This document shows, one piece after another, positions 1 through 64,000 of a stretch of DNA of 64,000 bases. Under the pieces are notes generated by a model. That model did not search any database. It saw only the letters and a program-made list of their open reading frames with translations, and was not told the DNA's origin. Numbering within the stretch: the first letter of the stretch is position 1; every line of letters starts with the position of its first letter. Position numbers and translations under genes: made by a program. The stretch is from a bacterium (GTDB lineage: Bacteria > Patescibacteriota > Minisyncoccia > Phycocordibacterales > UBA1006), in assembly GCA_037144045.1 (NCBI GenBank), contig JBAWXN010000003.1, positions 7,696 through 71,695 of the forward strand, given 5' to 3'.

Positions 1-440
1 AAAAGGCAAAAGATTTAGGTGATTGTCTTATTGTAGGTGTCGATTCTGACGAATATACAAAAATTCGTAAAGGGGTACATCGCCCGATTGTTCCGCAAGA
101 CGAACGTATTGCAATGTTGCTCGCGTTGCGTGCCGTTGATTATGTAGTAATTCGCGAAGCTGCTGATGATAAGGATGATTTGGTTAAAATAATAAAACCA
201 GATGTGTTGGTAATTTCAAATACCACCAACGATTATCCTAACTTCGAAGCGACAATTCGCGAAAAACTAAGTCCTTATTGTGGTGACATTGCATGTTTTG
301 AGCCACAAGCAACAACATCAACAACGAATAGAATTCGTGAAATTGTTCAAGCGGGTAGTATTGACGCCTTTGTTGAGCTAGGGCAAGACCTTGGTGCAGT
401 ATTTAAAAAACATGGAATTCTTTTTAAAAGTGAAGCCTAA
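1..440 (+). CDS. cytidylyltransferase-like nucleotidyltransferase, 3' part (5' end lies outside window)
   Basis: Open frame from pos 3. Translation KAKDLGDCLIVGVDSDEYTKIRKGVHRPIVPQDERIAMLLALRAVDYVVI matches the conserved core of the cytidylyltransferase-like fold (HldE domain II / TagD-like). Stop TAA at 438-440 overlaps the next ATG (TAATG). Confidence 0.55.
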   Translation, partial: KAKDLGDCLIVGVDSDEYTKIRKGVHRPIVPQDERIAMLLALRAVDYVVIREAADDKDDLVKIIKPDVLVISNTTNDYPNFEATIREKLSPYCGDIACFEPQATTSTTNRIREIVQAGSIDAFVELGQDLGAVFKKHGILFKSEA

Positions 441-1321
441 TGAAGAAAGCGATTGTGATGTATGTTCCAGCCCTTCATCAAGGCTACATTGATTTTTTAA
501 AGAATAATACCCTACCGGGGGATTATGTTTTTCTACTCCACGGTAAACAACTTGCGCAAAGCGTTCCAGAACTAGAGCATTTTAATCGTGATCTGCGCGC
601 TATTACACCACTGGTGATGCATTCACTCCTTGAAGAGCTTTTTCAAAGCTATGATGTCTTTGGTAATCAAGCTGGAAACAGGGTAGTGAAAATAGTAAGT
701 AGTTTAGACCAATTAGAACCATTGGTGTCGTGTGAAGCGATTACTATGCCACGTGAAGACGCTTCATTATTAATCCTTGAGAAGCTACCTCAGTTAAAAA
801 GTGTAACCACATTAGTTGATGTAAGTTTAAGATGGGACAAAAGCAAGTCGCTCCTTCATCAAGACCCAGGCGTACATTCAGTGTTAAGTAGTACGATCGA
901 CAATAGTGTTATTGAAGCACTTAGCAAAGAAATGGATAAGTCGGTTGATTGGTGGAGGCGAGTTGCGTGTGTTGTTTTCAAGGGAAAGGAAGTGGTCATG
1001 GGAGCCTACAATAGTCATCTGCCCAGTAATGACGCACTGAATATTTTTGGTGATCCACGCTTTAATTTCTCACCCGGAGAACATGTTGAATGTTGTACTG
1101 CGATTCACGCTGAAGCAGCACTCATAGCACATGCCGCACGCGCTGGTGTTTCCATTAAAGGACTCAGTATGCTTGTTTCTGATTTTCCTTGTCCTACATG
1201 TGCAAAACTTATTGCGCATACAGGAATTAAAGAACTTTATTTTATGAAAGGGTATTCTCAAGTAGCCGGTAAAGAAGTTTTAGAAGCAGCAGGTATTACC
1301 CTGCGACAAATTACATTTTAA
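440..1321 (+). CDS. two-domain protein with C-terminal CMP/dCMP deaminase zinc-binding domain
   Basis: 293 aa. C-terminal CTAIHAEAALIAHA ... DFPCPTCAKLI gives the HAE + PCxxC zinc-ligand motifs of the cytidine/dCMP deaminase fold. The N-terminal ~170 aa has no motif I recognise. Translationally coupled to the upstream gene. Confidence 0.6.
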   Translation: MKKAIVMYVPALHQGYIDFLKNNTLPGDYVFLLHGKQLAQSVPELEHFNRDLRAITPLVMHSLLEELFQSYDVFGNQAGNRVVKIVSSLDQLEPLVSCEAITMPREDASLLILEKLPQLKSVTTLVDVSLRWDKSKSLLHQDPGVHSVLSSTIDNSVIEALSKEMDKSVDWWRRVACVVFKGKEVVMGAYNSHLPSNDALNIFGDPRFNFSPGEHVECCTAIHAEAALIAHAARAGVSIKGLSMLVSDFPCPTCAKLIAHTGIKELYFMKGYSQVAGKEVLEAAGITLRQITF

Positions 1322-1330
1322 TAAAATAAT

Positions 1331-1356
1331 CCCCCGATCTAAGTCGGGGGTTTTTT
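1331..1356. terminator. bidirectional intrinsic terminator between convergent genes
   Basis: Perfect hairpin CCCCCGA-tcta-TCGGGGG flanked by an A-run upstream and TTTTTT downstream. Confidence 0.7.
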
Positions 1357-1359
1357 GTA

Positions 1360-2301
1360 TTAAATTGGAGTAGGAATTTTGAACCATGGATTTGCTACAT
1401 AGTCTTTCACAATAAAGTGTTCAGGTCTGAAAGCGAGTATGTCTTCAGTCGGAGCATCTTCAGTGAAGTGTATTTCAGGAAATACATGAGGAAATTCGGT
1501 ATCGGTATCGACAAGGCGTTGTGCATGTGTGAGCTGCATTTCATAAATATGTGCGTCTTCAATGTAGTACACTAGCTCATCAAAAATAATACCGGTTACC
1601 CGTTCAAACATGAGTCCCATACAAAAGTATTGAATCAGGTTGAATTGAAGTCCAACAGGTGAATCAGCAGAACGCTGATTATGGGTTAGTTTAAAAGTAT
1701 TATTTCCGGTGTTGATATGTACCTGAATCCAACCATGACATGGGGCAACAACTACGGCACGTGGATTTTCTGGGTCACCAGAAGCAGTATAGTAGGGAAT
1801 CCACGGTACCGCCTTTATGGTCCGCAATATCGGTCGTTCCTTCATAAGGCGCACCATATTGAGAATTTGGTGAAAGGTGCCACCGTCAGGTTTAGGGAAT
1901 GCGGCCCATGCCGGTCCATAGGATCCTGGTCCTAAATCACCTGCCGGTAATCCGAATACGCTACATTTTTCCTCGGTTACCCATTTCTCCCAAAAACTTT
2001 TTGGGCAACCATATTGTTCTAGTTGTTCAAGGGTACGCGCTCCGTTCATAAATGCGATATTCTCTCCGATAGCGCCTTTGATAAGATTGTACTTTTCAAG
2101 GTCGCGTGCAGCTATTGCAGGTAATCCGTTGCTTCGTTTAAAGCGCATAGGGTATCCAATAAGTCGTTTAGATGGATCCCCATGAATGGGGGTGTGGTCT
2201 TCTCCAGAAGATAGAATATTTTGAATAAGGTTTCTGTACTGAGTATCAACAGTACGCTGTTCTTTTGGTAGATAACCAAAGTTTTTTGCAGTGCTCGTCA
2301 T
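1360..2301 (-). CDS. thyA: thymidylate synthase (ThyA family, dUMP-dependent C5-methylase fold)
   Basis: 313 aa. Has the catalytic APCHGW (ThyA Cys-His), NQRSAD (E. coli YQRSCD) and PVGLQFNLIQYFCMG (E. coli LGLPFNIASYALL, Asn retained so dUMP-type), plus WEKW...DLGPGSYG (E. coli WDEW...DLGPVYG). A dUMP hydroxymethylase cannot be excluded from sequence alone. Confidence 0.75.
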   Translation of the reverse strand: MTSTAKNFGYLPKEQRTVDTQYRNLIQNILSSGEDHTPIHGDPSKRLIGYPMRFKRSNGLPAIAARDLEKYNLIKGAIGENIAFMNGARTLEQLEQYGCPKSFWEKWVTEEKCSVFGLPAGDLGPGSYGPAWAAFPKPDGGTFHQILNMVRLMKERPILRTIKAVPWIPYYTASGDPENPRAVVVAPCHGWIQVHINTGNNTFKLTHNQRSADSPVGLQFNLIQYFCMGLMFERVTGIIFDELVYYIEDAHIYEMQLTHAQRLVDTDTEFPHVFPEIHFTEDAPTEDILAFRPEHFIVKDYVANPWFKIPTPI

Positions 2302-2303
2302 GA

Positions 2304-2768
2304 TTACTTGTTTAACCGGTTTTTAAATTGCCCCACATAGAATTCTAAGGTGGTGCTTTTTTGTGGTGAGAGAATATGTCCATGAAGTCTTGTGCATGTA
2401 GTTCCAGAAATTTTTGGATTTCCGAAGCGCATACAGAAGGCGCCGCCTTTTATGGCGTGTGTTTTAATAGTCCATGACTGTGCTTCGAAAAGAGCAGTAA
2501 CTTCTTTGTTGTTCATTTGAGTAATTGTCTTTATAGGACGTTTACAAATGACAACAAAGTGGTCTTTACTATTAACGAGGGGCCAAAGGTTTTTAATAAC
2601 ATACCATTCATTATTTTCATAAATAATCTTGTTATAAACCCCTTTGCCATCATGAATCTTTACAATATTTTCCGGGCTAAATGGGTCTTCACCCCGATCA
2701 AGGAAATCCTTAATAATATTTTGCTGGTCTTTGTTGCGTGCATTGTCTGGTGTTGTAGTTTTTTTCAC
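2304..2768 (-). CDS. HIT-like superfamily protein (degenerate histidine motif)
   Basis: 154 aa. NEWYVIKNLWPLVNSKDHFVVICKRP ... TRLHGHIL resembles HIT/GalT-like nucleotide hydrolase/transferase cores, but only two His are in the triad position. Only 3 nt upstream of thyA, so likely co-transcribed. Confidence 0.35.
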   Translation of the reverse strand: MKKTTTPDNARNKDQQNIIKDFLDRGEDPFSPENIVKIHDGKGVYNKIIYENNEWYVIKNLWPLVNSKDHFVVICKRPIKTITQMNNKEVTALFEAQSWTIKTHAIKGGAFCMRFGNPKISGTTCTRLHGHILSPQKSTTLEFYVGQFKNRLNK

Positions 2769-2874
2769 GGTATGAAATTTAAAATGAGTAATGTATTTGT
2801 TGGCACTGTAACGTTTATTTTGTTATTTGTCAACAAACGCTTTATTTATCATATTTTTATGCTAATGTAGACCT

Positions 2875-4551
2875 ATGTCTATTACTCAAACCCTTAATCA
2901 GGCAATAACTATTGCGCTTGCAAACCTTGGAATTTCAGGGGTTGTTTTTACGTTAGAACACCCAACTGAATTGATACATGGGGACTTTGCGTGTAACGCA
3001 GCACTGGTTGCCGCGAAACAAGTAGGTAAAAATCCGCGCACGTTGGCCGATGATATTAAAATTGAACTAGAAAAACTTGAAATTCCTGAAATTGATTCGG
3101 TGGTAATTGCAGGTCCAGGATTTATTAATATCACCTTATCCAAAAAATTTTTCGTTAATTTGAATCACCAGATTGGTGAAACAGGGAATACTTTTGGTAA
3201 AACAACTATTCATGCTGGTAAAAAAGTACTTGTAGAACATTCGTCACCAAATCTTTTTAAACCGTTTCATATTGGACACATGATGAACAATGCGATTGGG
3301 GAATCGTTGGTGCGATTGATGCAATTTTCAGGAGCTGAAGTTGCAACGATGTCATTTCCGTCAGATATTTCACTGGGTGTAGCGAAAGCAATTTTTATCT
3401 TCCTTGAGAAAAAACCAGAAATTACAATCGAGTCTCTAGGTGATGCATATGTAGAGGGAACTAAAAGATATGAAGAGGATGAATCAGTTCATGCTCGTGT
3501 AAAAGAAATCGCAGATAATTTATACGGTAATGTAGATTCACCAGAATTAAGTGTATTCACTACATGCAAACACTTCAATATTAACTACTTTGAAAGTATT
3601 GTAGGAAAGCTTGGTTCACATTTTGATTCTTATATTTACGAAAGTGAAGCGGGGATAGTAGGTAAAGATCTTATTCTAAAAAACACTCCAGGTATTTTCA
3701 CCGAAAGTCAGGGTGCGATTGTGTATATTCCCGATGAATCTAAAAAAGGGCTCAATACCGCGGTGTTTATTAACAGTCAGGGAAATCCAACGTACGAAGC
3801 AAAAGATATTGGACTCCTTGATTTGAAGTTCGAACGAGTACACCCCGACTTGTCGTTATTTGTAACGGACCATGAACAAATTCCACACTTTAAAATCGTG
3901 TTGGATGCCGCAGAAAAAATTAATAAAAACTGGGTAGACAAATCAGTGCACGTACCCCATGGGCGTATGACGTTTAAAGGACAGAAAATGTCATCACGAT
4001 TAGGTGGAGTACCACTTGCCGTTGAAATGATTGAAGATGTGGCAATAGAAGCGAAGGCTCGCGCAAAAGATCCAGAACAGGTTAAACTTGCAGAATCAAT
4101 TGCGATTGCAGCAATCAAATTTGCAATTTTGCGTGCCAAGCCAGGACAGAATATTAATTTTGATCCGGAAACGTCGCTTTCATTTGAAGGTGATTCAGGG
4201 CCTTATTTGCAATATACGCATGCACGTATTTCAAGTGTTATTGAAAAAGCAGGTGAACAACAACTGATGCCTCAGTATTCAGAAGGCGAATCAATAGTAG
4301 ATGTTGAACGCATGGTTGCACAGTTTGAAACCGTGGTCGCTAACGCTATTAGTGAATACGCTCCACAATACGTCGTTACTTACTTACTGGAACTCGCTCG
4401 ATCGTTTAATTCGTTTTATGCAAGCAATAAAATTATTGATAGTGAACACGTAGAGCAATCACAGCATCGCCTTGCGATTGCGCAGAATGTGCAACAAGTA
4501 ATTAAGAATGGGTTACACCTCCTTGCTATTACGGCTCCGAATCGTATGTAA
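2875..4551 (+). CDS. argS: arginyl-tRNA synthetase
   Basis: 558 aa. Class I HIGH motif (PFHIGHMMN) and C-terminal MSSRLGG (KMSKS-like). Overall ArgRS architecture including the DALR anticodon-binding C-terminal region. Extended -10 TGCTAATGT lies 7 nt upstream of the ATG. Confidence 0.9.
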   Translation: MSITQTLNQAITIALANLGISGVVFTLEHPTELIHGDFACNAALVAAKQVGKNPRTLADDIKIELEKLEIPEIDSVVIAGPGFINITLSKKFFVNLNHQIGETGNTFGKTTIHAGKKVLVEHSSPNLFKPFHIGHMMNNAIGESLVRLMQFSGAEVATMSFPSDISLGVAKAIFIFLEKKPEITIESLGDAYVEGTKRYEEDESVHARVKEIADNLYGNVDSPELSVFTTCKHFNINYFESIVGKLGSHFDSYIYESEAGIVGKDLILKNTPGIFTESQGAIVYIPDESKKGLNTAVFINSQGNPTYEAKDIGLLDLKFERVHPDLSLFVTDHEQIPHFKIVLDAAEKINKNWVDKSVHVPHGRMTFKGQKMSSRLGGVPLAVEMIEDVAIEAKARAKDPEQVKLAESIAIAAIKFAILRAKPGQNINFDPETSLSFEGDSGPYLQYTHARISSVIEKAGEQQLMPQYSEGESIVDVERMVAQFETVVANAISEYAPQYVVTYLLELARSFNSFYASNKIIDSEHVEQSQHRLAIAQNVQQVIKNGLHLLAITAPNRM

Positions 4552-4552
4552 T

Positions 4553-4582
4553 TAAAAAAAATCCCCAAAAGGATTTTTTTTA
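4553..4582. terminator. bidirectional intrinsic terminator
   Basis: AAAAAAAATCC-ccaaaa-GGATTTTTTTT: hairpin with A-run and T-run on either side. Confidence 0.6.
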
Positions 4583-4822
4583 ATGAAAGACTTTAAAATA
4601 AACGAGCGCCGTGATAATTCCCCAAACAAGATAAAATACCATGTTATGCCAGAGGTGTCGCTTAAATGCGCTACCAATAACGAGTGCTACTGCACCAGAG
4701 AGGTTAAGGATGTAAAACATGCTTCCCTGAAAAGGGATGACGTGGAACATGATGAGTCCATACGATCCGAGGATTGCAATGGTCCCATACCATTCTATGA
4801 AATTTCCGAGTACTTCTAACAT
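4580..4822 (-). CDS. small hydrophobic membrane protein (hypothetical)
   Basis: 80-aa ORF with two predicted TM helices. The overlapping + strand ORF (4583-4819) is highly charged and is judged the less likely reading. Confidence 0.3.
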   Translation of the reverse strand: MLEVLGNFIEWYGTIAILGSYGLIMFHVIPFQGSMFYILNLSGAVALVIGSAFKRHLWHNMVFYLVWGIITALVYFKVFH

Positions 4823-4886
4823 ATAAAGCTATTATACCGGACCGTAGATGATACGCAAGGAATGGTAACTATGATACGATAGAATC

Positions 4887-5939
4887 ATGAGAATGAATTT
4901 TGAAAAGAATCTCAAAGGGTATGGTGAACACATTACTAAAGCCCATAAAGACCTTTCGTCAGAAGGCCGTACTCTTGCTGAACAAGAAAAAACAAAGCTC
5001 GTTGAACAAGCTGCCCAGACATCATTTACCGACATCGATGCTGAACTTGAAATCTATAAAATTCAAAAACAAAAGCAAGAACGCCTCAACAAGTTTAAAA
5101 AATTCCTTGAAAAGACACGTGGTGATAATGGTTCGTTTGTGCGACCTGAGGTCAAGAAGGGGGTGCCGGTGGTTTCAAAAACTGAACAAGGATATTACGT
5201 GGTTATGCCCGATGGGAAAAAATCATCAATAACATTAGGTGACATGATGACGGATCATGAGTGGGATGTGGAATATGCATTTGATCCATCGGTAGATGTT
5301 CATACTATTCGTGGGTATTACCTGGAACAATTGAAAAGTGATTTACGAGAAAAACTCGATCAGCAAATTATTACGTCAGAAACCCATTTTACGCGCGGTG
5401 ATTCATTCAAGCAAAATGCCTATAAAGAAATTGGAAAAAGAATGGAACAGGGTAGTGAGCAGCAAGGAGTTATTGCAGAAAAAATGGTAAAGAATTTCTT
5501 GAAAAAACTCACTATTGATTTCGGAACGGATTTTGAAATTGTTGAAGCGAACGCGTTCCAAGATGTAGAACAAAAGGTGGATTTTATTATTCACCGTAAA
5601 AGCCATGATCGTGCACGTGGGGCACAAGTAGTAGAGTCTGGTGAATTGGCGGACATTGGTATTCAATTTACGATTAATGATAGTAAGACTGATGTTAAAG
5701 AAAAACAAATTGAAAAATCAAAATCCCGAGCGAAAAATTTTCAGGATATTGTATTGGTAACATTGCCGGCGCATGATGCAAGTATGTTGTATAAAAAGTG
5801 GTCGCATCAGAAAACTCCTGGAGGTCCTGAGAAATTATGGGAATCATCTACGAAAGAAGCAATATTCCGAGGGGTGATGAACAAAGTACTGACTGCAGAG
5901 GAAATTGATTCGTTTTGTGAAAAACATTTTAGTAACTAA
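4887..5939 (+). CDS. hypothetical protein
   Basis: 350-aa ORF, Lys/Glu-rich. No recognisable motif. Confidence 0.5.
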   Translation: MRMNFEKNLKGYGEHITKAHKDLSSEGRTLAEQEKTKLVEQAAQTSFTDIDAELEIYKIQKQKQERLNKFKKFLEKTRGDNGSFVRPEVKKGVPVVSKTEQGYYVVMPDGKKSSITLGDMMTDHEWDVEYAFDPSVDVHTIRGYYLEQLKSDLREKLDQQIITSETHFTRGDSFKQNAYKEIGKRMEQGSEQQGVIAEKMVKNFLKKLTIDFGTDFEIVEANAFQDVEQKVDFIIHRKSHDRARGAQVVESGELADIGIQFTINDSKTDVKEKQIEKSKSRAKNFQDIVLVTLPAHDASMLYKKWSHQKTPGGPEKLWESSTKEAIFRGVMNKVLTAEEIDSFCEKHFSN

Positions 5940-6107
5940 ATAATATTATTTTATGGAAGGAATTGGAAAGAAAATAAAAAACGGATTGATGTATACTGCA
6001 TTTCTTGCGGGTATTGTCTTGGAAAAGAAGGTTTAGAAAACTTAAATAGTTCAACTAAACTTGATAGTAAGAAAAATCAGACTACGGTTAACGTACCAGT
6101 CAGGGAT

Positions 6108-6881
6108 GTGATCACCAATGATGTTGTAAGTAATGTGTCAGCAGAGTCGACAGAAAATGTGTATCTTTTTAAAGATGACGATGGGACACTTATTAATCCT
6201 AATAAGCAAACAAAATCAGAACCTGAAAAGCTCTGGTTGTTAAATTTTCTTAAATCAGAAACATATAAAAACAAAGCTCACGCAGAAGGATTAACGGATA
6301 AAGATATTCAAGAAAGAATTAAACGCCTAGAAAATACGCCTATTTTTAAAAAGAATGTAGAACATTTTGCAAGCGGGTCAGACGGATATACAACATTATC
6401 TGATTATAATGGTAAACCAATGCCTACTATCAGTATCGCTACAGCAAACCCTGAAAAAGTTCCTGCTACGATTATTCATGAAGGGGAACACGCGGCAACT
6501 CATGGAAATAGTAGATTAAGTAAACGTGCTAAGGCGTTATACGAGGAATCATTTAATAAAGATAATATATATTCGAATAATAAAAAATACGAATCCTACT
6601 TACGTGACTACACGGAGCGAGATGCACGGAAAAGAGAACTTGAGTTTGAAGCCGAAAAACTCGGAATTATAAAAGCTGGGCAAAAAATAACAGTAGATGA
6701 TTATCAAAAAATAATGAAGGCATATGAAGAGGGTAAGTTTGATTATGGTGCAAATCAATTTATTGAAACAACTAAACCGGAATATTTTATTAAAGTAATG
6801 AACGAAATTGCAGATAATCAAGAAATTCAGAATCATAACGACGCGCCGCCCTATAATTTACCGACAGAACAACAAGGATAA
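6108..6881 (+). CDS. hypothetical protein with HExxH (HEGEH) putative metallopeptidase motif
   Basis: 257 aa with GTG start. IIHEGEHAATHG contains HExxH. No signal peptide. Confidence 0.45.
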   Translation: MITNDVVSNVSAESTENVYLFKDDDGTLINPNKQTKSEPEKLWLLNFLKSETYKNKAHAEGLTDKDIQERIKRLENTPIFKKNVEHFASGSDGYTTLSDYNGKPMPTISIATANPEKVPATIIHEGEHAATHGNSRLSKRAKALYEESFNKDNIYSNNKKYESYLRDYTERDARKRELEFEAEKLGIIKAGQKITVDDYQKIMKAYEEGKFDYGANQFIETTKPEYFIKVMNEIADNQEIQNHNDAPPYNLPTEQQG

Positions 6882-6924
6882 GGCTCTTTACATGGAGGGC
6901 TTTTTTCGTTATAGTGATTTTGTG

Positions 6925-7140
6925 AGGCAATGATCCGACTAATCACCGGGGAGCACTTGAAAGAAATTCCTTTAAGGAAAAGTAGATTCAGGCGGGTAAG
7001 CCCGATATAGCGGTAATAAGGGCCGGCAAAAATGCGCAGCATTTTTGCCGGCCAAACCAAGGTGGTACCACGATTTCTAGATACCAAAAGAAACTCGTCC
7101 TTGAAGCATGACTTGTGTCGTGTTTCGCGGACGAGTTTTT
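6925..7140 (+). promoter_or_regulatory. T-box riboswitch leader (Ile-specific) with intrinsic terminator, upstream of ileS
   Basis: T-box sequence AACCAAGGUGGUACCACGA at 7054-7072 (consensus AAnnnGGGUGGnACCGCG). Antiterminator can form as A1 CAAGG/CCUUG, 7-nt bulge UGGUACC (UGGU pairs with tRNA ACCA, discriminator A as in tRNA-Ile), A2 ACGA/UCGU. The competing terminator is ACUCGUCC...GGACGAGU + UUUUU (7092-7140). A strong Stem III hairpin GGCCGGCAAAAAUGC-GCAGC-AUUUUUGCCGGCC lies immediately 5'. Candidate specifier AUC-A at 6942-6945. Confidence 0.65.
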
Positions 7141-7159
7141 ATTTACTTATTTATTTACT

Positions 7160-10100
7160 ATGAACCCAAACCCAAACAAATCACTCAACGCACTCCAAGA
7201 AGAAGCACTGCTTCAATTTTGGCGTGACAACAATATTTTCCAAAAAACACTCGAGAAAAAACTAGAGCCTGGTGCTGATCAAGGTGAATATACGTTCTTC
7301 GAAGGTCCACCAACGGCAAATGGACGTCCAGGTATTCACCATGTCGCTGCGCGGTCGTTCAAAGATATTATTCCGCGGTATAAAACCATGCGTGGTTTTC
7401 GTGTGAATCGAAAAGCGGGTTGGGATACTCATGGGTTGCCGGTAGAGCTTCAAGTAGAAAAACAATTGGGACTCAAGTCTAAAAAAGAAATTGAAAACTA
7501 TGGAGTAGAACTATTCAATCAAAAGTGTCGCGAAAGTGTTTGGGAATATAAAGACGAATGGGAAAAGATTACCGAACGTATGGGATATTGGTTAGATATG
7601 GAACATCCATACGTAACCTATGATAATGGGTACATCGAAGCATTGTGGGCAACCGTAAAGCGCGCAAATGAACGGGGACATCTGTATAAGGATTTTAAAA
7701 TCCTTCCGTGGTGTACACGATGTGGAACGGCGCTTTCGTCACATGAACTCAATCAACCCGGTGCATACAAAGAAGTGAAAGACCTTTCCGTGTTTGCAAA
7801 ATTTCCTATTGTTGGCTTTGAAAAAGCATATTTCCTTGCATGGACTACAACTCCTTGGACGCTTCCAGGAAATGTAGCGCTTGCGGTAGGTGCTGATATC
7901 GACTATGTAGAAGCCAAAGTAGGTGGTGAAATTTTAGTACTCGCCAAAGAACTGACAAAAATACTCCCTGAAGGATTTGAAATTATTGCAGAACATAAAG
8001 GATCTGAAATGGTGGGGATGTATTACGAACCCCTGTTTCCATTTATGAAAAACTTGGTAAAAGATCAAGACGAAAAAATGGAAAAAGCGTATCAGGTATA
8101 TGCAGCTGATTTTGTTACTACTACTGACGGAACAGGAATTGTGCACACGGCAGTGATGTACGGAGCAGATGACTTTGAACTAGGAACTAATATCGGATTG
8201 CCAAAGTTCCACTTAGTGAACGAAGAAGGAAAATTCATTGATGGTTGTGATACTGATACCCTTAAATTATTAGGTCGCTACGTAAAAGAATCAGATGAGA
8301 AAGGCAAACCAACCCTTGCAGTAGATATTATCGATAGTCTCACCGCTCGAGGATTGTTGTTCAAGAAAGAAAATTACGTACACAGCTATCCGCATTGCTG
8401 GCGATGTGATACCCCGCTTATTTATTACGCGCGAGGATCATGGTATTTTGCAATGTCGAAATTACGACAGCAATTATTGGATGCTAACCAAAATATTCAT
8501 TGGGAGCCAGAACATATCAAGGAAGGTCGTTTCGGTGAATGGCTCGATGGTATTAAGGACTGGGCTATTTCACGTGATCGCTATTGGGGAACCCCTATTC
8601 CTGTATGGCAAACAGAAGACGGTCTTGAAAAAGTGGTCATTGGAGGAATTGAAGACTTGAAAACCTATACAAAAAAATCAGGTAATAATTTCTATGCGAT
8701 TCGTCACGGGCAAGCGCATAGTAATACCACGAATACCTGGGATTGCGGACGTGATCCAGAAAATCACCTTACCGACCTAGGGCATGAACAAGTACTTGCT
8801 GCAGCACAAGCGCTTAAAGAAAAAAAGGTGGATGTCATCATCGCATCACCATTTTTAAGAACTCAAGAAACTGCAGCGATAATTGCAAAGGAATTAGGAG
8901 TTAATGAAGCAGATATTGTTACTGATGAACGCCTTGCAGAATGGAACGTAGGAACAGAATTTGACCGCAAGTCACTCGATTATTTCTTCGATGTACGTAA
9001 TAAATCACATGATCGCTATTCGTTTGAATCCCATGAAGGGGAATCATTTGCAAATGTTATTAAACGAGTAGGGGAATGTGTCTATGAAACTGATGCGAAA
9101 TACGCAGGTAAAACAGTGTTATTTGTAGCGCATGGGTCATCGATCCGGGCCCTTGAAATTGTTGCAGAAGGGTTCACGTTTGAAAAAATGTTGAAACGAG
9201 AAGCGAAGCATTTGAATTATAAAAACGCCGAATTCCAAAAGATTGCATTTAGTCGATTGCCCCATAATCAAAACTATGAACTTGATTTCCATAAGCCGTA
9301 TATTGATCAAGTAGAACTTGAATTAAATGGTAAAAAAATCATGCGAACTCCGGAAGTAATGGATGTGTGGTTTGATTCAGGTGCGATGCCGTATGCGCAG
9401 CACCATGTCCTTGGTGAACCGATGGATTTCTCACCGACACCGGCAGATTATATTGCAGAAGGGGTAGATCAAACACGAGGATGGTTTTATACGATGCATG
9501 CGATTGCGAACATGATGAATGACATTCCGACGAATAACTACAAAAATGTTATTTGTATGGGGTTACTCCTTGATGCGAATGGACAAAAAATGTCTAAATC
9601 AAAGGGGAACGTGGTTGCCCCATGGGAGGTATTTGATAAGTATGGTGCAGACGTCGTACGGTTTTGGTTCTATTCAGTAAACCAGCCTGGTGAAGCAAAG
9701 AACTTTGATGAAAAATCATTAGATGAAGTAAACAAGAAAGTATTTAATATTTTGCGAAACGTGGTTTCGTTTTACGAGATATACAAGCCAGAAGAATTTC
9801 CTTGGGTAAATCCATTTGATAGTACTAATGTGCTTGATCAATGGATGCTTGCGAAACTTCAAAACTTATCACAAGTATTGGTTACGAATCTTGATACCTA
9901 CAAAGTTATGGAATCCGCGCGAGCCATCCGTGATTTTGTTACAGAATTATCTACGTGGTATGTGCGTCGCAGTCGTGATCGATTTAAATCACCTGATGAG
10001 GCTGATAAAAACTTTGCATTAGTTACTCTACAGTTTGTACTTGATAACCTTGCGCGATACATGGCACCATTTACACCATTTATTGCAGAAGAAATCTATC

Positions 10101-10630
10101 AAAAAGTTCGAGTACACAAATTCCAAGAATCAGTACATTTGGAAACGTGGCATACTTGGAATGATGAGTCACGATTTAGTGGAACCATAGAACCTATGGA
10201 TCAGGTACGCGAACTCGTAACGCTTGGGCTTGATGCACGTCAAAAGGTTAATATTAAAGTACGACAGCCGCTTGCAACACTAAGTATCTCATCTGAATAT
10301 AGAAACCTAGGAGTGGATTATTTAGATATCCTCAAAGAAGAACTTAATGTTAAAGAGGTAGTGATTGATGATAGTCTAGAAAAAGGTAAGGCTATCCTTG
10401 ATACTGAAATTACTCCAAAGCTTCAAGCAGAAGGGGATATGCGTGAAATCGTTCGCGCTATTCAGGAAATGCGTAAGGAGACTGATTTAGTACCAAGTGA
10501 TAAGGTTATTGTTTCATTAACCAGTGCACAGCCAGAATGGTTTAATGAACTTAAAAATGAATTACAAGGACTCGTTGGTGCACAAGACGTTGTGTGGCAA
10601 GCAGAATCCGATTCAGTAAAAAAGGTGTAA
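7160..10630 (+). CDS. ileS: isoleucyl-tRNA synthetase (type 2) carrying an inserted histidine-phosphatase (PGM-family) domain
   Basis: Class I signatures (NGRPGIHHV HIGH region, KMSKS = KMSKSKG) and a CP1 editing region. The IleRS-specific WCWRCDTP ... ISRDRYWGTPIPVW ... HKPYIDQVEL...TPEVMDVWFDSGAMP resembles Thermus-type IleRS. Between KKSG and EFQKIAF lies ~190 aa with RHG (AIRHGQAHSN) and second-His (VAHGSSIRAL) motifs of the histidine phosphatase superfamily. The ORF-track start at 7115 lies inside the T-box terminator, so the start is taken at ATG 7160 (MNPNPNK). Confidence 0.9.
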   Translation: MNPNPNKSLNALQEEALLQFWRDNNIFQKTLEKKLEPGADQGEYTFFEGPPTANGRPGIHHVAARSFKDIIPRYKTMRGFRVNRKAGWDTHGLPVELQVEKQLGLKSKKEIENYGVELFNQKCRESVWEYKDEWEKITERMGYWLDMEHPYVTYDNGYIEALWATVKRANERGHLYKDFKILPWCTRCGTALSSHELNQPGAYKEVKDLSVFAKFPIVGFEKAYFLAWTTTPWTLPGNVALAVGADIDYVEAKVGGEILVLAKELTKILPEGFEIIAEHKGSEMVGMYYEPLFPFMKNLVKDQDEKMEKAYQVYAADFVTTTDGTGIVHTAVMYGADDFELGTNIGLPKFHLVNEEGKFIDGCDTDTLKLLGRYVKESDEKGKPTLAVDIIDSLTARGLLFKKENYVHSYPHCWRCDTPLIYYARGSWYFAMSKLRQQLLDANQNIHWEPEHIKEGRFGEWLDGIKDWAISRDRYWGTPIPVWQTEDGLEKVVIGGIEDLKTYTKKSGNNFYAIRHGQAHSNTTNTWDCGRDPENHLTDLGHEQVLAAAQALKEKKVDVIIASPFLRTQETAAIIAKELGVNEADIVTDERLAEWNVGTEFDRKSLDYFFDVRNKSHDRYSFESHEGESFANVIKRVGECVYETDAKYAGKTVLFVAHGSSIRALEIVAEGFTFEKMLKREAKHLNYKNAEFQKIAFSRLPHNQNYELDFHKPYIDQVELELNGKKIMRTPEVMDVWFDSGAMPYAQHHVLGEPMDFSPTPADYIAEGVDQTRGWFYTMHAIANMMNDIPTNNYKNVICMGLLLDANGQKMSKSKGNVVAPWEVFDKYGADVVRFWFYSVNQPGEAKNFDEKSLDEVNKKVFNILRNVVSFYEIYKPEEFPWVNPFDSTNVLDQWMLAKLQNLSQVLVTNLDTYKVMESARAIRDFVTELSTWYVRRSRDRFKSPDEADKNFALVTLQFVLDNLARYMAPFTPFIAEEIYQKVRVHKFQESVHLETWHTWNDESRFSGTIEPMDQVRELVTLGLDARQKVNIKVRQPLATLSISSEYRNLGVDYLDILKEELNVKEVVIDDSLEKGKAILDTEITPKLQAEGDMREIVRAIQEMRKETDLVPSDKVIVSLTSAQPEWFNELKNELQGLVGAQDVVWQAESDSVKKV

Positions 10631-10636
10631 CACAAA

Positions 10637-10662
10637 GGCTCCCGTGAGGGAGTTTTTGTTTT
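10637..10662 (+). terminator. intrinsic terminator after ileS
   Basis: GGCTCCC-gtga-GGGAGTT followed by TTTTGTTTT. Confidence 0.65.
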
Positions 10663-10782
10663 ACTTGAATGTGGTATACTCAAATTACTATGTTACTCAC
10701 CAATACCATTTGTACATGGTCTGGTTTCACCTCGAACTTGTAAAACAAGCCTTTTTACTCGTTTATCTTATTTAAAAAATTT

Positions 10783-11730
10783 ATGAATATTCAAAAAATC
10801 TATCTTCGAGATATTGTTTTTAGTGGACTTCATGGTGCGACTGGTATCGAATTAGAAGTTGCTCAGCGTTTTCAAGTAGACGTAACTATTACGTTTAACG
10901 CACTTCCTTCGATTCGTTCTGAAAAATTAGAAGACACGATCGATTATTTCGATGTTATTAGATGCGTTCGTAGTCACATCGAAAATAATTATCGTAAACA
11001 TATACTCCTTGAAACATTAGTAGATGAAATTACCGATGATATTGCGCGAACATTTCCGTGTCACAAGATACGGTTAACCATTCAAAAACTAGACGTACCG
11101 TTTAAGCCACAAATTGGCACTACAAAAAACTACTTTACTGGTGCCCGTGTTCCAATAAGTTCATTTGAATACATTCACCAACAATTGGTTACTCAAGGAG
11201 CGGTGAGTATTCCATTCCTGACTCATGAAGAACGGGGAAGGCTTGTTGATGAAGCGAAAAAACTTGAATATATAAAACAACCAGAGCAAGCATTTGGAGG
11301 AATTGTCCGTGAAGAAGTTTCATCATGTTCAGTAAAAGACGAAGGAACGCCATTCTTTGAAATTGCAGATCGGGTAGCGCGATTCGTTACAGAATTATAT
11401 GCGGTAACTCATCAAGGTGTTCCTCGATTTCCAAAACCGCATGTAGCCCTTCAGAAATACGATGCAGGATCGATCGGGATTACCCCTCATCGTGACGAGA
11501 AAAAATACGGGTTAGCCATTGCCATCATACCTCTTATTGGGAAAGGTGATTTATCAATTTGTGATGATCGTGCAGGAACTAATCCAAAAAAACAGGATAC
11601 CACACCGGGAAATTTGATACTCCTTCGTGCTCCTGGATATGCGGGTATGCATGTCAGACCAATGCACGTTGTAAATAATATTTTGGAAGAACGTATTGTC
11701 CTTGGGGTGCGATTTCCAACTAACGAATAG
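10783..11730 (+). CDS. folB: dihydroneopterin aldolase (FolB) fused to a C-terminal ~190-aa domain of unknown function (possible HxD...H double-stranded beta-helix)
   Basis: The N-terminal 120 aa (IYLRDIVFSGLHGATGIELEVAQRFQVDVTI...DYFDVIR...LLETLVDEI) match the FolB/DHNA fold. The C-terminal part contains HRDE...MHVRPMH, reminiscent of the 2OG-Fe(II) oxygenase / cupin metal triad. Confidence 0.6.
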   Translation: MNIQKIYLRDIVFSGLHGATGIELEVAQRFQVDVTITFNALPSIRSEKLEDTIDYFDVIRCVRSHIENNYRKHILLETLVDEITDDIARTFPCHKIRLTIQKLDVPFKPQIGTTKNYFTGARVPISSFEYIHQQLVTQGAVSIPFLTHEERGRLVDEAKKLEYIKQPEQAFGGIVREEVSSCSVKDEGTPFFEIADRVARFVTELYAVTHQGVPRFPKPHVALQKYDAGSIGITPHRDEKKYGLAIAIIPLIGKGDLSICDDRAGTNPKKQDTTPGNLILLRAPGYAGMHVRPMHVVNNILEERIVLGVRFPTNE

Positions 11731-11731
11731 T

Positions 11732-13006
11732 ATGAATAAGCATGCAGTGTATTTATCATTAGGGAGCAATATGGGTAATCGACTGGGTTACATCCATGAA
11801 GCATTGCGACACCTTAAGCAAGGTATGATTGTAGATCAGGTATCATTTCTCTATCAAACAGACCCTGTAGGATTTACTGATCAAGATGCGTTCTTGAATT
11901 GCGTATGTAAATGCAGTACTGATAAACAACCTAATGAGCTTCTGAAATTACTTGAAATGATCATGGCTACTATGGGCCGGGTTCGTGCGATAAAATGGGG
12001 GCCAAGGATTATTGATATAGATATTTTGTTGTACGACGATCTAGTAGTTACCACTGAATTGCTAACTATTCCACATCCACGTATGCATGAACGCGCTTTT
12101 GTGCTTGAACCGCTGTGTGATATTAATTCTGTTATGATTCATCCAGGCTATGGTAAAACAGTGCGCGAATTGTTGGATAGTCTCAATGAATTACCACTTC
12201 AGAAAGTTTCACAAATAGGCAATAAGATATTTGAGTGGGGGAAGCGAACGCATGTATTAGGAATTGTGAACGCAACCCCTGATTCGTTTTCAGGTGATGG
12301 CATTATGCATAAAACAGAGGATGAATGGGTTCAGGGTGCACAGCAATTAGTTTTGGATGGAGCCGATTGTTTGGATATTGGTGCTATGTCGACTAGACCA
12401 GGACACGATTTGATTTCTGAAGATGAAGAACTAAGGAGGCTTATTCCAGTACTTCGAGCCATAAGACCACATGTGACTACTCCAATTTCAGTAGACACGT
12501 TTAGGCCATCTGTTGCGCGGGCTGCTATTAATGCAGGTGCTGACATGATTAATAGTATCTGGGGTGCAGAATACGATCCAGGTATCCTTGATGTGGTTAT
12601 AGAAAAAGAAGTTGCGCTAGTGCTTACTGTTAACAGATCAGTAACTGATTATTATTCAAGTGAAAAAACCTTGATGCAAATGATTCAGGATGCGCAAACT
12701 GCTGGTATATATCCTTGGAATATTATCGTTGATCCAGGAATTGGATTCGTACAACACACGGAAGACAACTATGAAATTATAAAAAATATTCCAGCTATTG
12801 CTGCATATGGTTACCCGGTATTAGTTGGAGCATCACGTAAAAAATTTATAAGGCAGATTGCGGGTACTACTGATAATAACGCATTAGTAATTCCTAATGT
12901 TGTTGCGCACGTTATCATGGCACGTGCTGGGGCAACAATGGTTCGGGTCCATGACGTGGCTGCTGTAGTTGATGGGTTGCGTATATCTGATACACTAGGG
13001 ATATGA
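11732..13006 (+). CDS. folKP: bifunctional HPPK-dihydropteroate synthase (FolK-FolP fusion)
   Basis: N-terminal AVYLSLGSNMGNR...WGPRIIDIDILLYDD...HPRMHERAFVLEPL is the HPPK signature. C-terminal GIVNATPDSFSGDG...DIGAMSTRPG...VGASRKKFI matches the pterin-binding DHPS domain. Start taken at ATG 11732, just after the folB stop. Confidence 0.85.
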   Translation: MNKHAVYLSLGSNMGNRLGYIHEALRHLKQGMIVDQVSFLYQTDPVGFTDQDAFLNCVCKCSTDKQPNELLKLLEMIMATMGRVRAIKWGPRIIDIDILLYDDLVVTTELLTIPHPRMHERAFVLEPLCDINSVMIHPGYGKTVRELLDSLNELPLQKVSQIGNKIFEWGKRTHVLGIVNATPDSFSGDGIMHKTEDEWVQGAQQLVLDGADCLDIGAMSTRPGHDLISEDEELRRLIPVLRAIRPHVTTPISVDTFRPSVARAAINAGADMINSIWGAEYDPGILDVVIEKEVALVLTVNRSVTDYYSSEKTLMQMIQDAQTAGIYPWNIIVDPGIGFVQHTEDNYEIIKNIPAIAAYGYPVLVGASRKKFIRQIAGTTDNNALVIPNVVAHVIMARAGATMVRVHDVAAVVDGLRISDTLGI

Positions 13007-13524
13007 AAAAAATCATCGGCTTGATAGTTCTTATTATTCTTGGTGGTGCGGGATACATGATTTATCGTGCCAACGCATCAGCGATTCCGTCAGATCCAGT
13101 ATTGGCGTATCAAAAAATAACAGGACTCCCTGCTGGTGATCAGGCAAAGGCGTTTCAAAAAGCGTGGACGTCTTGGGTTCAAGACCCAACGAGTATTATT
13201 CCGTATCCAAAAGGTTGGCGTAAAACATCTATTACGGTAGGGAAAGACACCTTTGATGTTATAACTCCTGATACTACAGAACCACCACAATATTACGTAT
13301 CAACCGCGTTCCCTAAAAAGCTTATTAAAAAAGTAACTATTGCGCGGTGCCTCAATCTTGATCCTAAAAAAATCACTGACTGGTGTGTGGTAGGTGATAA
13401 CCCTCAAGTAAATGCTTATTTTAAAATGGTTGAATGGGTGAAGAAGAATTCCTTACTAAATGGTGAGAATTTACTCGATGGAATAACACCTAAAATGAAT
13501 ATTCAAATTCCCAATACCCACTAG
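13003..13524 (+). CDS. hypothetical membrane-anchored/secreted protein
   Basis: 173 aa with N-terminal hydrophobic segment KKIIGLIVLIILGGAGYMIY. ATGA overlap with the folKP stop. Confidence 0.45.
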   Translation: MKKIIGLIVLIILGGAGYMIYRANASAIPSDPVLAYQKITGLPAGDQAKAFQKAWTSWVQDPTSIIPYPKGWRKTSITVGKDTFDVITPDTTEPPQYYVSTAFPKKLIKKVTIARCLNLDPKKITDWCVVGDNPQVNAYFKMVEWVKKNSLLNGENLLDGITPKMNIQIPNTH

Positions 13525-13547
13525 GGTATTTTTGGTATACTGTAATC

Positions 13548-14120
13548 ATGTCGTACGCAATCTATAAAACCGAAGCAATTATTTTAAGGCTTATTCCAGT
13601 AGGTGAGGCAAATATGGATGTGGTAGTGTTTACTCAATTATTTGGGAAAATAACAGTTCGTGCCCAATCAGTGCGTAAGCAAGAATCAACCATGCGTATG
13701 TTTTTAACGCGGTTTCGGGTAGTAACGATTGATGTGGTTCGCGGAAAATCAGTATGGCGACTTACTGGAATATCGAGCACGGTGCCGCAAACCCTGTTTC
13801 AAGAAGAAGTCCTCCTGCAGTCCAGTTACCGCATGTTTCGTCTTGCTGAATTTCTTGTTCAAGGAGAATTGCCGCATCCTGAGTTATTCGCGTTTTTTAA
13901 AAAAGTCGTAACGCTATCACGGACAGAAATTCCACAATCACCAAAAGGGTTTGAAATTTTTTGTATCATCTCTATCCTTGAACATTTAGGATACTGGAGC
14001 GGTTCGTGGTTGCGGGGTGAATTATCACAAGAACGGTACGCATCGTGTTACACACAACGCGCAGAACTGGTTAAAAAAATAAACGAAAGTATTTCAGCGA
14101 GTCAGATTATGATATACTAA
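13548..14120 (+). CDS. recO: RecO-like DNA repair protein (short form)
   Basis: N-terminal AIYKTEAIILRLIPVGEANMDVVVFTQLFGKITVRAQSVRK resembles the RecO N-terminal OB-fold consensus. 190 aa is shorter than typical RecO. Confidence 0.4.
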   Translation: MSYAIYKTEAIILRLIPVGEANMDVVVFTQLFGKITVRAQSVRKQESTMRMFLTRFRVVTIDVVRGKSVWRLTGISSTVPQTLFQEEVLLQSSYRMFRLAEFLVQGELPHPELFAFFKKVVTLSRTEIPQSPKGFEIFCIISILEHLGYWSGSWLRGELSQERYASCYTQRAELVKKINESISASQIMIY

Positions 14121-14126
14121 CTTTAT

Positions 14127-16037
14127 ATGATCGATGATGAACACAGTAACTTACGGAAAGTTGCCCGGGAATTATATACTACTGACATTAAGCCGCCTAC
14201 GCGGCGTTCTGTGCTTCATGAAGAAAAGGTGGTTTCAACAGATGATTGGAAAAGTGGTGGTATTATTAACTCACCAACGGTTACTATGCAAAAACCCGTG
14301 AAAACAACTTCATTTTTTAGAAACATCTTTCTCGCCTCGCTTTGTTTTTTGGTGATAGCAATAATTGTACTAGGTGCGAGTTTTATAAATGGAGGAAATA
14401 CTATTTCAGAAAACAATGTAGATATCGCAATTACTACAAAAACATTCGTTGATGGTGGTGAATCATTACCAGTTGAAGTTACTCTGGTAAATAAAAACAA
14501 GCTTGGATTAGAGCTTGCAACATTGGTTCTTGAATATCCTCAAGGGAGTGATGATAATTCGGGGACGATGGGGCGTATTGAACGTGAAATTGGAAGCCTT
14601 GCAGCAGGTGCCAGTCGACAAGAATCTTTTGTAGTTCAATTATACGGTACGCAAAATTCACAGCGAAATATTACGGCTCGCATCGAATTCCGGGTTCAAG
14701 GATCAAACGCGGTCTATGATAAAGACCAGTCAACGGTAGTAACCATTAGAACTTCGCCAATTACCATTACCCTTACTGCTCCTGATAAGGCAATTCCTAA
14801 TCAGGAAATCCCCCTTAAATTTACTATTATTGGAAATGGAACTGCGACACTTCCTAATACCGCAATGGTGTTGCAATACCCTGACGGATTTACGTTTGCT
14901 CGCGCAGAACCTTCGCCAACATTTGGAAGTACGGTTTGGTTTTTAGGTGATGTGCCACCCGGGGTAAATAGAACTATTACGGTGTATGGAAGTCTCGCGG
15001 GAAGTATTACCGATTTGAAAACCATTCGGGCGTCAGTTGGATCGCAAAATGCAAGTAATGAACAATTACTCGACACAACCTATAATGCACTGGCTCAAGT
15101 GATTCCGTTATCAAACGCATTCCTCGATGCATCTATTGCCGTTGCTAATCAGACCGGTACTACTATTCCTATTGCAAGTAACCAGCAAGTACGCGTGCGC
15201 ATCCCATTCAAGAACACGTTGTCGGTTCCACTTACTAATGTGCAATTAGCTGTTTCTTTATCAGGTTCTGCGTATGATCCAAGTCTTGTAGAGCCTATTA
15301 GTGGATTCTTCGATTCAGTAAATAATAAAATCCTGTGGACCAAACAACAGGATCCATCACTTGATGCTATTAATCCTGGTGAAACAGGGGATGTCACGTT
15401 CTCGATTCGACCACGAGTCCTTACTGGGACGAGTGCAGCAACGAATCCGGTAATCAAAGTTTCACTTGATGTATTAGGGTACCAAGCAGGTGGTGCGAAG
15501 CTTACTGCAGAAGGAATCGATACGAAAACATTTACGGTGAATTCTGATTTAACACTTCTTGCACGAACAATTCATTATACGGGAGCTTTGCAGAACACGG
15601 GACCAATGCCACCAATTCCTAACAAGGAAACAACGTATACCCTTGAGTTTAAAATCACTAATACCCGTAATCGAGTAACCGATGCTGTGGTTACTACAAC
15701 GCTACCGACGTATGTTACGTGGAAAAATGTTATGTTGCCTCAGGCAGAAACAAATAATGTTTCTTATAATGAAGTAACGCGCCAGTTGATTTGGAACGTC
15801 GGCGATGTTCCGGCGGGTACAGGATCGACAACAGGACCGCGAATGCTGTCGCTTAAGATTGGAATCACTCCTTCGACCCAACAATCGGGTGGAGTACCAC
15901 TGCTTACTGATTCGATTGTGTTAACGGGTAAAGACGCCTTCACAAACCAAGACCTTACCATTACTAAATTACCACTCAGTACTCAACTATTGAACGATGG
16001 TAAAGGAGCTGGGGTAGATGGTGCGGTTGGACGTTAA
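14127..16037 (+). CDS. large single-pass membrane protein with repeated beta-rich extracytoplasmic domains (DUF11/CARDB-like)
   Basis: 636 aa with a TM segment near aa 65-88 (FFRNIFLASLCFLVIAIIVLGASFI), followed by repetitive T/S/V/N-rich segments. Confidence 0.5.
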   Translation: MIDDEHSNLRKVARELYTTDIKPPTRRSVLHEEKVVSTDDWKSGGIINSPTVTMQKPVKTTSFFRNIFLASLCFLVIAIIVLGASFINGGNTISENNVDIAITTKTFVDGGESLPVEVTLVNKNKLGLELATLVLEYPQGSDDNSGTMGRIEREIGSLAAGASRQESFVVQLYGTQNSQRNITARIEFRVQGSNAVYDKDQSTVVTIRTSPITITLTAPDKAIPNQEIPLKFTIIGNGTATLPNTAMVLQYPDGFTFARAEPSPTFGSTVWFLGDVPPGVNRTITVYGSLAGSITDLKTIRASVGSQNASNEQLLDTTYNALAQVIPLSNAFLDASIAVANQTGTTIPIASNQQVRVRIPFKNTLSVPLTNVQLAVSLSGSAYDPSLVEPISGFFDSVNNKILWTKQQDPSLDAINPGETGDVTFSIRPRVLTGTSAATNPVIKVSLDVLGYQAGGAKLTAEGIDTKTFTVNSDLTLLARTIHYTGALQNTGPMPPIPNKETTYTLEFKITNTRNRVTDAVVTTTLPTYVTWKNVMLPQAETNNVSYNEVTRQLIWNVGDVPAGTGSTTGPRMLSLKIGITPSTQQSGGVPLLTDSIVLTGKDAFTNQDLTITKLPLSTQLLNDGKGAGVDGAVGR

Positions 16038-16043
16038 TAAAAA

Positions 16044-16067
16044 ATCACTACGCAAGTAGTGGTTTTT
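16044..16067 (+). terminator. intrinsic terminator
   Basis: ATCACTACG-caa-GTAGTGG + TTTTT. Confidence 0.6.
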
Positions 16068-16070
16068 AAT

Positions 16071-16100
16071 ATAAAAATATCCCACTGCATGTGCAGTGGG
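16071..16100 (-). terminator. intrinsic terminator for the minus-strand gene 16107-16595
   Basis: CCCACTGCA-tg-TGCAGTGGG hairpin with a T-run on the minus strand (ATATTTTTAT). Confidence 0.55.
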
Positions 16101-16106
16101 AATAGA

Positions 16107-16595
16107 TTAATTATTACAGGGATCGAAAACCTTTTCAGGTTCCTTGTTAATGGGAAGTCCTGATGCCTCAATATCAGCTTTAAGTTGATAAAACTGACCG
16201 AGGGTTATTTTAGTCTCTTCTTTAAGGTGCTCAAGGAGGCTGAACCCTTCTTCTTGAGATTCGAATCGAGGAATGATCCAGTCTTTATAGAAGATGCCTG
16301 CATGTTGTCCGCAACCTTTACACACTACTATTTTGGGTTCGGGGTAGTCATTACTAGATACGATTTGCATATGGGCTAGGATTTGTGCGGTATTAAACGC
16401 GCTAGCCGATTCTGCGATGTGAGTAATAGTTACCGGTTTATCGTCTATGTCATAAGGAACAACGAGTGGCACCTGGCACGGCGCAAGTTCTTGATGAAGT
16501 TGAGTAAACTGTTTATTGGTAATTTTTTTTAGAAACAAGGAGTCGTACGAGGATGCGTAATCCTCCCATAAGGCTGAAGAAGCGGTGCTCCTCAA
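16107..16595 (-). CDS. hypothetical protein
   Basis: 162-aa ORF flanked by terminator hairpins. No recognisable motif. Confidence 0.45.
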   Translation of the reverse strand: MRSTASSALWEDYASSYDSLFLKKITNKQFTQLHQELAPCQVPLVVPYDIDDKPVTITHIAESASAFNTAQILAHMQIVSSNDYPEPKIVVCKGCGQHAGIFYKDWIIPRFESQEEGFSLLEHLKEETKITLGQFYQLKADIEASGLPINKEPEKVFDPCNN

Positions 16596-16746
16596 TAGTA
16601 TTTTCGTGTAAGAATGAGTGCTTGCCGTTCTCTATTTGAATCGTGTACATGAGCTAATATTTGTTTAAAATAAAATCATTGTTTATATAAAAGTCAAATT
16701 ATAGCCCACTGCAAAAACACGCATTTTATGCTATAGTAAAAAAACT

Positions 16747-18105
16747 ATGGAACAGAAGGATTTGATGGAAAAATTGGTCTCGCTCGCGAAACGCCGCGGG
16801 TTTATTTATCAAGGATCTGAAATTTATGGAGGACTTGCAGGTACTTGGGATTTTGGTCCACTTGGGGTCGCGCTTAAAAATAATATTAAAAATGCGTGGC
16901 GAAAGAAATTTATCGAGTCTCGCGAAGACATGTACGAGGTAGATGCGGCTCTTTTGATGAACCCAAAAGTTTGGGAAACTTCAGGGCATGTGTCAGGATT
17001 TTCTGATCCACTCGTTGAATGTACTAAATGCCAGCATCGATTTCGTGCAGATCAATTAGTAGATCCAAAAGTATGTCCAGATTGTGGAGGCGCTCTTGGA
17101 GAATCTCGTCAGTTCAACATGATGTTCAAGACGCAAGTAGGAGCTATGGAAGACTCAGCATCTACGGTATATTTCCGACCTGAAACAGCGCAAGGAATGT
17201 TTGTAAACTTTAAAAATATCCTCGATTCATTTGCACCTAAATTACCATTTGGTATGGCGCAAATTGGAAAGGCGTTTCGTAATGAAATTACTCCAAAAGA
17301 TTTCGTGTTCCGTGTTCGCGAATTTGAACAAATGGAAATTGAATATTTTATCAAACCTCCAAAGACCGATGCAGAATGGCAAGAAAAATTTGAAGAACTG
17401 CGCAGTGCGATGATTGGGTGGATGGATGAAATTGGTATTGATACTAATAAGGTTCATGAGTTAAAAGTAGAAGGTGATGATCTAGCACACTATTCAAAAG
17501 CTACTACTGATTTCGAATTTGATTTCCCATTCGGACGCAAAGAACTCTATGGGCTTGCGTACCGAACGGATTTCGATTTGAAAGCACACAGTGAAGCAAG
17601 TGGCGTAAAGCTCGAATATTTTGATCAAGACGGTGAAACAGAATCTGACAAACGTTTCATTCCCCACGTTATCGAACCATCATTCGGAGTAGAGCGAACC
17701 GTACTCGCAATTCTTACCAGTGCGTATCGTGAAGACATGCAAGGTGAAGAACCTCGTAGTTACCTCGCATTTAAACCAGCGATGGCTCCTATTGTGTGTG
17801 CCGTATCACCACTCCTTAAAAATCGTCCAGAACTCCAGGAAAAAGCGCGCGAAGTATTTAAAACACTTAAGCAAGAATTCGGACGAGTAATGTACGATGA
17901 TAACGGAAACGTGGGAAAACGTTATCGCCGACAGGATGAAATTGGAACTCCTTGGTGTATCGTAGTTGATTTCGATACGATTGGTATGGGTGAAAATATT
18001 AATCCAGATTTCAAAGATATGGTTACGATTCGTGATCGTGATACTGGAAATCAGGAACGCGTTGCTATTGCAGATTTGGTGAACTATATCAAATCAAGGA
18101 TGTAA
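16747..18105 (+). CDS. glyQS: glycyl-tRNA synthetase, alpha2 (archaeal/eukaryal-type) form
   Basis: 452 aa. N-terminus GFIYQGSEIYGGLAGTWDFGPLGV, class II motifs, zinc-knuckle CTKCQHRF...CPDCGG, and the C-terminal anticodon-binding domain. Extended -10 TGCTATAGT lies 9 nt upstream of the ATG. Confidence 0.9.
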   Translation: MEQKDLMEKLVSLAKRRGFIYQGSEIYGGLAGTWDFGPLGVALKNNIKNAWRKKFIESREDMYEVDAALLMNPKVWETSGHVSGFSDPLVECTKCQHRFRADQLVDPKVCPDCGGALGESRQFNMMFKTQVGAMEDSASTVYFRPETAQGMFVNFKNILDSFAPKLPFGMAQIGKAFRNEITPKDFVFRVREFEQMEIEYFIKPPKTDAEWQEKFEELRSAMIGWMDEIGIDTNKVHELKVEGDDLAHYSKATTDFEFDFPFGRKELYGLAYRTDFDLKAHSEASGVKLEYFDQDGETESDKRFIPHVIEPSFGVERTVLAILTSAYREDMQGEEPRSYLAFKPAMAPIVCAVSPLLKNRPELQEKAREVFKTLKQEFGRVMYDDNGNVGKRYRRQDEIGTPWCIVVDFDTIGMGENINPDFKDMVTIRDRDTGNQERVAIADLVNYIKSRM

Positions 18106-18136
18106 TATAAAAACTGCCAGGTGGCAGTTTTTATAT
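18106..18136. terminator. bidirectional intrinsic terminator
   Basis: AAAAACTGCCA-gg-TGGCAGTTTTT. Confidence 0.7.
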
Positions 18137-18141
18137 TACAT

Positions 18142-18822
18142 TTATTTATCTCGGACCAGCTTCTTTTTCTTGTCCGAATAGTGATAAGTGATCATTCCGG
18201 TGTTAGGAAGGTCAGGAGGAATATTTTTATAATGCGCATGGGTCCAATTTTCCAAAAGTGACTGCATAGCAACAATGGCGCGACCATGCGCAACGAGGAG
18301 TACATTTTTACCTTCGCATAGTTGTGCAAGTTGTGTGAAAAATACATCAAGTCTGATTGCGGTATCAGCAAGACTTTCACCGCCGGGGGGTCGGGTAAAG
18401 AATTTATCTCCGAGATTCCAGACCTCGGTATTCCAGGGGAAGTAATTATTTACTTCGTCTTGAGTCATCAGATAAGCCCATCCGGCATCACGTTCACGGA
18501 GGGCGCTATTTTCCATGATGGTGGTAGTTGCCAGTGAGTCTTTAGGGAACTGGGATATGATTCCGTCCATAGTTTGCCGAGTTCGTAAATATCCTGAATT
18601 AATAATAATATCGAACTCAGAGTATTTTTTCTTAAGAACCTTACCGGCAGCTTTTGCCTGCTTATGACCTTTTGCCGTAAGTGCAATGTCTTGATTAAGA
18701 GTGTTACCAAGTTTGCTGCGTTCTTGCTCTGTATAGAAAACACCTTTTTTACCGCGGTTACGTTCCGATTCCGCATGACGAATAAGGACCAAATTTTTTG
18801 GCTTTAATAACAAGTGATGCAT
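18142..18822 (-). CDS. histidine phosphatase superfamily protein (phosphoglycerate mutase-like)
   Basis: LIRHAESERN (RHG-type catalytic His motif), LTAKGHKQA, LRTRQT, GGESL and LLVAHGRAI second-His motif. Confidence 0.7.
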   Translation of the reverse strand: MHHLLLKPKNLVLIRHAESERNRGKKGVFYTEQERSKLGNTLNQDIALTAKGHKQAKAAGKVLKKKYSEFDIIINSGYLRTRQTMDGIISQFPKDSLATTTIMENSALRERDAGWAYLMTQDEVNNYFPWNTEVWNLGDKFFTRPPGGESLADTAIRLDVFFTQLAQLCEGKNVLLVAHGRAIVAMQSLLENWTHAHYKNIPPDLPNTGMITYHYSDKKKKLVRDK

Positions 18823-18950
18823 AGTGTTAAAGAAGTTAAACGAGTAATCGTCTTAATTATACCGGTAAATAAAACAGTGTGCAAAAATGTCTATTTTGAC
18901 TTAAATACAAAAACCAGTATAGTGTAACAAACGCAAAAAAGAAAAGTACT

Positions 18951-19559
18951 ATGGCAGAAAAAATTATCCTGGTGGTTGGCTCAGAAAACCCTGTTAAGAA
19001 AAGAGCGGTGAGGGACGCCTTTGTACAAGTATTCCTTCCCGAAACGAGTGGACTTATTGGATACTTTGGAGAATTACTGAAAAGCATCTTCAATCCCGAA
19101 GAAGTGCGTGTTATTGGAATCAATGCTCCCTCAGGGGTAACTGATCAGCCTAAAACTGAAGAGGAAACCTATCAAGGTGCCTATAATCGATTACAAGCCA
19201 TTAAACAGGCTCACCCTGATGCTGATTATTGGGTAGCCGTAGAAGGTGGGGTTGTCGATGATGGTTCGGTTATGGAGGAAATTGGTTATGTGCTCGTTGC
19301 ACAAAAAGGTAATGAGAGAATATTTCGTGGCCAAGTACCTCGATTTGAAATTCCTGTAAAACAAGCGTCATTAGTACGGCAAGGAATGGAGTTAGGTCCT
19401 GCAAACGACTTAATTACTGGAAAAAATAATTCTAAACAATCTGGAGGGATGGCAGGTGAAGTAACGAATCAGTTAATGGGTCGTGAGTATATCTGCTACA
19501 TTGCTGCGGTATTTGCCTTTTCCTCGCTTAAAAACAATCACCTCTATCAATCCAACTAA
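18951..19559 (+). CDS. inosine/xanthosine triphosphatase (YjjX/DUF84 family, non-canonical purine NTPase)
   Basis: ILVVGSENPVKKRAV...APSGVTDQPKTEEETYQGAYNRL...DADYWVAVEGGV...GMELGP closely parallels E. coli YjjX (SGVPEQP..EETRAGARNR..ADFWVAIEAG..GEALGP). Confidence 0.65.
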   Translation: MAEKIILVVGSENPVKKRAVRDAFVQVFLPETSGLIGYFGELLKSIFNPEEVRVIGINAPSGVTDQPKTEEETYQGAYNRLQAIKQAHPDADYWVAVEGGVVDDGSVMEEIGYVLVAQKGNERIFRGQVPRFEIPVKQASLVRQGMELGPANDLITGKNNSKQSGGMAGEVTNQLMGREYICYIAAVFAFSSLKNNHLYQSN

Positions 19560-19584
19560 AGAATGATATTGGTCTGTAAATTAA

Positions 19585-19608
19585 AGTCGCCCTCGAGCGA
19601 CTTTTTTG
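19585..19608 (+). terminator. intrinsic terminator
   Basis: GTCGC-cctcga-GCGAC + TTTTTTG. Overlaps the extended -10 (TGTTATAGT) of the next gene. Confidence 0.5.
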
Positions 19609-19623
19609 TTATAGTAAATTTCT

Positions 19624-20874
19624 ATGAAACCCAAAGAAAAAATATTGAAAAATGGCTTGCGTATTATTACTATTCCTATGACTGATAACCCAACGGTAAC
19701 CGTGATGGTAATGGTTGAAGCAGGGTCACGGTTTGAAACACGTGCTAATAATGGTATTTCGCATTTTTTGGAACATATGTGTTTCAAAGGAACCGAAAAA
19801 AGAAAGTCGCTCGATATTGCGTATGAATTAGAAGCGATGGGTGCCGAAACAAATGCGTTTACAGGATCCGATTACACAGGGTATTATGCGAAAGGCCAAG
19901 CGCATTTATTCCCGAAACTCCTTGATGTGGTTGCTGATGTGTACCTGCATTCAACATTTCCCGCTGATGAACTTGAAAAAGAACGAGGAGTAATTAGTGG
20001 TGAAATAGATATGTATGAAGACATGCCGCAACGTAAAGTACACGATGTTATGAGTGAAGCATTGTATGGTGATCAACCAGCAGGGTATACCATTTTAGGT
20101 CCCAAAGAAAACATAAAAACATTGAGTCGTGATGCGATTGTGGCATATCGTAATAGTCACTACATTGCAGAAAAAACTACTATTGTTGTTGCTGGAAATA
20201 TTACTGCGTCAGCCGTTGAAAAACTGGTTACACAGATGTTTAAAAATATTCGCACGGGCAAAAAAATTAGTAAGAAAAAATTAGCAGCACAAGAAGGTGA
20301 TCGATCTAAAATCGTTTATAAGAAAACTGATCAATCACATATTGTACTTGGAATGCGAAGTATTGCGGCAGGGCATGCTGATGCAACCGCACTTGGGATG
20401 GCTATCGGCATCCTTGGACAAGGAATGAGTTCACGGTTATTTAATAAACTCCGTGAAGAAATGGGTGCAGGATATTACGTGCGTGCGGGTATTAGTGCAA
20501 CTGATGATGGCGGTGATATTACCTTATCAACAGGAACAGAACCAAAACGAGTACCTGAAGTATTTAAAGCAATGAGTCACGAGGTCGCACGTATGCGCAC
20601 AGAACTTGTTTCTGAGGGTGAACTCAATAAACAAAAAGAATATTTCGTAGGAGGAATGCTGATGGGACTTGAAACTACTGATGCTGTAGCGGGACACTAT
20701 GCTCATTTTGCAATGATTCACCAACCACTTAAAACACCTCAACAAATCGAAAAGGAAATTCGCGCTGTAACCGTAAGCGATATTAAGCGTGTCGCGCAGA
20801 AATACTTGAAGGAAACAGGATTTCATGTTGCAGTAATAGGTCCTCATACCGATGCAAACCTAAAACTTTTATAA
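19624..20874 (+). CDS. M16 family zinc peptidase (insulinase-like)
   Basis: Inverted zinc motif HFLEHMCFKGT (HxxEH) near the N-terminus. ~416 aa, typical of M16B. Confidence 0.8.
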   Translation: MKPKEKILKNGLRIITIPMTDNPTVTVMVMVEAGSRFETRANNGISHFLEHMCFKGTEKRKSLDIAYELEAMGAETNAFTGSDYTGYYAKGQAHLFPKLLDVVADVYLHSTFPADELEKERGVISGEIDMYEDMPQRKVHDVMSEALYGDQPAGYTILGPKENIKTLSRDAIVAYRNSHYIAEKTTIVVAGNITASAVEKLVTQMFKNIRTGKKISKKKLAAQEGDRSKIVYKKTDQSHIVLGMRSIAAGHADATALGMAIGILGQGMSSRLFNKLREEMGAGYYVRAGISATDDGGDITLSTGTEPKRVPEVFKAMSHEVARMRTELVSEGELNKQKEYFVGGMLMGLETTDAVAGHYAHFAMIHQPLKTPQQIEKEIRAVTVSDIKRVAQKYLKETGFHVAVIGPHTDANLKLL

Positions 20875-20905
20875 AAGATAAGTAGGTGATACAATATGAG
20901 TATCT

Positions 20906-21916
20906 ATGGAAAAAGTATCAGTAAGTTTCACACCGAAGACGCTCTGGGTAATTCTCGGAATGGTAGTGGGTGTTTTTGTTGCTTGGAAACTACGTAACTT
21001 TGTAATGGTGGTATTGGTTTCAGTAATTGTGGCCTCATTTGTTGAGGTAGGAACGAAAGTTCTCAAGCGTATCCGTATTCCCCGCATATTGTCAGTATTC
21101 ATTCTCTACATATTAGGATTTGCGGCGATTGCTGGGATTCTTTATTTAGTTATTCCACTCTTCTCACACGAACTGTCAGACTTCATTGATTTGTTCCCAA
21201 AGAACTCTTACCTCGTAAAAGTAGTTGGTCCTATTGCTGATAATGGGCTCACGAGCGGGACATTGAAAACACTCCTCGATAAAAATATTGTTTCTGGAGG
21301 TTCTGATTTATTTGCAACCCTAGGGGGAATATTTGGAAGTCTCGTGAACGCACTGTTAGTTATTATTATTTCGTTCTATCTTTCAACTCAGGAAAAGGGA
21401 ATCGAACAGTTCTTGCGCGTTGTTACTCCTGAAGAATACGAAAACTATGTTGTTAATTTATGGAGTCGTGTTGAACGAAAAATTGGTTACTGGTTCGGTG
21501 GGCAAGTACTCGTTGCTATCCTTATTGGATTAGTAACCTATATTGGACTGTTTGTTATGGCGGTTCCCTATGCATTGATCCTCTCAGCGCTTGCAGGATT
21601 GTTTGTATTTATTCCATTCGGAACAGCGCTGTCGCTTGCACCTGCAGTGGCACTGGGGTACCTGGGTGGAGGATTCTCGCTCGCGATTCAAATCTTCTTG
21701 TTCTATGGAATCGTGCATTACATTGAATCATACTTCTTATCACCCTACATCTTGCATCGAACTATTGGAATGCCGATGCTCGTGATTGTCCTTGCGGTAA
21801 TTGCATGCTTTGAACTCTTTGGGATTATCGGTATCGTTATTGCTATTCCTATTGCAGTACTCTTCCTCGAGTTATTGTATGACCATAGTGGAAAATTCAA
21901 TCATGTAAAAAAATAG
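20906..21916 (+). CDS. AI-2E family transporter-like membrane protein (UPF0118/PerM)
   Basis: 336 aa, about 8 TM segments, with the long central loop typical of the AI-2E family. Confidence 0.5.
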   Translation: MEKVSVSFTPKTLWVILGMVVGVFVAWKLRNFVMVVLVSVIVASFVEVGTKVLKRIRIPRILSVFILYILGFAAIAGILYLVIPLFSHELSDFIDLFPKNSYLVKVVGPIADNGLTSGTLKTLLDKNIVSGGSDLFATLGGIFGSLVNALLVIIISFYLSTQEKGIEQFLRVVTPEEYENYVVNLWSRVERKIGYWFGGQVLVAILIGLVTYIGLFVMAVPYALILSALAGLFVFIPFGTALSLAPAVALGYLGGGFSLAIQIFLFYGIVHYIESYFLSPYILHRTIGMPMLVIVLAVIACFELFGIIGIVIAIPIAVLFLELLYDHSGKFNHVKK

Positions 21917-21970
21917 GCGCAGAGCCTGTTTTTTTCTTGAAAAAAACCCTATTTCCTGTAGTATGAAGAC

Positions 21971-23413
21971 ATGTCACATAAACCTTTTTACCTTACTACT
22001 ACATTACCGTACGTTAATGCACCATTACATATGGGTCACGCGCTTGAATTTGTCCGAGCAGATATTATAGTTCGCTCAAAAATGTTGAGTGAGTATGATG
22101 TGTATTTCAATACCGGAACTGATGAACACGGAATTAAGATCTTCCAAGCTGCAGCAAAGGCTGGCTTATCTGCCCAAGAATTCGTAGATCAAGGATTTGC
22201 AGTGTTTCAAGACCAGTTAAAGCAATTCGGTATTACTGAACAGGCCCATTTTATTCGAACTACTGATGCACATCATGAGGCGGCAGCCCAAGCATTTTGG
22301 AAACGGGTTCAAGAAAACGGTTATATCTACAAAGACACCTACAAGGCAAAGTATTGTGTGGGGTGCGAATCTACAAAAACAGATTCAGAACTCGTGAACA
22401 ATGAATGTCCTATTCATCCTGGACGCGACATAGAATTTATCGATGAAGAAAACTATTTCTTCAAATATTCTGCATTCACTGAAAAGCTCCTCGCGTTCTA
22501 CGAAACACACCCAACCTTTGTAGTCCCTGATTTTCGATTTAACGAAATTAAAGAATTCGTAAAACGAGGATTACAAGACTTTTCTATTTCACGGAACAAG
22601 GAAAAAATGCCATGGGGGATTCCGGTTCCTGGTGATGATACGCAAGTAATGTATGTATGGTTTGATGCACTTTCAAACTACATTTCAACGCTTGGTTGGC
22701 CGTCTGATGAAAGTAATTTTGAAAAGTATTGGACCTTAGGAAATCCAACGCAGTATTGTGGTAAAGACAACTTGCGATTTCAGGCGGCTATGTGGCAAGC
22801 CATGCTTATGGCAGCACGACTTCCGGAATCACACCAGATCATTATCAATGGATTTGTGGTTGGTGAAGGTGGGGTGCGTATGTCTAAAACATTAGGGAAC
22901 GTAGTTGATCCTCGGGATGTAGTTACTGAATTTGGTACTGATGCTTTGCGATTGTTCCTAGTTAAAGAAGTTTCAGCTTTTGAAGACTCACCATTCACTA
23001 TGGATCGATTCAAGGACTTCTATAATTCAGCGCTCGCGAATGGGTTAGGTAATCTGGTATCACGTACCATGAATATGGTTATTGCATACGATGTTGATAT
23101 TTCAAGAGTTACATTTCCAGAATTTGCTACGATTAAAAATCCTGCCTATGATTCATTTGAATTAAACGTAGTAGCGAATGCTATCTGGGATGAAATCAAA
23201 GACCTTGATATGTATATCGCAGAACAGGCACCGTTTAAAAAAGTTAAAGTGGACATGGATGCAGCACACGATGATTTACGTCATGTTACTCAAGGACTTG
23301 CACGCATTGCAGTACTCCTTACACCGATCATGCCTGAAACATCAGAGAAGATTATTGAGCTTATCAAGAACAAGCAAAAACCAGAACAACCTCTTTTTTT
23401 ACGAAAAGAATAG
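21971..23413 (+). CDS. metG: methionyl-tRNA synthetase (short form)
   Basis: HMGH (PYVNAPLHMGHALE) and KMSKS (VRMSKTLGNVVDP) class I motifs. The zinc knuckle CVGCE...CPIH is also present. Confidence 0.9.
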   Translation: MSHKPFYLTTTLPYVNAPLHMGHALEFVRADIIVRSKMLSEYDVYFNTGTDEHGIKIFQAAAKAGLSAQEFVDQGFAVFQDQLKQFGITEQAHFIRTTDAHHEAAAQAFWKRVQENGYIYKDTYKAKYCVGCESTKTDSELVNNECPIHPGRDIEFIDEENYFFKYSAFTEKLLAFYETHPTFVVPDFRFNEIKEFVKRGLQDFSISRNKEKMPWGIPVPGDDTQVMYVWFDALSNYISTLGWPSDESNFEKYWTLGNPTQYCGKDNLRFQAAMWQAMLMAARLPESHQIIINGFVVGEGGVRMSKTLGNVVDPRDVVTEFGTDALRLFLVKEVSAFEDSPFTMDRFKDFYNSALANGLGNLVSRTMNMVIAYDVDISRVTFPEFATIKNPAYDSFELNVVANAIWDEIKDLDMYIAEQAPFKKVKVDMDAAHDDLRHVTQGLARIAVLLTPIMPETSEKIIELIKNKQKPEQPLFLRKE

Positions 23414-23420
23414 AATTATT

Positions 23421-23446
23421 AAAACACCTTGCAACAGGTGTTTTAA
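23421..23446 (+). terminator. intrinsic terminator after metG
   Basis: ACACCT-tgcaac-AGGTGT + TTTAAT. An extended -10 TGGTATAAT for the next gene follows. Confidence 0.55.
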
Positions 23447-23475
23447 TATGGTATAATATATTTATAAAATTAAAT

Positions 23476-23760
23476 ATGGGAGACAAAGACACGAAGCCTG
23501 CTTTTCATAGGAATCGCCCTAAAAAGTTTGCATACCTAGACCAAGCATTTGAACCAGACACTGATCCGAATGCACCAGTGCATTTAGGGATTATGAACGG
23601 ATGGGGTAATAAGAAAAATTATCCTGCAAAGTATAAATGGTGCACGAGGAAGCGGCCTAAAAATCCGCATCCGATAACTCAAACAACAATAGGTAGATGC
23701 CTCACTGAATACGAATGTACTATTTGCAAAATCAAATGGACGGTAGACAGTTCAGATTAA
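23476..23760 (+). CDS. small hypothetical protein with CxxxC...CxxC zinc-ribbon-like C-terminus
   Basis: 94 aa, basic. CTRK...CLTEYECTICK. Confidence 0.4.
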   Translation: MGDKDTKPAFHRNRPKKFAYLDQAFEPDTDPNAPVHLGIMNGWGNKKNYPAKYKWCTRKRPKNPHPITQTTIGRCLTEYECTICKIKWTVDSSD

Positions 23761-23761
23761 T

Positions 23762-23790
23762 TACAAAGCCCCCGGGCTTTTTTTATTGCT
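23762..23790. terminator. bidirectional intrinsic terminator
   Basis: AAAGCCC-ccg-GGCTTTTTTT between convergent genes. Confidence 0.7.
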
Positions 23791-25180
23791 CAACAATAAT
23801 CATATTAGTAGATCCTTGTTTGCGCATAAGGCTTCCGCTTACGATAACCATGGTTTGGTTTTTTTGTTTTTCTCGAGCTTTGATCAAGGCTACAATTTCC
23901 GGACGAATATCCTCGATGGGTTTTGTTGGGGTGTAATGAATAGGGTATACACCACGTACGCACGCAAGCTTCGTCATGGTTGCAAGAAACGGGGTAAGTG
24001 CATAAATGACCTTGTCACCACGGAATTGTGAAATTTCACGAGCCGTGCGACCACTTTCCGTGAGGGTAACGATACAATGAGTATTTAATGTGTCCGCCAT
24101 CTGCTGCGCATGTCCTGCAATAGTGTGAGAAACAGGGAACTGGGCATCATGAACAATGGCAACATTAGGTTTGTAAACACCTTCTACGTGTTGAGCAACA
24201 TCTGACATGGTTGCAATAGTTTCTACAGGATATTTTCCGAGGGAGGTTTCTTCTGATGTCATGATGGCATCAGCTCCGTCGAAAATAGCGTTGGCAATGT
24301 CAGATACTTCGGCGCGGGTTGGGTAGCGTTCATGAATCATTGATTCAACCATTTGGGTTGCGACGATGCTTATTTTTCCTTTAGAAATACATTTTACAAT
24401 CATTTCCTTTTGACGTACGGGTACATATTCACGAGGAGTTTCAATGGCAAGGTCACCTCGGGCCACCATAATACCATCTACTTCATTTAATATAGCATCA
24501 AGGTGATCCAAGGCTTCTTGAGTTTCTATTTTTGCAATAATAGCAGGGTTCCAATTAAGCTTCTTCAAAACCTTTTTAAGGTCGGTAATATCAGAAACAG
24601 TTCGTACGAATGATAATGCTACATAATCAACGCCTTGATTATGAAAATGCTGGAGCATGTCTCGGTCTGCAGCGGTGAGAGATTTTATAGATAGATACCC
24701 ATTAGGAATATTTACTCCTCGGCGCGGTTTGATATCACCACCCACGATGATTTTACAAGTAATTTCGGTGCCTTCAATTTTTTGCACAACCAATTTTTTC
24801 TTCCCATCGTCGAGCATTACAATCGATCCTTTCTTAAGTTCTGTAGGAAGTTTTGCGTAGTTCACGGAAATACGCTTTTCAGTACCGATAACTTTTTCTG
24901 TAGTAAGGATTACGGTTTTACCTTCAGTAAGGAAAACAGTTGGTGTTGCAAGGTCACCGAGGCGGATTTTTGGTCCAGCTAGATCAAGGAGGATACCTAC
25001 ATTTGATTGAGTTGCCTTGGCTGCAGCTTTGATCGCAAGGATACGGTTGGTGTGTTCTTCTTTATTACCGTGACTGGTGTTGAGTCGTGCTACGTTCATG
25101 CCCGCACGCATCATTTTTTCAAGGACGGGTTGTGCATCACTTGCAGGCCCGATGGTACATACAATTTTAGTGAGTTTCAT
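23783..25180 (-). CDS. pyk: pyruvate kinase
   Basis: MKLTKIVCTIGPAS...NVARLNTSHG...MVARGDLAIE...ATQMLESM, the canonical PK motifs. Confidence 0.92.
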   Translation of the reverse strand: MKLTKIVCTIGPASDAQPVLEKMMRAGMNVARLNTSHGNKEEHTNRILAIKAAAKATQSNVGILLDLAGPKIRLGDLATPTVFLTEGKTVILTTEKVIGTEKRISVNYAKLPTELKKGSIVMLDDGKKKLVVQKIEGTEITCKIIVGGDIKPRRGVNIPNGYLSIKSLTAADRDMLQHFHNQGVDYVALSFVRTVSDITDLKKVLKKLNWNPAIIAKIETQEALDHLDAILNEVDGIMVARGDLAIETPREYVPVRQKEMIVKCISKGKISIVATQMVESMIHERYPTRAEVSDIANAIFDGADAIMTSEETSLGKYPVETIATMSDVAQHVEGVYKPNVAIVHDAQFPVSHTIAGHAQQMADTLNTHCIVTLTESGRTAREISQFRGDKVIYALTPFLATMTKLACVRGVYPIHYTPTKPIEDIRPEIVALIKAREKQKNQTMVIVSGSLMRKQGSTNMIIVEQ

Positions 25181-25230
25181 AGGCTTTTAGTATAGCAGAA
25201 TGAGCTAAACTGTGATATCGTTTTCCTAGC

Positions 25231-26022
25231 ATGCAACTAAACTATATCGATATTCACTCACATGTAAACCTTTCTCCGCTTCTTGAAAACAAAGAGGCTA
25301 TTTTGACGAAGATGCGTGAACAGAAAATTGGTACGATCACAGTGGGAACCGGTCTTGAAACATCGCAAATGGCGGTAAGTATTGCTGAAAGTAATTCAGA
25401 TATATGTTGGGCAACTGTAGGATTTCATCCTTGTGATGGGCATGTTCCAAATGGTGAGGCAGATTGGGATACTCTCGAAGCTCTGGCAAAAAATCCTAAA
25501 ACAGTTGCTATCGGAGAAACGGGACTCGATTATTTCCATGAAGACACTCCAGAATCACGGCAAACACAGACCGAGATTTTCAAGAAACATATTGAATTGG
25601 CGATTAAGGTTCAAAAACCACTTATGCTCCACGTACGTTCGAGTAAAGGAAGTGATGATGCGTATTATGACGCATTAGCAATCTTGCAAGATTATTCTGG
25701 TAAGGCGAATTTTCACTTCTTTAGTGGTTCAAAAAAGTGTATGGAAGATATTATTACTGCAGGATTTACGGTTTCAGTGGATGGACCGATTACGTTTGTG
25801 GCTGAATATGACGAAATGATCAAGGCAGTACCCCTTGATAAAATAATGATTGAAACCGATGCACCTTTTGCTGCGCCAAAACCATATCGAGGTAAGACCT
25901 GTGAACCATGGATGGTGATTGAGATTGCACGAAAAATTGCAGAATTGAAGGGCTTAGATGATGAAACGGTGCGACTGCAGCTTATCAAAAATACCCAAGA
26001 ATTTTTTGGAATCGGTAATTAA
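25231..26022 (+). CDS. tatD: TatD family metal-dependent hydrolase (DNase)
   Basis: DIHSHVN, GETGLDYFHE, HVRSS, IETDAPF motifs. Confidence 0.85.
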   Translation: MQLNYIDIHSHVNLSPLLENKEAILTKMREQKIGTITVGTGLETSQMAVSIAESNSDICWATVGFHPCDGHVPNGEADWDTLEALAKNPKTVAIGETGLDYFHEDTPESRQTQTEIFKKHIELAIKVQKPLMLHVRSSKGSDDAYYDALAILQDYSGKANFHFFSGSKKCMEDIITAGFTVSVDGPITFVAEYDEMIKAVPLDKIMIETDAPFAAPKPYRGKTCEPWMVIEIARKIAELKGLDDETVRLQLIKNTQEFFGIGN

Positions 26023-26067
26023 TACTGCCTTGTCAAATAAGGCTTAGTATGCTATAGTCATCCAGTT

Positions 26068-26098
26068 AAACAAGGTTTAAACACCTTGTTTTTTATTA
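26068..26098 (+). terminator. intrinsic terminator after tatD
   Basis: CAAGGT-ttaaaca-CCTTG + TTTTTTATT. Confidence 0.5.
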
Positions 26099-26120
26099 AA
26101 TTAATCTATATTCACACAAT

Positions 26121-26633
26121 ATGGCAAGAAAGGCAAAAACAACTTCAGCCGAAACTCTGGAACCGAAAGACAACAAAGTCTATGAAATCGGTTTCCTTAT
26201 GTCACCAGCGGTTCGGGATGAAGACCTTGCAGCACGCACCGACGAGCTCAAGGAATCTCTTACAAACATTGGTGCTACCTTTATTTCAGAAGGAGCCCCA
26301 GAATTCATTGATTTGGCATACGAAATGTCAAAAATCATTGATAACAAACGAGTTCGATTCAACCAAGGATACTTTGGATGGGTAAAGTTCGAAGTTTCTC
26401 CTACAAATATCGCAGCAGTTAAGGAAGCAATTGAAAAAAATCTCCTTATTATCCGATACCTCCTTATTATCGCTCCTCGAGAAAACACCATTCTAGGGAA
26501 AAAACCACTCGGTAAAATCCTTAAAGGTGAACGATCAGCGGTAGTAGAAGGTGAAGCCGAAGCTGAAATTCCGGTCGAAAAACTTGATGAAGTACTTGAT
26601 GAAGAAATCAAAGAGCTCGTAAAAGAAGCTTAA
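26121..26633 (+). CDS. rpsF: 30S ribosomal protein S6 with N- and C-terminal extensions (acidic tail)
   Basis: Core YEIGFLMSP...LAYEMSKIIDNKRVRFNQGYFGWVKFE fits S6. Sits in the conserved rpsF-ssb-rpsR arrangement. Confidence 0.8.
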   Translation: MARKAKTTSAETLEPKDNKVYEIGFLMSPAVRDEDLAARTDELKESLTNIGATFISEGAPEFIDLAYEMSKIIDNKRVRFNQGYFGWVKFEVSPTNIAAVKEAIEKNLLIIRYLLIIAPRENTILGKKPLGKILKGERSAVVEGEAEAEIPVEKLDEVLDEEIKELVKEA

Positions 26634-26748
26634 GTTTCTTATAAAATACTTATCAATACTCATTCTGTGAATAGTTTACAGAGGTTGCGGGTGTGCTATA
26701 CTCGGTTCGTTCTCGAGATTCTATAAGATTTTCCGAGTACCTACCAAT

Positions 26749-27189
26749 ATGTATATCAACAAAGCAATTATTTACGGAAACGTTACTCGTGACCCAGAAC
26801 TCAAAGCGTTACCTTCAGGGAACAAAGTATGCAACTTCTCAGTTGCAACTAACCGAACCTGGAAAGACCAAAATGGTGCTAAACAAGAAGCTGCTGACTA
26901 CCACAATGTGGTATTCTACGGAAAACCAGCAGAAGTTCTTGCTCAGTACCTACGCAAAGGAAGTGGGATCATGGTAGAAGGGCGATTATCAACACGATCA
27001 TGGGATGGACCCGATGGGAAGAAAAACTACCGCACAGAAATTGTCGGTGAAAACTTCCAATTTGGACCAAAAGGTGGTCAATCATCTAGTGCGCCGGCTG
27101 GAACAGGTTCTGCTCCATCAAGTGCTCCGGAAGTTGATACTATTGAATATCCAACGGATGATATTAATCCAGAAGACATTCCTTTCTAA
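26749..27189 (+). CDS. ssb: single-stranded DNA-binding protein
   Basis: OB-fold MYINKAIIYGNVTRDPELK...NFSVATNRTWKD...HNVVFYGKPAEV, a Gly/Ser-rich linker and an acidic C-terminal tip EDIPF. Confidence 0.85.
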   Translation: MYINKAIIYGNVTRDPELKALPSGNKVCNFSVATNRTWKDQNGAKQEAADYHNVVFYGKPAEVLAQYLRKGSGIMVEGRLSTRSWDGPDGKKNYRTEIVGENFQFGPKGGQSSSAPAGTGSAPSSAPEVDTIEYPTDDINPEDIPF

Positions 27190-27224
27190 AACGAATCTGT
27201 TACTGAAACCGTTCACATACTTGT

Positions 27225-27431
27225 ATGTCAACACAACAATGCTACTTTAAATCAAACAATATTAAACATATCGATTATAAAGATATCGAAATATTGCGAA
27301 AATTCTTGACTCCAACCGGAAAAATCATGCCATCTAAACGATCAGGTGTGTGCAAGAAAAACCAACGAAAACTAGCTAACGCTATCAAATATGCTCGATT
27401 CATGGGACTCCTCCCGTTTATCGAAGCTTAG
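27225..27431 (+). CDS. rpsR: 30S ribosomal protein S18
   Basis: 68 aa. IDYKDIEILRKFLTPTGKIMPSKRSGVCKKNQRKLANAIKYARFMGLLPF. Confidence 0.85.
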   Translation: MSTQQCYFKSNNIKHIDYKDIEILRKFLTPTGKIMPSKRSGVCKKNQRKLANAIKYARFMGLLPFIEA

Positions 27432-27435
27432 TTGA

Positions 27436-27468
27436 AATAAAAAACCTCTCGAATGAGAGGTTTTTTAT
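27436..27468. terminator. bidirectional intrinsic terminator (rpsR / efp)
   Basis: AAAAAACCTCTC-gaat-GAGAGGTTTTTT. Confidence 0.75.
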
Positions 27469-27485
27469 TTGTAGTGTAATTCCAA

Positions 27486-28070
27486 CTAAGCTTTTTCTGC
27501 ACGTCCTACGTATTCGTTCGTTTCAGTATTAATAGTGATGTAGTCACCTTCGTTAATAAAGAGGGGAACAGTAGCGGTTGCGCCTGTTTCCAGGGTTACA
27601 ATTTTTGAAGCTCCTGATGAAGTATTACCTTTAACCGCTGGAGCGGCTTCCTTTACTTTCAAGTTGAGCTTGATAGGGAGGTCTACACCAATAATTTGTT
27701 CTTCGTCATCCTCGTTGGTCCAGACAATAGAATTATAGACATCGTTTGGTTTCATCCATTGTTTTTTATCACCAATAAGGGGAGCAGCGATAACAAATCG
27801 GTCAGCTGGTTTCCCTTGCGGGTGGAACCAGAATTCACCCTTTGCTTCGTAGATGTATTGAACTGGTTTTTTAGCAATGTCAGCTTCTTCGATTTTATCT
27901 GATACCTGGAATGAATGTTCAACAACACGTCCTGACAGAAGGTTTTTAAGCTTAGTAGCGTTTACTGGCTTACGTTGCTGTTTACGGAATACATGAGACG
28001 CCAATACTTCGTATGGTTCGCCTTCATGCATAATAATTTTTCGAATGGTGGCTTCGTTATATGCGAGCAT
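27486..28070 (-). CDS. efp: elongation factor P
   Basis: 194 aa. ATKLKNLLSGRVVEHSF matches the EF-P motif RTKLKNLLTGxxxExTF. Three-domain length. Confidence 0.8.
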   Translation of the reverse strand: MLAYNEATIRKIIMHEGEPYEVLASHVFRKQQRKPVNATKLKNLLSGRVVEHSFQVSDKIEEADIAKKPVQYIYEAKGEFWFHPQGKPADRFVIAAPLIGDKKQWMKPNDVYNSIVWTNEDDEEQIIGVDLPIKLNLKVKEAAPAVKGNTSSGASKIVTLETGATATVPLFINEGDYITINTETNEYVGRAEKA

Positions 28071-28141
28071 AAATAATAGGGGATTAACGGTTGTTAGTTT
28101 CTAGAGGGTACCATGTTCACGATTAAAATCAAGGGTTATTC

Positions 28142-29275
28142 CTAGTTGAGTCCAATATTACCAAATCCTTTAATCGAGCCTCGAGGTGCTCGTTTTTTAG
28201 TTTTTAACTGTTTAGTGAGTTGATTATCCAGTGCGATAGCAAGTTCCTCTTGGCCTGCTACATGGGGATGTTCTTGGTCAAAGTCCCAATCCTGGTCTTC
28301 TTCAGGGAGTTTCCAGTTAATGGTTTCTTCACTTGCTTCGTGGGGTTCCTCTGACGGTATTGGATCATCCCAGTAACCAACATGTTCTCGTTTATAATTT
28401 TGCTCCTGTTGATGATTAAGGTACGCCTCCCACTCAGCTACTTGTCGATCGTATTGTTCTTGGTCACGTTCTAATGCAGCTTGGTATTCTTCAGACGCTT
28501 GAGCTGTTGCGTCAGCTTCGATATTACTATCAAGCATACGGTCTATTTCGTCGCGGTGCTGTTCGTACGTAGTATTTTTTACTACCTCAGAATCTCTTTT
28601 AAACCAATTCTTAATACGAGAAAGCCAAGGTTTTTGTTCTTTTTTGTAAGCCTGGTGTGATTCGATCTGTTCTTGTTGAGTTCGAGCACGACCTTTGAGG
28701 TATCGATCAAACTTGTCTTCTTTAGCCTTGTTAAATTCCTGAACTTGAAAATCATCCCAATGGTCAGGGGTAAGTTCTTGATTTGCGGTGATATTACCAT
28801 TTTCTTCTTCTCGGTTAAGAATGGCGTCAATTTCTGTAGGATTGTCAGTTCCAAACATGTCGAGGAGCTTCTTCTTCTCATCAATATCAGGGGTACTGAT
28901 CGATTCAGTAGGGGATTCTACTGTAGGAGTACGCTTTTTGCGTTCCTTGGTAGGTTTAACCACAATGTCTTCAAATGATAGATCGTCAATACTTGGTTGT
29001 TCAACGAAATCACTAGTAGATTCTACGGGTAGATTATCGGGCCCAGTAAAAATAGTTGATCCGTTTTCAGAATGATATTCTTCTTGATGGTTGATAGATT
29101 TTTTAAGTCTTCGTTTTTTTTCTACACGCTCAAGAACCTCTTGAGACTTTTCTTGTTTCAAAAGGGTTTTTTCTTGGATTGTGAGCTTTTCTCCCGGTGC
29201 TAATTTTTTCTTTTTCTTGTTTGCGTCGCGCTTTTCAATAGTTGATTTAAGCGTAATTGGTTGTTCGAAAGTCAT
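28142..29275 (-). CDS. highly charged low-complexity hypothetical protein
   Basis: 377 aa, rich in E/K/D/Q. Directly upstream of recA on the same strand (12-nt gap). Confidence 0.45.
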   Translation of the reverse strand: MTFEQPITLKSTIEKRDANKKKKKLAPGEKLTIQEKTLLKQEKSQEVLERVEKKRRLKKSINHQEEYHSENGSTIFTGPDNLPVESTSDFVEQPSIDDLSFEDIVVKPTKERKKRTPTVESPTESISTPDIDEKKKLLDMFGTDNPTEIDAILNREEENGNITANQELTPDHWDDFQVQEFNKAKEDKFDRYLKGRARTQQEQIESHQAYKKEQKPWLSRIKNWFKRDSEVVKNTTYEQHRDEIDRMLDSNIEADATAQASEEYQAALERDQEQYDRQVAEWEAYLNHQQEQNYKREHVGYWDDPIPSEEPHEASEETINWKLPEEDQDWDFDQEHPHVAGQEELAIALDNQLTKQLKTKKRAPRGSIKGFGNIGLN

Positions 29276-29286
29276 ACAAGTAAAAA

Positions 29287-30360
29287 TTATTCTTCTGGGG
29301 TTTCTTCATCTTCTTCTTTACCTGCAAATGCAAGTCCTCCCGATTCCATAGCTTTCTTGATTTCCTTAAGGAGTTTTTCACGGATTTGCTTGTTTGCCTT
29401 GTCGCGGAGGAATGTTCGTGCGGCGTCATATCCTCGTCCCAAAGAGATTTTTTCACCTTCTGGGCTTCGGTAACTAAATGAAGCTCCTGATTTTTCAATC
29501 ATTTTGAATTTTTCGCCCAATGCAAGGAGTTCGCCTTCTGCAGAAATACCTTCATTATAAATGATATCGAATTCTGTTTGCTTGAAAGGGGATGCGACTT
29601 TGTTTTTAACTACTTTTACTCGAGTACGTGCTCCCACTACGTCTTCACCTTTTTTGATCTGAGCAATTTTGCGGATATCGAGACGTACAGAGGTATAGAA
29701 CTTGAGCGCTTTTCCTCCTGGGGTTGTTTCTGGATTACCAAACATTACCCCAATTTGCATACGAATCTGGTTGATGAAGATAACAATAGTATTTGATCGA
29801 GCAACAATAGCGGTAAGCTTTCGGAGTGCTTGCGACATAAGTCGCGCTTGTTTACCTACATGGTGAGCACCCATGTCGCCTTCAATTTCATCTTTTGGGG
29901 TAAGGGCTGCTACTGAGTCTACAACTACTACGTCAATTTTACCCGAACGAACCAGGGTTTCAGTAATTTCGAGTGCTTGTTCACCGTGGTCTGGTTGAGA
30001 AATAAGGAGTTCGTCGATATTTACTCCAAGCTTCTTGGCATATTCTGGATCCATAGCGTGTTCAGCATCGATAAACGCACACACACCACCAGCTTTTTGT
30101 GCTTCTGCAATAACGTGGAGTGTTAGGGTTGTTTTACCTGATGATTCTGGACCAAATATTTCTACGATTCGTCCACGTGGAATTCCACCTACTCCAAGAG
30201 CAAAGTCGAGCCCGATCGAACCAGTTGAAATAGAGCCGATGTCTACTTTAGGGGTTTCTCCGAGTTTCATGATGGCACCTTCACCAAATTTGGTTTGGAT
30301 CATTTTAATGGTGTCACGAAGGTCATTGGTGTCTTTTGATACAGGTTTTTTCTTTGCCAT
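29287..30360 (-). CDS. recA: recombinase RecA
   Basis: Walker [11 protein letters not shown] and [10 protein letters not shown], with an acidic C-terminal tail. Start set at the internal ATG ([10 protein letters not shown]) rather than the longer ORF-track start. Confidence 0.95.
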
Positions 30361-30424
30361 AGGATGTAAGTAAATTAGTTTAATAGGATGATGTAAGTAT
30401 AGCGATAAAAGATCAATTTTTCCT

Positions 30425-30847
30425 CTAGTGATTATCACTATGAACAGGAGTAACTGTATTCATAGTAAGAGTTTGAGGAGGGGTTTTTTCGGTAAGTACC
30501 ACGGCGTAGTTTTGGTTTTTTGTTTTTCCAAATCGGTCAGCGCCTTGAATCATTACTAAATTATACCCTGGGTTAAGTACGAGTTTTTCATCGAATGATC
30601 CATCAGGGGATAGTGCAAGGTTCTTGCCATTTACAATGAGTTGTTGGGTAAACGAAGCAGTTCCTGAGATACGAATCATGGGTTCTTGAACCGTTCCACC
30701 ATTAGTTAATGTTGCAACCGTAATGACAGGGCCATGAATAATAGGGTAGAGTTTACAACCAACAAATCCGAGTACTCCAAAAACAAAGATTCCTATGAGT
30801 CCTTTTTGAATCAATTGTTTTGTTTTTTCGGATGATGATGGTTGCAT
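30425..30847 (-). CDS. hypothetical membrane-anchored protein
   Basis: 140 aa with N-terminal TM ([21 protein letters not shown]). Confidence 0.45.
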
Positions 30848-30851
30848 AGGG

Positions 30852-33116
30852 TTAATCGTCTCCTTCTTCTGAAGCTACTCGTTCAGCAATATCGTGATTT
30901 GAATAGGTAGGGGTCATGACTTCTCGAGGTTTAGCTCCGTCGGCCGGCCCGACAATGCCTCGTTCTTCTAATAGATCAATGAGGCGGGCCGCCCGCGAAT
31001 ACCCAACTTTCAACTTGCGTTGAATATAACTCGTGGACGCTTTACCTGCTTCCATAACTACTGCTTTAGCGTCTTCGTAGAGCTCGTCCTCATCGTCATC
31101 ATCAACTGATGAAGAAGAAATCGAACGATCGTCATCGATAGTTTCACCAAGGCTAATTTCGTCAGGAAGGGAATTGTTGTGCTTCTTAATAAATGATACC
31201 ACAGCTTTCACTTGGTCTTCACCTACGTTGGCACATTGCATACGTTCCGGCTTTGACATTCCTTCTCCTTGATAGAGCATGTCTCCTTTTCCGAGGAGTG
31301 ATTCAGCACCTGGAGCATCCAAAATAGTACGTGAGTCAATTTGTGATGCCACCTGAAGGGCGAGTCGTGAAGGAATGTTTGCTTTAATAAGTCCTGTAAT
31401 AACGTTTACCGATGGTCGCTGGGTTGAAAGTACGAGGTGAATACCAACGGCACGTGACATTTGCGCAAGGCGTACGATTCCTGATTCGAGTTCTCGAGGA
31501 TACGCCTGCATAATGTCCGCCAATTCATCGATAAATACTACAATGTACGGCATACGTTCTGGTGCTTTAGGATCGTCAGCAGGTACTTTTCCTGAACTTG
31601 CTTTAGCTAAATAAGGTTCAAGGATGTTTTTGTGGTACGACTGAATGTCTCGACATGTATGACTTTCAAGCAGGTCATAGCGTCGCTCCATTTCTTTGGC
31701 AGCCCATTTGAGTGCCAAGATTGCCTTTTTAGGTTCTTTGATAACTGGGGTCAATAGGTGAGGGATGTCGTTATAGAGGGTAAGTTCTACTCGTTTAGGG
31801 TCCACCATAATTAATCGTAGGTCTTCTGGTCCATTTCGATAAATCAATGAAAGGATCATATTATGTACTGTTACTGACTTACCTGAACCCGTGGTTCCTG
31901 CGATCAAGAGATGGGGCATTTTTGCTAAGTTGGCAAAATGTGACTTCCCAGTAACTCCTTTTCCGAGGGCGATAAGGAGCCTGTCGGGTGAATTCTCGAA
32001 GAGTTCTTCCTCGAGCAATGTTCCGAGTCCAACACTTGATTTGATACGGTTAGGGATTTCAATACCTACTAATGATTTACCAGGAATAGGGGCTTCAATA
32101 CGAATAGGGTGGGCAGCAAGTGCAAGTGCAAGGTCAGATTTAAGTGCCACAATACGGGCTAATTTGATTCCTTCTGCAGGCTTTAAGGCGTAGCGAGTAA
32201 CGGTCGGACCGATTGAAACTTCGTCCATTTCAACATCGATTCCGAAGTTAAGGAGGGTACGTTTAATTAAGTTTGCGTTCGCTTTGATGTCGCCTACCGA
32301 TGGTTTACCTGATGATTTATTAAGAAGGTCAGTAGGAGGGTATTCGTAGGTTTCAGACATGAGTGCAGATCCTGACATCACGATTTCTTCTTCGGGTTCT
32401 GGTTGAGGTTTTGAGACAGCCTTAGTGAATTTTTCAACAAGCGATGGTTTTTCTTCTTCGTCCTCATCTTCTTCTATTTCTATAATTGCTTCGTCTTCAT
32501 CGGCAAGTTCATCAAGGAGGATAGATTCACCAAACTCAACTGAGTCGGCAGACTGAACAGGTTCTTTTTTTGAAAAGAGGGTATGCAAGAAAGAGGGAAT
32601 ACGAAGTTCTTCGTTCAGGAGAACCATTACTGAAATGAGTGATAACGCACCGAGGATAATGGCAGCTGCATACACGTCAAAAATACCCACCATAACGTTT
32701 GCGATACCATATCCGACCAATCCACCACCACGTAGTGAAGGGGTAATAATTTGGATAAATCCAAGAGCTGAAAACCCAAGCAGGGTAGCACTAATATATT
32801 CAAGGATGGTCCAAGGATTTGGATAGCCACGGAATAGATGAATCGCATAGACAATAATCATTACTGGAATAAGCACAACGCCGAATCCAAAGAGTGCCTC
32901 AAATACAGTGTGGTACAAAAAATTACCTGCGACTCCAGCCACTCCAAAAGCACCCAGAATAATAATAAGCGCGATTACTAAGAGTATGATGGCAATAATG
33001 GAATATTTGATTTTTGGATCTAATGAAAAAGCGTCAGAACCAGTGATAAGGTCCTTAGAATTTTTTACAGATTCCGAGTTGGTACGAGACGCTTTTTTGA
33101 TATCTTTTTTAGCCAT
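30852..33116 (-). CDS. ftsK: DNA translocase FtsK/SpoIIIE
   Basis: N-terminal TM helices. Motor domain with Walker A AGTTGSGKS. C-terminal winged-helix gamma domain (SYIQRKLKVGYSRAARLIDLLE). Confidence 0.9.
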   Translation of the reverse strand: MAKKDIKKASRTNSESVKNSKDLITGSDAFSLDPKIKYSIIAIILLVIALIIILGAFGVAGVAGNFLYHTVFEALFGFGVVLIPVMIIVYAIHLFRGYPNPWTILEYISATLLGFSALGFIQIITPSLRGGGLVGYGIANVMVGIFDVYAAAIILGALSLISVMVLLNEELRIPSFLHTLFSKKEPVQSADSVEFGESILLDELADEDEAIIEIEEDEDEEEKPSLVEKFTKAVSKPQPEPEEEIVMSGSALMSETYEYPPTDLLNKSSGKPSVGDIKANANLIKRTLLNFGIDVEMDEVSIGPTVTRYALKPAEGIKLARIVALKSDLALALAAHPIRIEAPIPGKSLVGIEIPNRIKSSVGLGTLLEEELFENSPDRLLIALGKGVTGKSHFANLAKMPHLLIAGTTGSGKSVTVHNMILSLIYRNGPEDLRLIMVDPKRVELTLYNDIPHLLTPVIKEPKKAILALKWAAKEMERRYDLLESHTCRDIQSYHKNILEPYLAKASSGKVPADDPKAPERMPYIVVFIDELADIMQAYPRELESGIVRLAQMSRAVGIHLVLSTQRPSVNVITGLIKANIPSRLALQVASQIDSRTILDAPGAESLLGKGDMLYQGEGMSKPERMQCANVGEDQVKAVVSFIKKHNNSLPDEISLGETIDDDRSISSSSVDDDDEDELYEDAKAVVMEAGKASTSYIQRKLKVGYSRAARLIDLLEERGIVGPADGAKPREVMTPTYSNHDIAERVASEEGDD

Positions 33117-33239
33117 GAAGTACCCCTAGTATACCAAGAAAAAGCTTTATAATACAAGGGTAAAAAAGAAATTTGCATTAACGACACAATCAGTATAGTA
33201 TAGAAACTACATCCGAGACGGTGATGATATTAAAGACAT

Positions 33240-34136
33240 ATGAAAGGTCAAAACGACGTATCAAAACGACATGAAGAGGAAGGGTCTCAACCATTAAACG
33301 ACATTCGAAAAGAAGTCTTGTTTTATAATGATATTTTTACTAATCCTCTAGAAAAGTCTTTTTTTGTTTATTCTCGCAAGATCGAGAAGATTGTCACAGC
33401 GCTCTACCTGGTTACCGATGTTATGGATGGGGAACTGCCGTTGACTCGATCGCTAAGGTCCGAATCACTTGACCTCCTAAATGCGTGTTATCAAATTCTT
33501 ACTAGTACTGGAAAACTAGCACCCATTGAGATGACTCGAATATTGGTTCGACTCGAACACGTAACTTCACTTATTTCAATTGGAAGGATTGCACATCATA
33601 TTTCAGAAATGAATGCACAGGTCCTCATTGGGGAGCTCCAAAAAGTAACACACTTGATTGCCTTAGACACCCAAGAACTTACTCAGAAATACACTTCATA
33701 CCTCTACCCAAGAAATCATGGTGTCGAAACAGTTCAACCAGTCGTGTCACATGCAACTCTAGATGATGCCTCATTTGAAGAACTCGAGAAGACTAAAAAG
33801 CGACAAGGAGTTACAGGTAGACCAGTAAACGACATTAAAACGACATTAACGACATTCACATCAGAAGCTAAGAAATCAAGTGAACACAAAAAAGACATTG
33901 GTAATACTGTTGCAACAGTCAAAACGACATATAAAATAAGTGGAGGTGATCCTGATAGAAAACAGAGTATTCTCAACGTCATTAAATCGCATAAGAATGC
34001 ATCTATGCAGGACATTCAAAAGTTTGTTACTGGGTGCAGTGATAAGACACTCCAGCGTGAACTCGTGAGCCTCATTGCTTCTGGGCAGATTCGTAAGATA
34101 GGGGACAAGCGATGGGCAACGTATCATGTCGTTTAA
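33240..34136 (+). CDS. hypothetical protein with C-terminal winged-helix-like segment
   Basis: 298 aa. C-terminus SMQDIQKFVTGCSDKTLQRELVSLIASGQIRKIGDKRWATY resembles a wHTH. Confidence 0.4.
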   Translation: MKGQNDVSKRHEEEGSQPLNDIRKEVLFYNDIFTNPLEKSFFVYSRKIEKIVTALYLVTDVMDGELPLTRSLRSESLDLLNACYQILTSTGKLAPIEMTRILVRLEHVTSLISIGRIAHHISEMNAQVLIGELQKVTHLIALDTQELTQKYTSYLYPRNHGVETVQPVVSHATLDDASFEELEKTKKRQGVTGRPVNDIKTTLTTFTSEAKKSSEHKKDIGNTVATVKTTYKISGGDPDRKQSILNVIKSHKNASMQDIQKFVTGCSDKTLQRELVSLIASGQIRKIGDKRWATYHVV

Positions 34137-34162
34137 CCTCTCCCGGTCAGCTGCGCTGACCA

Positions 34163-34239
34163 CCCTCTCCTGATAAGGAGAGGGTCAGAGAAATCATGAT
34201 GTTTGGGAAAATTTTATCCTTCCCCTGATAAGGGGAGGG
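34163..34239 (+). repeat. pair of paralogous hairpins with identical TGATAA loops
   Basis: CCCTCTCC-TGATAA-GGAGAGGG (34163-34184) and CCTTCCCC-TGATAA-GGGGAGGG (34218-34239). Further hairpins flank them at 34145-34161, 34246-34262 and 34284-34316. Confidence 0.5.
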
Positions 34240-34818
34240 TGAATCCCGAAGGGGGACGGGAGGGGTATTTGACAAAAAGTCTAAAAATTACCTAATTTTT
34301 ATTAGGTAATTTTTTTGGTTGTGATTCGTCATCATTGATAGAAACAGAGTTGCGTGGATTTAAAGACACGCTATAATGTTTTCACTCCATAGAACATCAT
34401 AAATAAATGGGTGTGGATAAGTACTAATCTGCTTGCCTTGCCTAGCTCGTTTGTGGTACTATGGTTCCGTGCTTGTGAATTTGTAAGACGGTTCGTAATC
34501 GAGTTACAACATTCTCGGAATCATTCATTGTTAACTCAATAGACATTTTTTTATTTATTTTGTTAACAGCAAAATCTTTCTCGTCTTAACAGAACACACC
34601 ACTTATCTGTGTAGAATGCTATTCAAATAGTATTCTTCATATATATGTGGTGTGTTCTCACCGACGGGTGAGATACACTCCACATATTCTTTACAGAATA
34701 TTGTAGAGATAATAAACAGTACACAATATGGTCTACCACTTAATAAGTCGACGGTAGATCGTGTACGAATCTTTTCTGGCTTAATTACCAGAAAGGATAA
34801 TTGAAATTAATTTTAATT

Positions 34819-36717
34819 ATGCAAAAGAAATTTTTCGCAGTAGCTACATTTGCACTTGCTTTCGCAGTTGCATTTTCAGCTAGTGCATATGATCTCGGTT
34901 CAACAACATTGAAACGAGGATCAACAGGTGCAGCAGTTGTTGAACTCCAAAAAGCTTTGAACGAAAAGAACGGAGCTGGACTTGCAACTGATGGATCTTT
35001 CGGACGAGGAACAGAATCAGCAGTTAAAGCTTTCCAAGCTTCAAAAAACTTGGGAGCTGACGGTAAAGCTGGAGCGTTAACAAAGGCAGCTTTGAACGCT
35101 TCTACTTCTACTACAACTACTACAACATCAACAGCAGGACTTTGTCCAAACGGAATGACACTTGCATCAAACTGCACAATGTCTCCTTCAACATCATGGG
35201 GGTCTTCTTCTTCAGCAGAAGGATACCTAGCTGATATTGCTTCAGATTCATCAAACCTTGTTTCAACAGTTTACGAATCTGAACAAGACAAAGTTGTTAA
35301 CGGATTCCGTGCAACAGCTCGATTGGCAGACCAGAAGATTGAAAAAGTTACTGTAACATTGTTACAGACAAACGGATCAGCTTCAGTTAACCTTGCTAAA
35401 TACGCTTCAAGTGTTTCACTTTGGAACGGATCTACAAAGTTAGCAACTATGTCAGTTGCTAATGCAGACCGATCAACTTCAACAGATCTTTACACATTCA
35501 ACTTTACAGGATTGAGTTCAATCATTGCTAAAGATACAGCTGGACGATTCTACGTTTCAATCAATGCAAACGGAGCTCTCGATTCAGTTGATGCAACTAA
35601 CGCTACATGGGTTGGTAAAATCACAGAAGTTCGTGCAACATCTCCAAACGGTGTTTACGTAACAACAAATGGTTCACCATTCCCACTTTCTAAGACATTT
35701 GGATTTGGTAAGTTCTCAGCTAACGGAGTTAAGGCAGAAGTTGCACTTGCATCTTCAAACCCAACTTCACAAACTGTAACAGTTAGTGAAACATCTAACA
35801 CTAATGACAAAACTCTTTTGAAGTTCAAGATTACTGCTAAAAACACTTCTCTTACACTTCGAAAAGTTGGAATCAAGATCACTTCATCAGGAGCTGACCT
35901 TGAAGACATCATTAACACAGTTAAACTTTACCGAGACGCTACACAACTTGATAACAAATCAGGTGACGTAGTTGCGGCTTCAGCTATGGGGACATATGTA
36001 TTTGACAACCTTTCAGGAACATCAATTGCATCAGGTTCTTCAGCTGAATTCTCAGTTTCTGTAGATCTTAAGAAGCAAGTAGGAAACTACACTTCTGGAG
36101 TTGCGCTTACAGCTGAATTTACAGATTTGACAAGTACAAACTTCTCAGTTCAAGATGCTAACGGTGATCAACTACAAGCTGGATCAACATACCGATCTGG
36201 ATCAGCAGTTGGATCAGCTATGACTCTTCGAACAAAGGGAGTTTCAGCTACAGCTGGATCAGCTACAGCACCAGTTTCTTCTATTGGTAACTCTTCAACA
36301 CAACAAGTTACATTCTCATTCCCATTGAATTTGATTGGATCTGGTGTTGATTACTATGTTCCAAAAGCAGCTCAATTGGTGACTACTGGTGCATCTATGC
36401 CAGGATCTGCAACAGCTTCTAAGGGTATCTACTTTGCTATCCAGAACCTTACAAGTAACGCATTCCTTTCATCTGCAGCAGCTAACGTTGATTCATCAGC
36501 AACTGTTTATGGTACAAACCCAGAACAATTGCTAGCTTCAAACACTGGTACAAATGCAACATTGAAAGTTACAATCAACGGAAACGGAACAGCAGCTTAC
36601 TACAAGCTTTATGTTCTTGGATTCGCTGGAGCTGAATCTTTGAATGGAACATTGTCTACATACGCTGTTGACAATGCATCTGCATTCACAGTTACTTCAA
36701 ACGGAGCAGTTCAATAA
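34819..36717 (+). CDS. secreted cell-surface protein: signal peptide + peptidoglycan-binding domain + long Ser/Thr-rich beta region (candidate S-layer protein)
   Basis: Signal peptide MQKKFFAVATFALAFAVAFSASA|YD. The PG_binding_1-like repeat is LKRGSTGAAVVELQKALNEKNG...TDGSFGRGTESAVKAFQ. Poly-Thr linker. Codon usage is strikingly different from neighbouring genes (almost only A/T-ending codons gca/tca/aca/gtt/gct), typical of a very highly expressed gene. Confidence 0.6.
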   Translation: MQKKFFAVATFALAFAVAFSASAYDLGSTTLKRGSTGAAVVELQKALNEKNGAGLATDGSFGRGTESAVKAFQASKNLGADGKAGALTKAALNASTSTTTTTTSTAGLCPNGMTLASNCTMSPSTSWGSSSSAEGYLADIASDSSNLVSTVYESEQDKVVNGFRATARLADQKIEKVTVTLLQTNGSASVNLAKYASSVSLWNGSTKLATMSVANADRSTSTDLYTFNFTGLSSIIAKDTAGRFYVSINANGALDSVDATNATWVGKITEVRATSPNGVYVTTNGSPFPLSKTFGFGKFSANGVKAEVALASSNPTSQTVTVSETSNTNDKTLLKFKITAKNTSLTLRKVGIKITSSGADLEDIINTVKLYRDATQLDNKSGDVVAASAMGTYVFDNLSGTSIASGSSAEFSVSVDLKKQVGNYTSGVALTAEFTDLTSTNFSVQDANGDQLQAGSTYRSGSAVGSAMTLRTKGVSATAGSATAPVSSIGNSSTQQVTFSFPLNLIGSGVDYYVPKAAQLVTTGASMPGSATASKGIYFAIQNLTSNAFLSSAAANVDSSATVYGTNPEQLLASNTGTNATLKVTINGNGTAAYYKLYVLGFAGAESLNGTLSTYAVDNASAFTVTSNGAVQ

Positions 36718-36741
36718 TATTGAACCTAACTGTTAAAGTTT

Positions 36742-36770
36742 CAAAAAACCCCGCAAGGGGTTTTTTGTTT
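36742..36770 (+). terminator. strong intrinsic terminator
   Basis: AAAAAACCCCGC-aa-GGGGTTTTTTGTTTTT. Confidence 0.8.
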
Positions 36771-36798
36771 TTCCAAATATTTTCTATATAATGCCTGT

Positions 36799-38898
36799 AT
36801 GGCACAACAAAAAATAACACAGAAATTGGATACGTCTTCGACGGTTTTAGAAAAAATAATACAGTGGGGAATGATAGTGATGCTGGCACTTATGCCGTTA
36901 CTGTATTCAAATGGGCGCATAGCATCAGCGGTGACCTCAAAACAGTTTTTTATAATAGGATGTATCGACTTATTGGTCATTGTTTGGGTATGGTTACTTA
37001 CTACTGATAGTCGGTATCGAATTACTGTTAAAAACGCGATATGGTTCATACCTGCGACGTTGTTTGTAAGTTCAATGACAGTAAGTACCTTTATAGGGGT
37101 TGATTTTTATACTTCATTTCTATCAACTATTGAACGAGGGGGTGGATTGTTGTTTATTTTGCACCTATATTTATTTGCACTTATGATCGCATCAGTGGTG
37201 CGAGCAAGGGGAATGGTGTTTATAAAATCATTGTTTCAGGCAATACTGTTCTCTGCGGTAGGTGTCGCAATACTCACTTTTTTCACCCGTGAAGCATTCG
37301 ATATCGGTGTTGAATGGCTCAATGAAAGTGTGGGAGGTGCAACACTAGGGAATTCAACTATTGCCGGTTCTTATTTTGTATTCGCATTATTCGGTGCATT
37401 ATTCCTGTGGATATCAGAAACTAAAGTATGGAAAAAAATACTCTATGGAATCGGTTTATTAATAATAGGAACATCACCAATAGTATTTAACGTTAAGGGT
37501 TTTTTCATAACAAAGACCGCTTGGGCAGAGGTATTCCACAACCCATTAGTAATCATTGGTCAGGCACGGGCAGCGGTAGTATCTATTATTATCGGTCTTA
37601 TTATTGCTGTATTGGTTTATATCGTTGCAACACATCAGAAGAAGATAGTGAAAGGATTAGCATTAGCAGGGGTTGTAGTAATCCTTCTTGGAATTGGTTA
37701 TTCAGGGTATCAGGTGTTACAGGACGGTTCACGTGTCCAACAGCTATTTATGGATAAAGTAGGTCAAAACCGTATTACTTTTTGGCACGAAGCGTTTGCA
37801 GGAATTCGCGAACGTCCATGGCTTGGATGGGGACCCGAAAACTTTAAAGTAGTACATCAAAAATATCTTGATCCAATCCTTGCAGGACCTGCTCGGAATG
37901 CAGAAATTTGGGTAGATAAACCCCATAATGCCCTTATTGAAACAGTAGTGACTCAAGGGTATATTGGACTTATTGCATACATTATTTTCATTAGTGCCTT
38001 ATTTACCTGTGTTGTACGGTTAATGTATCTACGGGTCCTTGAACCTAAATACGGCGCAGTTTTTATTGGATTGTTGACTGCTTATCTGTTGCAGAATCAA
38101 TTTGCATTTGACTCCATTATTTCACTGGTGTGTTTATGGTTACTGGTTGGTATCGTGTTAGGATATACTGATCAAACAGATACAAATCGAAAACCAATTG
38201 TTCCAGGTGTGATTATAAAAGGAATGGCTGCAATTATAACAGTGGCATGCATTGTGGTGTGGGTCTTTGCAGCGTATTTCCCATCACGAAAAATGATCGT
38301 CGCTAAAGAAGTATTTGATAGTCCTATGAATGTTCGACCCGAACAGTATGCTGATTTATTTACAGGACATGGGTCGTTGCAGTTTACTACTAATTTAGGA
38401 ATGATGGTGTATACCCTTGCAGAATCATATTTGGCACAGCGTGCGGTAATTATGCAAAGTCCTCAATTGGTTGATGCAGCTTCGCATGAGGTGGACATGC
38501 TCCTTGACGCAATGGATTCTGTTGACTCCTATTCAGGGAAAGATTATAGATTTAAGGCTGCAGCTGCGATTTTTCAAGAAACTCAAGTAGCTATTACCCA
38601 GAAACTGGACGCAAAGCGGGTAGAGCGTATGAATCGCTATGCACAGGAAGCAATTGCTCTTTCGCCGACAAATCCATTTGGGTACATGATATATAGTAAA
38701 ATATTACTCTATACTCAAAATATATCAGAAGCGCGAGTCATGATTGATAAGGCAATAGCTCTTAATCCTACGATTAAAGAGGCACATTTACAAAAAATTG
38801 CTTTTGAGCAAGCGTATGGTAATAGATCACAACAGCAGGCAGCAATTGCAGACCTTGCTCGATATTTTCCTGAAAGTGTAGACATGTATCGTAAATAA
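36799..38898 (+). CDS. O-antigen ligase/polymerase-like (Wzy_C) polytopic membrane protein with C-terminal TPR-like domain
   Basis: 699 aa, more than 10 TM. Wzy_C-type loop WVDKPHNALIETVVTQGYIGL. Soluble alpha-helical C-terminal repeats. -10 TATAAT lies 6 nt before the ATG. Confidence 0.7.
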   Translation: MAQQKITQKLDTSSTVLEKIIQWGMIVMLALMPLLYSNGRIASAVTSKQFFIIGCIDLLVIVWVWLLTTDSRYRITVKNAIWFIPATLFVSSMTVSTFIGVDFYTSFLSTIERGGGLLFILHLYLFALMIASVVRARGMVFIKSLFQAILFSAVGVAILTFFTREAFDIGVEWLNESVGGATLGNSTIAGSYFVFALFGALFLWISETKVWKKILYGIGLLIIGTSPIVFNVKGFFITKTAWAEVFHNPLVIIGQARAAVVSIIIGLIIAVLVYIVATHQKKIVKGLALAGVVVILLGIGYSGYQVLQDGSRVQQLFMDKVGQNRITFWHEAFAGIRERPWLGWGPENFKVVHQKYLDPILAGPARNAEIWVDKPHNALIETVVTQGYIGLIAYIIFISALFTCVVRLMYLRVLEPKYGAVFIGLLTAYLLQNQFAFDSIISLVCLWLLVGIVLGYTDQTDTNRKPIVPGVIIKGMAAIITVACIVVWVFAAYFPSRKMIVAKEVFDSPMNVRPEQYADLFTGHGSLQFTTNLGMMVYTLAESYLAQRAVIMQSPQLVDAASHEVDMLLDAMDSVDSYSGKDYRFKAAAAIFQETQVAITQKLDAKRVERMNRYAQEAIALSPTNPFGYMIYSKILLYTQNISEARVMIDKAIALNPTIKEAHLQKIAFEQAYGNRSQQQAAIADLARYFPESVDMYRK

Positions 38899-38902
38899 GG
38901 TA

Positions 38903-38928
38903 AAAACCTCGCGAAAGCGGGGTTTTTG
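38903..38928 (+). terminator. intrinsic terminator
   Basis: AACCTCGC-gaaa-GCGGGGTTTTTG. Confidence 0.55.
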
Positions 38929-38954
38929 TATGGTTGTTTGCTATACTGAATCAT

Positions 38955-40814
38955 ATGAAAGAACGAATTTTGAGATATGTTAGGTCAATTCCTCGTGCAA
39001 TCCTAGGGGGTATTATTGGCGCAACTATTTTAGGAAGTGTGTTATTTACTACCACAGGAATTGTTTATAACTATATCAATTCTAAGGTACTGTTCATTCA
39101 AATTGGGTGTACTCTTATTATCGCATTAGGAATACTTATTGTTTCTTGGAAAGACGTCTGGTTATTCATTAAAAAAACACCCCTAGTACAAGCAATGCTT
39201 GGTTTTTTAGGGGTAACAGTCGTTGCGACAATGCTTGGACTTGATCCGGCATTGTCGTTTTATGGGCACTTTGAACGAGGGACTGGGTTATTATTAACAC
39301 TTCTTACCATGATTGCTTCGTTGAGTGCGGTACTTATTACAAGTCGCTTTTCGTTAGTTCGACAGGCGATCTTATATCCGTTGGCATTAGCTGGAGGGCT
39401 TTTAGGTGTTACTACTTGGATAGGACTTACTGGCTTTAATATGCACTATTGGTATATCCTTGGTAAATCATCCGGGGGCGGGGGAACACTAGGAAATTCA
39501 TCATTTGCGGGAACAGTGTTCATGATGACGTTCTTCATTACATTATATTTATTTTGCACTGCTTCATCTCTTAAAAAGAGACTTGCATTGTTAGTTATAG
39601 GTTTCTTTACATTAGTTAATCCGGTCATAATTTCACTTTCGTATTTTAAACCTCTCGCTGGAACCGTATTTGGGTTTATTGGTGATGCTCGAGGCGCGAC
39701 TCTTTCGATAGTCCTTGGATTAATTGTGTTCATGAGCTTTTTAGCAACAACGAATCGGTACAAAGCAGTTCGTGTTGCTGGGTGGTCTACGATAGGGATT
39801 ACGATCGCAGGGATTTTGATTGGAATGGTGATGTTGGCAACACCAGGTAATAAGGTACACGATTTCTTTGTTAAAACATCTGGCGCAGCACGATTCATGT
39901 ACTGGAATATGGCGCTCAAGCAAACCAAAGACCATTTGTTTTTGGGTACAGGACCAGAAACATTTCGGTATGCTCATGAAAAATATTTCGATACACGACT
40001 ACTTGCGCTCGGTGAACCATGGGCAGATAAGCCCCATAATAGCTATGTTGAAATAGTGATGTCGCTTGGGGTGCTCGGTTTAGCAATGTATATCATTATG
40101 ATTGGAAGTATTATTTGGCTGGTACTTCAACTGCGTCATAATTCAAAGCATACTTTCTTCATTGCAACCGTGCTTGGTTTTTTAACGGCGTATTTGGTAA
40201 ACAATAGTATTTTGTTTGACACGATGACCAGTACGTTATTATTTTTCATGATATTGGCATGGATTGCTTGGTATTGGTACAACGCACAATCTTATGAAAA
40301 GACGGTGGATAATCGAGGAGTTGTAGAATGGGGAACACGTATTGTGTTGGTAATTTTAGTAATAGTTCCTCTGTATGGAATCATCCATGGTGAAGCTATT
40401 AAACTCAGCACGGTCTGGAAAGAACTGTTTACAGAACCTCCGGCACGCATGGAACTCTATCAAGCAGGAGAGCTCGCTTCGCCCTATGGTGCTGGAATTT
40501 CATTTGCACAACGCGCTGATGATTACGGACAACGATATATGACCAATACTAAAATCCCTAAAGATGTCGCAATTAAAGACATTGAAGCGATTAATGCGAC
40601 ACTTATTGATACCATGTCGAAATATCCCGCAAACACCCAAAGTTACATAGCGCTCGGTAATTTAGCACTTGCACACATTATCCAATCAGGTACTGCAAGT
40701 CCATTATGGATTCAAGAACTTAAACTTGCGGAACAAGGAGTGACGTTATTATCGCCACAAAATCCTCGCGCTGCTTATTTTAAACAACAGGTAACTTTGT
40801 ATGAAAAAAAATAG
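38955..40814 (+). CDS. O-antigen ligase-like (Wzy_C) membrane protein with C-terminal TPR-like domain, paralog of the upstream gene
   Basis: Same architecture, with WADKPHNSYVEIVMSLGVLGL loop motif. Start taken at ATG 38955, 7 nt after -10 TATACT. Confidence 0.7.
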   Translation: MKERILRYVRSIPRAILGGIIGATILGSVLFTTTGIVYNYINSKVLFIQIGCTLIIALGILIVSWKDVWLFIKKTPLVQAMLGFLGVTVVATMLGLDPALSFYGHFERGTGLLLTLLTMIASLSAVLITSRFSLVRQAILYPLALAGGLLGVTTWIGLTGFNMHYWYILGKSSGGGGTLGNSSFAGTVFMMTFFITLYLFCTASSLKKRLALLVIGFFTLVNPVIISLSYFKPLAGTVFGFIGDARGATLSIVLGLIVFMSFLATTNRYKAVRVAGWSTIGITIAGILIGMVMLATPGNKVHDFFVKTSGAARFMYWNMALKQTKDHLFLGTGPETFRYAHEKYFDTRLLALGEPWADKPHNSYVEIVMSLGVLGLAMYIIMIGSIIWLVLQLRHNSKHTFFIATVLGFLTAYLVNNSILFDTMTSTLLFFMILAWIAWYWYNAQSYEKTVDNRGVVEWGTRIVLVILVIVPLYGIIHGEAIKLSTVWKELFTEPPARMELYQAGELASPYGAGISFAQRADDYGQRYMTNTKIPKDVAIKDIEAINATLIDTMSKYPANTQSYIALGNLALAHIIQSGTASPLWIQELKLAEQGVTLLSPQNPRAAYFKQQVTLYEKK

Positions 40815-41628
40815 TTCAACGGTAAGTGTTATTATTCCAACTTATAATTCTGCTGCAACCCTCATGCGGGCTCTTGATAGTGTACTCGGTCAAACCTATA
40901 AACCACTTGAAATAATTGTCGTAGATGACGGTTCCACTGATGACACTAAAAAAATCTTAGAGTCATACATAAGTAATAGTTCTATTACTTATGTATATCA
41001 ACAGAATGCTGGTTGTGGGCGTGCGCGAAATAATGGAATAACTTTGGCTCAAGGGGAATATATTGCACTCCTCGACGCCGATGATTTTTGGCATACTGAA
41101 AAGCTCGCTCGACAGATTGAAGTATTTAAAAATCATCCAGACACATTAGTGTGTTATACAGAAAGCTATATTGTGGATCCGTATCATAAGATTATTTGGG
41201 ATTTAGTACGAACGATTCGTACACGGCCAAGGTCAGGATGGATTGCAAAATATTTTGTTATTAACAATATGGTACTTCCTTCAAGTACTCTTATTCCTAA
41301 AAGTGCCTTGATTGCCGTAGGGGGATTTTGTGAACAGTATAATTTGATGATGGTGGCTGATCTTGATATGTGGCTGAAATTAGCTTCTCGTGGGAAGTTT
41401 TACGCATGTAATACGCCGCTTACGTTTTATCAAACACGAGCACGTATTACCCAGGCTCAAATTAAAGAAAACCATCGTCAAGTACGAGAAGTGTTCAAGA
41501 GGGCGTTAATTCACGAATCATGGTCAGTGAAAGGATGGTATTTCCTTGGTTATGTAAAATCTTGGCTATTGTATCTAGTTCAGTCAATTAAGCTCGTGAA
41601 CACAATTAAGCAAAAAATGATAAAATAA
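40801..41628 (+). CDS. family 2 glycosyltransferase
   Basis: VSVIIPTYNSAATL...IIVVDDGSTDDT...LDADD, the GT-A DxD signature. Confidence 0.85.
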   Translation: MKKNSSTVSVIIPTYNSAATLMRALDSVLGQTYKPLEIIVVDDGSTDDTKKILESYISNSSITYVYQQNAGCGRARNNGITLAQGEYIALLDADDFWHTEKLARQIEVFKNHPDTLVCYTESYIVDPYHKIIWDLVRTIRTRPRSGWIAKYFVINNMVLPSSTLIPKSALIAVGGFCEQYNLMMVADLDMWLKLASRGKFYACNTPLTFYQTRARITQAQIKENHRQVREVFKRALIHESWSVKGWYFLGYVKSWLLYLVQSIKLVNTIKQKMIK

Positions 41629-41632
41629 AACC

Positions 41633-42721
41633 ATGATTACTGTTACGATACTTACCACAACTCATGCATCAACAGGTGGCGTAGAGCGCTTTGTAAGCTA
41701 TTTGGAAAAAGAGCTTATTTTGCATGAATGTGCAGTGACCATAATTGCAAAACAAGATTTACGTCCTTGGCAACAGAAAATAATTGGACTCGCAAAATAT
41801 GTAGCAAGTGATCAAATAGTACTAGGGTATTTTTTAGGGTGTGTAGCTATGCGAGGTACTAGTGATGTAGTTATTACTAATGGACTCCTCGGGTGGAATA
41901 TTCGTAATAAAAAAGTTATTAATGTTCATCATGGTACGTTTATCAAAGGTGCGCTGCGTACTCGACACGACGATGTATGGATTAAATACATTATTAAACG
42001 TTACTGGTGGTCGTGGTTTGAGCAAAAAGCGGCTCGTGGTGCAACGGTATGTGCTGCAGTTTCAGAAGAAACACGACAGTCAGTGATGCACTATTACCGC
42101 GCAAAAAACGTGGTTACTATTCCTAATGCTATCGATACCGATTTATTTGTGCCCAACACTCAAGAAGTGGCACGAAAAAGTTTAGGACTTCCATTAGATA
42201 AGAAAATAGTGTTCTTCGCGAGCCGTCTTGGATCGCAGAAAGCAGGGCAATTAGTACTGGCAATTGCTCAGCATATTAAAAAAACACGTCCTAATGTAAT
42301 AGTAGTAGGTGCAGTATTTGGACAACAGTTTTCACAAGAATCAGGTATTATTGGGCTCGATAATGGTTCGTATGATCGATTGGTGATGGCGTATAATGCG
42401 GCAGATGTATTTTTGCTTCCATCACGCCATGAAGGATCGTCGCTTGCACTGCTTGAATCAATGGCATGTGGACTACCTTTTTTAGCAAGTCCTGTCGGGT
42501 TAGTACCAGAACTCCTTGAGAAAAAATTATTTACCGAATGTATTGTGAGTGAACCAACTGTTGATGCTTATATGAATCATTTGAATAAACTCCTTGGGTT
42601 GTCGACTGACGATCAAATAATACTTGCACAACAACTCCGAACATATGTGGTTGAACATCATAATTTACAGCAGTTCGGAAATAATTATTTTTCACTCATT
42701 AAAACTATTACATCACTATGA
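41633..42721 (+). CDS. family 4 (GT-B) glycosyltransferase
   Basis: C-terminal LLPSRHEGSSLALLESMACGLPFLASPVG, the GT4 EX7E-type motif. Confidence 0.8.
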   Translation: MITVTILTTTHASTGGVERFVSYLEKELILHECAVTIIAKQDLRPWQQKIIGLAKYVASDQIVLGYFLGCVAMRGTSDVVITNGLLGWNIRNKKVINVHHGTFIKGALRTRHDDVWIKYIIKRYWWSWFEQKAARGATVCAAVSEETRQSVMHYYRAKNVVTIPNAIDTDLFVPNTQEVARKSLGLPLDKKIVFFASRLGSQKAGQLVLAIAQHIKKTRPNVIVVGAVFGQQFSQESGIIGLDNGSYDRLVMAYNAADVFLLPSRHEGSSLALLESMACGLPFLASPVGLVPELLEKKLFTECIVSEPTVDAYMNHLNKLLGLSTDDQIILAQQLRTYVVEHHNLQQFGNNYFSLIKTITSL

Positions 42722-43602
42722 TTGACGTTATTATGCCAACTTATAATCGCGCACAAGCCCTTACGAAAGTAATGGATTCTTACCTGTCGCAAGATTTCCT
42801 TGGGAAAATTATTTTCGTAGATGATTGCAGTACGGATACCACTACAGAATATGTGGCAGGACTTGCACAACAATATCCTGGTAAAATTGTGTATCATCGC
42901 ATGGATAAAAAATCTACATTACCTAATATTCGTAATGTAGGTATTCACCTTGCGACCAACGATTATATTTTTATGGGCGAAGACGACGTGTATTTACCTG
43001 AAGGTCATTTTAAAATCCTTCTTGAAAAAATGAATGAATACCAGGCTGACCTTATTTCAGGACGACGGGTAAACATGTTTGCGGATCAAGACCAAGTGCT
43101 GGCTAAAAAACTGGCAGACTTGGATCATCGTCCGGTGTTTGTAAACGTTCCATTCGAGGCATATTTTGAACGAGTAGTTGATAAGGCTCAATCAGTAAAT
43201 CGATTGCATTCAAATATGCTCATGAAACGCTCAGTATTCGATAAAGTACAATACGATCCGTGGTATGGAGGAAACGCATTTCGAGAAGAAACAGACTTTT
43301 TTCTACGAGTCTGGGATGCTGGATTCACACTGTGGCTTATTCCAGATACCTTGTCATATCATATGAAAAACACTGCAGTAAACCAGACTGGGGGATCACG
43401 AAAAAAACGATGGGTCTACGAATGGCAAGTTTGGAAAAACACTGCGCATTTATTTATAAAAAACAAAAAAATATTTACTGAAAAATTACATTCGGGCAAT
43501 ATTTATTGGTATTTAGTACGTTGTTTAATTGCTCGATATACCTACGGACTTTTTAGATTTATTGAACAACAGATTCATAGAAAAAAATATGCACAAACGT
43601 AA
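42718..43602 (+). CDS. family 2 glycosyltransferase
   Basis: IDVIMPTYNRAQAL...IIFVDDCSTDTT...GEDD. ATGA overlap with the upstream gene. Confidence 0.8.
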   Translation: MIDVIMPTYNRAQALTKVMDSYLSQDFLGKIIFVDDCSTDTTTEYVAGLAQQYPGKIVYHRMDKKSTLPNIRNVGIHLATNDYIFMGEDDVYLPEGHFKILLEKMNEYQADLISGRRVNMFADQDQVLAKKLADLDHRPVFVNVPFEAYFERVVDKAQSVNRLHSNMLMKRSVFDKVQYDPWYGGNAFREETDFFLRVWDAGFTLWLIPDTLSYHMKNTAVNQTGGSRKKRWVYEWQVWKNTAHLFIKNKKIFTEKLHSGNIYWYLVRCLIARYTYGLFRFIEQQIHRKKYAQT

Positions 43603-44809
43603 AGTACTTGTCGCGTTGTTCCGGTTGCCGTATCCAGCAACTGATGGAACACGATTTAAAATTCTCCATAACCTCGTATCAGGCCTTAAAAAAGAATTTG
43701 AGGTGGAGTTTTTTGTGGTGAATATTAAATCGTACACCCAATCTGATATTGACCATTTGGAGCAAAATTATGGAAAGGTGCACGTGTTCCATAGATCGAA
43801 ATTAGCGTATCTGTTTAATGCGTTTCCTGCGCTATACAACGGATTACCGCTTCAGGCCCAAGCGTTTCACTTTAAGGGTGCACAAAAATGGCTTGATGTG
43901 CATATTGACGATTATGATGCGGTATATATTCACGAGATTCGTATGACTGAATTTTTTATTAATTATTCAGATGTACAGAAGCAGAAATTCTTGGTTGATT
44001 TCAACGACGCTATTTCTATGAACTATCAAGCAGGAGTTCAGAAAATGAATGTCTTTAAAAAGTTATTTTATACCTGGGAAGGGAATCGGGTTGCGCGCTA
44101 TGAATCACAAGTGCTTACCACGTTTAACCATTTCAGTATTGTTTCGGAGGTAGATAAAAAATATCTACTCAATGCGCCAGCGTATCATGGTTCTAAAAAT
44201 CTTGATTTTTCAGTAGTAAATCACGGAGCTCCTATTCCGAGCGAGGTTGCAACCTGTGACCAACATAAAATATTTTTTATGGGTAGTTTGGATTACGAAC
44301 CAAATCGTGATGCGGTGCGCTACTTGATTGAAACTATCTGGCCTCAACTGAGTGTAAAAATTCCTGAAGTAGAACTCGTTATTATTGGTGGGGGAACTAT
44401 TCCTGAATCGTATAAGCATATTCCAAGAATTATTTTTTCTGGATTCGTACCCAATGTCTTCGAAGTGGTGCGTCATTGTAAAGCGTTGGTTGCCCCTATT
44501 CGATTTGCGGGAGGGACTCCTTCAAAAATTATTGAAGCAATGGGGTATGGTATTCCAGTAGTAACAACACCACAAGGCGCCGCGGGTATTTCTGGAATCG
44601 AACCAGGCAACAACATTATTACTGTTTCAGAACAGGATGTGGATGCTTGGGTAGAAATCATTAACAAATTAATACAGGATTCGAACTATTTGAATGCTAT
44701 TGCTCGCAAGGGGAGACTATTAGTAGAAGAACGGTATTCCCAGCAAGCCGCCGAACAAGTATTCTGTAATCGCTTAAAAGAAGTCGCTGACAGTATTCAT
44801 ACTCTATAA
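43589..44809 (+). CDS. family 4 (GT-B) glycosyltransferase
   Basis: GGTPSKIIEAMGYGIPVVTTPQGAAGI C-terminal nucleotide-sugar binding motif. Start taken at ATG 43589 (MHKRKVLV), overlapping the upstream stop. Confidence 0.8.
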   Translation: MHKRKVLVALFRLPYPATDGTRFKILHNLVSGLKKEFEVEFFVVNIKSYTQSDIDHLEQNYGKVHVFHRSKLAYLFNAFPALYNGLPLQAQAFHFKGAQKWLDVHIDDYDAVYIHEIRMTEFFINYSDVQKQKFLVDFNDAISMNYQAGVQKMNVFKKLFYTWEGNRVARYESQVLTTFNHFSIVSEVDKKYLLNAPAYHGSKNLDFSVVNHGAPIPSEVATCDQHKIFFMGSLDYEPNRDAVRYLIETIWPQLSVKIPEVELVIIGGGTIPESYKHIPRIIFSGFVPNVFEVVRHCKALVAPIRFAGGTPSKIIEAMGYGIPVVTTPQGAAGISGIEPGNNIITVSEQDVDAWVEIINKLIQDSNYLNAIARKGRLLVEERYSQQAAEQVFCNRLKEVADSIHTL

Positions 44810-44814
44810 CTAAT

Positions 44815-45495
44815 ATGGAATTCCTCACTCAAACAAAACAATATATCCGTAATCAGTTTCCAAGTCTTTTTACTGTTTTAAAAAAGCTGCGTAATGTTCC
44901 TGGGTTGGCGCACATGAATGCATTAGCGTCACCGATTACGGAACGATTTGATGCTTCAAAAGAAGACGATGCGTATTTTAAAAAATACATGGATGAAGTA
45001 ATTCGTACTATTAATTCATTACCGCATGCAGGTGAACTGCTTGATATTGGGTGCGGCCATGGATTCGCAACACAGATGCTCGCGGAACTGCCTCGAGTTA
45101 CTAACGTGGTTGCACTGGATAAAGTACCGCGTGATTACTTTCACTATCTCGATAATCCAAAAATTACTTTTTATTCAGAAGACATTACTTCATTCGATTT
45201 TTCACCATGGGTAGATCGCTTTGATGCGGTCGTGAGTACAGAATTTGTTGAACATATTTCTGAACATGATGGGGAAGTGTTAGTACAAAACGTGTTTAAG
45301 GTAGTAAAACCAGGAGGATATTTTATTGGTTCTACACCGCTTAATCCGACTCAAGATAATCTCTTTACTCATAATCCATTTCATATTCGTGAATATCAGC
45401 CAAGTGTATTCAAGAAAATACTTGAACAGGTTGGATTTCGCACTATTGTAATTAAGGAGCTTGGTGATTGTTTTGTTTGGATAGCACAAAAATAA
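44815..45495 (+). CDS. class I SAM-dependent methyltransferase
   Basis: Motif I LLDIGCGHGFAT and motif II-like VVKPGGYFIGSTP. Confidence 0.8.
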   Translation: MEFLTQTKQYIRNQFPSLFTVLKKLRNVPGLAHMNALASPITERFDASKEDDAYFKKYMDEVIRTINSLPHAGELLDIGCGHGFATQMLAELPRVTNVVALDKVPRDYFHYLDNPKITFYSEDITSFDFSPWVDRFDAVVSTEFVEHISEHDGEVLVQNVFKVVKPGGYFIGSTPLNPTQDNLFTHNPFHIREYQPSVFKKILEQVGFRTIVIKELGDCFVWIAQK

Positions 45496-45503
45496 TCGTA
45501 TAT

Positions 45504-45532
45504 ACAAAATCGCCCTACGGGGCGACTTTGTA
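45504..45532. terminator. bidirectional intrinsic terminator
   Basis: AAAATCGCCC-tac-GGGGCGACTTT between convergent genes. Confidence 0.55.
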
Positions 45533-46801
45533 TTAATTACGAAATAGATGGTTTCGTAATTTGAATCCAGTAATTAAGGTAATAGTGGTGAGTCCAACAA
45601 CACTTGCAATAGCGGCGCCAACACCTTGGTAATGAGGAATCAAGAGTACGTCAAGTGCAATATTTACGACAACGCCTACAATGTTTGCGATAACAAATTG
45701 TTTTTGTTTGTCGAGCGCGAGAACGACGTTGTTGAGAATACTCAAGATAAATACAGGAATATAAGACAGTGCAAGAATGGTCAGAATAGGTGCGCCTACT
45801 ACGAATGAATAACCAAAAAGAATATTCATGATCGGTACTGACCCAAGAATCATAATGGTCATCAATGGAACCGCTAGAACCAACATGAGTATGAGCGATT
45901 TTCTAATAGCGCTCATGATATCTGATTGGTCTTGTGTTTTTTGTACGAGTGTCGGGAAGGTACTTGTTGCAAATAGTGATGCAAGAATATAAAACATTTG
46001 AACAATACGACTCGCAGCAGCATAGAGTCCCACATCAGTAGTGGTTCCGTAATATCCTAAAAATAAGGTATCAGTATTAAAAATGAGTACGTTTGATATT
46101 GCAAGTACGGTAAACGGCCATGCAGCAAAGAATATTTCGTTGAGCAGTTTTCGAGAAAACGTTTTACGAATATTGGGAAGGTAGTTACGAATAACAAAAA
46201 ACATAATACTCGTCCCGATAAAGCTCCCTAATGCATATCCCCAAGCTAGTGAAAGTGGGGTAGGTGATACCATCATAAAGCTAATCCCAAAAATTACTAT
46301 CAAGGTATTGGTAATAATTTGGACTTTCGCGTCGACATGCATACGTTGTTCAGCACGGGTAATAGAGAAGAAGAGCGCGCGCAGTGCATCACAAAACATA
46401 AGGAACGCAATTACGGGAATGATGACTCGTGACGCAGGAATAGTGCTTACCAATGGGCCAATACCAATAAAAAATAGTAATGCAACAACACCGAGTATTA
46501 TTTTTAATACGAGTGCGGTTCCAAAAATAATATGTTTATCGTGTTCATTTTTTGCAAAGCTACGGGTTACAAATGTGGCAATACCTGCGTCTTCAAAAAA
46601 AGTAAGGAATCCTCCAAGTGCGATGGCGTAACTAAAAACCCCAAGTCCGGAAACGCCGAGCATGCGGGCTGCAACAATTCCAAGACCTCCACGCGCGATG
46701 CGGCTTCCTATTTCAGCAAGAGACAGCCAAATAGTGTTACGGAGTATAGTTTTTTTGGTGGTACTCACGTTTGAGAGAAATTCTCGAGTCTTTTGAATCA
46801 T
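45533..46801 (-). CDS. Wzx-type polysaccharide/oligosaccharide flippase (MOP superfamily)
   Basis: About 12-14 TM helices, length ~420 aa, organisation typical of Wzx. Start set at the internal ATG (MIQKTREF), since the ORF track begins with an upstream TTG. Confidence 0.7.
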   Translation of the reverse strand: MIQKTREFLSNVSTTKKTILRNTIWLSLAEIGSRIARGGLGIVAARMLGVSGLGVFSYAIALGGFLTFFEDAGIATFVTRSFAKNEHDKHIIFGTALVLKIILGVVALLFFIGIGPLVSTIPASRVIIPVIAFLMFCDALRALFFSITRAEQRMHVDAKVQIITNTLIVIFGISFMMVSPTPLSLAWGYALGSFIGTSIMFFVIRNYLPNIRKTFSRKLLNEIFFAAWPFTVLAISNVLIFNTDTLFLGYYGTTTDVGLYAAASRIVQMFYILASLFATSTFPTLVQKTQDQSDIMSAIRKSLILMLVLAVPLMTIMILGSVPIMNILFGYSFVVGAPILTILALSYIPVFILSILNNVVLALDKQKQFVIANIVGVVVNIALDVLLIPHYQGVGAAIASVVGLTTITLITGFKLRNHLFRN

Positions 46802-46922
46802 ATGATGTATTGTACTTATTTTACGTATATTTTCCAAGGAATTATTTATAGTTACTTGAATAGTTCTTATATATTTCTTGAGGGCTCATTTGGTTTACTA
46901 GGGGAAACTAAAAATAAAATAT

Positions 46923-47522
46923 ATGAAACAAAAATTAATCGACAACATTATTTCGGTAATATTGGTAATTATTTTCCAGTGTACTCTGTGGTGTGTAACT
47001 CATGCGCAAGGGGTTGGTATTGGAACTGCAAACCCTCAAGCAAAGTTACATGTTGCCGGCACGGTACGTATTGATACTGCGACACGAGTAACAACCACGA
47101 AAGACCTTGCAACACTAGATTCGCTCGGGGTAGTGCACCGTTTTTCTATTGATTCAATTAAAAAACAAACAGCCCAAACGTTCTATTATCAAGAAGTAAA
47201 CCCAATTGCTACAAATACTTCGGTTGCGTATCAAACGCGCGTAAGTCTGAGTCTGCCACCGGGAACTTATTTATTATGTGCCTATGCTGAAATAATGAAC
47301 TCGGTATATGATGCCGGGGTTCGTATGTGGCTCCTTGAAGGTTCTGTTGATTTGGCGTACGCTATTGCGTATTCAAACACGAGTACGTTTGGGTCATGGT
47401 CCGTATTTAGAATGGTGAGTCCGACAGTAACCACAACGTATGGGCTTGGATATTCTTCATGGCCTGGCAATACTACTTCGTCTATTAGGAGAGCTCGTAT
47501 GTATGCTATTAAATTACAGTAA
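46923..47522 (+). CDS. secreted hypothetical protein with tail-fibre-like GxGIGTxNPxAKLHV motif
   Basis: Signal/TM segment IISVILVIIFQCTLWCVTHA, then QGVGIGTANPQAKLHVAGTVRID. Confidence 0.5.
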   Translation: MKQKLIDNIISVILVIIFQCTLWCVTHAQGVGIGTANPQAKLHVAGTVRIDTATRVTTTKDLATLDSLGVVHRFSIDSIKKQTAQTFYYQEVNPIATNTSVAYQTRVSLSLPPGTYLLCAYAEIMNSVYDAGVRMWLLEGSVDLAYAIAYSNTSTFGSWSVFRMVSPTVTTTYGLGYSSWPGNTTSSIRRARMYAIKLQ

Positions 47523-47559
47523 TTTCAACCCTCTTGCGCAAGCAGGGGGGTTCTTGACT

Positions 47560-47701
47560 TTTTAAAGAAATAAGCTACTATACAAGGACTGTACACCAAA
47601 GACAGTGGCGGTCATTAGGCACAAGCTTAAGACTTAATCATGCTACCGAGGTCGAATGCTCGATACTCATGGGTACAATTTTATAAGATAATATTTTTTC
47701 T
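47560..47701 (+). promoter_or_regulatory. possible ribosomal protein L10 (rplJ) autoregulatory leader
   Basis: ~140-nt untranslated, GC-richer, structured segment directly upstream of rplJ. This is the position where L10(L12)4-binding leaders that mimic 23S rRNA occur in many bacteria. Not verified by a covariance model. Confidence 0.3.
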
Positions 47702-48193
47702 ATGGCACTTACCAAACAGAGAAAAGTTGAACTCTTGAATGATTTTGAAATGATCACCAAGAATGCCAACTCTATTGTATTTGTACACACCCGCGGACTT
47801 TCTGTGGCTGATACAAACACATTACGAAATGCATTGCATGCAGCAGGAGCTTCATTCAAAGTGGTGAAAAAAACACTTTTGAAGCGAGCGCTTGTTTCAG
47901 CAGGTATTAGTGGAGACATGCCATCAATGGACGGAGAAATTGCAGTAGCATATTCATCTGACCTTACAGCACCAGCTCGAGAAGTATGGAACTTCCTTAA
48001 GAAATTCGAATCCAAAGTAGAAATGACTGGAGGAGTTTTCGAAGGACGATTCATGGATAAGGCAGAAATTACAGCAATTGCTACAATTCCTCCTACGCCA
48101 GTACTTCGTGGAATGTTCGTTAACGTTATTAATTCTCCAATTCAAGGACTTGTATTGGCACTTAATGCGATCGCAGAAAAAAAGTCTGCATAA
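47702..48193 (+). CDS. rplJ: 50S ribosomal protein L10
   Basis: MALTKQRKVELLNDFEMITKNANSIVFVHTRGLSVADTNTLRNAL is a typical L10 N-terminus. Confidence 0.9.
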   Translation: MALTKQRKVELLNDFEMITKNANSIVFVHTRGLSVADTNTLRNALHAAGASFKVVKKTLLKRALVSAGISGDMPSMDGEIAVAYSSDLTAPAREVWNFLKKFESKVEMTGGVFEGRFMDKAEITAIATIPPTPVLRGMFVNVINSPIQGLVLALNAIAEKKSA

Positions 48194-48220
48194 TTATTTA
48201 ATTATTTAATCTAAAAATAT

Positions 48221-48607
48221 ATGGAAGCAAACAACAATGTTGAAATCCCAGCAAAATTTGCAGCTGTGGTTAAAGCAATCGAAGAAATGTCAGTACTCGA
48301 TTTGAACGAATTGGTAAAATTATTCGAAGTTAAATTCGGAGTTTCTGCAGCCGCAGTAGCCGTTGCAGGTCCTGCAGCCGCCGCAGCTGAAGAAAAATCA
48401 GAATTTACCGTAGTACTTACTTCAGACGGAGGAGCTAAAATCCCTGTTATGAAAGAAGTGAAAGAAGCTCTTGGACTTGGACTTAAAGAAGCGAAAGACC
48501 TTGTAGACAACCTTCCAGCAACTTTGAAAGAAGGAATGAAGAAGGAAGACGCTGAAGCACTCAAGAAGAAACTTGAAGATGCTGGAGCTAAAGTTGAATT
48601 AAAATAA
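48221..48607 (+). CDS. rplL: 50S ribosomal protein L7/L12
   Basis: Ala-rich hinge [17 protein letters not shown] and C-terminal domain [35 protein letters not shown]...[21 protein letters not shown]. Confidence 0.92.
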
Positions 48608-48680
48608 GCTTTATTTCACCACAAAAAAGGCCCCTTGGGGACTTTTTTTGTTTTCCTAAATTCCTGTATAATGCGCATAT

Positions 48681-49310
48681 ATGAAACAGATAGACATCCT
48701 CGGTAAGCTTTTCGGGTCAGGAACTCGCGTAAAACTCCTTAAATTTTTCTTACTCAACCAGGATACTGGTTTTGCGGTTGCCGATATTGCGGCACGTCTT
48801 CGCGTTAAACCGCCGCTTATTCGTTCAGAAATGAAGGATTTTGTCGCTATTGGATTTGTTAAACCTAAAGTAGTTATTACTACGGTGCAAGGTGCTCGTA
48901 AAACAAGTAAGAAAAAAAGCAATGGATTTATCGCTAATAAGGATTTTGGTCTCACACAACCGCTCCGTGATCTATTAATTGATTCAGGAGGAATGCATAT
49001 TTCAGATATTGGAGCTCGATTTGCTGGAACAGGAAAAATTACTTTATTCGTCGTGAGTGGAATATTTATGCATGATAATGATCGCATGGCTGACCTTATG
49101 ATTGTAGGGGATCGCCTCGACCGTAAAATGATCGAAGGCGAGATAAAAAAACTCGAATCAGAAGTAGGTAAGGAATTGCGCTACGCGTTGTTTGATACTG
49201 AAGAATTCATGTACCGCCTCAAGATGTATGATAAATTACTCCGTGATGTCCTTGATTATCCTCACGAAAAAATCGTAAATAAAATTGACCATCCAGAATT
49301 ACGCAAATAG
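48681..49310 (+). CDS. hypothetical protein with N-terminal winged-helix-like DNA-binding segment
   Basis: 209 aa. N-terminus KLLKFFLLNQDTGFAVADIAARLRV. -10 TATAAT lies 8 nt upstream of the ATG. Confidence 0.4.
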   Translation: MKQIDILGKLFGSGTRVKLLKFFLLNQDTGFAVADIAARLRVKPPLIRSEMKDFVAIGFVKPKVVITTVQGARKTSKKKSNGFIANKDFGLTQPLRDLLIDSGGMHISDIGARFAGTGKITLFVVSGIFMHDNDRMADLMIVGDRLDRKMIEGEIKKLESEVGKELRYALFDTEEFMYRLKMYDKLLRDVLDYPHEKIVNKIDHPELRK

Positions 49311-49383
49311 GGCAGAGCCCTTTTTGGTTACTTGATTTTTATTGGGAATTATGGTGAAATGATTATCAATAAAAACGGATGAT

Positions 49384-49878
49384 ATGCTCTTTTTTCAACC
49401 AAAACCAGTTGTGGCCCATTCAGAATGGAAGCTGTGGCGAACGATTATTCTGGGTCAGCACGCAAATAATCAGGCATTATTTAATGCATTACGTAAATCA
49501 GGGTACGCAAACTACTTGTGGACCGATGATATTATAAGCAAGTTACAAGTAGTACCTGAGCCTCGCACAAAAGAACTATTCTTGGTGAGGCCTCGTGATT
49601 TAGGAATTACGTACGGGTGTGATTATCCTGATTTTCGCACTGAAGCAGTGCGGGCCGGTTTTAAAATGGTGCCGACAGAAACAGTGGGGCAGTTGCGCCT
49701 TGATTACAATGATCAGCCGCTTGATGAGCGCATTCATATGGGTACGGTGACATTTCCTTTTAAAGGAAGACAACGAGCTATTTTTTGTTTAGTTCATACT
49801 AATCAAGGGAAGCAGATTGTAATCCGTGAGCCAGGTGAATACTATCAACCTGATGAAAAGTTTGTATTTTGTAGATAA
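49384..49878 (+). CDS. hypothetical protein
   Basis: 164-aa ORF with no recognisable motif. Confidence 0.45.
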   Translation: MLFFQPKPVVAHSEWKLWRTIILGQHANNQALFNALRKSGYANYLWTDDIISKLQVVPEPRTKELFLVRPRDLGITYGCDYPDFRTEAVRAGFKMVPTETVGQLRLDYNDQPLDERIHMGTVTFPFKGRQRAIFCLVHTNQGKQIVIREPGEYYQPDEKFVFCR

Positions 49879-50021
49879 TTATTGAAACCTTGCAAGAGCA
49901 GGGTTTTTTTATTATGGCAAGTTGCACCTTTTTTTACTTGGGTGGTATAATACTTAAGATACGCATCACCTGTTCGGGGTACTTGCTATCATCTATAAGG
50001 TAAATCATTAATTTTCTATTT

Positions 50022-50708
50022 ATGTTAGCTGTTCAACAAGGACAAGTATTTCTCGGAGTACTTCAATCATTCTGGGTGGGACTCTACAGTTTCCTTCCAA
50101 GTGTGATCCTCGCAATTATTCTCTTCATTATTGGTGTAGTTATTGCCGGATTCATCGGAAAGGCTATTGCTCATGTTATTAATTTGACTAAAGTAAACGG
50201 TCTCCTTGATCGAACTGCTTTAAAAGAAATTGTTAACAAGGCAGGATTTCATTTGAATATTGGTGGACTTATTGGATGGTTGGTACAATGGTTATTAATC
50301 CTTGCTTTCTTGGTAGGGGCATTGAACCTCCTCGGGTTATCAGATGTTAATGTGTTCTTGCAACAAATTGTATTGTTCTACTTGCCACGAGTAATCGTAG
50401 CAGTACTTATTGTTGTTGTAGGTTCAGTATTAGCAGAAGCTGCTTCAAAAGCAGTTACTGGATCAGCAAAAGTTGCAAATGTATCATCAGCAAACCTTGC
50501 TGGATCAATTGCAAAATGGGCTATCTGGATTACTACTATCCTCTTTGGACTTAATCAATTGGGAATTGGAGCTGACCTTATCCAAACTCTTTGGATGGGA
50601 ATTGTAGTTGCACTTGCACTTGCGATTGGGCTTTCATTTGGATTGGGAGGTAAAGACCATGCTTCAAAAGTACTTGATAAAGTATCTGACATGATCTCAC
50701 ACCGATAA
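50022..50708 (+). CDS. hypothetical polytopic membrane protein (TM-helix repeat type)
   Basis: 228 aa, about 5 hydrophobic helices with internally repeated pattern. Confidence 0.5.
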   Translation: MLAVQQGQVFLGVLQSFWVGLYSFLPSVILAIILFIIGVVIAGFIGKAIAHVINLTKVNGLLDRTALKEIVNKAGFHLNIGGLIGWLVQWLLILAFLVGALNLLGLSDVNVFLQQIVLFYLPRVIVAVLIVVVGSVLAEAASKAVTGSAKVANVSSANLAGSIAKWAIWITTILFGLNQLGIGADLIQTLWMGIVVALALAIGLSFGLGGKDHASKVLDKVSDMISHR

Positions 50709-50710
50709 TC

Positions 50711-50738
50711 TTCAAAAACCGCTGCGGCGGTTTTTGTT
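50711..50738 (+). terminator. intrinsic terminator
   Basis: AAAAACCGC-tgcg-GCGGTTTTTGTTTT. Confidence 0.7.
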
Positions 50739-50845
50739 TTATTATGAAAGTGATATAATAACGAGGTAGGAATACAGATATTGACATATATATCATTATA
50801 TGATATAATATAAGTATTATTTAATCTAACTCAATTCACATTTAT

Positions 50846-51550
50846 ATGTTTAATCTTGATAAAGCAAAGAAAAACTTAAAGAACACGGTTATGGCAACGG
50901 TTACAGCTGTCACTATGGCTGCTCCAGCATTTGGTGCGGAAAGTAAGGCTGCACCAATTAAAGACGAAGCAAAAATTGAAGCCACTGCACAAACCCCAGA
51001 AGAGATAGAAGCTGCAAAAATGGAGAAGGCGCGCTTGGAAAAAATAGCAAACCTTGAAGCAAAAGTTGCACAGTTAAACGCACATATGGCAAAAATTCAA
51101 GACCATATGGAAAAAGTTCAAGATGATTTCGACGCTGCTCTTTCACAAGCAATTGCGTTTAATGGAGGTAAGCATCTTTCAAAGCTTGATCTTGGCTCAG
51201 TAGGAGACACTGCAATATCAATGGCTCGACTTCAAGTTGGAAAACATAATTTGATGAATGATAACGCACTGAATGGTCTTTCAGGAGTACTTCTTTCAGG
51301 AGAAGGCCGATTCGGAAAACAGATGAAAGATTTACTTAAGGTTCAAAATGGCCAAATTGGTTCAACAGTTGCAATGAATGGAGAAAAAATGTCTCCTGAT
51401 CTTGCACTCCGTCAAAAGATCGGTGCTGACCCACGGATAATTATTCAAGATGCGCTTGAATTTGCTACAGTTGAACATCAGAAAAACCTAGCACAACAAG
51501 AACTTGATAAACTCATGCAAGACGTTACTGGATTAATTGCTTCGAACTAA
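50846..51550 (+). CDS. secreted coiled-coil hypothetical protein
   Basis: Signal peptide MATVTAVTMAAPAFGAES, followed by heptad-rich EAKIEATAQ...KARLEKIANLEAKVAQLNAHMAKIQDHMEKVQDD. Confidence 0.45.
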   Translation: MFNLDKAKKNLKNTVMATVTAVTMAAPAFGAESKAAPIKDEAKIEATAQTPEEIEAAKMEKARLEKIANLEAKVAQLNAHMAKIQDHMEKVQDDFDAALSQAIAFNGGKHLSKLDLGSVGDTAISMARLQVGKHNLMNDNALNGLSGVLLSGEGRFGKQMKDLLKVQNGQIGSTVAMNGEKMSPDLALRQKIGADPRIIIQDALEFATVEHQKNLAQQELDKLMQDVTGLIASN

Positions 51551-51559
51551 TCGTAAATG

Positions 51560-51595
51560 ATTCAAAAAAACACCCTAAAAAGGGTGTTTTTTTGA
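51560..51595 (+). terminator. intrinsic terminator
   Basis: AAAAAAACACCCT-aaaaa-GGGTGTTTTTTTG. Confidence 0.75.
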
Positions 51596-51655
51596 TGCGA
51601 AACCAGAATTCTTAAAAGTCTCCGTTATCCCCAAGAATAAAGGGGGATTAGGGTG

Positions 51656-51684
51656 TTGACTTTATTTTTCGTTAGTATATACTA
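51656..51684 (+). promoter_or_regulatory. candidate sigma70-type promoter of the 23S-5S rRNA operon
   Basis: TTGACT (-35), 17-nt spacer, then ATACTA/TATATACT (-10) about 380 nt upstream of 23S. Leader contains a long processing-stem partner. Confidence 0.35.
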
Positions 51685-52589
51685 CCCCTCGTCTCACAAA
51701 TTTTCTACCTTCTTGGTCTGATCAAATGTGGGAGACAGATCATTGTCAACTTCATGCGTTGCCCGAAGCATTTATTGAGGTATTTTTTCTCTATGAAAAT
51801 TTAGAAAAAATATTTACGTTATCCCGCTTCGGAGCACGATTGAGAAATAATACAGGCGAATTTTGCACAAGTGCAGAATTCAAGTATTTTTTACCAAGCA
51901 AATAAAAGAACAGTTCTAAAAAAAATTTAGAACAACCCGCCTCATCGGCGGGTGAAAAAGTCTCCGCCGGAAAGGCGGAGCAAAATAAAAAGTCCTTTCT
52001 ATAATGGTTATAGAAAGGCGAACACACAAAGATGTGTTTACTTGTGATTTTTAGATTTCCTAATAGGAGTCTAAGGGCGTAGTAGTGGATGCCTTGGTTC
52101 ATGGAAGCGATGAAGGACGCGACAGCCTGCGATAAGGTTCGGGGAGCTGGCAATAAGCTTTGATCCGGACATTTCCGAATGAGGAAACTCATTGGGGGTT
52201 ATACCCCAATATCTGACAGCTGTCAGATGCTAACCTAGGGAAGTGAAACATCTCAGTACCTAGAGGAATAGAAAACAATAGTTATTTCCTGAGTAGCGGC
52301 GAGCGAAACGGAAGGAGCCCAAACCAAGTTGATCGCGTAGTGTTTGATAGATTTATTTATCGAAACCTACGCGATACATTTGGGGTTATAAGACGAGAAC
52401 GTCATTTAGTTGAGAAGAGTTACAAATTCATGTGTTAGATTAAGTATCTGGGAAGATACGGCATAGAGGGTGATACCCCCTTGATCGAAAACGCTATGAA
52501 CTCTTTTGTTCACGCTCTTGAGTACTTCGAGACACGAATAGCTCGGAGGAATTTGCCGGAACTAACCGGTAAGGCTAAATATTCCATGA

Positions 52590-52635
<46 letters not shown>

Positions 52636-53213
52636 GGAGAGGGGAGTGAAATAGATCTGAAACCCTACGCCTACAAGGAGTCGGAGCGGCAATTTATTGT
52701 CCGTCACGGCGTGCCTATTGAAGAATGAGCCAACGAGTTATAGCATGCGGCAGGCTAAGCGCTTTAAATGCGTGGAGCCACAGCGAAAGCGAGTCTGAAT
52801 AGGGCGAAATTTATGTCGTATGCTATAGACCCGAAGCCAGGTGATCTACCCATGGACAGGTTGAAGTTCCGCGAAAGCGGAATGGAGGACCGAACCAATA
52901 AGCCGTGCAATACTTTTGGATGATCTGTGGGTTGGAGTGAAAAGCTAATCGAACCTGGTAATAGCTGGTTCTCTCCGAAACAGCTTTTGGGCTGGCGTCG
53001 AGCGTTCCCTTTGGGGGTAGAGCACTGGATGGTCTTGACAGGGAGCAATCTCGCAAGACCTACCAAACTCCGAATACCAAAGGCCACAGCTCGGCAGTTA
53101 GACAGTGGGGGCGAAGCTCCACGAGTCAAAACGGAAACAGCCGTAGATCTCAAATTAAGGTCCCTAAATTCATGTTAAGTACACTTAAGGAGGTTAGATT
53201 TCTTCGACAATGA

Positions 53214-53245
<32 letters not shown>

Positions 53246-54038
53246 GAAAGCGTAACAGCTCACTCATCAAGAGATCTAGCGCCGCAAATAATCGGGGTTA
53301 AACATGATACCGAAGTTGAGGATGCATTATTCCCTCGGGAGTAATGCGTGGTAGGAGAGTATTCGCATCTGCGATGAAGCCGAAGGCGTGAGCCACGGTG
53401 GAGCGTTGCGAAGCAAGAATGTTGGCACAAGTAACCACAAGACACGTGAAATCCGTGTCCGCCGAAAAGTCAAGGTTTCCTATTCAATGTCAATCAGAGT
53501 AGGGTTAGTCGGGCCTAAGGTAATGGCGATAGCCGGAACCGATGGACACATGGTTAATATTCCATGACTTCTCATAGGGCGATGGAGAGACGGAGAAAAC
53601 AAGCATATGCGCATTATTGGATTTGCGTTCGTGCATCGAGGTTCGTAGCTTAGGAAAATCCGGGCTACATAAGAACCGTGGTGAGCGAAAATTTTTGGCT
53701 TCGGCCTGAGAAATATATGTGAAGAGTCTTCCGAGAAAATCTTCTAGCTTAACCTATGAGAAACCGTACCGCAAACCGACACAGGTGACTAGCTCGAGTA
53801 GAGTAAGGCGAACGAGTGAGGGATCCTCAAGGAACTCGGCAAAAAAGCGGCCGTAACTTCGGAATAAGGCCTGCCTCTTGCAAAAGAGGCCGCAGCGAAA
53901 GTCTCCCTGGCGACTGTTTATCAAAAACACAGCTCCCTGCTAAATCGTAAGATGATGTATAGGGGGTGACACCTGACCAATGCCAGAAGGTTAAATAATG
54001 GCGGTGCGATTATATCAAGCTGACTGTTATAAGCCCTG

Positions 54039-54081
<43 letters not shown>

Positions 54082-54741
54082 ACCTTGTCGGGTAAGTTCC
54101 GACGCGCACGAATGGTGTAACGACTGGGGAACTGTCTCGAGGATTTGCTCGGTGAAAATACAATACCGGTGAAGATGCCGGTTACCTGCAGTTAGACGAA
54201 AAGACCCCGGAAGCTTTACTATAGCTTTACATTGGGCATATTTTTTTATTGCGTAGCATAGGTGGGAGAGGTTATGTACACGATCTTGGTTGTGTAATAC
54301 TCAACAGTGAAATACCACTCTGTAACGAGATATGTCCTAACTTGGTCGAAAAAACGATCAAAGACAGTGTATGGTGGGTAGTTTGTTTGGGGCGAATCCC
54401 TCCTAAAGAGTAACGGAGGGGCCTACAAAGGTTATCTAGGCGTGAATGGAAACCATGCCGATAGTGTAATGGCACAAGATAGCTTGACTGCAAGTCGTAC
54501 ATGACGAGCAGGTGCGAAAGCAGAGCATAGTGAACCGACTTTAGCCTTTAGACGGCGAAGAAGATCAACGGATAAAAGCTACTCCGGGGATAACAGGCTA
54601 GTTTCGCCCGAGCGTCCACAGCGACGGCGAAGTTCGGCACCTCGATGTCGGCTCATCATATCCTGGGGCTGGAGAAGGTCCCAAGGGTTTGGCTGTTCGC
54701 CAATTAAAATGATACGCGAGCTGGGTTCAGACCGTTAAGTG

Positions 54742-55463
54742 TTTTTCATGATAACTCCTGTTGTCGCGAAGAGCATTTTACAGTCTGAATCCACGAGGAC
54801 ACAACTGTTAAAACCAAAAGGTACACGCCTTTTCAAAACGTGATGTTATAAGTTTTTTCGTTTAATAAAAAGTCTTTAAACTGGTGTATAGAAATATGCC
54901 AAGAATAAAGCAAAAAGATAGAAATTAAATCTATTATTATTTGTGAATTTCATAGAGGAAAATTTCCTCATGTTCTTTAAGACCTCACCGAGGCATTGCG
55001 AGAGTAATCTCAGGGTGACCGAGTATATATGTACGCAAATAACACTTCGGTGTTACTAGGTCAAAATGTCGGGTCTCAGGTCTGCGTACGCACACCTGAA
55101 AACTTAAATTGGTCGTGTGGCCGAGTGGCTAGGCACAGGTCTGCAAAACCTGGTACGAAGGTTCGAATCCTTCTGTGACCTCGAGTAGTAAGCATTATTT
55201 AAATGCTTACCTCTTCTATGAAATTCATAAATATACAATAGGTTTAAAAGTAGTATCAACCAATAATTGCGGCGGTCTCATATGGTGACATATGAAGACA
55301 TGTTCAACTTATATCGGTGAAATCCCACTCGTAACAAACGAAGGACGACCCCGAGGGAATTCCAAGAGTAATCAAGGATGCCCGTAGAGACTAAATGTTG
55401 AAAATCTCATTGAGATTAAGTTATAGTCCATTGCTTACAGTAATGTAAGAAAACAAGCGCAAG
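54742..55463 (+). mobile_element. group I intron (ORF-less) in 23S rRNA at the position homologous to E. coli ~2593, carrying a nested tRNA-like gene
   Basis: rRNA colinearity breaks after ...GCTGGGTTCAGACCGTTAAGTG and resumes at AGACAGGTTGGTCTCCTATCTACTGCAGGCG. Core elements in the 3' third are Q-like AATTGCGGCGG (55265), R-like GTAGAGACTAAATG (55384) and S-like AAGTTATAGTCC (55418), giving P7 GACTA/TAGTC. No ORF longer than 60 aa inside. Boundaries are +/- 5 nt. Confidence 0.7.
55111..55181 (+). tRNA. tRNA-Cys (anticodon GCA) embedded in the 23S group I intron, no encoded CCA
   Basis: Hand-folded cloverleaf: 7-bp acceptor stem GGTCGTG/TGTGACC (3 G-U), U8, A14, G18G19, 3-bp D stem, anticodon stem CAGGT/ACCTG with loop CT-GCA-AA, 4-nt variable loop, T arm GAAGG-TTCGAAT-CCTTC. 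Discriminator U73 is the tRNA-Cys identity element. Confidence 0.7.
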
Positions 55464-55880
55464 ACAGGTTGGTCTCCTATCTACTGCAGGCGTCGATTTT
55501 TGAGAAGATTTGTCCCTAGTACGAGAGGACCGGGATGAACTGACCTCTGGTCTACCAGCTGTACTGCCAAGTGCACCGCTGGGTAGCTATGTCGGGAATG
55601 GATAACCTCTGAAAGCATCTAAGAGGGAAGCCAGCTTCAAGATAAGAAATCATAGGACCGTGAAAGATGATCACGTTGATAGGCTTTAGATGGAAGCACA
55701 GTAATGTGTTGAGTCGAGAAGTACTAATTGTCCATATCCTATTAGGAAATCTGAAAAGCACCATTTGCAAAAATGAATGCTTGGATGAATTTCCGCAAGG
55801 AAATCACCAAATGTTAAACACATTTTTGTGTGAAGTGTATAAAATACTAGCTTGTATTATTTCAAAAAATTAAGTTCTCA

Positions 55881-55990
55881 GTTCTGGTGATTTGGTACGG
55901 TGGTCACACCTCTTCCCATTTCGAACAGAGTCGTTAAGCACCAGTACACCAATGGTACTCCTTCGGGGGAAGAGTAGGTGTCGCCAGAAC
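55881..55990 (+). rRNA. rrf: 5S ribosomal RNA
   Basis: GTTCTGGTGATTTGGTACGGTGGTCACACCTCTTCCCATTTCGAACAGAGTCGTTAAGC...AGTAGGTGTCGCCAGAAC. Helix I closes GTTCTGG/CCAGAAC and is extended by precursor stem AAGTTCTCAG.../...CGAGAACTT. Confidence 0.85.
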
Positions 55991-56069
55991 CGAGAACTTA
56001 ATTTATCCGCCGAAGAGGCGGGTTAATCAATCGAAGCATGAAGTTGACAATGATCTGCCGTAAGGTAGT

Positions 56070-56098
56070 TCAAAAAATACCCGCAAGGGTATTTTTTG
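56070..56098 (+). terminator. intrinsic terminator of the rRNA operon
   Basis: AAAAAATACCCGC-aa-GGGTATTTTTTGTT. Confidence 0.75.
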
Positions 56099-56126
56099 TT
56101 ATGTATTTTTGCTATACTGCAATTAT

Positions 56127-56909
56127 ATGGACTGGTCTACACGTAGAAAAATGGGGTGCTTTTCTTTTGTGGGAATTATTATCGCAATAGTTCTTGCGTA
56201 TTTTGTGTACATCTTTTTTATTAAAACAACTCCTACTTGTTTCGATGGGGTTCAAAACCAGGACGAACGAGGTATCGATTGTGGTGGTATCTGTACATTA
56301 GTGTGTACTGCTGACGCGAAAACAATTGTCCCTATTTGGTCTCGTGTATTTAATACCGCCGGGGATGTTCATAGTGTTGTTGCATATGTAGAAAATCAAA
56401 ATATTACCGCCGGTGTGAAAAAGATTGGATATGAATTTAGAATCTACGACGATCAAAATATCCTCGCAGGGGAACCTATCTCAGGTACTACTTTTATAGG
56501 TCCAAATGATAAAACGGCGATATTTGCATCGCCAATTAAAACAGGAAATAGAATCCCAAAAAATGTATTCTTTAAATTTACCACCGCACCAGAATGGATT
56601 ACTACCTCTGAACGATATAACACGCCACAGCTTAACACAGCAAACGCAGTGTTAACTGATGAAAAAACAGTACCAAAGATTTCAGCTGACGTTATTAATA
56701 ATACCTTGTATGACTATAAAGATATTCAGGTTGTAGTAATTTTGTATGGTGCTGATGGGAATGCGGTAAATGCAAGTCAGACGTATATTGATACTCTTCC
56801 AGAACAAACAACTCAAAAAGTATACTTCACTTGGCCAAAACCTTTCGAGGTTCCTATTACTCGTATCGAAATCATTCCTCGATTAAATCCATTTGTTCAG
56901 AATCAATAA
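56127..56909 (+). CDS. hypothetical membrane-anchored protein
   Basis: N-terminal TM CFSFVGIIIAIVLAYFVYIFFI, then a Cys-rich segment CFDG...CGGICTLVC. Start set at ATG 56127, 8 nt after -10 TATACT. Confidence 0.45.
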   Translation: MDWSTRRKMGCFSFVGIIIAIVLAYFVYIFFIKTTPTCFDGVQNQDERGIDCGGICTLVCTADAKTIVPIWSRVFNTAGDVHSVVAYVENQNITAGVKKIGYEFRIYDDQNILAGEPISGTTFIGPNDKTAIFASPIKTGNRIPKNVFFKFTTAPEWITTSERYNTPQLNTANAVLTDEKTVPKISADVINNTLYDYKDIQVVVILYGADGNAVNASQTYIDTLPEQTTQKVYFTWPKPFEVPITRIEIIPRLNPFVQNQ

Positions 56910-56910
56910 T

Positions 56911-58032
56911 ATGTTTGCACGCATTATTAAAAACATAGATTGGGTACTGGTGGCTTTTATGATACCAATTTTACTTGCAGGGGTTGTGACCATGTCTTCA
57001 TTTTCAGGAGCAACCACTTATTTTGTTAAGCAGAGTATTTGGATTGGAATTGCTTTCCTTGCGTTCTTTTTCTTAGCAAGTATTGATGCGCAAGTATTTA
57101 AAAAAACAAATACCCTAGTGGGGCTATTTTTAGGTGGGATTGCAGTGCTTCTTATTGTTTTTGTTATTGGGCACACCGCAAAAGGTGCTACGAGTTGGCT
57201 TTCATTCGGAGGATTTTCACTTCAGCCAGCTGATCCCATGAAACTCATCCTTATTCTAGTACTTGCAAAATACTTGTCACGTCGACATATTGAAATTGCA
57301 AATATTAAACATATTTTTATTACGGGTGCGTATTTCTTCGTCCCTTTTCTACTGGTGTTTTTCCAGCCAGACCTCGGCTCTGCCCTTATTTTCGGGGCTA
57401 TTTGGCTTGGAATTATGTTGGTATCGGGTATTTCTAAAAAACACCTTGCCGTTTTATTTTCCATAGGACTTATTTCATTTGCTGGGCTCTGGTTGTTTGT
57501 ACTCAAGCCGTATCAAAAAGCGCGTATTGAAAACTTTGTAAACCCCATGAATGATATTCGTAAGACAGGATATAATGTATATCAATCAGTTATTGCTGTG
57601 GGCTCAGGTCAGGTTCTTGGTAAAGGGGTAGGATATGGAACGCAGTCGCGACTTAACTTTCTACCAGAATATAAAACCGACTTTATTTTTGCAGCATTTG
57701 CAGAAGAGTGGGGATTTATTGGTGCAGGTATTATTATTTTCTGTTATGGAATGGTCATTTGGCGTATTTTACGCATCGGGAAACTGGGGTCTTCTAACTT
57801 TGAGATTTTATACACGCTCGGGGTAGCAATATTCTTCATGAGTCATATTATTATTAATATGGGAATGAATATTGGTATCATGCCTGTTACGGGGATTGCG
57901 CTACCCTTTATGAGCTATGGTGGATCACATTTACTCACTGAATTTGCGTGTTTGGGAATTTTAATGAGTATGCGGGGTTATAACCGTTCAATGCATCGTG
58001 ATGAAACTAAAAACGAATTTCTAGGTATGTAA
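56911..58032 (+). CDS. SEDS family peptidoglycan glycosyltransferase (FtsW/RodA)
   Basis: About 10 TM, with the conserved periplasmic loop LQPADPMKLILILVLAKYL and C-terminal GIALPFMSYGGSHLL. Confidence 0.8.
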   Translation: MFARIIKNIDWVLVAFMIPILLAGVVTMSSFSGATTYFVKQSIWIGIAFLAFFFLASIDAQVFKKTNTLVGLFLGGIAVLLIVFVIGHTAKGATSWLSFGGFSLQPADPMKLILILVLAKYLSRRHIEIANIKHIFITGAYFFVPFLLVFFQPDLGSALIFGAIWLGIMLVSGISKKHLAVLFSIGLISFAGLWLFVLKPYQKARIENFVNPMNDIRKTGYNVYQSVIAVGSGQVLGKGVGYGTQSRLNFLPEYKTDFIFAAFAEEWGFIGAGIIIFCYGMVIWRILRIGKLGSSNFEILYTLGVAIFFMSHIIINMGMNIGIMPVTGIALPFMSYGGSHLLTEFACLGILMSMRGYNRSMHRDETKNEFLGM

Positions 58033-58036
58033 TCAT

Positions 58037-58576
58037 ATGAATCTGCAATTATTTTTCTTACTCTATAATCTTACCGGACAGAACACGGTCTTCGATCGTA
58101 TTGTTTTTTGGGTCGCAGAATACGGTGATAGTTGTATGATTGCTATAATAGGGATCGCACTCATTTTATTTTTTGTCCATGATAAAGACTGGAAACGGAG
58201 ACGTTGGATTGATTGGGTAAAAGAAGTCCTAATAATAGGTGTTTCAGTCGTATTACCATGGTTAGTAACACTACTCCTTAAAGTACTCGTGCATGCACCG
58301 CGACCGTTCGTTACTTTTACACAAGTACACCCACTGGTTACAGAAACGCCCTATTCCTCGTTTCCATCAGGACATGCGACCGTGTTTTTTGCACTCGCTA
58401 TGACGACATATTTATACCATAAGCGCCTTGGGTATTTTTTCTTTGGCTGTGCACTACTTATTGCAATATCTCGAGTTATTTCCGGGGTACATTATCCAAT
58501 AGATATTTTGGTGGGGACTGGTATTGGAATTTCCATTGCCTATTTGTCAACTATCTTTTTACGGAAAAACGAGTAA
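58037..58576 (+). CDS. PAP2 family lipid phosphatase (undecaprenyl-diphosphatase-like)
   Basis: PAP2 motifs KVLVHAPRP, SFPSGHAT, SRVISGVHYPIDIL. Confidence 0.75.
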   Translation: MNLQLFFLLYNLTGQNTVFDRIVFWVAEYGDSCMIAIIGIALILFFVHDKDWKRRRWIDWVKEVLIIGVSVVLPWLVTLLLKVLVHAPRPFVTFTQVHPLVTETPYSSFPSGHATVFFALAMTTYLYHKRLGYFFFGCALLIAISRVISGVHYPIDILVGTGIGISIAYLSTIFLRKNE

Positions 58577-58587
58577 TATAAGGGTAT

Positions 58588-59973
58588 ATGTGGAAAAAAC
58601 GAATCGGAGCATTAGTATTATTAGTAATTGCCGTAGGGATCGGTTATTTTGTGTACTGGTCAGAAGTAACCGGAAAACGTCCGTTTAAGCTCGGACTTGA
58701 TTTATCAGGAGGAACGTATCTGCTTTATAAGGTAGATGTTTCTAAAATTGATCCAAAGCAAATTCCAGACATTATGGATTCTTTGCCTGGATTTATTGAA
58801 AAACGTATTAGTCAAAAAGAAACCGCAGGAGCTCTTGGGGTGCTTGAAGCTAACATTCACACAGAAACAACGTCGCTCGCAGGGAATCAAGTTGAATACC
58901 GTGTAGGTATTGAATTACCTGGAGTAACTGACGTTAAAAAAGCAGAAGATATTATTGGTAAGGCACCATTCCTTGAATTCAAGGTGGAAAATCCTGACTA
59001 TAAGAAAATTGATGGTAAGGATCAAGTTATTGAGCTCGATGAAACTGCTATTAAAAATGGAACCCTTGACCTCTCGACCGCTTTAGAAAAGTATAGTCCT
59101 TATAAGTCAATTGGATTTACTGGGCAATATTTAGCAAATGCAGATCTTCAATTTGATCCGAATACTCACGCGCCAAGTGTAGGACTTACGTTTAACGATG
59201 AAGGAGCAAAATTGTTTGAAAAATTAACTGGTGAAAATATTGGGAAAACCATTGCTATTTACCTTGATGGTCAATTGATCGAATCACCACGGGTGAACCA
59301 GAAAATCTCTGGAGGCAAAGCAGTTATTTCTGGAAATTTTACTCCAGTAACTGCTCGTGACTTAGTAAACAATCTTAATCACGGTGCACTTCCAGTACCT
59401 ATTAGTCCAATTTCTACAGATGTAATTGGGCCAACCTTGGGGTCTCACGCGGTGAACGCTGGTATCCTTGCTGGACTTATTGGTCTTATTGCAATTGCAG
59501 TATTACTCATCGTTTGGTACCGACTTCCTGGATTTATTGCAACGCTCACTCTTGGGATTTACGGAGTAGTAATGCTGGCATTGTTTAAGTTAATCCCAGT
59601 AACGCTTACTTCTGCAGGAATTGCTGGATTTATTATCTCGCTTGGTATGGCAGTAGATGCGAGCATTCTTATTTTTGAACGTGTTAAAGAAGAAATGCAC
59701 ACTGGTAAATCAATCCCAGAATCTATTCATCTTGGATTTGATCGAGCATGGAACGCAATTCGAGATGGAAATATTTCAAGTCTTATCTCAGCGGCAGTGT
59801 TGTTCTTCCTAGGTACTACGCTTATCAAGGGTTTTGCGGTAACGTTTGGACTTGGAGTGTTGGTGTCTATGGGGGTGATAGTGGTAGTATCTCGTGCCTT
59901 TTTGTACGTAGTTGCAGGACTTGGTAATGGTCGAATTAAACGCTTCTTGTTTTCAAGTGGGTTTTCAAAATAA
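58588..59973 (+). CDS. secD: protein translocase subunit SecD
   Basis: N-terminal TM, periplasmic domain, LGLDLSGGTYLLYKVD, and a C-terminal 6-TM bundle. Confidence 0.88.
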   Translation: MWKKRIGALVLLVIAVGIGYFVYWSEVTGKRPFKLGLDLSGGTYLLYKVDVSKIDPKQIPDIMDSLPGFIEKRISQKETAGALGVLEANIHTETTSLAGNQVEYRVGIELPGVTDVKKAEDIIGKAPFLEFKVENPDYKKIDGKDQVIELDETAIKNGTLDLSTALEKYSPYKSIGFTGQYLANADLQFDPNTHAPSVGLTFNDEGAKLFEKLTGENIGKTIAIYLDGQLIESPRVNQKISGGKAVISGNFTPVTARDLVNNLNHGALPVPISPISTDVIGPTLGSHAVNAGILAGLIGLIAIAVLLIVWYRLPGFIATLTLGIYGVVMLALFKLIPVTLTSAGIAGFIISLGMAVDASILIFERVKEEMHTGKSIPESIHLGFDRAWNAIRDGNISSLISAAVLFFLGTTLIKGFAVTFGLGVLVSMGVIVVVSRAFLYVVAGLGNGRIKRFLFSSGFSK

Positions 59974-59987
59974 TTTTCTCTGAATAT

Positions 59988-60869
59988 ATGTTTATTATTA
60001 AATATAAAAAAATCTTCTTTGCCCTCGCAATAATTTTGGTAGGTGGTTCTCTTGCTGCAATGATAACCAAAGGGTTTAAAATTGGTGTAGACTTTACAGG
60101 AGGGTCAGTTCTTGAAGTTGCCTACGATGTACGTCCTTCAATAAGTGTTATTAAAGACAAGGTGCTTGTACTACGTCCAGACGCTCAAATTCAAGAAGTG
60201 GGTACTAACGACATTCGAGTGCGTACGGAAACTATTGATCAAGCAACTAAAGATACTGTCTTAGCTGCACTTTCAACAGAAACAAATACTGCAACTGAAA
60301 AGCGTTTTAACACGATTGGTCCATCAGTAGGGGAAGAACTGCGTAATAAGGCAAAATGGTCAATTACGATCGTTTCACTTGCAATTGTGTTATTTATCGC
60401 ATTTGCTTTCCGCAAGGTCTCAAAACCAATTTCGTCCTGGGCATATGGAATTATTGCAATTGTCGTATTGATTCACGACGTGGTGCTTCCTGCTGGATTC
60501 TTTGCACTTATGGGACTCCAGGTAGATACGTTGTTCGTTGTAGGACTTCTTACTATTCTTGGTGTTTCGATCAATGACACTATTGTGGTATTTGATCGCA
60601 TTCGTGAAAATCTTCACTTCAATGAAACTAAGCATATTAAAGAAGACTTTGCTCACACGGTTGGAAAGAGTCTTAATCAAACCTTTGTGCGATCAATTAT
60701 GACTTCGCTTACGGTTTTGATTGCCTTGGCAGCATTGTATTTGTATGGACCTGAGGCAACTCATAATCTTGCAATTACGATGTTCTTGGGAATGTTCTTT
60801 GGAACCTATTCATCAATATTTATTGCCTCACCACTCCTTGTGGTTTGGAATAACTATAAAAACAAGTAA
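59988..60869 (+). CDS. secF: protein translocase subunit SecF
   Basis: GVDFTGGSVLEV and a C-terminal TM bundle IHDVVLPAGFFALMGLQVDTLFVVGLLTILGVSINDTIVVFDRIREN. Confidence 0.88.
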   Translation: MFIIKYKKIFFALAIILVGGSLAAMITKGFKIGVDFTGGSVLEVAYDVRPSISVIKDKVLVLRPDAQIQEVGTNDIRVRTETIDQATKDTVLAALSTETNTATEKRFNTIGPSVGEELRNKAKWSITIVSLAIVLFIAFAFRKVSKPISSWAYGIIAIVVLIHDVVLPAGFFALMGLQVDTLFVVGLLTILGVSINDTIVVFDRIRENLHFNETKHIKEDFAHTVGKSLNQTFVRSIMTSLTVLIALAALYLYGPEATHNLAITMFLGMFFGTYSSIFIASPLLVVWNNYKNK

Positions 60870-60874
60870 TAAAA

Positions 60875-60900
60875 AACTCGCATAGTGCGAGTTTTTTATT
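60875..60900 (+). terminator. intrinsic terminator after secF
   Basis: AAAAAACTCGCA-tag-TGCGAGTTTTTTATT. Confidence 0.75.
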
Positions 60901-60938
60901 ATCAAGAAAAGATAAAGAGTTTTATTTTTTCTTGATAA

Positions 60939-61283
60939 TTGACTTTGCAATTATGGACTGCTTGTCATATTATGAATCGTATGAAAAATCAGTTGCCTGT
61001 TTTTAAAAATAAAGAACTCAATCAATTCGCCTTGTATTGTAAGGAGCAATTTACCTCAATTGATGCGAAATTTACCTCAATTGATGCAAAATTTATTTCA
61101 ATCGATGAACGCTTTATTGCTATCGAAAACAGGCTTGATAATCATGATAAGAAACTAGATATTATTATGGAAACCTTGGCGGAAATTCTTGAAAAACTAA
61201 ACCAGCTTACTGATGTTTTTGGAAAAACTCGTGCAGACGTGATTGATTTACAGTATCGAGTGACTCAATTGGAGTCAAAATAA
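60939..61283 (+). CDS. hypothetical coiled-coil protein containing four tandem 7-aa (21-nt) repeats
   Basis: FTSIDAK FTSIDAK FISIDER FIAIENR repeats followed by a heptad coiled coil. True start uncertain (several in-frame Met). Confidence 0.35.
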   Translation: MTLQLWTACHIMNRMKNQLPVFKNKELNQFALYCKEQFTSIDAKFTSIDAKFISIDERFIAIENRLDNHDKKLDIIMETLAEILEKLNQLTDVFGKTRADVIDLQYRVTQLESK

Positions 61284-61362
61284 GGTTATTGTGTATGGGT
61301 GGTTAAGTTTTTTATATATTGCTATACTAGACATGTTACTCCTAATTTAAATTTTTTACTAT

Positions 61363-61923
61363 ATGATGATTCTTTGGGTTATTCTTGGTATTGTTGCAAT
61401 TATTGCCATTTGGGTAGTCGCAACATATAACCGATTTATTGGATTTAAAAACCGCACTGCCGAAGCATGGGCAGACATTGAGGTGCAATTAAAACGCCGT
61501 TACGATCTTATTCCTAATTTAGTGAGTACCGTAAAAGGATATGCAGCGCACGAATCAGGAACTCTTGAAAAAGTAATTGCGGCCCGAAATGTTGCAATGC
61601 AATCAGGTGGAGCAAGTCCAGAACATGCGGCAGCTGAAAACGTTCTTTCAGGTACTTTGAAATCTATTTTTGCATTATCAGAAAATTATCCTGATCTTAA
61701 AGCAAATACTAACTTTTTGGAATTACAGCGAGAACTTTCTGACACAGAAAACAAATTACAAGCGTCACGAAGATTCTATAACGGAAACGTGCGTGATTTT
61801 GGAACCGCTCTTGAAACATTTCCATCAAATATAATTGGAGGAATGTTTAAATTTACTAAGCCTGCATTCTTTGATATTCCTGATGATGGAGTAGAAAGTA
61901 AGCCAGTAGAAGTAAAATTCTAA
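61363..61923 (+). CDS. lemA: LemA family protein
   Basis: N-terminal TM + ATYNRFIGFKNRTAEAWADIEVQLKRRYDLIPNLV is the canonical LemA signature. Confidence 0.8.
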   Translation: MMILWVILGIVAIIAIWVVATYNRFIGFKNRTAEAWADIEVQLKRRYDLIPNLVSTVKGYAAHESGTLEKVIAARNVAMQSGGASPEHAAAENVLSGTLKSIFALSENYPDLKANTNFLELQRELSDTENKLQASRRFYNGNVRDFGTALETFPSNIIGGMFKFTKPAFFDIPDDGVESKPVEVKF

Positions 61924-61928
61924 ATACC

Positions 61929-63644
61929 ATGAAAAAGGCACTTCTTATAGGAATAGGTTTCTTAGGAGTGTTTTTTTGCATTCCTGGTATTTCACATGCA
62001 GAGAAAATTAATGACTTTTCTGCAATTATCACGGTTCAAAAAAACGCAGAACTCAGAGTTGTTGAAAAAATTCAGTATGATTTTGAGGGTGCTGATCGCC
62101 ATGGAATTTTTAGAAGTATTGCAACCAATAATAGTGACGGGTCTGAAATTGGTATAAAAAATATAACCATTACTAATGAACAGGGAATAGAATATTCATT
62201 TATAAAACAATATTCGTCAGCGGGGATTACTCTTCGTATTGGTGATCAATATAAAACAGTTTCTGGTATAAAAACGTACATCATTTCTTATGAAGTAAGC
62301 AATGCCCTTGTTTCGTTTGATGCGTATAACGAACTCTATTGGAATATTACCGGAAATGGGTGGAATGTTCCTATTGATAAGGTTACTGCGCAGGTAGTTT
62401 TCGAAAATAACGAAAACCCTGTGGTCCAAACTTCTTGTTATCAAGGAGTTATTGGTTCAACTGTAAGTTGTCTGCTTGATGAAAATCATAGAGCTGGTGT
62501 TTCAAATCTACTTCCTAATGAAGGGGTTACTATTGCTATTGGTTTCGAAAAAAATTATACAAGTCCTATTAACCGCATCGGAGGGCAAATCAATACTGCT
62601 GCAGTACCAGTTTCACCGTATGTAACCCTAGTAAAGATTGCTAGTGCAATAATTGGCGCATTAGTTTTAGGTACTTCTGTATTCCTTTGGTATAAGGAGC
62701 AAGATCCTAAAACAACACGTCCAATAGTTGCGTGGTACGAACCTTCTCAGCAATTAGATCCAATAGTACTCGGAACATTAATTGATAAAGTTACTGATCT
62801 GCGAGATGTGGTAGCACAAATTATTTCTCTTGCCGAGCGAGGTTATATTTCTATTACGCGCATAGAAGAAAAAAGACTAGTCGTGTTTACTGACACTGAT
62901 TATGTACTTACTGTAGTTTCAGGTAGTGATACTACGATGTCGCTCATCGATAAAAGCGTATTGCGGCTCGTGTTTGGTACTGAGCAACCAGAAATCGGCT
63001 TCGCGGTACATCTCTCAGATTTGAGTAAGCGATCCTCAGATGTCCAGTCGATCGTTAAAAGTATTAGAAGTTTGGCAGCGAAGGAATTATTAACTAAAGG
63101 GTATTTTGAACCGCAAAAAAATAAAGGACTAGGAATTGTTATACAACTCTTCTCAGCAGCTGCCATTTATGCAGGTATTAAATTAGGTTCTCTTATCACT
63201 AGTTTTGCATACATACTCATTCCTACGGGCTTACTTGGTATATTTTTTCTCATTGCGCCGGGAAATAAACGCACACAACTGGGTGTAGATACAACTCAAG
63301 AAGTCCTCGGTTTCAAAACCTTTTTGTCGGTTACCGATAAAGAACGATTTGAATTTCATAACGCTCCAGAAAAAAATCCGACTCAATTTATGCAATTTTT
63401 GCCGTATGCTATTGCATTTGGAGTAGAAGAAAAATGGGCTCATCAATTTGAAGGAGTAATGATTCCTAAACCAGATTGGTATAACGGAGGAGCTGCAGGG
63501 GCATTTATTGCAACTGATTTTGCAAGAGACCTCCATAGTTTTGGTACTGGTTTCAGCACAACAGCGACCCCTGCTCGGTCTGGGTCTGGCGGTGGAGGCT
63601 CATCAGGTGGCGGGTCAGGTGGAGGTGGCGGGGGAAGTTGGTAA
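61929..63644 (+). CDS. DUF2207-type membrane protein (LemA partner) with Gly/Ser-rich C-terminal tail
   Basis: Signal peptide, a large N-terminal extracytoplasmic domain, central TM helices and a terminal SGSGGGGSSGGGSGGGGGGSW. The conserved lemA-DUF2207 gene pair. Confidence 0.7.
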   Translation: MKKALLIGIGFLGVFFCIPGISHAEKINDFSAIITVQKNAELRVVEKIQYDFEGADRHGIFRSIATNNSDGSEIGIKNITITNEQGIEYSFIKQYSSAGITLRIGDQYKTVSGIKTYIISYEVSNALVSFDAYNELYWNITGNGWNVPIDKVTAQVVFENNENPVVQTSCYQGVIGSTVSCLLDENHRAGVSNLLPNEGVTIAIGFEKNYTSPINRIGGQINTAAVPVSPYVTLVKIASAIIGALVLGTSVFLWYKEQDPKTTRPIVAWYEPSQQLDPIVLGTLIDKVTDLRDVVAQIISLAERGYISITRIEEKRLVVFTDTDYVLTVVSGSDTTMSLIDKSVLRLVFGTEQPEIGFAVHLSDLSKRSSDVQSIVKSIRSLAAKELLTKGYFEPQKNKGLGIVIQLFSAAAIYAGIKLGSLITSFAYILIPTGLLGIFFLIAPGNKRTQLGVDTTQEVLGFKTFLSVTDKERFEFHNAPEKNPTQFMQFLPYAIAFGVEEKWAHQFEGVMIPKPDWYNGGAAGAFIATDFARDLHSFGTGFSTTATPARSGSGGGGSSGGGSGGGGGGSW

Positions 63645-63662
63645 TTGGTATAATAGGGTTCT

Positions 63663-64000
63663 ATGGCAACGCTCTATACTCATCAGGCTGATAATGTTCG
63701 AAAAACATGGATACTCATGTCCGTGTTTTTAGTGTTGTTTATTGGTATTGGTTACGCACTTTCTTATATATATGGAAATATAACGATTTTATATATTTTT
63801 GCGGCTTTCTCGGTAGTTATGAATATCGTTTCGTATTGGTACTCTGATAGTATCGCTCTTGCAAATGCTCATGCGCATCCAGCAGATGGTCCAAAATTTC
63901 TTGAATTAAATCGTATCGTTGAAAATCTTGCAATAACTGCAGGATTACCTAAACCGCGGGTGTATATTATTAATGATCCGGCACCGAATGCTTTCGCTAC
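63663..64000 (+). CDS. htpX: protease HtpX homolog (M48 family), 5' part; continues beyond window
   Basis: MATLYTHQADNVRKTWILMSVFLVLFIGIGYALSYIYG...KPRVYIINDPAPNAFA matches the HtpX N-terminus, and the Gly-rich LSYIYG is typical of HtpX. Confidence 0.7.
   Translation, partial: MATLYTHQADNVRKTWILMSVFLVLFIGIGYALSYIYGNITILYIFAAFSVVMNIVSYWYSDSIALANAHAHPADGPKFLELNRIVENLAITAGLPKPRVYIINDPAPNAFA

Follow-up and report, generated by a model that had tools for sequence, protein, structure and literature searches.

We analyzed a 64-kb stretch of DNA (hereafter, the window) and found that positions 6927–7140 of its forward strand, lying immediately 5′ of the isoleucyl-tRNA synthetase gene ileS, very probably constitute a T-box riboswitch that senses uncharged tRNA-Ile and controls ileS by transcription attenuation. 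A T-box riboswitch before ileS had been proposed earlier from the letters of this DNA without database searches (the sequence-only reading), and the proposal is borne out by the identity of the downstream gene product as IleRS, by a significant full-length match to the Rfam T-box model RF00230, and by homologous leaders that covary.

Architecture of the ileS leader

The gene that follows the leader (7160–10630, + strand, with its ATG start codon at 7160 and its frame checked) encodes a 1156-amino-acid protein containing the Pfam domains tRNA-synt_1 and Anticodon_1. This IleRS is a type 2 enzyme; its nearest relatives of solved structure are 8c8w and 1ile (E about 1e-222), and the N termini of its homologs align with it starting from residue 1. 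Named homologs belong to Patescibacteria (Minisyncoccia, Nomurabacteria, and Pacebacteria). The window IleRS also contains a histidine-phosphatase domain inserted behind an intact editing domain, and this insertion is kept in nearly all of the 120 homologs listed.

The gene upstream of the leader (ORF 6108–6881) ends with its own hairpin and U-run (6880–6907, + strand), for which a terminator scan reported a stem of 10 pairs at 6880–6903 followed by TTTTCG. Because the upstream gene is closed by this terminator-like hairpin, the ileS leader appears to be a separate transcription unit. A promoter-like site of the form TTTACA-17 nt-TATAGT, with 10 of 12 consensus matches, occupies 6887–6915 (+ strand), and the predicted transcript start falls a few bases 5′ of Stem I, near 6920. 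Among the 28 leaders from genomes that are described below (the window's own and 27 from relatives), 24 have a −10-like hexamer (TAnnnT) 16–17 nt 5′ of the base of Stem I.

Stem I itself is ultrashort (6927–6954, + strand; 28 nt), comprising a K-turn, a 4-bp helix, and a 9-nt apical Specifier loop. The K-turn consists of G6927-C6928 paired with G6953-C6954, the bulge AAU at 6929–6931, and the tandem G6932•A6952 and A6933•G6951, above which the helix 6934–6937/6947–6950 presents the apical loop 6938–6946 (ACUAAUCAC). What the sequence-only reading had called a Stem I-like region is therefore a Stem I, but one truncated to these elements, with no AG bay, distal loop, or double T-loop (elbow-binding) platform. 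The K-turn consensus is missing from one leader (L012), and an additional hairpin stands behind Stem I in three (L008, L038, and L041).

The apical loop holds the codon AUC (Ile) at 6942–6944, followed by the purine A6945 (specifier feature 6942–6945, + strand), as had been suggested from the sequence; the codon matches the amino acid of the regulated ileS, and a conserved purine stands next to it. AUC plus a purine recurred in 45 of 45 leaders while nearby loop bases varied: ATCA was invariant in the MAFFT alignment and in all 28 genome leaders, in each of which it lies directly 5′ of the 3′ strand of Stem I, and the 17 metagenome leaders had AUC followed by A (14 leaders) or G (3 leaders). 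The sequence-only reading had also offered an AUU at 6966–6968 as an alternative specifier. We rejected it in favor of the invariant AUCA, because it is unconserved and belongs to the distal Stem II, which is variable.

Stem II (6956–6992, + strand) has a 6-bp basal helix (6956–6961/6987–6992), an S-turn-type loop, and a variable distal hairpin (6967–6979). In the internal loop, AGAA at 6962–6965 faces GUAGA at 6982–6986, which is the S-turn consensus; the invariant columns are the GAA and the U-A-.-A of GUAGA, and AAGUA falls on the Stem II of the model in the Rfam alignment. The Stem IIA hairpin (CGGGUAAGCCCG, 6993–7004) and a linker come next (together 6993–7019, + strand), with a conserved AGC at 7009–7011 and with AAG at 7018–7020 corresponding to the RAG purines 5′ of Stem III. 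Of the 28 leaders, 18 have the IIA hairpin and 9 lack it; the hairpin covaries, with CGGG/CCCG becoming CAGG/CCUG in L009, L011, L013, and L015. A candidate IIB pseudoknot would join loop positions 6999–7001 to 7010–7012; two of its pairs are invariant G-C, and the third is Watson-Crick or G-U in 12 of 18 leaders (counted by hand) and an A•G mismatch in the window. The strong Stem III hairpin that had been noticed 5′ of the T-box sequence is a perfect 15-bp helix in the minimum-free-energy structure (7021–7053, + strand; 7021–7035/7039–7053, loop GCA). It carries the palindromic module AAAAATGC-GCA-GCATTTTT. A search of about 623 kb for the palindrome AAAWTGC-N2-4-GCAWTTT gave nine occurrences, all nine inside T-box leaders, where it forms Stem III in seven (window included) and the tip of Stem II in two.

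The T-box core AAGGUGGUACCACG occupies 7059–7072. GGUGGUACCACG and GGUGGNACCGCG are one base apart, with A7070 replacing G, which is the single-nucleotide departure from the consensus core that the sequence-only reading had reported; A7070 pairs with U7098 in helix A2. The antiterminator (7058–7103, + strand) comprises helix A1 (7058–7062/7099–7103, CAAGG/CCUUG, with C7058–G7062 opposite C7099–G7103), the bulge UGGUACC (7063–7069), and helix A2 (7070–7073/7095–7098, ACGA/UCGU, with A7070–A7073 opposite U7095–U7098), which is extended to 7078/7089 with C7094 bulged. This proposed fold was recovered exactly when we folded 7056–7106 in isolation (−9.4 kcal/mol), and it has the 7-nt UGGN bulge of a T-box antiterminator. 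The fourth bulge position, which our search pattern had left as N, is U in 28 of 28 leaders, so that the Ile-type UGGU is invariant among these leaders, whose retrieval did not depend on that base.

The 3′ strand of the antiterminator (7089–7103) is reused by an intrinsic terminator (7089–7140, + strand) with a 12-bp lower stem (7089–7100/7129–7140), an inner helix (7102–7112/7117–7127), and a U-tract (7136–7140). The existence of this terminator before ileS and its sharing of a strand with the antiterminator had both been read correctly from the sequence; the distance from U-tract to ATG had been given as 20 nt and is 19 nt. At −34.0 kcal/mol the terminator is far stronger than the antiterminator, and the family medians (−27.5 and −10.0 kcal/mol, respectively) resemble those of the window. 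All 45 leaders end with a hairpin and U-tract.

Rfam match, distribution, and covariation

In a permissive scan of 6850–7200, RF00230 matched 6921–7105 over model positions 1–219 with 48.1 bits and an E value, referring to the stretch searched, of 9.9e-10. The scan with this model, which the sequence-only reading had named as a check, thus gave a significant full-length match on the one hand and, on the other, a score that is about half of the Rfam gathering score of 93. The Rfam alignment puts 7 nt in place of 76 model positions of the distal Stem I, and we attribute the sub-threshold score to this missing part; two relatives with the same deletion (L119 and L179) score 64–67 bits. A scan of the window at the gathering score returned no T-box, finding only 23S rRNA, 5S rRNA, and one tRNA, which means that annotation at that threshold misses the T-box family because of the sub-threshold score. 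The leader folds to −90.7 kcal/mol, compared with −60.6 ± 4.2 kcal/mol for shuffled sequences (z = −7.1). We looked for another T-box elsewhere in the window, such as one preceding argS at 2875, and found none: there was no gathering-score hit, the motif was single, and nhmmer found no further match.

To collect relatives, we used the N-terminal half of IleRS to search a single genome for each species, which yielded 80 Patescibacteria loci. The motif GGTGGNACC[AG]CG, which occurs once in the window, was present in 27 of the 80. In each of these it lay upstream of ileS on the + strand, and neither strand contained it elsewhere. A profile built from the aligned leaders recovered the same 28 leaders (these 27 and the window's) and no others, including when the 52 motif-negative loci were considered as possible carriers of divergent T-boxes. 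A short Stem I, AUCA, GUAGA, the T-box sequence, and a hairpin with U-tract are shared by all 28. Scanning metagenomes with a family-specific pattern added 17 full-length leaders on contigs with IleRS downstream, for a total of 45. The search for the same leader upstream of ileS in related genomes, which had been recommended from the sequence, thus had a positive outcome.

All 27 positive loci are among the 43 that share 57% or more IleRS identity with the window. Three loci (L001, L010, and L017) had too little upstream sequence for leader presence to be judged, and no such leader was found in 13 of the 40 assessable closest relatives, nor in any of the 37 more distant ones. This patchy presence means that T-box control is dispensable. 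Two further observations concern the surroundings of these leaders and the metagenomes. Some ten relatives carry, between the terminator and ileS, a small hydrophobic ORF in antisense orientation, and low-GC metagenome contigs contain a second short-stem leader, with a CCC-G apical loop and a terminator, before proline-synthesis genes.

For covariation we aligned 25 leaders over 95 columns as fixed-offset blocks around conserved sequence anchors, which MAFFT left ungapped; sequence-anchored blocks were chosen to avoid fitting the alignment to the proposed structure. For Stem I, Stem II, and the antiterminator together, 88.0% of cells were paired (compared with 23–52% in slid registers), 13 pairs had changed on both sides, and the covariation score was 0.429 against a shuffled mean of 0.180. 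For Stem I, Stem II, and the terminator, 90.3% of cells were paired (slid registers, 26–53%), 14 pairs had changed on both sides, and the score was 0.472 against a shuffled mean of 0.195. None of 500 shuffles reached the observed score for either state.

The individual helices gave the same picture. Core pairs of Stem I were paired in 96–100% of the 25 leaders as GC, CG, AU, or GU, with five of five pairs varying on both sides. In the basal helix of Stem II, the four core pairs were formed in 25 of 25 leaders (28, 28, 28, and 26 of 28 in the 28-leader count, or 93–100%), and five of the six pairs of this helix showed compensatory changes. A1 and A2 were 97.6% and 87.2% paired, respectively, across the 25 leaders, again with compensatory changes, and the basal 10 bp of the terminator were 97.2% paired with four compensatory pairs. 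The sequence-only reading would have been undermined by a lack of covariation in Stem I or the antiterminator; what we found was compensatory change in both of these and also in Stem II and the terminator. The strand that the two alternative helices share was especially informative. U7098 is replaced by C in L031, L034, and L036, where its antiterminator partner A7070 and its terminator partner A7131 have both become G. At U7095, five of the 25 aligned leaders (and six in the count of all 28) have C, with the terminator partner changing every time and the antiterminator partner pairing in all but two leaders. This three-way covariation argues that selection keeps both of the mutually exclusive helices.

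These comparative data bear on whether the leader is a T-box at all. Our main reading, of a transcriptional T-box, has against it a score at about half of the gathering cut-off, a Stem I without the elbow platform that reviews ask of transcriptional T-boxes, the weak IIB pairing in the window, and the 9 of 28 leaders that lack the IIA hairpin. An ordinary structured intergenic region with a terminator and a T-box-like 12-mer would fit the missing Rfam match at the gathering score. Such a chance resemblance has a negligible probability in our estimation, being already refuted by a full-length match with an E value of 9.9e-10, by a motif found upstream of ileS only in 27 other genomes, and by covariation above every shuffle and slid register.

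Another possibility is a T-box in decay, one that has lost its regulatory role and persists only as a 5′ UTR containing a leaky terminator. This idea would fit the patchy distribution, with the leader missing from roughly one close relative in three and from every distant one, as well as the loss of the distal Stem I and, in some relatives, of IIA/B or the K-turn. It is hard to reconcile with compensatory changes that preserve both alternative helices and Stems I and II across 25–28 species, with the invariance of AUC plus a purine, UGGU, and the S-turn bases, and with the harm that a constitutive −34 kcal/mol terminator before an essential gene would do in the absence of antitermination. We therefore regard decay as very unlikely and favor a functional T-box.

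Mode of control and proposed mechanism

A functional tRNA-Ile T-box could nonetheless act on translation or mRNA stability, with the hairpin serving as a sequestrator. Ultrashort and Class III/IV ileS T-boxes have been described as translational (PMC10482949; bioRxiv 10.1101/2023.02.28.530422), and insertions atop helix A2, which are present here, have been called typical of translational T-boxes (PMC7583486). The features of the leaders themselves make this mode improbable and led us to reject a translational sequestrator as the main mode. The window hairpin ends 19 nt before the ATG, and there is no purine-rich Shine-Dalgarno sequence in 7141–7159 or in the hairpin, so that the anti-Shine-Dalgarno sequestrator that forms the translational platform of Class III is absent from this leader. 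In 11 relatives the hairpin sits 226–1579 nt upstream of ileS, from where it cannot mask the start site. Moreover, all 28 genome leaders have a G+C-rich stem with 4–7 U directly behind it, as is characteristic of intrinsic terminators.

We thus favor transcription attenuation. T-boxes are the textbook case of RNA sensing RNA, and the mechanism of the class is well understood. A transcript initiated near 6920 would first fold the short Stem I, displaying AUC and its purine in the apical loop, and then Stem II with its S-turn, the IIA hairpin, and the long Stem III, before producing the T-box sequence, which could enter either the weak antiterminator or the far stronger terminator with its U-tract. 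If the leader works as T-boxes are known to, the GAU anticodon of tRNA-Ile would pair with AUC in the groove between Stem I and Stem II, and the Stem II S-turn would reinforce this contact as it does in the Class III co-crystal structures (summarized in PMC10482949 and PMC10651847). The free ACCA 3′ end of an uncharged tRNA would pair with UGGU and stack on Stem III and the antiterminator. The tRNA-bound state would keep 7089–7103 in the antiterminator and let polymerase read through into ileS; Ile-tRNA-Ile, being unable to contact UGGU, would allow the terminator to form and transcription to stop at 7136–7140. Falling tRNA-Ile charging would in this way cause ileS to be transcribed.

Bacterial tRNA-Ile has a GAU anticodon and an A73 discriminator. 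The invariant bulge U fits A73 of bacterial tRNA-Ile(GAU), the anticodon and the discriminator being general features of bacterial tRNA-Ile rather than properties read from these genomes. We found no tRNA-Ile gene in the window, where ARAGORN and Rfam reported tRNA-Cys only, or in the related contigs (the 80 genome loci contained no tRNA, and the 120 metagenome loci contained no tRNA-Ile). We infer tRNA-Ile(GAU) as the ligand by analogy with known T-boxes; the structural alternatives and their conservation are observed directly.

Relation to known T-box classes

T-boxes are divided in the literature by how they engage tRNA and what they control. [quoted passage not shown] A preprint co-authored by Henkin refers to the ultrashort class as 'translational T-box RNAs', all on ileS (bioRxiv 10.1101/2023.02.28.530422). 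Transcriptional T-boxes, according to a 2020 review, generally depend on a long Stem I whose platform (IDTM) captures tRNA quickly, and the 'essentiality' of the platform there is set against its dispensability in translational T-boxes (PMC7583486). The field is accordingly split between 'kinetic' transcriptional T-boxes with a long Stem I and platform and 'thermodynamic' translational ones with a short Stem I.

Our named comparator is the set of actinobacterial US/Class III ileS T-boxes of M. tuberculosis, M. smegmatis, and N. farcinica (Sherwood 2015, via PMC10482949; bioRxiv 10.1101/2023.02.28.530422). Like these, the window leader targets ileS and has a short Stem I without a double T-loop platform, a basal K-turn, and an apical AUC plus purine, followed by a Stem II S-turn (a likeness that, for S-turn and K-turn, is one of motifs), an IIA hairpin, a linker, Stem III, the T-box bulge, and an extra helix atop A2. 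Unlike these, its expression platform consists of a G+C-rich hairpin and U-tract rather than a Shine-Dalgarno sequestrator; its Stem I loop is 9 nt long, exceeding the 5–6 nt described for Class III, with 5–7 nt in most relatives; its host phylum is Patescibacteria; and a third of its leader family is without IIA/B, an element that is reported to be essential in actinobacterial ultrashort RNAs (PMC10651847).

The leader resembles the Class I T-boxes of Firmicutes (B. subtilis tyrS; RF00230) in its mutually exclusive antiterminator and U-tract-bearing terminator that share a strand, its 7-nt UGGN bulge, its Stem II S-turn, its IIA hairpin with a candidate IIB pairing, and Stem III, and a specifier that matches the regulated synthetase. 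It departs from Class I in that the distal two-thirds of the long Stem I is absent, including the AG bay and the distal loop that make up the elbow-binding platform of interdigitated double T-loops, and in that the specifier lies in a terminal rather than an internal loop; its score, as noted, is half of the RF00230 gathering cut-off. Six relatives (L006, L008, L028, L041, L107, and L110) instead have a Stem I like that of Class IV (Actinomyces odontolyticus type; PMC10482949), of intermediate length and without a platform, with a short helix above a side-bulge specifier. The window has the terminal-loop form, unlike Class IV, and the relatives bear terminators, not sequestrators.

What is new is the joining of a Class III (ultrashort) decoding module to an intrinsic terminator, in a new phylum and under the Rfam cut-off. 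The published generalization would have this combination work poorly, and the leader family contradicts it. The sequence-only reading had overlooked the ultrashort, Class III nature of Stem I, the translational role ascribed to that class, which gives the terminator its interest, and the sub-threshold Rfam score. A few terminator-bearing actinobacterial short-stem leaders may already be on record in primary papers. In Patescibacteria, whose gene regulation has been called virtually unknown (PMC11665869), our literature search found no report of a native T-box (CPR, including Saccharibacteria and Parcubacteria), in agreement with the sequence-only reading, which knew of none in CPR-like genomes. 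A 2024 perspective names riboswitches solely as a prospective tool, and TBDB applied its short-stem model to Actinobacteria only. As far as this search shows, the ileS leader is the first concrete native riboswitch-type regulator to be described for Patescibacteria. A dedicated model would recover the leader family and probably other short-stem T-boxes too.

We lean, if only slightly, toward the broader view that Patescibacteria possess natural and widespread terminating T-boxes that work without tRNA elbow contact, some of them also without IIA/B or a K-turn. Compensation for the missing contact may come from the long Stem III palindrome, whose sequence is conserved, or this element may provide a second input. 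If this broader view is true, it would counter the idea that transcriptional T-boxes cannot do without the Stem I platform, as well as the equation of an ultrashort Stem I with translational control and with ileS only; the proline-type short metagenome leaders would extend the design beyond ileS. The family would provide natural RNAs for testing the need for elbow contact in co-transcriptional control, and a co-transcriptional (kinetic) decision would be possible with the anticodon groove and the 3′-end contact alone.

Variable and conserved elements of the ileS leaders

Across the family of 28 ileS T-box leaders, which includes that of the window, some leader elements varied. The Stem IIA hairpin was entirely missing in nine members (L006, L008, L021, L023, L028, L032, L037, L038 and L041), and in these leaders either UAAAUGAG or UAAAUAAG directly followed Stem II. 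The leader of another related locus, L012, was without the K-turn consensus, and in three (L008, L038 and L041) an additional hairpin separated the helix of Stem I from the 3′ strand of the K-turn. Stem IIA/B (PMC10651847) and the K-turn have both been reported to be essential in actinobacterial Class III T-boxes.

Stem III is usually preserved as a helix only, not as a sequence. In the window leader, a palindrome at positions 7020–7053, (GG)GAAAATTGC-NNN-GCAATTTTC(CC), was conserved in sequence and recurred in eight related loci (L004, L005, L006, L009, L011, L013, L014 and L015). All nine of its occurrences in about 623 kb fell within ileS T-box leaders, where it formed Stem III in seven and the tip of Stem II in the other two (L011 and L014). 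Its conservation could be explained if it is a shuffled module, a binding site for a protein or a palindromic operator in the DNA.

The interval between the terminator and ileS

At eight related loci (L002, L004, L009, L011, L012, L032, L036 and L041), in which the terminator sits 226–403 nt upstream of ileS, the intervening gap contained an opposite-strand ORF of 56–118 amino acids, and L014 likewise contained such an ORF. The encoded proteins were for the most part hydrophobic, and a W.G.G motif recurred among them. A transcript reading through into ileS would be antisense to the gap ORF. No opposite-strand ORF of that kind was found between the T-box terminator and ileS in the window. L014 also had a 275-amino-acid ORF between the T-box and ileS (positions 1695–2522 of that locus), the first eight residues of which (MNPNPKNF) duplicate the N terminus of ileS, as though the 5′ end of ileS had taken up an insertion and the gene had thereby been shifted 1.6 kb from its leader.

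The synthetase and its genomic neighborhood

The IleRS encoded in the window contained a Pfam His_Phos_1 domain (histidine phosphatase superfamily; window 8693–9217, residues 512–686, E = 2e-32) inserted into its catalytic core. Because the CP1 editing domain (residues ~202–412) was intact, His_Phos_1 is an additional insertion. It was also present in nearly all of the best 120 IleRS homologs, all of which were of the Patescibacteria type, and we know of no described function for this fusion.

The ileS leader was the only T-box of the window; argS, two genes upstream on the same strand (2875–4551), had no detectable T-box or other leader. Elsewhere in the window, the rRNA genes were arranged in the order 23S (52061–54782), tRNA-Cys(GCA) (55111–55181) and 5S (55883–55989), with no 16S rRNA gene anywhere in the 52 kb upstream of the 23S, and tRNA-Cys was the sole tRNA gene in the 64 kb.

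Proline-type leaders with a short Stem I

A distinct short-Stem-I leader, AGCGUUUAGUUUGG-UUUCCCG-CCAAAC..., was found on five metagenome contigs (L097, L121, L123, L133 and L183; GC 33–46%). Its apical loop presents CCC followed by G, a proline-type specifier, and each leader combined a T-box core with a U-tract terminator; the four loci scanned against RF00230 (L097, L121, L123 and L183) scored 34–42 bits. Downstream lay genes for a ProB-like amino-acid kinase, P5C reductase, a class-III aminotransferase, an ArgZ-like C-terminal-domain protein and a tRNA-binding-domain protein. Because of these proline-type leaders on metagenome contigs, short-stem, terminator-coupled T-boxes may extend beyond ileS.

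Follow-up and report, generated by a model that had tools for sequence, protein, structure and literature searches.

A predicted histidine phosphatase nested in the CP3 subdomain of a type-2 isoleucyl-tRNA synthetase of candidate-phyla-radiation bacteria

Aminoacyl-tRNA synthetases (aaRS) are among the best-studied enzymes, and domains added to them have repeatedly revealed editing, signalling and antibiotic resistance. The ileS gene considered here raises the question of what a histidine phosphatase does inside the catalytic domain of an isoleucyl-tRNA synthetase (IleRS). The gene lies in a stretch of 64,000 nucleotides, hereafter called the window, from a bacterium of the candidate phyla radiation (CPR) (GenBank assembly GCA_037144045.1, contig JBAWXN010000003.1, positions 7,696 to 71,695 of the forward strand). 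A preliminary description, made from the sequence alone, had reported a genuine in-frame insertion with both catalytic histidines of a phosphatase. Profile searches bear this out: the Pfam model tRNA-synt_1 matches the protein in two stretches, i.e., aa 32-519 and the C-terminal part, and His_Phos_1 (PF00300) matches between them. The region is not an ordinary IleRS subdomain. The features of the locus are collected in Table 1.

Table 1. Features in and around the ileS gene (positions in the window)
Feature	Position	Strand	Remarks
argS, conserved upstream neighbour of ileS	2875..4551	+	43/81 loci
ileS, type-2 IleRS with nested phosphatase	7160..10630	+	1156 aa from ATG 7160
Non-canonical class I signature G-I-H-H, replacing H-x-G-H	7331..7342	+	aa 73-76
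CP1 (editing domain) block WTTTPWT	7841..7861	+	aa 243-249; invariant in 72 homologues
CP2-CP3 linker and first CP3 half: ISRDRYWGTPIPVW, beta-hairpin, then helix IEDLKTY	8567..8671	+	ISRDRYWGTPIPVW is aa 485-498
Inserted segment, ~200 aa	8672..9280	+	aa ~520-722; boundaries relative to 1ILE and 8C8W
Make-up of insert: linker KKSGN, complete histidine-phosphatase domain, exit segment NAE..F..LPHNxxYE	within 8672..9280	+	
PF00300 (His_Phos_1) match	8693..9217	+	aa 527-701; ~190-aa domain
RHG motif: R530, H531 (predicted phospho-accepting nucleophile), G532	8702..8710	+	
R582, second phosphate-binding arginine (SPxxRxxET)	8858..8860	+	120/120
E609, predicted general acid	8939..8941	+	120/120
H673, second catalytic histidine (VAHGS)	9131..9133	+	120/120
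Second CP3 half: LDFHKPYIDQVEL..., beta-hairpin, into DVWFDSG and back to the Rossmann fold	9281..9382	+	LDFHKPYIDQVEL is aa 723-735; DVWFDSG is aa 750-756
KMSKS motif	9587..9601	+	aa 825-829; invariant in homologues
recO-like gene, conserved downstream neighbour of ileS	13548..14120	+	53/81 loci
Free-standing histidine phosphatase, 226 aa, distant paralogue outside the IleRS module	18142..18822	-	PF00300 E 7e-29

The longest ileS reading frame (7115..10630, forward strand) starts with GTG 7115 and runs uninterrupted for 1171 aa, as had been described. The true start is probably the ATG at 7160 (M16), since a database protein that is 100% identical to the window IleRS (P0001, labelled MAG) comprises 1156 aa, and since residues 1-18 have a pLDDT below 50. 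With 863 bits against the NCBIfam ileS model TIGR00392 (cut-off 621 bits), the protein is an IleRS. Its earlier assignment to the Thermus/eukaryote-like type 2 also holds. Against IleRS2 structures and 1ILE it reaches 740-748 bits, whereas the type-1 structures 8C9E, 8C9F, and 1FFY give 288-296 bits, and its best solved matches are Priestia megaterium IleRS2 and Thermus thermophilus IleRS. Furthermore, PF19302, the criterion for the DUF5915-type C-terminal domain of IleRS2, was found in the protein, and the MupA and MupB models gave 703-738 bits.

The class I signature deviates from the canonical form: the window protein reads PGIHHV, as against PHVGHA in T. thermophilus and PGVHHA in 8C8W, a structure titled “mupirocin hyper-resistant HIGH motif mutant.” Among 72 homologues, neither H75 nor H76 varies. 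The WTTTPWT block is, as we presume from prior knowledge of IleRS, the threonine-rich motif of the editing site, which suggests that editing is retained. Elsewhere among CPR bacteria, a NUDIX domain was observed in the editing domain of IleRS. With the GIHH signature, the CP1 editing domain, KMSKS, the anticodon-binding domain and the C-terminal domain all conserved, the window protein represents a full type-2 IleRS.

Alignment with type-2 IleRS mapped the insertion to aa ~520-722. Residues 519 and 723 correspond to residues 480 and 488, respectively, of the T. thermophilus enzyme; at this position, a surface loop, Thermus has 7 residues, Priestia 2, and the window IleRS ~200. The coordinates 8689-9255 given earlier mark the right region but are shifted by one base relative to the reading frame (in-frame coordinates 8690-9256, aa 526-714). 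Similarly, the “catalytic core” named as the insertion site is correct insofar as the insert lies inside the catalytic domain, but it is located in the connective-peptide subdomain CP3 of the Rossmann fold and not in the core strands. Class Ia synthetases are well known to have grown by insertions into the connective-peptide loops of this fold. The insert separates the two halves of the hairpin that is the Zn-knuckle in Thermus and Priestia. In the AlphaFold model, the first half consists of strands at 497-500 and 506-508 and a helix at 512-518, and alignment with solved IleRS revealed no CxxC zinc knuckle in this half. It is preceded by the CP2-3 linker, which lines the site for A76 of the tRNA and runs ...SRNRYWG in yeast IleRS. 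Within the insert, the linker residues K520, N524, F712, P716, N718, and E722 are near-invariant in the homologue alignment.

The PF00300 match is unambiguous: with E 2.2e-32, it reaches 112.7 bits (cut-off 21.7) and spans positions 2-175 of a profile of 194, and E is 6e-34 when the insert is scanned alone. All motifs quoted earlier are present, i.e., IRHG (529-532), SPFLRTQET (578-586), the GES element in HEGES (640-644) and VAHGS (671-675), as are the flanking IleRS blocks. R530, H531, R582, E609, and H673 are found in all 120 homologues, N537 in 112 of them, and the catalytic R, H, R, E, H set is kept in 212/212 proteins of a wider IleRS set and in 8/8 ValRS copies. The structure prediction proposed earlier yielded a confident phosphatase fold: pLDDT is 88.7 and pTM 0.81 for the full model, with ~90-97 in the insert. 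In the fold test (model pLDDT 86), Foldseek gave a probability of 1.00 to 6S2Q, 4IJ5, 9MMH, 1H2E, and 6E4B, with TM values of 0.70-0.75 between the insert and GpgP, PspA, HFP, PhoE, and CobC. By profile score, catalytic residues and alpha/beta/alpha fold, the insert belongs to branch 1 of the histidine phosphatase superfamily, and its modelled structure is that of a small-cap, phosphatase-type member (GpgP/PspA/PhoE/CobC-like).

The named NCBIfam models matched by the insert include dPGM (equivalogs and pgm_1 subfamily), CobC, PspA, SixA, and GpmB, and with none of them does its score reach the curated cut-off. For the insert alone, the dPGM models gave 72.7 vs. 225 (NF038349), 37.4 vs. 81.7 (TIGR01258), and 61.7 vs. 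316 bits (NF002339), and the others 76 vs. 163 (CobC), 59 vs. 350 (PspA), 43 vs. 74.5 (SixA), and 46 vs. 261 bits (GpmB). Three residues past E609, the insert has a Val; dPGM has a Tyr at this position (E-R-H-Y-G). With a mean net charge of -6, the domain is slightly acidic, which offers no hint of RNA binding, but charge and pI are uninformative in this respect because every part of the IleRS is acidic.

The architecture is widespread. Of the 120 best homologues (53-100% identity), 119 share it, and it was found in at least 361 species genomes of Paceibacteria/Parcubacteria, which bear the names Paceibacteria, Nomurabacteria, Zambryskibacteria, Kaiserbacteria, Adlerbacteria, or Minisyncoccia. 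This genome scan was keyed to the junction motifs KKSGNK[YF] and PLPHN, taken from a tight alignment, and therefore undercounts divergent lineages. Among the 120 homologues, the insert measures 199-216 aa, and its mean identity is 42% vs. 72-76% for the catalytic core. Judging from these sequences, the nesting is of old date and is maintained by purifying selection throughout Paceibacteria/Parcubacteria. In databases, the proteins go under no other label than “class I tRNA ligase family protein” or “isoleucyl-tRNA synthetase.” The preliminary description knew of this architecture in no aaRS. Indeed, a full-text literature search for a phosphatase nested in IleRS or another aaRS found no description of it, and structure comparisons found no phosphatase domain in any solved aaRS; in public databases, however, it is common, and it extends to valyl-tRNA synthetase (ValRS).

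In the ValRS of other CPR lineages, the same phosphatase domain is located at the tip of the CP3 hairpin, and close ValRS relatives without the domain exist. Some ValRS have a second insertion site, tandem copies or arrays. Altogether, IleRS and ValRS contain from one to at least three copies, with four stretches in a truncated protein (P0125). Some ValRS hold both zinc knuckles in addition to the phosphatase insert. In other ValRS, the CP3 tip hosts alpha/beta-hydrolase and ASCH domains; it is a hotspot that readily tolerates insertions.

Free-standing relatives of the insert were sampled as well. An insert-less ileS lies within 2.6 kb of six of the seven, and in four of these six it follows 1-17 nt downstream of the phosphatase gene on the same strand. 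These relatives sit in an argS-ileS-recO block, upstream of ileS; as they share this one inherited block, the cases are not fully independent. The insert-less IleRS relatives keep the CP3 cysteines (CxxC...CxC) that the window protein lacks. No second phosphatase gene was found within 4 kb of the nested ileS at any of the 81 loci checked. Pairwise distances between embedded and free-standing domains are saturated (1.0-1.5) and therefore yield no reliable tree or direction of transfer.

The free-standing phosphatase noted earlier at 18142-18822 is indeed present in the window, but with 29% identity to the insert it is not its nearest relative, and it was rejected as its source or recent paralogue. 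A link to folate was also considered. Folate synthesis has a phosphatase step without an assigned enzyme, and folB and folK-folP follow ileS in the window. However, folB adjoins ileS in 1/81 loci and folKP in none; the conserved neighbours of ileS are argS and recO, and the link was rejected. An Rfam search of the window revealed no T-box or other leader before ileS. A fusion of a phosphatase to TsaC/Sua5 was found in four clusters. This fusion is real but carries little weight as a second link to tRNA, since it is rare and since TsaC of CPR bacteria has many unrelated fusion partners (MGMT, TruB, NUDIX, GNAT, 2H).

Taken together, we favor a bifunctional protein, in which the IleRS contains an active phosphomonoesterase that is functionally tied to the synthetase, a combination that is somewhat probable. 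Its first element is the stronger one: from the complete set of catalytic residues, the insert is likely a working phosphomonoesterase that follows the usual mechanism of its superfamily. In this scheme, R530, R582, and H673 would hold the phosphate, H531 would attack it to form a phospho-histidine, and E609 would protonate the leaving group, after which water would free the phosphate. That the role of the phosphatase is tied to the synthetase and not incidental is probable, because the nearest free-standing relatives are located directly upstream of insert-less ileS genes, because ValRS acquired the same domain, both at the equivalent tip of CP3 and in other loops, and because it was duplicated in place. 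On the other hand, CPR proteins are fused promiscuously, which makes fusion alone weak evidence of a shared function, and the ValRS relatives that manage without the domain count against coupling.

As to the substrate, we tentatively suggest a nucleotide-type molecule that carries a phosphate ester and is handled at the aminoacylation site. The most attractive case would be a tRNA whose 3' end, damaged or modified by a toxin, retains a 2'- or 3'-phosphate that would block charging; alternatively, the substrate might be a nucleotide by-product. Action on a phosphorylated nucleotide or a tRNA 3' end had been raised as a speculation in the preliminary description, and the proximity of free-standing relatives to ileS would support it indirectly. 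We know of no histidine phosphatase superfamily member that acts on RNA ends, and the nearest solved relatives of the insert all act on small metabolites, which counts against a tRNA-end substrate. A wider proposal, which we consider unlikely, is that the built-in accessory hydrolases of CPR class Ia synthetases act at the acceptor end of tRNA as an unrecognized layer that repairs or proofreads substrates. It would cover the histidine phosphatase of IleRS and ValRS, the NUDIX domain in the editing domain of IleRS, and the alpha/beta serine hydrolase and ASCH domains in CP3 of ValRS. The phosphatase would then strip 2'/3'-phosphates from tRNA 3' ends and allow recharging on the spot, with the phosphates stemming from cyclic-phosphate-forming RNases, or from toxSAS-type pyrophosphorylating toxins after a NUDIX-like first cut.

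Other explanations have to be weighed against the bifunctional enzyme. Possibly, although this is rather less probable, a small-molecule phosphatase, e.g., of broad specificity and PhoE/PspA/CobC-like, hitch-hikes in an essential, steadily expressed protein of genome-reduced bacteria, its chemistry being unrelated to aminoacylation. The restriction of the nearest solved folds and sequence families to metabolite phosphatases would fit this explanation, and so would the many seemingly arbitrary fusions among CPR proteins, the acceptance of alpha/beta-hydrolase and ASCH domains by the CP3 tip, and the existence of ValRS without the domain. It accords poorly, however, with the repeated occurrence of one domain family in IleRS and ValRS, in several loops and in varying copy number, with the near-invariant linkers, with the position of the closest free-standing relatives directly before ileS, and with scores under the curated cut-off of each named NCBIfam model matched. 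An improbable alternative is a non-catalytic module, i.e., a scaffold that replaces the lost CP3 zinc knuckle or a binder of a phosphate ligand (a nucleotide or the tRNA 5' phosphate) that tunes IleRS. The missing CP3 cysteines are in line with such a module, as is the location of CP3, which adjoins both the CP2-3 linker at the A76 site and, next to the amino-acid pocket, the DVWFDSG element. Yet, binding alone would require no complete catalytic set, E609 and H531 are invariant in every copy, tandem copies included, and some ValRS carry the insert while retaining both zinc knuckles. An artefact or selfish element (chimeric assembly, frameshifted gene pair, intein or mobile insertion), for which the origin of the window from a metagenome-assembled genome is the sole argument, can practically be dismissed, since hundreds of assemblies, independent of one another and of several origins, show the same continuous architecture, GC content shows no discontinuity over 8400-9450 (0.39-0.44), AlphaFold is confident over both junctions, and, in agreement with the preliminary description, the insert is no intein: it begins with KKSGNNFY and ends with LPHNQNYE before LDF, gave no Hint-domain match, and is entirely accounted for by the phosphatase fold.

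If the bifunctional reading is correct, the catalytic domain of an essential synthetase houses a second catalytic center, predicted from its residues to be active. The nested phosphatase is conserved over a large part of the CPR and has arisen again in ValRS, which suggests that translation in these tiny symbionts is under some selective pressure; candidate pressures are tRNA damage or toxin attack, the clearance of nucleotide by-products, and the detoxification of inhibitors. A practical consequence concerns annotation: where the NCBI pipeline gives only the name “class I tRNA ligase family protein,” IleRS or ValRS may seem absent in automated metabolic reconstructions of CPR bacteria.

Among known systems, IleRS2 of T. 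thermophilus (1ILE) and P. megaterium (8C8U, 8C8V, 8C8W) are of the same family and share the domain order of the window protein, i.e., Rossmann fold, CP core, CP1 editing, CP2, CP3, anticodon-binding domain, and C-terminal domain (743-748 bits; Foldseek TM 0.74-0.83, normalized to the target). The hyper-resistant variant 8C8W also shares the GxHH form of the signature. In contrast to the window IleRS, solved IleRS2 have a zinc-binding cysteine motif in CP3. PhoE (1H2E), PspA (4IJ5), GpgP (4QIH, 6S2Q), an HFP of the riboflavin pathway (9MMH), and CobC (6E4B) resemble the insert in fold, size and catalytic residues (RHG, second Arg, Glu, second His, and the GES element). These phosphatases are 18-25% identical to the insert and free-standing, with known small substrates, whereas the insert is nested in a synthetase. 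A precedent for joining a branch-1 histidine phosphatase to a nucleic-acid enzyme is the bifunctional RNase H/acid phosphatase (NF005567, PRK07238), whose model is the top NCBIfam phosphatase match of the insert (E 7.5e-23). The window IleRS is not a member of this family, as the 81 bits scored by the insert are far under the cut-off of 326, and the precedent is an end-to-end fusion of two domains, not a nested insertion. Likewise, ileS_w_GNAT (NF040702) is a curated IleRS with an extra catalytic domain, but this domain is an N-acetyltransferase in another IleRS lineage (window IleRS 314 bits vs. a cut-off of 1999). Finally, the connective-peptide modules of class Ia synthetases, e.g., the CP3 zinc hairpin of IleRS and ValRS, consist of the editing domain or of small elements without enzymatic function, whereas the piece inserted in the window IleRS is a complete foreign enzyme.

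The window's ileS gene encodes a type-2 isoleucyl-tRNA synthetase (IleRS; TIGR00392, 863 bits against a cut-off of 621, NCBIfam) in one uninterrupted reading frame, and a histidine phosphatase domain (PF00300, His_Phos_1, aa 527-701, numbered from GTG 7115) splits its class I synthetase catalytic domain into two pieces (Pfam; 112.7 bits and E 2.2e-32 in the whole protein, E 6e-34 for the insert alone). The in-frame phosphatase domain claimed in the preliminary description is thus borne out, and all motifs quoted there were found in their places; the coordinates it gave, 8689-9255, mark the right region but are one base out of frame. Translation likely starts at ATG 7160 rather than at the GTG, because P0001, a database protein of identical sequence, is 1156 aa long and the structure model gives no confidence to residues 1-18. 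No break in GC content was found across the insert. The protein belongs to the PF00300 superfamily and to type-2 IleRS, and not to dPGM, CobC, PspA, SixA, the RNase H/acid phosphatase family, ileS_w_GNAT or the inteins.

By its sequence, the host enzyme looks fully functional too: it retains KMSKS, the CP1 block WTTTPWT, taken here as the editing motif, and both the anticodon-binding and the C-terminal domains. Its class I signature reads G-I-H-H in place of H-x-G-H, with H75 and H76 invariant across the family. The same swapped order is found in 8C8W, a Priestia IleRS2 described as 'mupirocin hyper-resistant HIGH motif mutant', and the G-I-H-H signature may confer intrinsic resistance to mupirocin-type inhibitors.

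When aligned to solved IleRS, residues 519 and 723 of the window protein lie opposite 480 and 488 of the T. thermophilus enzyme, and residues 518 and 717 opposite 477 and 480 of P. megaterium IleRS2. Therefore, about 200 residues (aa 520-722) stand in place of a loop of at most seven. In yeast and Candida IleRS, the connective-peptide subdomain CP3 starts directly after the ...SRNRYWG linker (PMC7955072, PMC7191050). By these boundaries, the insertion site is within CP3, itself an insertion into the latter half of the Rossmann fold; the nesting is that of a domain in a subdomain in the catalytic domain. The earlier placement inside the catalytic core holds approximately, and the tip of CP3 is the more exact site. 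A zinc motif is present in Thermus CP3 (PMC7191050). Whereas CxxC-type cysteines flank the insertion point on each side in Thermus and Priestia IleRS, the window protein has none there.

Positions of features in the window and, where a locus is named, in loci of relatives
Feature	Position	Strand
HIT-family (HinT-like) gene	2304-2768	-
ileS	7115-10630	+
IleRS class I signature	7331-7342	+
Insert in CP3	8672-9280	+
Phosphatase region, in frame	8690-9256	+
folB and fused folK-folP	10783-13006	
636-aa ORF	14127-16037	
Glycyl-tRNA synthetase gene	16747-18105	+
Free-standing histidine phosphatase gene	18142-18822	-
rRNA region	52061-55989	
23S	52061-54782	
tRNA-Cys	55111-55182	
5S	55883-55989	
ValRS with nested phosphatase	L081 6001-9240	
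1204-aa IleRS with NUDIX domain	L089 7129-8564	

Among the 120 best homologues, which share 53-100% identity, measure 925-1231 aa and come from NCBI, JGI, ENA and Logan assemblies, 119 contain both PF00133 and PF00300, and a scan with two junction motifs, at one genome per species, found a relative in at least 361 genomes. The named ones fall in Paceibacteria/Paceibacterota, Nomurabacteria, Zambryskibacteria, Kaiserbacteria, Adlerbacteria, Minisyncoccia and the 'Parcubacteria group', and deposits from the earliest CPR data sets are included. HMMER, run exhaustively with only the insert as query, retrieved IleRS hosts with cores only 33-40% identical to that of the window; thus, the nested arrangement is old and widespread.

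The complete catalytic set is conserved. Across the 120 homologues, R530, H531, R582, E609 and H673 are invariant, G532 is kept in 114 and N537 in 112, and the length of the insert is constant (199-216 aa). In a wider set covering both members of tandem pairs, the R and H of RHG are kept in all 212 IleRS-embedded copies with a residue at those columns, and all five catalytic residues in eight of eight ValRS-embedded copies. Against the query, identity averages 42% in the insert and 72-76% in the Rossmann, editing and CP parts of the host; judged by these figures, the inserted segment evolves more quickly than the enzyme around it. AlphaFold2 modelled the full protein with pLDDT 88.7 and pTM 0.81 (insert 90-97) and the isolated domain with pLDDT 86. 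The latter model is closest to small phosphatase-type members (TM 0.70-0.75, 18-25% identity), the nearest folds being glucosyl-3-phosphoglycerate phosphatase, PspA phosphoserine phosphatase, a riboflavin-pathway HFP, PhoE and CobC. As the insert scores below the curated NCBIfam cut-off of every named family, dPGM mutases included, it is best described as a phosphatase-type member of branch 1 outside the named families.

The domain is linked to ileS also as a separate gene. Its closest free-standing relatives (~190 aa, 30-39% identical) are encoded beside ileS in the argS-...-ileS-recO block and share with the insert an N-terminal NxYYxLRHG and a C-terminal GE.R.L strand. In four of seven loci sampled, only 1-17 nt separate the end of the phosphatase gene from the start of an insert-less ileS, complete versions of which encode 931-968 aa; one of these four ileS (L082), read through CP3, keeps its zinc knuckles. 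In another locus the two genes abut convergently; in a further one, four small genes, two of them NUDIX, separate the phosphatase gene from the ileS of an IleRS with NUDIX in its editing domain; and the seventh relative is on a 1.9-kb contig. A second phosphatase gene within 4 kb was found in none of the 81 related loci with the nested form. No other available evidence speaks as strongly for a joint function of phosphatase and IleRS as this pattern, with fusion in certain genomes and neighbouring genes in others.

Other genes of the window deserve mention. The gene for the free-standing histidine phosphatase, a protein of 226 aa with 29% identity to the insert, faces the glycyl-tRNA synthetase gene (NF003211, 577 bits) in convergent orientation at a distance of 36 nt; thus, the window holds a second phosphatase adjoining a synthetase gene. 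A HIT-family gene is divergent from the adjoining argS; HIT enzymes hydrolyse adenylated compounds, and another nucleotide hydrolase therefore lies beside the synthetase cluster. Between ileS and recO are folB (315 aa, FolB match confined to the first ~108 aa, C-terminal 200 aa without family match) and a fused folK-folP, which look like a local insertion into the conserved block, since folB occurs there in one of the 81 loci and folKP in none. The 636-aa ORF after recO, without Pfam match, has the same position in 46 of the 81. The 23S gene (2722 nt matched of a 2925-position model) is followed by tRNA-Cys and, after a gap of ~700 nt, 5S; no 16S gene was found in the 52 kb upstream, and the rRNA genes thus appear unlinked.

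The phosphatase domain is nested in ValRS as well, in other CPR lineages (L081, P0229, P0273, P0395-P0475). In P0229, from a 78.5-kb contig, the order is tRNA-synt_1, His_Phos_1, tRNA-synt_1, Anticodon_1, Val_tRNA-synt_C. The domain is also present in about half of the 120 best relatives of P0229, with named ones in Falkowbacteria, Komeilibacteria, Peregrinibacteria, the Parcubacteria group and unclassified Patescibacteria; the rest (~870 aa) are without. In an alignment, the insertion is clean and falls at the tip of the short CP3 hairpin (VWYKGD|EIYVG) or, in ValRS with two CxxC knuckles, between these; in the P0273 lineage, the domain is in a different loop, after DTWFSSGLWTFSTLGWP. Some IleRS contain two tandem copies in CP3 (P0159, P0163, P0175, P0214) or one there and a second past the KMSKS region, ahead of the anticodon domain (P0198, P0181). 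P0125, a truncated class Ia synthetase fragment nearer ValRS than IleRS, has four phosphatase stretches, and some ValRS contain insert arrays of 304-692 aa, with at least two to three copies in the 1750-aa P0452. Every array copy examined, in IleRS and ValRS, retains the catalytic residues. Other ValRS carry at the CP3 tip an alpha/beta serine hydrolase with intact GHSLG elbow (PF06821, Ser_hydrolase-type; P0423, P0500), a PUA-like, RNA-associated ASCH domain (PF04266, E 1e-6; P0443, P0458, P0461) or a 76-aa segment without assigned family (P0436). In the ValRS of CPR bacteria, the tip of CP3 is a hotspot for insertions in general. In a 1204-aa IleRS (L089, also L090), a NUDIX hydrolase domain with intact Nudix box lies in the editing (CP1) domain, directly before WTTTPWT; upstream lie free genes for two NUDIX proteins and one histidine phosphatase. 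In a few CPR lineages, TsaC/Sua5 (t6A synthesis) is joined to a closely related histidine phosphatase (P0193, P0276-P0278); its other CPR fusion partners are MGMT-type DNA-binding, TruB, 2H phosphoesterase, NUDIX, GNAT and DNA glycosylase domains.

The domain probably hydrolyses a phosphomonoester through phospho-H531, a reaction that would serve the synthetase. As to the substrate, our leading but tentative guess is a phosphate carried by a nucleotide-type molecule where aminoacylation takes place; the most interesting case would be a phosphate on the tRNA 3' end. One border of CP3 is DVWFDSG at the amino-acid pocket, a motif whose Trp has a role in the Thermus structure. The other, the CP2-3 linker, lines the A76 pocket (PMC7955072). 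Blocked 3' ends occur naturally; toxSAS toxins, for instance, pyrophosphorylate the CCA end and thereby prevent charging (PMC11559606). Against a nucleotide or tRNA-end substrate are the nearest characterised relatives, which are all metabolite phosphatases, and the promiscuous fusion of CPR proteins. Moreover, no member of the superfamily is known to act on RNA ends, which counts against this guess. The main rival, that a metabolic phosphatase merely rides on an essential protein, agrees with the kinship to metabolite phosphatases and is rather doubtful beside the free-standing genes next to ileS. A non-catalytic scaffold or sensor is improbable beside the invariant catalytic residues. An artefact, of negligible probability, is ruled out by the 119 homologues, the at least 361 genomes and the distant hosts with the same architecture.

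In the NCBI pipeline, IleRS and ValRS with the insert receive no more specific name than 'class I tRNA ligase family protein' (P0001, P0061, P0070, P0100, P0404, P0415 and others), and insert-less relatives are called 'valine--tRNA ligase'; therefore, automated reconstructions may miss these essential genes. No nested phosphatase was found in solved aminoacyl-tRNA synthetase structures, and no paper describing the architecture in the full text of PMC and bioRxiv, the literature covered being that outside subscription. As far as can be told, the architecture has been visible in databases, with sequences public for years and automatic domain hits, but uninterpreted. The feature is genuine, conserved and convergent, and its host is an essential enzyme. 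Phosphatase and synthetase each come from a well-known family; the unusual point is that they are joined, with an entire foreign enzyme set into the CP3 of a class Ia synthetase.

Follow-up and report, generated by a model that had tools for sequence, protein, structure and literature searches.

A candidate S-layer subunit gene with a covariation-supported 5' leader in a Paceibacteria-class patescibacterium

The Patescibacteria (CPR) account for much of bacterial diversity, and hardly any of them are in culture; it is their envelope that mediates an episymbiotic life. Cryo-EM reveals an S-layer in this group and, to our knowledge, no subunit of it has been confirmed biochemically. A 2024 preprint describes three-Ig-domain S-layer proteins of 643-727 aa from Patescibacteria that are predicted to be lattice-forming (10.1101/2024.05.28.596244), the p6 lattices predicted for them, at 13.5 nm, agreeing with one of 13 nm seen by cryo-EM (10.1101/2024.05.28.596244 supplement). 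Among them are a Yanofskybacteria protein (GMX57981.1, 692 aa), one from Nealsonbacteria DGGOD1a (UMX47672.1, 727 aa) and one from Vogelbacteria (A0A1G2QP48, 643 aa), and the preprint likens such proteins to csg of Haloferax volcanii, with its Ig-like chain and p6 pyramids (10.1101/2024.05.28.596244). In a metatranscriptome, a protein with a peptidoglycan-binding domain ranked in the top five by expression among genes with a signal peptide; PMX_810_sub_00350, whose product combines a signal peptide with a peptidoglycan-binding domain, reached about 16-17 log units compared with 8-12 for its neighbours (PMC10936435). Judging from matching length and expression rank, the 692-aa Yanofskybacteria member is very probably PMX_810_sub_00350.

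Biased codon usage is typical of S-layer genes, together with tandem promoters and a long 5' UTR that confers stability (PMC3666127). The gene sgsE is monocistronic and adjoins its own glycosylation cluster, while the Wzy_C proteins include the S-layer O-transferases WsaB and WsfB, the latter with a TPR motif (PMC2943079).

The gene described here lies in a 64-kb stretch of DNA, the whole of which was analysed and is referred to as the window. On balance, it probably encodes the main S-layer (surface-coat) subunit of an ultra-small, Paceibacteria-class patescibacterium. This reading is supported by secretion, by a peptidoglycan-binding domain unaccompanied by a catalytic domain, by the highest codon adaptation in the window, by the gene's own promoter region and terminator, and by an adjoining Wzy_C/glycosyltransferase locus. 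The ORF (34819-36717; ATG 34819, stop 36715-36717) specifies 632 aa and corresponds to protein MEI8224062.1. An in-frame TTG at 34801 does not keep its frame in relatives. The parts of the coding sequence are:

34819..34887 (aa 1-23), + strand: Sec signal peptide, n/h/c regions read from the translation, predicted cleavage between ASA and YD
34906..35103 (aa 30-95), + strand: PG_binding_1 three-helix domain (Pfam), putative cell-wall anchor
35104..35208 (aa 96-130), + strand: disordered Thr/Ser-rich linker (T 28 %, S 22 %)
35209..35724 (aa 131-302), + strand: beta-sandwich domain D1, 11 strands, pLDDT about 90-96
35725..36264 (aa 303-482), + strand: beta-sandwich domain D2 (AF2 model)
36265..36717 (aa 483-632), + strand: beta-sandwich domain D3 and stop codon, pLDDT about 90

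By reading of the sequence, the signal peptide is MQKKFF-AVATFALAFAVAF-SASA with cleavage before YD, and the AF2 model has pLDDT <50 over aa 1-21. The Pfam match to PG_binding_1 covers aa 36-92 (E 1e-12, 48.5 bits against a cutoff of 23) in a domain modelled at pLDDT >90, and the N-terminal part of the mature protein (aa 25-98) has a basic pI of 9.6. The linker contains the run STSTTTTTTST (pLDDT <50 for aa 99-124) and a two-cysteine mini-loop, CPNGMTLASNC, whose Cys pair is present in the family consensus; it is a candidate O-glycosylation and wall-spanning segment. Beyond it, aa 131-632 are all-beta and rich in S (13.7 %), A (12.4 %), T (12.0 %) and N (7.2 %), with no His or Cys. The initial annotation had read the product as a secreted protein with a PG_binding_1-type domain, a Thr linker and ~500 aa of beta sequence, and Pfam (E 1e-12) and AF2 bear this out; structure prediction, which it had proposed as a check, yields three beta-sandwich domains in a monomer model that is confident as a whole (AF2, pLDDT 87). 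In a Foldseek search this model matched only tandem Ig-like surface proteins, one of them an archaeal S-layer.

D1 is homologous to D2 (hhalign probability 96 %, E 2e-9), and hhalign found no significant similarity of D3 to either. Identity to distant family members falls from 48 % in D1 to 41 % in D2 and 15 % in D3. Family-wide, D1 is the best-conserved region, and the overall gradient, D1 > PG_binding_1 > D2 >> D3, agrees with a lattice on the inside and a tip that is exposed; D3 is hypervariable and probably outward-facing. The composition is S-layer-like (no His and 2 Cys in the whole protein, 39 % Ser+Thr+Ala, an assembly region of pI 5.7). The mature protein as a whole is mildly basic (pI 8.2), however, and this counts against an S-layer, since classical S-layer proteins are acidic.

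Codon usage sets the gene apart from its surroundings. Its GC3 is 0.22 (thus 78 % of codons end in A or T) against 0.31 expected from its own amino-acid content (z = -5.0), the most extreme deviation among 53 ORFs. In four-fold families only 9/398 codons end in G or C, compared with 13-43 % in other genes, while two-fold pyrimidine families favour C (AAC 81 %, TAC 74 %, TTC 65 %), with an overall C use of 65 % in this gene versus about 30 % otherwise. The CAI, taken relative to the ribosomal-protein genes that lie in the 64-kb window (L10, L7/L12 and S6), is 0.760, which ranks first of 54 window ORFs (z = +3.1), and the nearest genes by codon usage are those for L7/L12, L10, SSB, S6 and EF-P. 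Across 17 homologous loci compared, G/C use at four-fold sites is below that of neighbouring genes in all 17, and the two-fold C preference exceeds theirs in nearly all. Depletion of G/C at four-fold sites coupled with a preference for C in NAY-type codons is a signature of translational selection. The earlier view of the gene as expression-adapted and compositionally distinct is therefore sound, and comparison with ribosomal-protein genes, the check suggested for it, placed the gene at the top of the window and in the same direction as those genes; its description as "A/T-ending" is imprecise, since C is preferred in NAY-type codons.

On either side of the gene and its 5' spacer lie the following:

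33240..34136, + strand: upstream neighbour, a cytoplasmic protein of 298 aa with an N-terminal four-helix bundle, a disordered linker and a C-terminal winged-helix
36742..36767, + strand: intrinsic terminator, CAAAAAACCCCGCAAGGGGTTTTTTG and a T-run (11-bp stem, -17.1 kcal/mol, z -3.9)
36799..40814, + strand: two paralogous Wzy_C membrane proteins of 699 and 626 aa (Wzy_C E 2.5e-15 and 4.2e-16)
40801..46837: rest of the glycan-assembly locus by Pfam, with GT2, GT4, a GT2-like ORF, GT1 and a methyltransferase (+ strand) and a Wzx-type flippase (- strand)

The terminator, as predicted from its hairpin and T-run, closes a monocistronic unit, and the following gene carries its own TATAAT (36786-36791) 7 nt 5' of its ATG. 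It had been called one of the strongest in the window; the hairpin is a good one, but about five other sites with a hairpin and T-run fold equally well or better. The glycan-assembly locus reported directly downstream was confirmed, with two Wzy_C genes, glycosyltransferases, a methyltransferase and a Wzx-type flippase. Three of the glycosyltransferases have Pfam matches (one GT2, two of GT1/GT4 type), while the ORF at 42718-43602 was judged GT2-like from an N-terminal sequence motif alone. The Wzy_C pair are candidates for a glycan polymerase and an O-oligosaccharyltransferase, and the first has a weakly TPR-like C-terminus (TPR matches below threshold, E 0.004). A Wzy_C gene lies directly 3' in 13 of 21 loci, the window included, and is missing in the other 8, which counts against the S-layer reading.

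On the 5' side the arrangement is constant: in 17/17 loci with upstream flank the order is RecA, a small ORF, FtsK, the wHTH protein, a spacer and the gene, and the Wzy_C/glycosyltransferase locus often completes this conserved synteny. The winged-helix neighbour is directly 5' and on the same strand in 17/17 loci with enough flank. It has no Pfam or NCBIfam match. In its AF2 model (pLDDT 73.5), aa 36-155 resemble bundles of the Avd/23S-IVS type (TMt 0.8) and aa 238-297 resemble the winged helices of MecI/BlaI/HxlR (TMt about 0.45, 23-25 % identity), the E-values of these structural matches being weak (0.02-0.2). On this modelled fold it is a candidate DNA-binding regulator. The gene family itself is very large within Paceibacteria. 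An exhaustive HMM search returned 3,860 representatives of 50 %-identity clusters at E <= 1e-30, some of which are PG_binding-repeat proteins outside the family; the best 150 are mostly single full-length matches of about 540-800 aa. A scan of the genome collection with a 17-sequence alignment gave 12 loci at 40-46 % identity.

The spacer 5' of the gene is 682 nt long, and no conserved ORF was found in it. Its elements, with both promoters read from sequence, are:

34138..34262, + strand: cluster of three GC-rich hairpins directly 3' of the upstream gene's stop (-66.4 kcal/mol, z -6.0)
34283..34316, + strand: 14-bp A/T-flanked hairpin, AAAAATTACCTAAT...ATTAGGTAATTTTT, then a T-run (-12.7 kcal/mol, z -4.45)
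34350..34377, + strand: candidate promoter P1, TTGCGT (34350-34355), 16-nt spacer, TATAAT (34372-34377)
34412..34420, - strand: DnaA-box-like perfect 9-mer TTATCCACA, 12 nt 5' of the P2 -35
34433..34462, + strand: candidate promoter P2, TTGCCT, 18-nt spacer, TG-n-TACTAT (extended -10)
34384..34818, + strand: long structured 5' leader, about 435 nt if transcribed from P1 and about 350 nt if from P2 (start near 34469)

The initial annotation had taken this region as a 680-nt non-coding leader. The length and the lack of an ORF are correct, but only about 350-435 nt is likely to be leader, and the remainder consists of hairpins and a terminator belonging to the upstream gene, plus promoters. The GC-rich cluster aligns only with the closest relative (L001), and different GC-rich palindromes occupy its position in L019 and L003; within the window, the idea that these hairpins are a repeat family was rejected. 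The hairpin at 34283..34316, preceded by a conserved ATTTGACA at 34267-34274, probably serves the upstream gene as a bidirectional intrinsic terminator. All sequences that reach this point keep it, and its loop-proximal pairs co-vary (AAT/ATT, ATT/AAT, AGT/ACT). Both P1 hexamers are invariant in the 6/6 relatives covering P1, and the P1 spacer contains the palindrome GCGTG-N10-CACGC; P1 was not listed in a consensus promoter scan because its -35 matches just 3/6 consensus positions. The P2 block, GGTACTATGGTTCCGTGCTTGTG, is invariant across the 7 aligned leaders save for one G-to-A change in L003. The 9-mer at 34412..34420 is the single match to the pattern TTATNCACA in the 64-kb window, and a perfect copy of the TTATCCACA type is present in the upstream spacer of 18/21 loci; where it has the TTATCCACA orientation, it typically stands about 12-16 nt 5' of a TTGCAT-like -35, followed by TATAAT. 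A replication origin at this site was rejected: the window has just one such box, its GC skew does not turn, and the motif precedes other promoters in relatives.

The structure of the leader is supported by covariation. Covarying helices were found at 34591-34611/34638-34658 (with a variable apical insert), 34719-34724/34761-34766, 34730-34737/34753-34760 and 34769-34778/34789-34798, and an invariant A/U hairpin (34799-34818) directly abuts the AUG. In an alignment of 7 sequences with 110 pairs, 96.5 % of cells are paired, against 38-47 % with slid partners; compensatory changes occur in 20 pairs, against 3-6 when slid and 6.6 +/- 1.9 when shuffled, and 0/500 shuffles reach 20. Nucleotide identity to relatives is higher in the leader (94/92/82 %) than in the CDS (90/88/71 %) or the next gene (77/67/58 %). 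Small ORFs in the leader were discarded as coding candidates, none keeping its frame and extent across 7 relatives. AAGGA (34793-34797) was likewise discounted as a Shine-Dalgarno sequence: its distance from the AUG is 21 nt, it falls inside the 3' arm of a covarying helix, and L020 has another sequence in its place. Most genes of the window lack a Shine-Dalgarno sequence, and the other mRNAs of these organisms appear to be mostly leaderless and devoid of such sequences.

No Rfam family matched the spacer, either at gathering thresholds or at E <= 1, and a 27-nt leader pattern gave no match in JGI metagenomes. Neither nhmmer with the leader nor a covariance model of its 3' 141 nt found a match 5' of homologues at 40-46 % protein identity, so this leader RNA is specific to a clade within which protein identity is at least about 60 %. 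Different conserved blocks mark a second clade. The spacer is 440-730 nt long in 14/15 homologous loci with upstream flank (17 loci were first examined). In the literature on Patescibacteria S-layer proteins (10.1101/2024.05.28.596244, PMC10936435) a structured leader and a TTATCCACA promoter element are unmentioned. We put forward, as a tentative proposal only, that the leader is a new cis-regulatory RNA and that, with the TTATCCACA element and the winged-helix protein, it forms a dedicated control module for coat synthesis, beyond any stabilising role. One possible mode would be feedback, with either subunit not yet assembled or a precursor of wall or glycan as the signal. The long spacers seen family-wide would then point to a separate version in each lineage.

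If the protein is indeed the S-layer subunit, a plausible scheme is as follows. After export and cleavage of the signal peptide, PG_binding_1 would tether the protein, by non-covalent binding, to peptidoglycan of the cell itself. Crossing the wall, the linker would be O-glycosylated by the neighbouring Wzy_C-type transferase, with glycan built by the adjacent glycosyltransferase and Wzx genes. D1-D2 would supply the lattice contacts, and the hypervariable D3 would face outward. The very high output that a surface coat demands would be owed to tandem promoters with the TTATCCACA element upstream of them, to codons optimal for translation and to the long structured 5' leader, which would give the mRNA stability, as the leader of Lactobacillus slpA does, and might also regulate it.

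Adhesins, too, can consist of tandem Ig-like domains on a wall anchor, and this counts against the S-layer reading. The gene could instead encode an abundant wall-anchored adhesin that forms no lattice, its PG_binding_1 domain bound to the cell's own wall or that of a bacterial host and its variable C-terminal domain binding host surfaces in the course of an episymbiotic or parasitic life. The authors of the metatranscriptome study interpret peptidoglycan-binding-domain proteins as a host-attachment factor (PMC10936435), the best Foldseek matches are Ig-like modules of adhesins, pilins and MSCRAMMs (PrgB, SspB, ClfB, BcpA), and hypervariability such as that of D3 is expected of a host-recognition tip. 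Adhesin genes, however, are rarely the single most codon-adapted, above ribosomal-protein genes, and rarely one-copy in fixed core synteny across a class. An LPXTG-type (sortase) sorting signal and a hydrophobic tail are both absent from the C-terminus (...SAFTVTSNGAVQ), and the hosts in the expression study were archaea, which have no murein, so that PG_binding_1 would most simply bind the cell's own wall. A pure adhesin is considered rather unlikely, and the two roles are compatible, as S-layers often mediate adhesion. It may also be that a six-domain S-layer gene lies elsewhere in the genome, beyond the 64-kb window.

Less probable again is a major non-crystalline wall glycoprotein: a "fuzzy coat" or sheath matrix with heavy O-glycosylation, shielding the wall but not assembling into an ordered array. 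A disordered Thr/Ser-rich linker, the overall Ser+Thr content of 26 % and the adjoining Wzx/Wzy-type glycan locus would suit such a protein; against it, all three domains show conservation and a good fold (pLDDT about 90), published three-Ig-domain models of the same size gave a p6 lattice matching the observed 13 nm spacing, and the glycan locus is not adjacent in every locus. That the product is a peptidoglycan hydrolase or other wall-remodelling enzyme is very improbable, even though some homologues are auto-named "peptidoglycan hydrolase-like protein" and sub-threshold NCBIfam matches to SleB and peptidoglycan-hydrolase models were obtained. These matches are confined to aa 29-118 and score 41 bits against a cutoff of 236 and 30 against 500. 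A PDB profile search hit only the PG_binding_1 region (1lbu, endolysins and SleB, all solved peptidoglycan-binding domains) and nothing past aa 150, and the remaining 500 aa are beta-sandwich. Homology to a non-structural enzyme, which the initial annotation had named as evidence against a surface protein, was not seen: no catalytic domain or family was found in Pfam, NCBIfam or the PDB profiles.

As a candidate coat protein the S-layer reading has the merit of being well delimited, with a peptidoglycan-binding anchor in place of SLH, a likely glycosylation partner and a hypervariable outer domain. The genome-only markers (codon adaptation, fixed synteny, long leader) could pinpoint the coat gene in thousands of MAGs. 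We know of almost nothing on gene regulation in Patescibacteria, and the conserved leader and promoter element are entry points into it.

Compared with described systems, the protein differs from the SLH-anchored S-layer proteins of Firmicutes, Deinococcota and Cyanobacteria in having no SLH domain (Pfam at E <= 0.1 gives PG_binding_1 alone). The csg protein of Haloferax volcanii ("hexagonal spiral pyramid") is archaeal and has a C-terminal lipid anchor and six domains, whereas the window protein has an N-terminal peptidoglycan-binding anchor and three; the likeness to csg is the preprint's, drawn for the published proteins. With the Lactobacillus SlpA type it shares biased codons, two tandem promoters (candidates in the window), a long structured 5' UTR (mRNA-stabilising in SlpA) and a two-module protein of wall-binding and, here putative, self-assembly parts (PMC3666127). 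It departs from that type in its leader, which spans about 350-435 nt and has five or more covarying helices, and in its anchor, which is PG_binding_1 and not a SLAP/teichoic-acid-binding domain, and there is no sequence homology. SgsE and SgtA of Geobacillus stearothermophilus and G. tepidamans are likewise encoded by a monocistronic structural gene with its own terminator beside a glycan locus, and the slg clusters there combine glycosyltransferases with a putative O-oligosaccharyltransferase of Wzy_C type, which bears TPR in WsfB and PglL (PMC2943079); the envelope is also of Gram-positive type. There is no sequence relationship to SgsE or SgtA, and the route in the window is Wzx/Wzy-type where theirs is ABC-transporter-type; the Geobacillus proteins are S-layer glycoproteins, while glycosylation of the window protein is a prediction from neighbouring genes.

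The published accounts of predicted Patescibacteria S-layer proteins (10.1101/2024.05.28.596244, PMC10936435) mention neither a conserved wHTH neighbour nor Wzy_C adjacency. The homology, HMM and cluster searches returned no accession or informative name matching GMX57981.1, UMX47672.1 or A0A1G2QP48, and the likeness to these three is one of architecture, size and lineage. With the predicted proteins the window protein shares phylum, size (about 580-800 aa in the family) and three beta-sandwich domains, and with the Yanofskybacteria member also a signal peptide and N-terminal peptidoglycan-binding domain, documented for that member alone (PMC10936435). High expression was measured for the latter, and the window gene shows extreme codon adaptation. 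The three-Ig-domain type of S-layer protein having already been predicted in the 2024 preprint, the gene described here is probably a further candidate of that type.

The 632 aa protein encoded at nt 34819–36717 (+) is probably an S-layer subunit, anchored to peptidoglycan through its PG_binding_1 domain. An identical protein (MEI8224062.1), derived from a MAG, is present at NCBI. The sequence begins with a typical Sec signal peptide (MQKKFF/AVATFALAFAVAF/SASA, followed by YD), and its sole Pfam domain is PG_binding_1 (aa 36–92, E 1e-12). In the AlphaFold2 model, which is confident (59 homologues as input, pLDDT 87), the PG-binding domain has three helices, the Thr/Ser linker is disordered (pLDDT < 50 at aa 99–124) and some 500 aa are beta structure, which agrees with the layout proposed in the initial annotation. 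The beta region forms three blocks of 11–13 strands each, D1 (aa 131–302), D2 (303–482) and D3 (483–632). By hhalign, D2 is a homologue of D1 (probability 96 %, E 2e-9), and no kinship of D3 to either was recognisable. The mature protein lacks His, contains two Cys and is 39 % Ser+Thr+Ala, with a basic anchor (pI 9.6) and a weakly acidic beta region (pI 5.7). A 12-residue linker motif with two Cys, CPNG(M/N)T(L/I)ASNC (CPNGMTLASNC at aa 113–124, nt 35155–35190), occurs in the family consensus, is duplicated in the homologue of locus L009, and may form a small disulfide loop.

Homology to a non-structural enzyme had been named as a finding that would speak against a structural role. Matches in NCBIfam, and of a family profile to all PDB sequences, were confined to aa 29–130, where the partners are binding modules of SleB, endolysins and DD-carboxypeptidase, with scores far under family cutoffs; no catalytic domain was found in these searches or in Pfam, and an enzyme is very unlikely. 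In a Foldseek comparison of the model with the PDB, every match was a surface module with tandem Ig-like domains, from PrgB, integrin legs, pilins and MSCRAMMs to an archaeal S-layer protein at rank 50. An abundant adhesin would have much the same appearance in sequence and is the foremost alternative, at a distinctly lower probability than an S-layer subunit; a non-crystalline wall glycoprotein would also look alike, and is less probable again.

The initial annotation described the gene as compositionally distinct, with nearly all codons ending in A/T. The distinctness stands (GC3 0.22 against 0.31 expected from amino-acid content; z = -5.0, extreme among 53 ORFs), but the A/T description fails for two-codon pyrimidine families, in which C is favoured (65 % overall against about 30 %; AAC 81 %, TAC 74 %, TTC 65 %). 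At four-fold sites G/C is used in 9 of 398 codons, compared with 13–43 % in other genes. This is the classical pattern of translational selection. The codon adaptation index (CAI), with L10, L7/L12 and S6 as reference, is 0.760 (z = +3.1), first among 54 and exceeding the ribosomal genes themselves, and supports the expression-type adaptation that had been proposed; the nearest codon usage is that of L7/L12, L10, SSB, S6, EF-P and one membrane-protein gene, taken up below. Four-fold G/C use is likewise lower in the homologue than in its neighbours in all 17 related loci compared (2–15 % vs 17–47 % in 16 loci; 48 % vs 55 % in the GC-richer L015), and two-fold C preference is higher in nearly all of them.

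Raised CAI (ranks 4 and 11 of 54) is also seen in two small genes, nt 50022–50708 (+) and 50846–51550 (+), just 5' of the 23S rRNA gene. One product, of 228 aa, is a membrane protein carrying mechanosensitive-channel TM-helix repeats; the second, of 234 aa, has an N-terminal hydrophobic stretch and no family match; a one-mismatch TTATCTACA lies nearby (nt 49870–49878). The rRNA genes (nt 52061–55989, +) are ordered 23S (aligned over 2,722 nt with a model of 2,925 nt), tRNA (55111–55181) and 5S (55883–55989); about 700 nt separate the tRNA from 5S, and the window contains no 16S gene.

An exhaustive profile search found 3,860 representatives of 50 %-identity clusters (E <= 1e-30), including some PG_binding-repeat proteins; the best 150 are mostly single full-length matches of about 540–800 aa. 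Homologues are labelled Paceibacteria, Nomurabacteria, Minisyncoccia or Patescibacteria, and among distant members identity is 48 % in D1, 44 % in PG_binding_1, 41 % in D2 and 15 % in D3. Gene order is invariant in the 17 loci with enough upstream flank: RecA, a small ORF and FtsK (all minus), a 263–317 aa protein (plus), a spacer (440–730 nt in 14 of 15 measured) and the candidate coat gene. The window's version of this neighbour (nt 33240–34136, +) belongs to a family without Pfam or NCBIfam match; its model combines an Avd/23S-IVS-like four-helix bundle with a MecI/BlaI/HxlR-like winged helix, and a regulatory role towards the coat gene is possible. In 13 of the 21 loci, the coat gene has a Wzy_C gene as its immediate 3' neighbour. 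The glycan-assembly locus noted earlier beside the gene is indeed present in the window, with two Wzy_C paralogues (weak TPR-like matches in the first), three glycosyltransferases (Pfam), a methyltransferase, a Wzx-type flippase, and an additional ORF that is GT2-like by sequence motif.

The region upstream had been taken as a 680-nt non-coding leader. The likely leader is only part of a 682-nt spacer that also holds hairpins, a likely terminator and candidate promoters:

Features of the spacer upstream of the candidate coat gene
34138–34262: three GC-rich hairpins after the upstream gene (-66 kcal/mol)
34267–34274: ATTTGACA, just 5' of the terminator-like hairpin, kept in 5 of 5 relatives reaching this position
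34283–34316: A/T-flanked 14-bp hairpin with T-run, likely terminator of the upstream gene
34350–34377 (+): candidate promoter P1, TTGCGT-N16-TATAAT
34352–34371: palindrome GCGTG-N10-CACGC, between the -35 and -10 of P1
34412–34420 (-): perfect DnaA-box-like TTATCCACA
34433–34462 (+): candidate promoter P2, TTGCCT-N18-TGnTACTAT
P2 to AUG: RNA-like sequence, last spacer segment

No acceptable -10 was found 16–18 nt downstream of ATTTGACA. Of 21 loci, 18 have a perfect TTATCCACA in front of the coat gene (among them the spacers of L004–L015, L017 and L018), in relatives usually 12–16 nt 5' of a -35 box, and the site at nt 34412–34420 is the only match to TTATNCACA in the 64 kb. L009 has further copies (about nt 8107 and 10119) ahead of the promoters of the rplJ-rplL operon and a small gene resembling those of membrane channels. 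In Paceibacteria the element may serve strong promoters as an activator site or in the manner of an UP element. The GC-rich palindromes 3' of the upstream gene are of the type CCCTCTCC-loop-GGAGAGGG, and in L018–L020 related GC-rich hairpins are inserted where the long helix of the leader varies at its tip (equivalent to nt 34612–34637); the genome is otherwise of 40 % GC, and such palindromes could be mobile elements of small size.

The leader is 94/92/82 % identical in DNA to three relatives whose proteins are 85/83/65 %, coding sequences 90/88/71 % and next genes 77/67/58 % identical. Seven leaders, from loci with proteins 61–85 % identical to the coat protein, support a multi-helix structure of 110 pairs (96.5 % of cells paired vs 38–47 % with partners slid). 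Compensatory changes occur in 20 pairs, compared with 3–6 when slid and 6.6 +/- 1.9 when shuffled (0 of 500 shuffles reach 20), mainly in helices 34591–34658 (variable in tip length), 34719–34766 and 34769–34798. No Rfam family was found in the region, and no conserved small ORF among the seven relatives. At 40–46 % protein identity, neither the sequence nor a covariance model of the leader's 3' part matched upstream of homologues, where spacers are equally long and carry their own conserved blocks. So long a leader is exceptional in this genome, since most other window genes lack a Shine-Dalgarno sequence and carry a -10-like box within a few nucleotides 5' of the ATG. In the 30 nt upstream of 53 ORFs a Shine-Dalgarno sequence is almost wholly absent, and many have a TATAAT/TATACT/TATAGT-like box about 5–12 nt 5' of the ATG (e.g. 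36786–36791 before the Wzy_C gene), which suggests that leaderless or near-leaderless mRNAs prevail in this UBA1006 organism.

According to reviews, S-layer genes have biased codons, promoters that are efficient and frequently in tandem, and long 5' UTRs that by their structure give the mRNA a long half-life (PMC3666127); they are monocistronic, and those of Geobacillus adjoin a glycosylation cluster in which the putative O-transferase is a Wzy_C protein (PMC2943079). A TPR motif is present in WsfB and PglL (PMC2943079). An apparent S-layer was seen in Ca. Nealsonbacteria by cryo-EM (10.1101/2022.04.20.488981), and the supplement of a 2024 preprint predicts two S-layer types in Patescibacteria (10.1101/2024.05.28.596244), one with six Ig-like domains (1131–1274 aa) and one with three (Nealsonbacteria DGGOD1a 727 aa, Yanofskybacteria 692 aa, Vogelbacteria 643 aa). 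Modelling of the three-domain type gave a p6 lattice with 13.5 nm spacing, near the 13 nm of a lattice observed by cryo-EM, and the 692 aa protein was chosen as the largest among the five most expressed signal-peptide genes of a metatranscriptome (same preprint). By matching length and rank, we infer that this is PMX_810_sub_00350, a 2,079 nt gene with signal peptide, expressed at 16.7/15.9 against about 8–12 for its neighbours; it was assigned a peptidoglycan-binding domain, and its authors saw in it a factor for attachment to the host (PMC10936435). The S-layer literature cited here does not mention the structured leader, the promoter element TTATCCACA, the winged-helix protein invariably encoded next to the gene, or the signature in codons and spacer that runs through the family; these are modest additions. 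Compared by description, the window protein shares architecture, size, lineage and expression signature with the three-domain Patescibacteria proteins, and would be a new member of that already predicted type.
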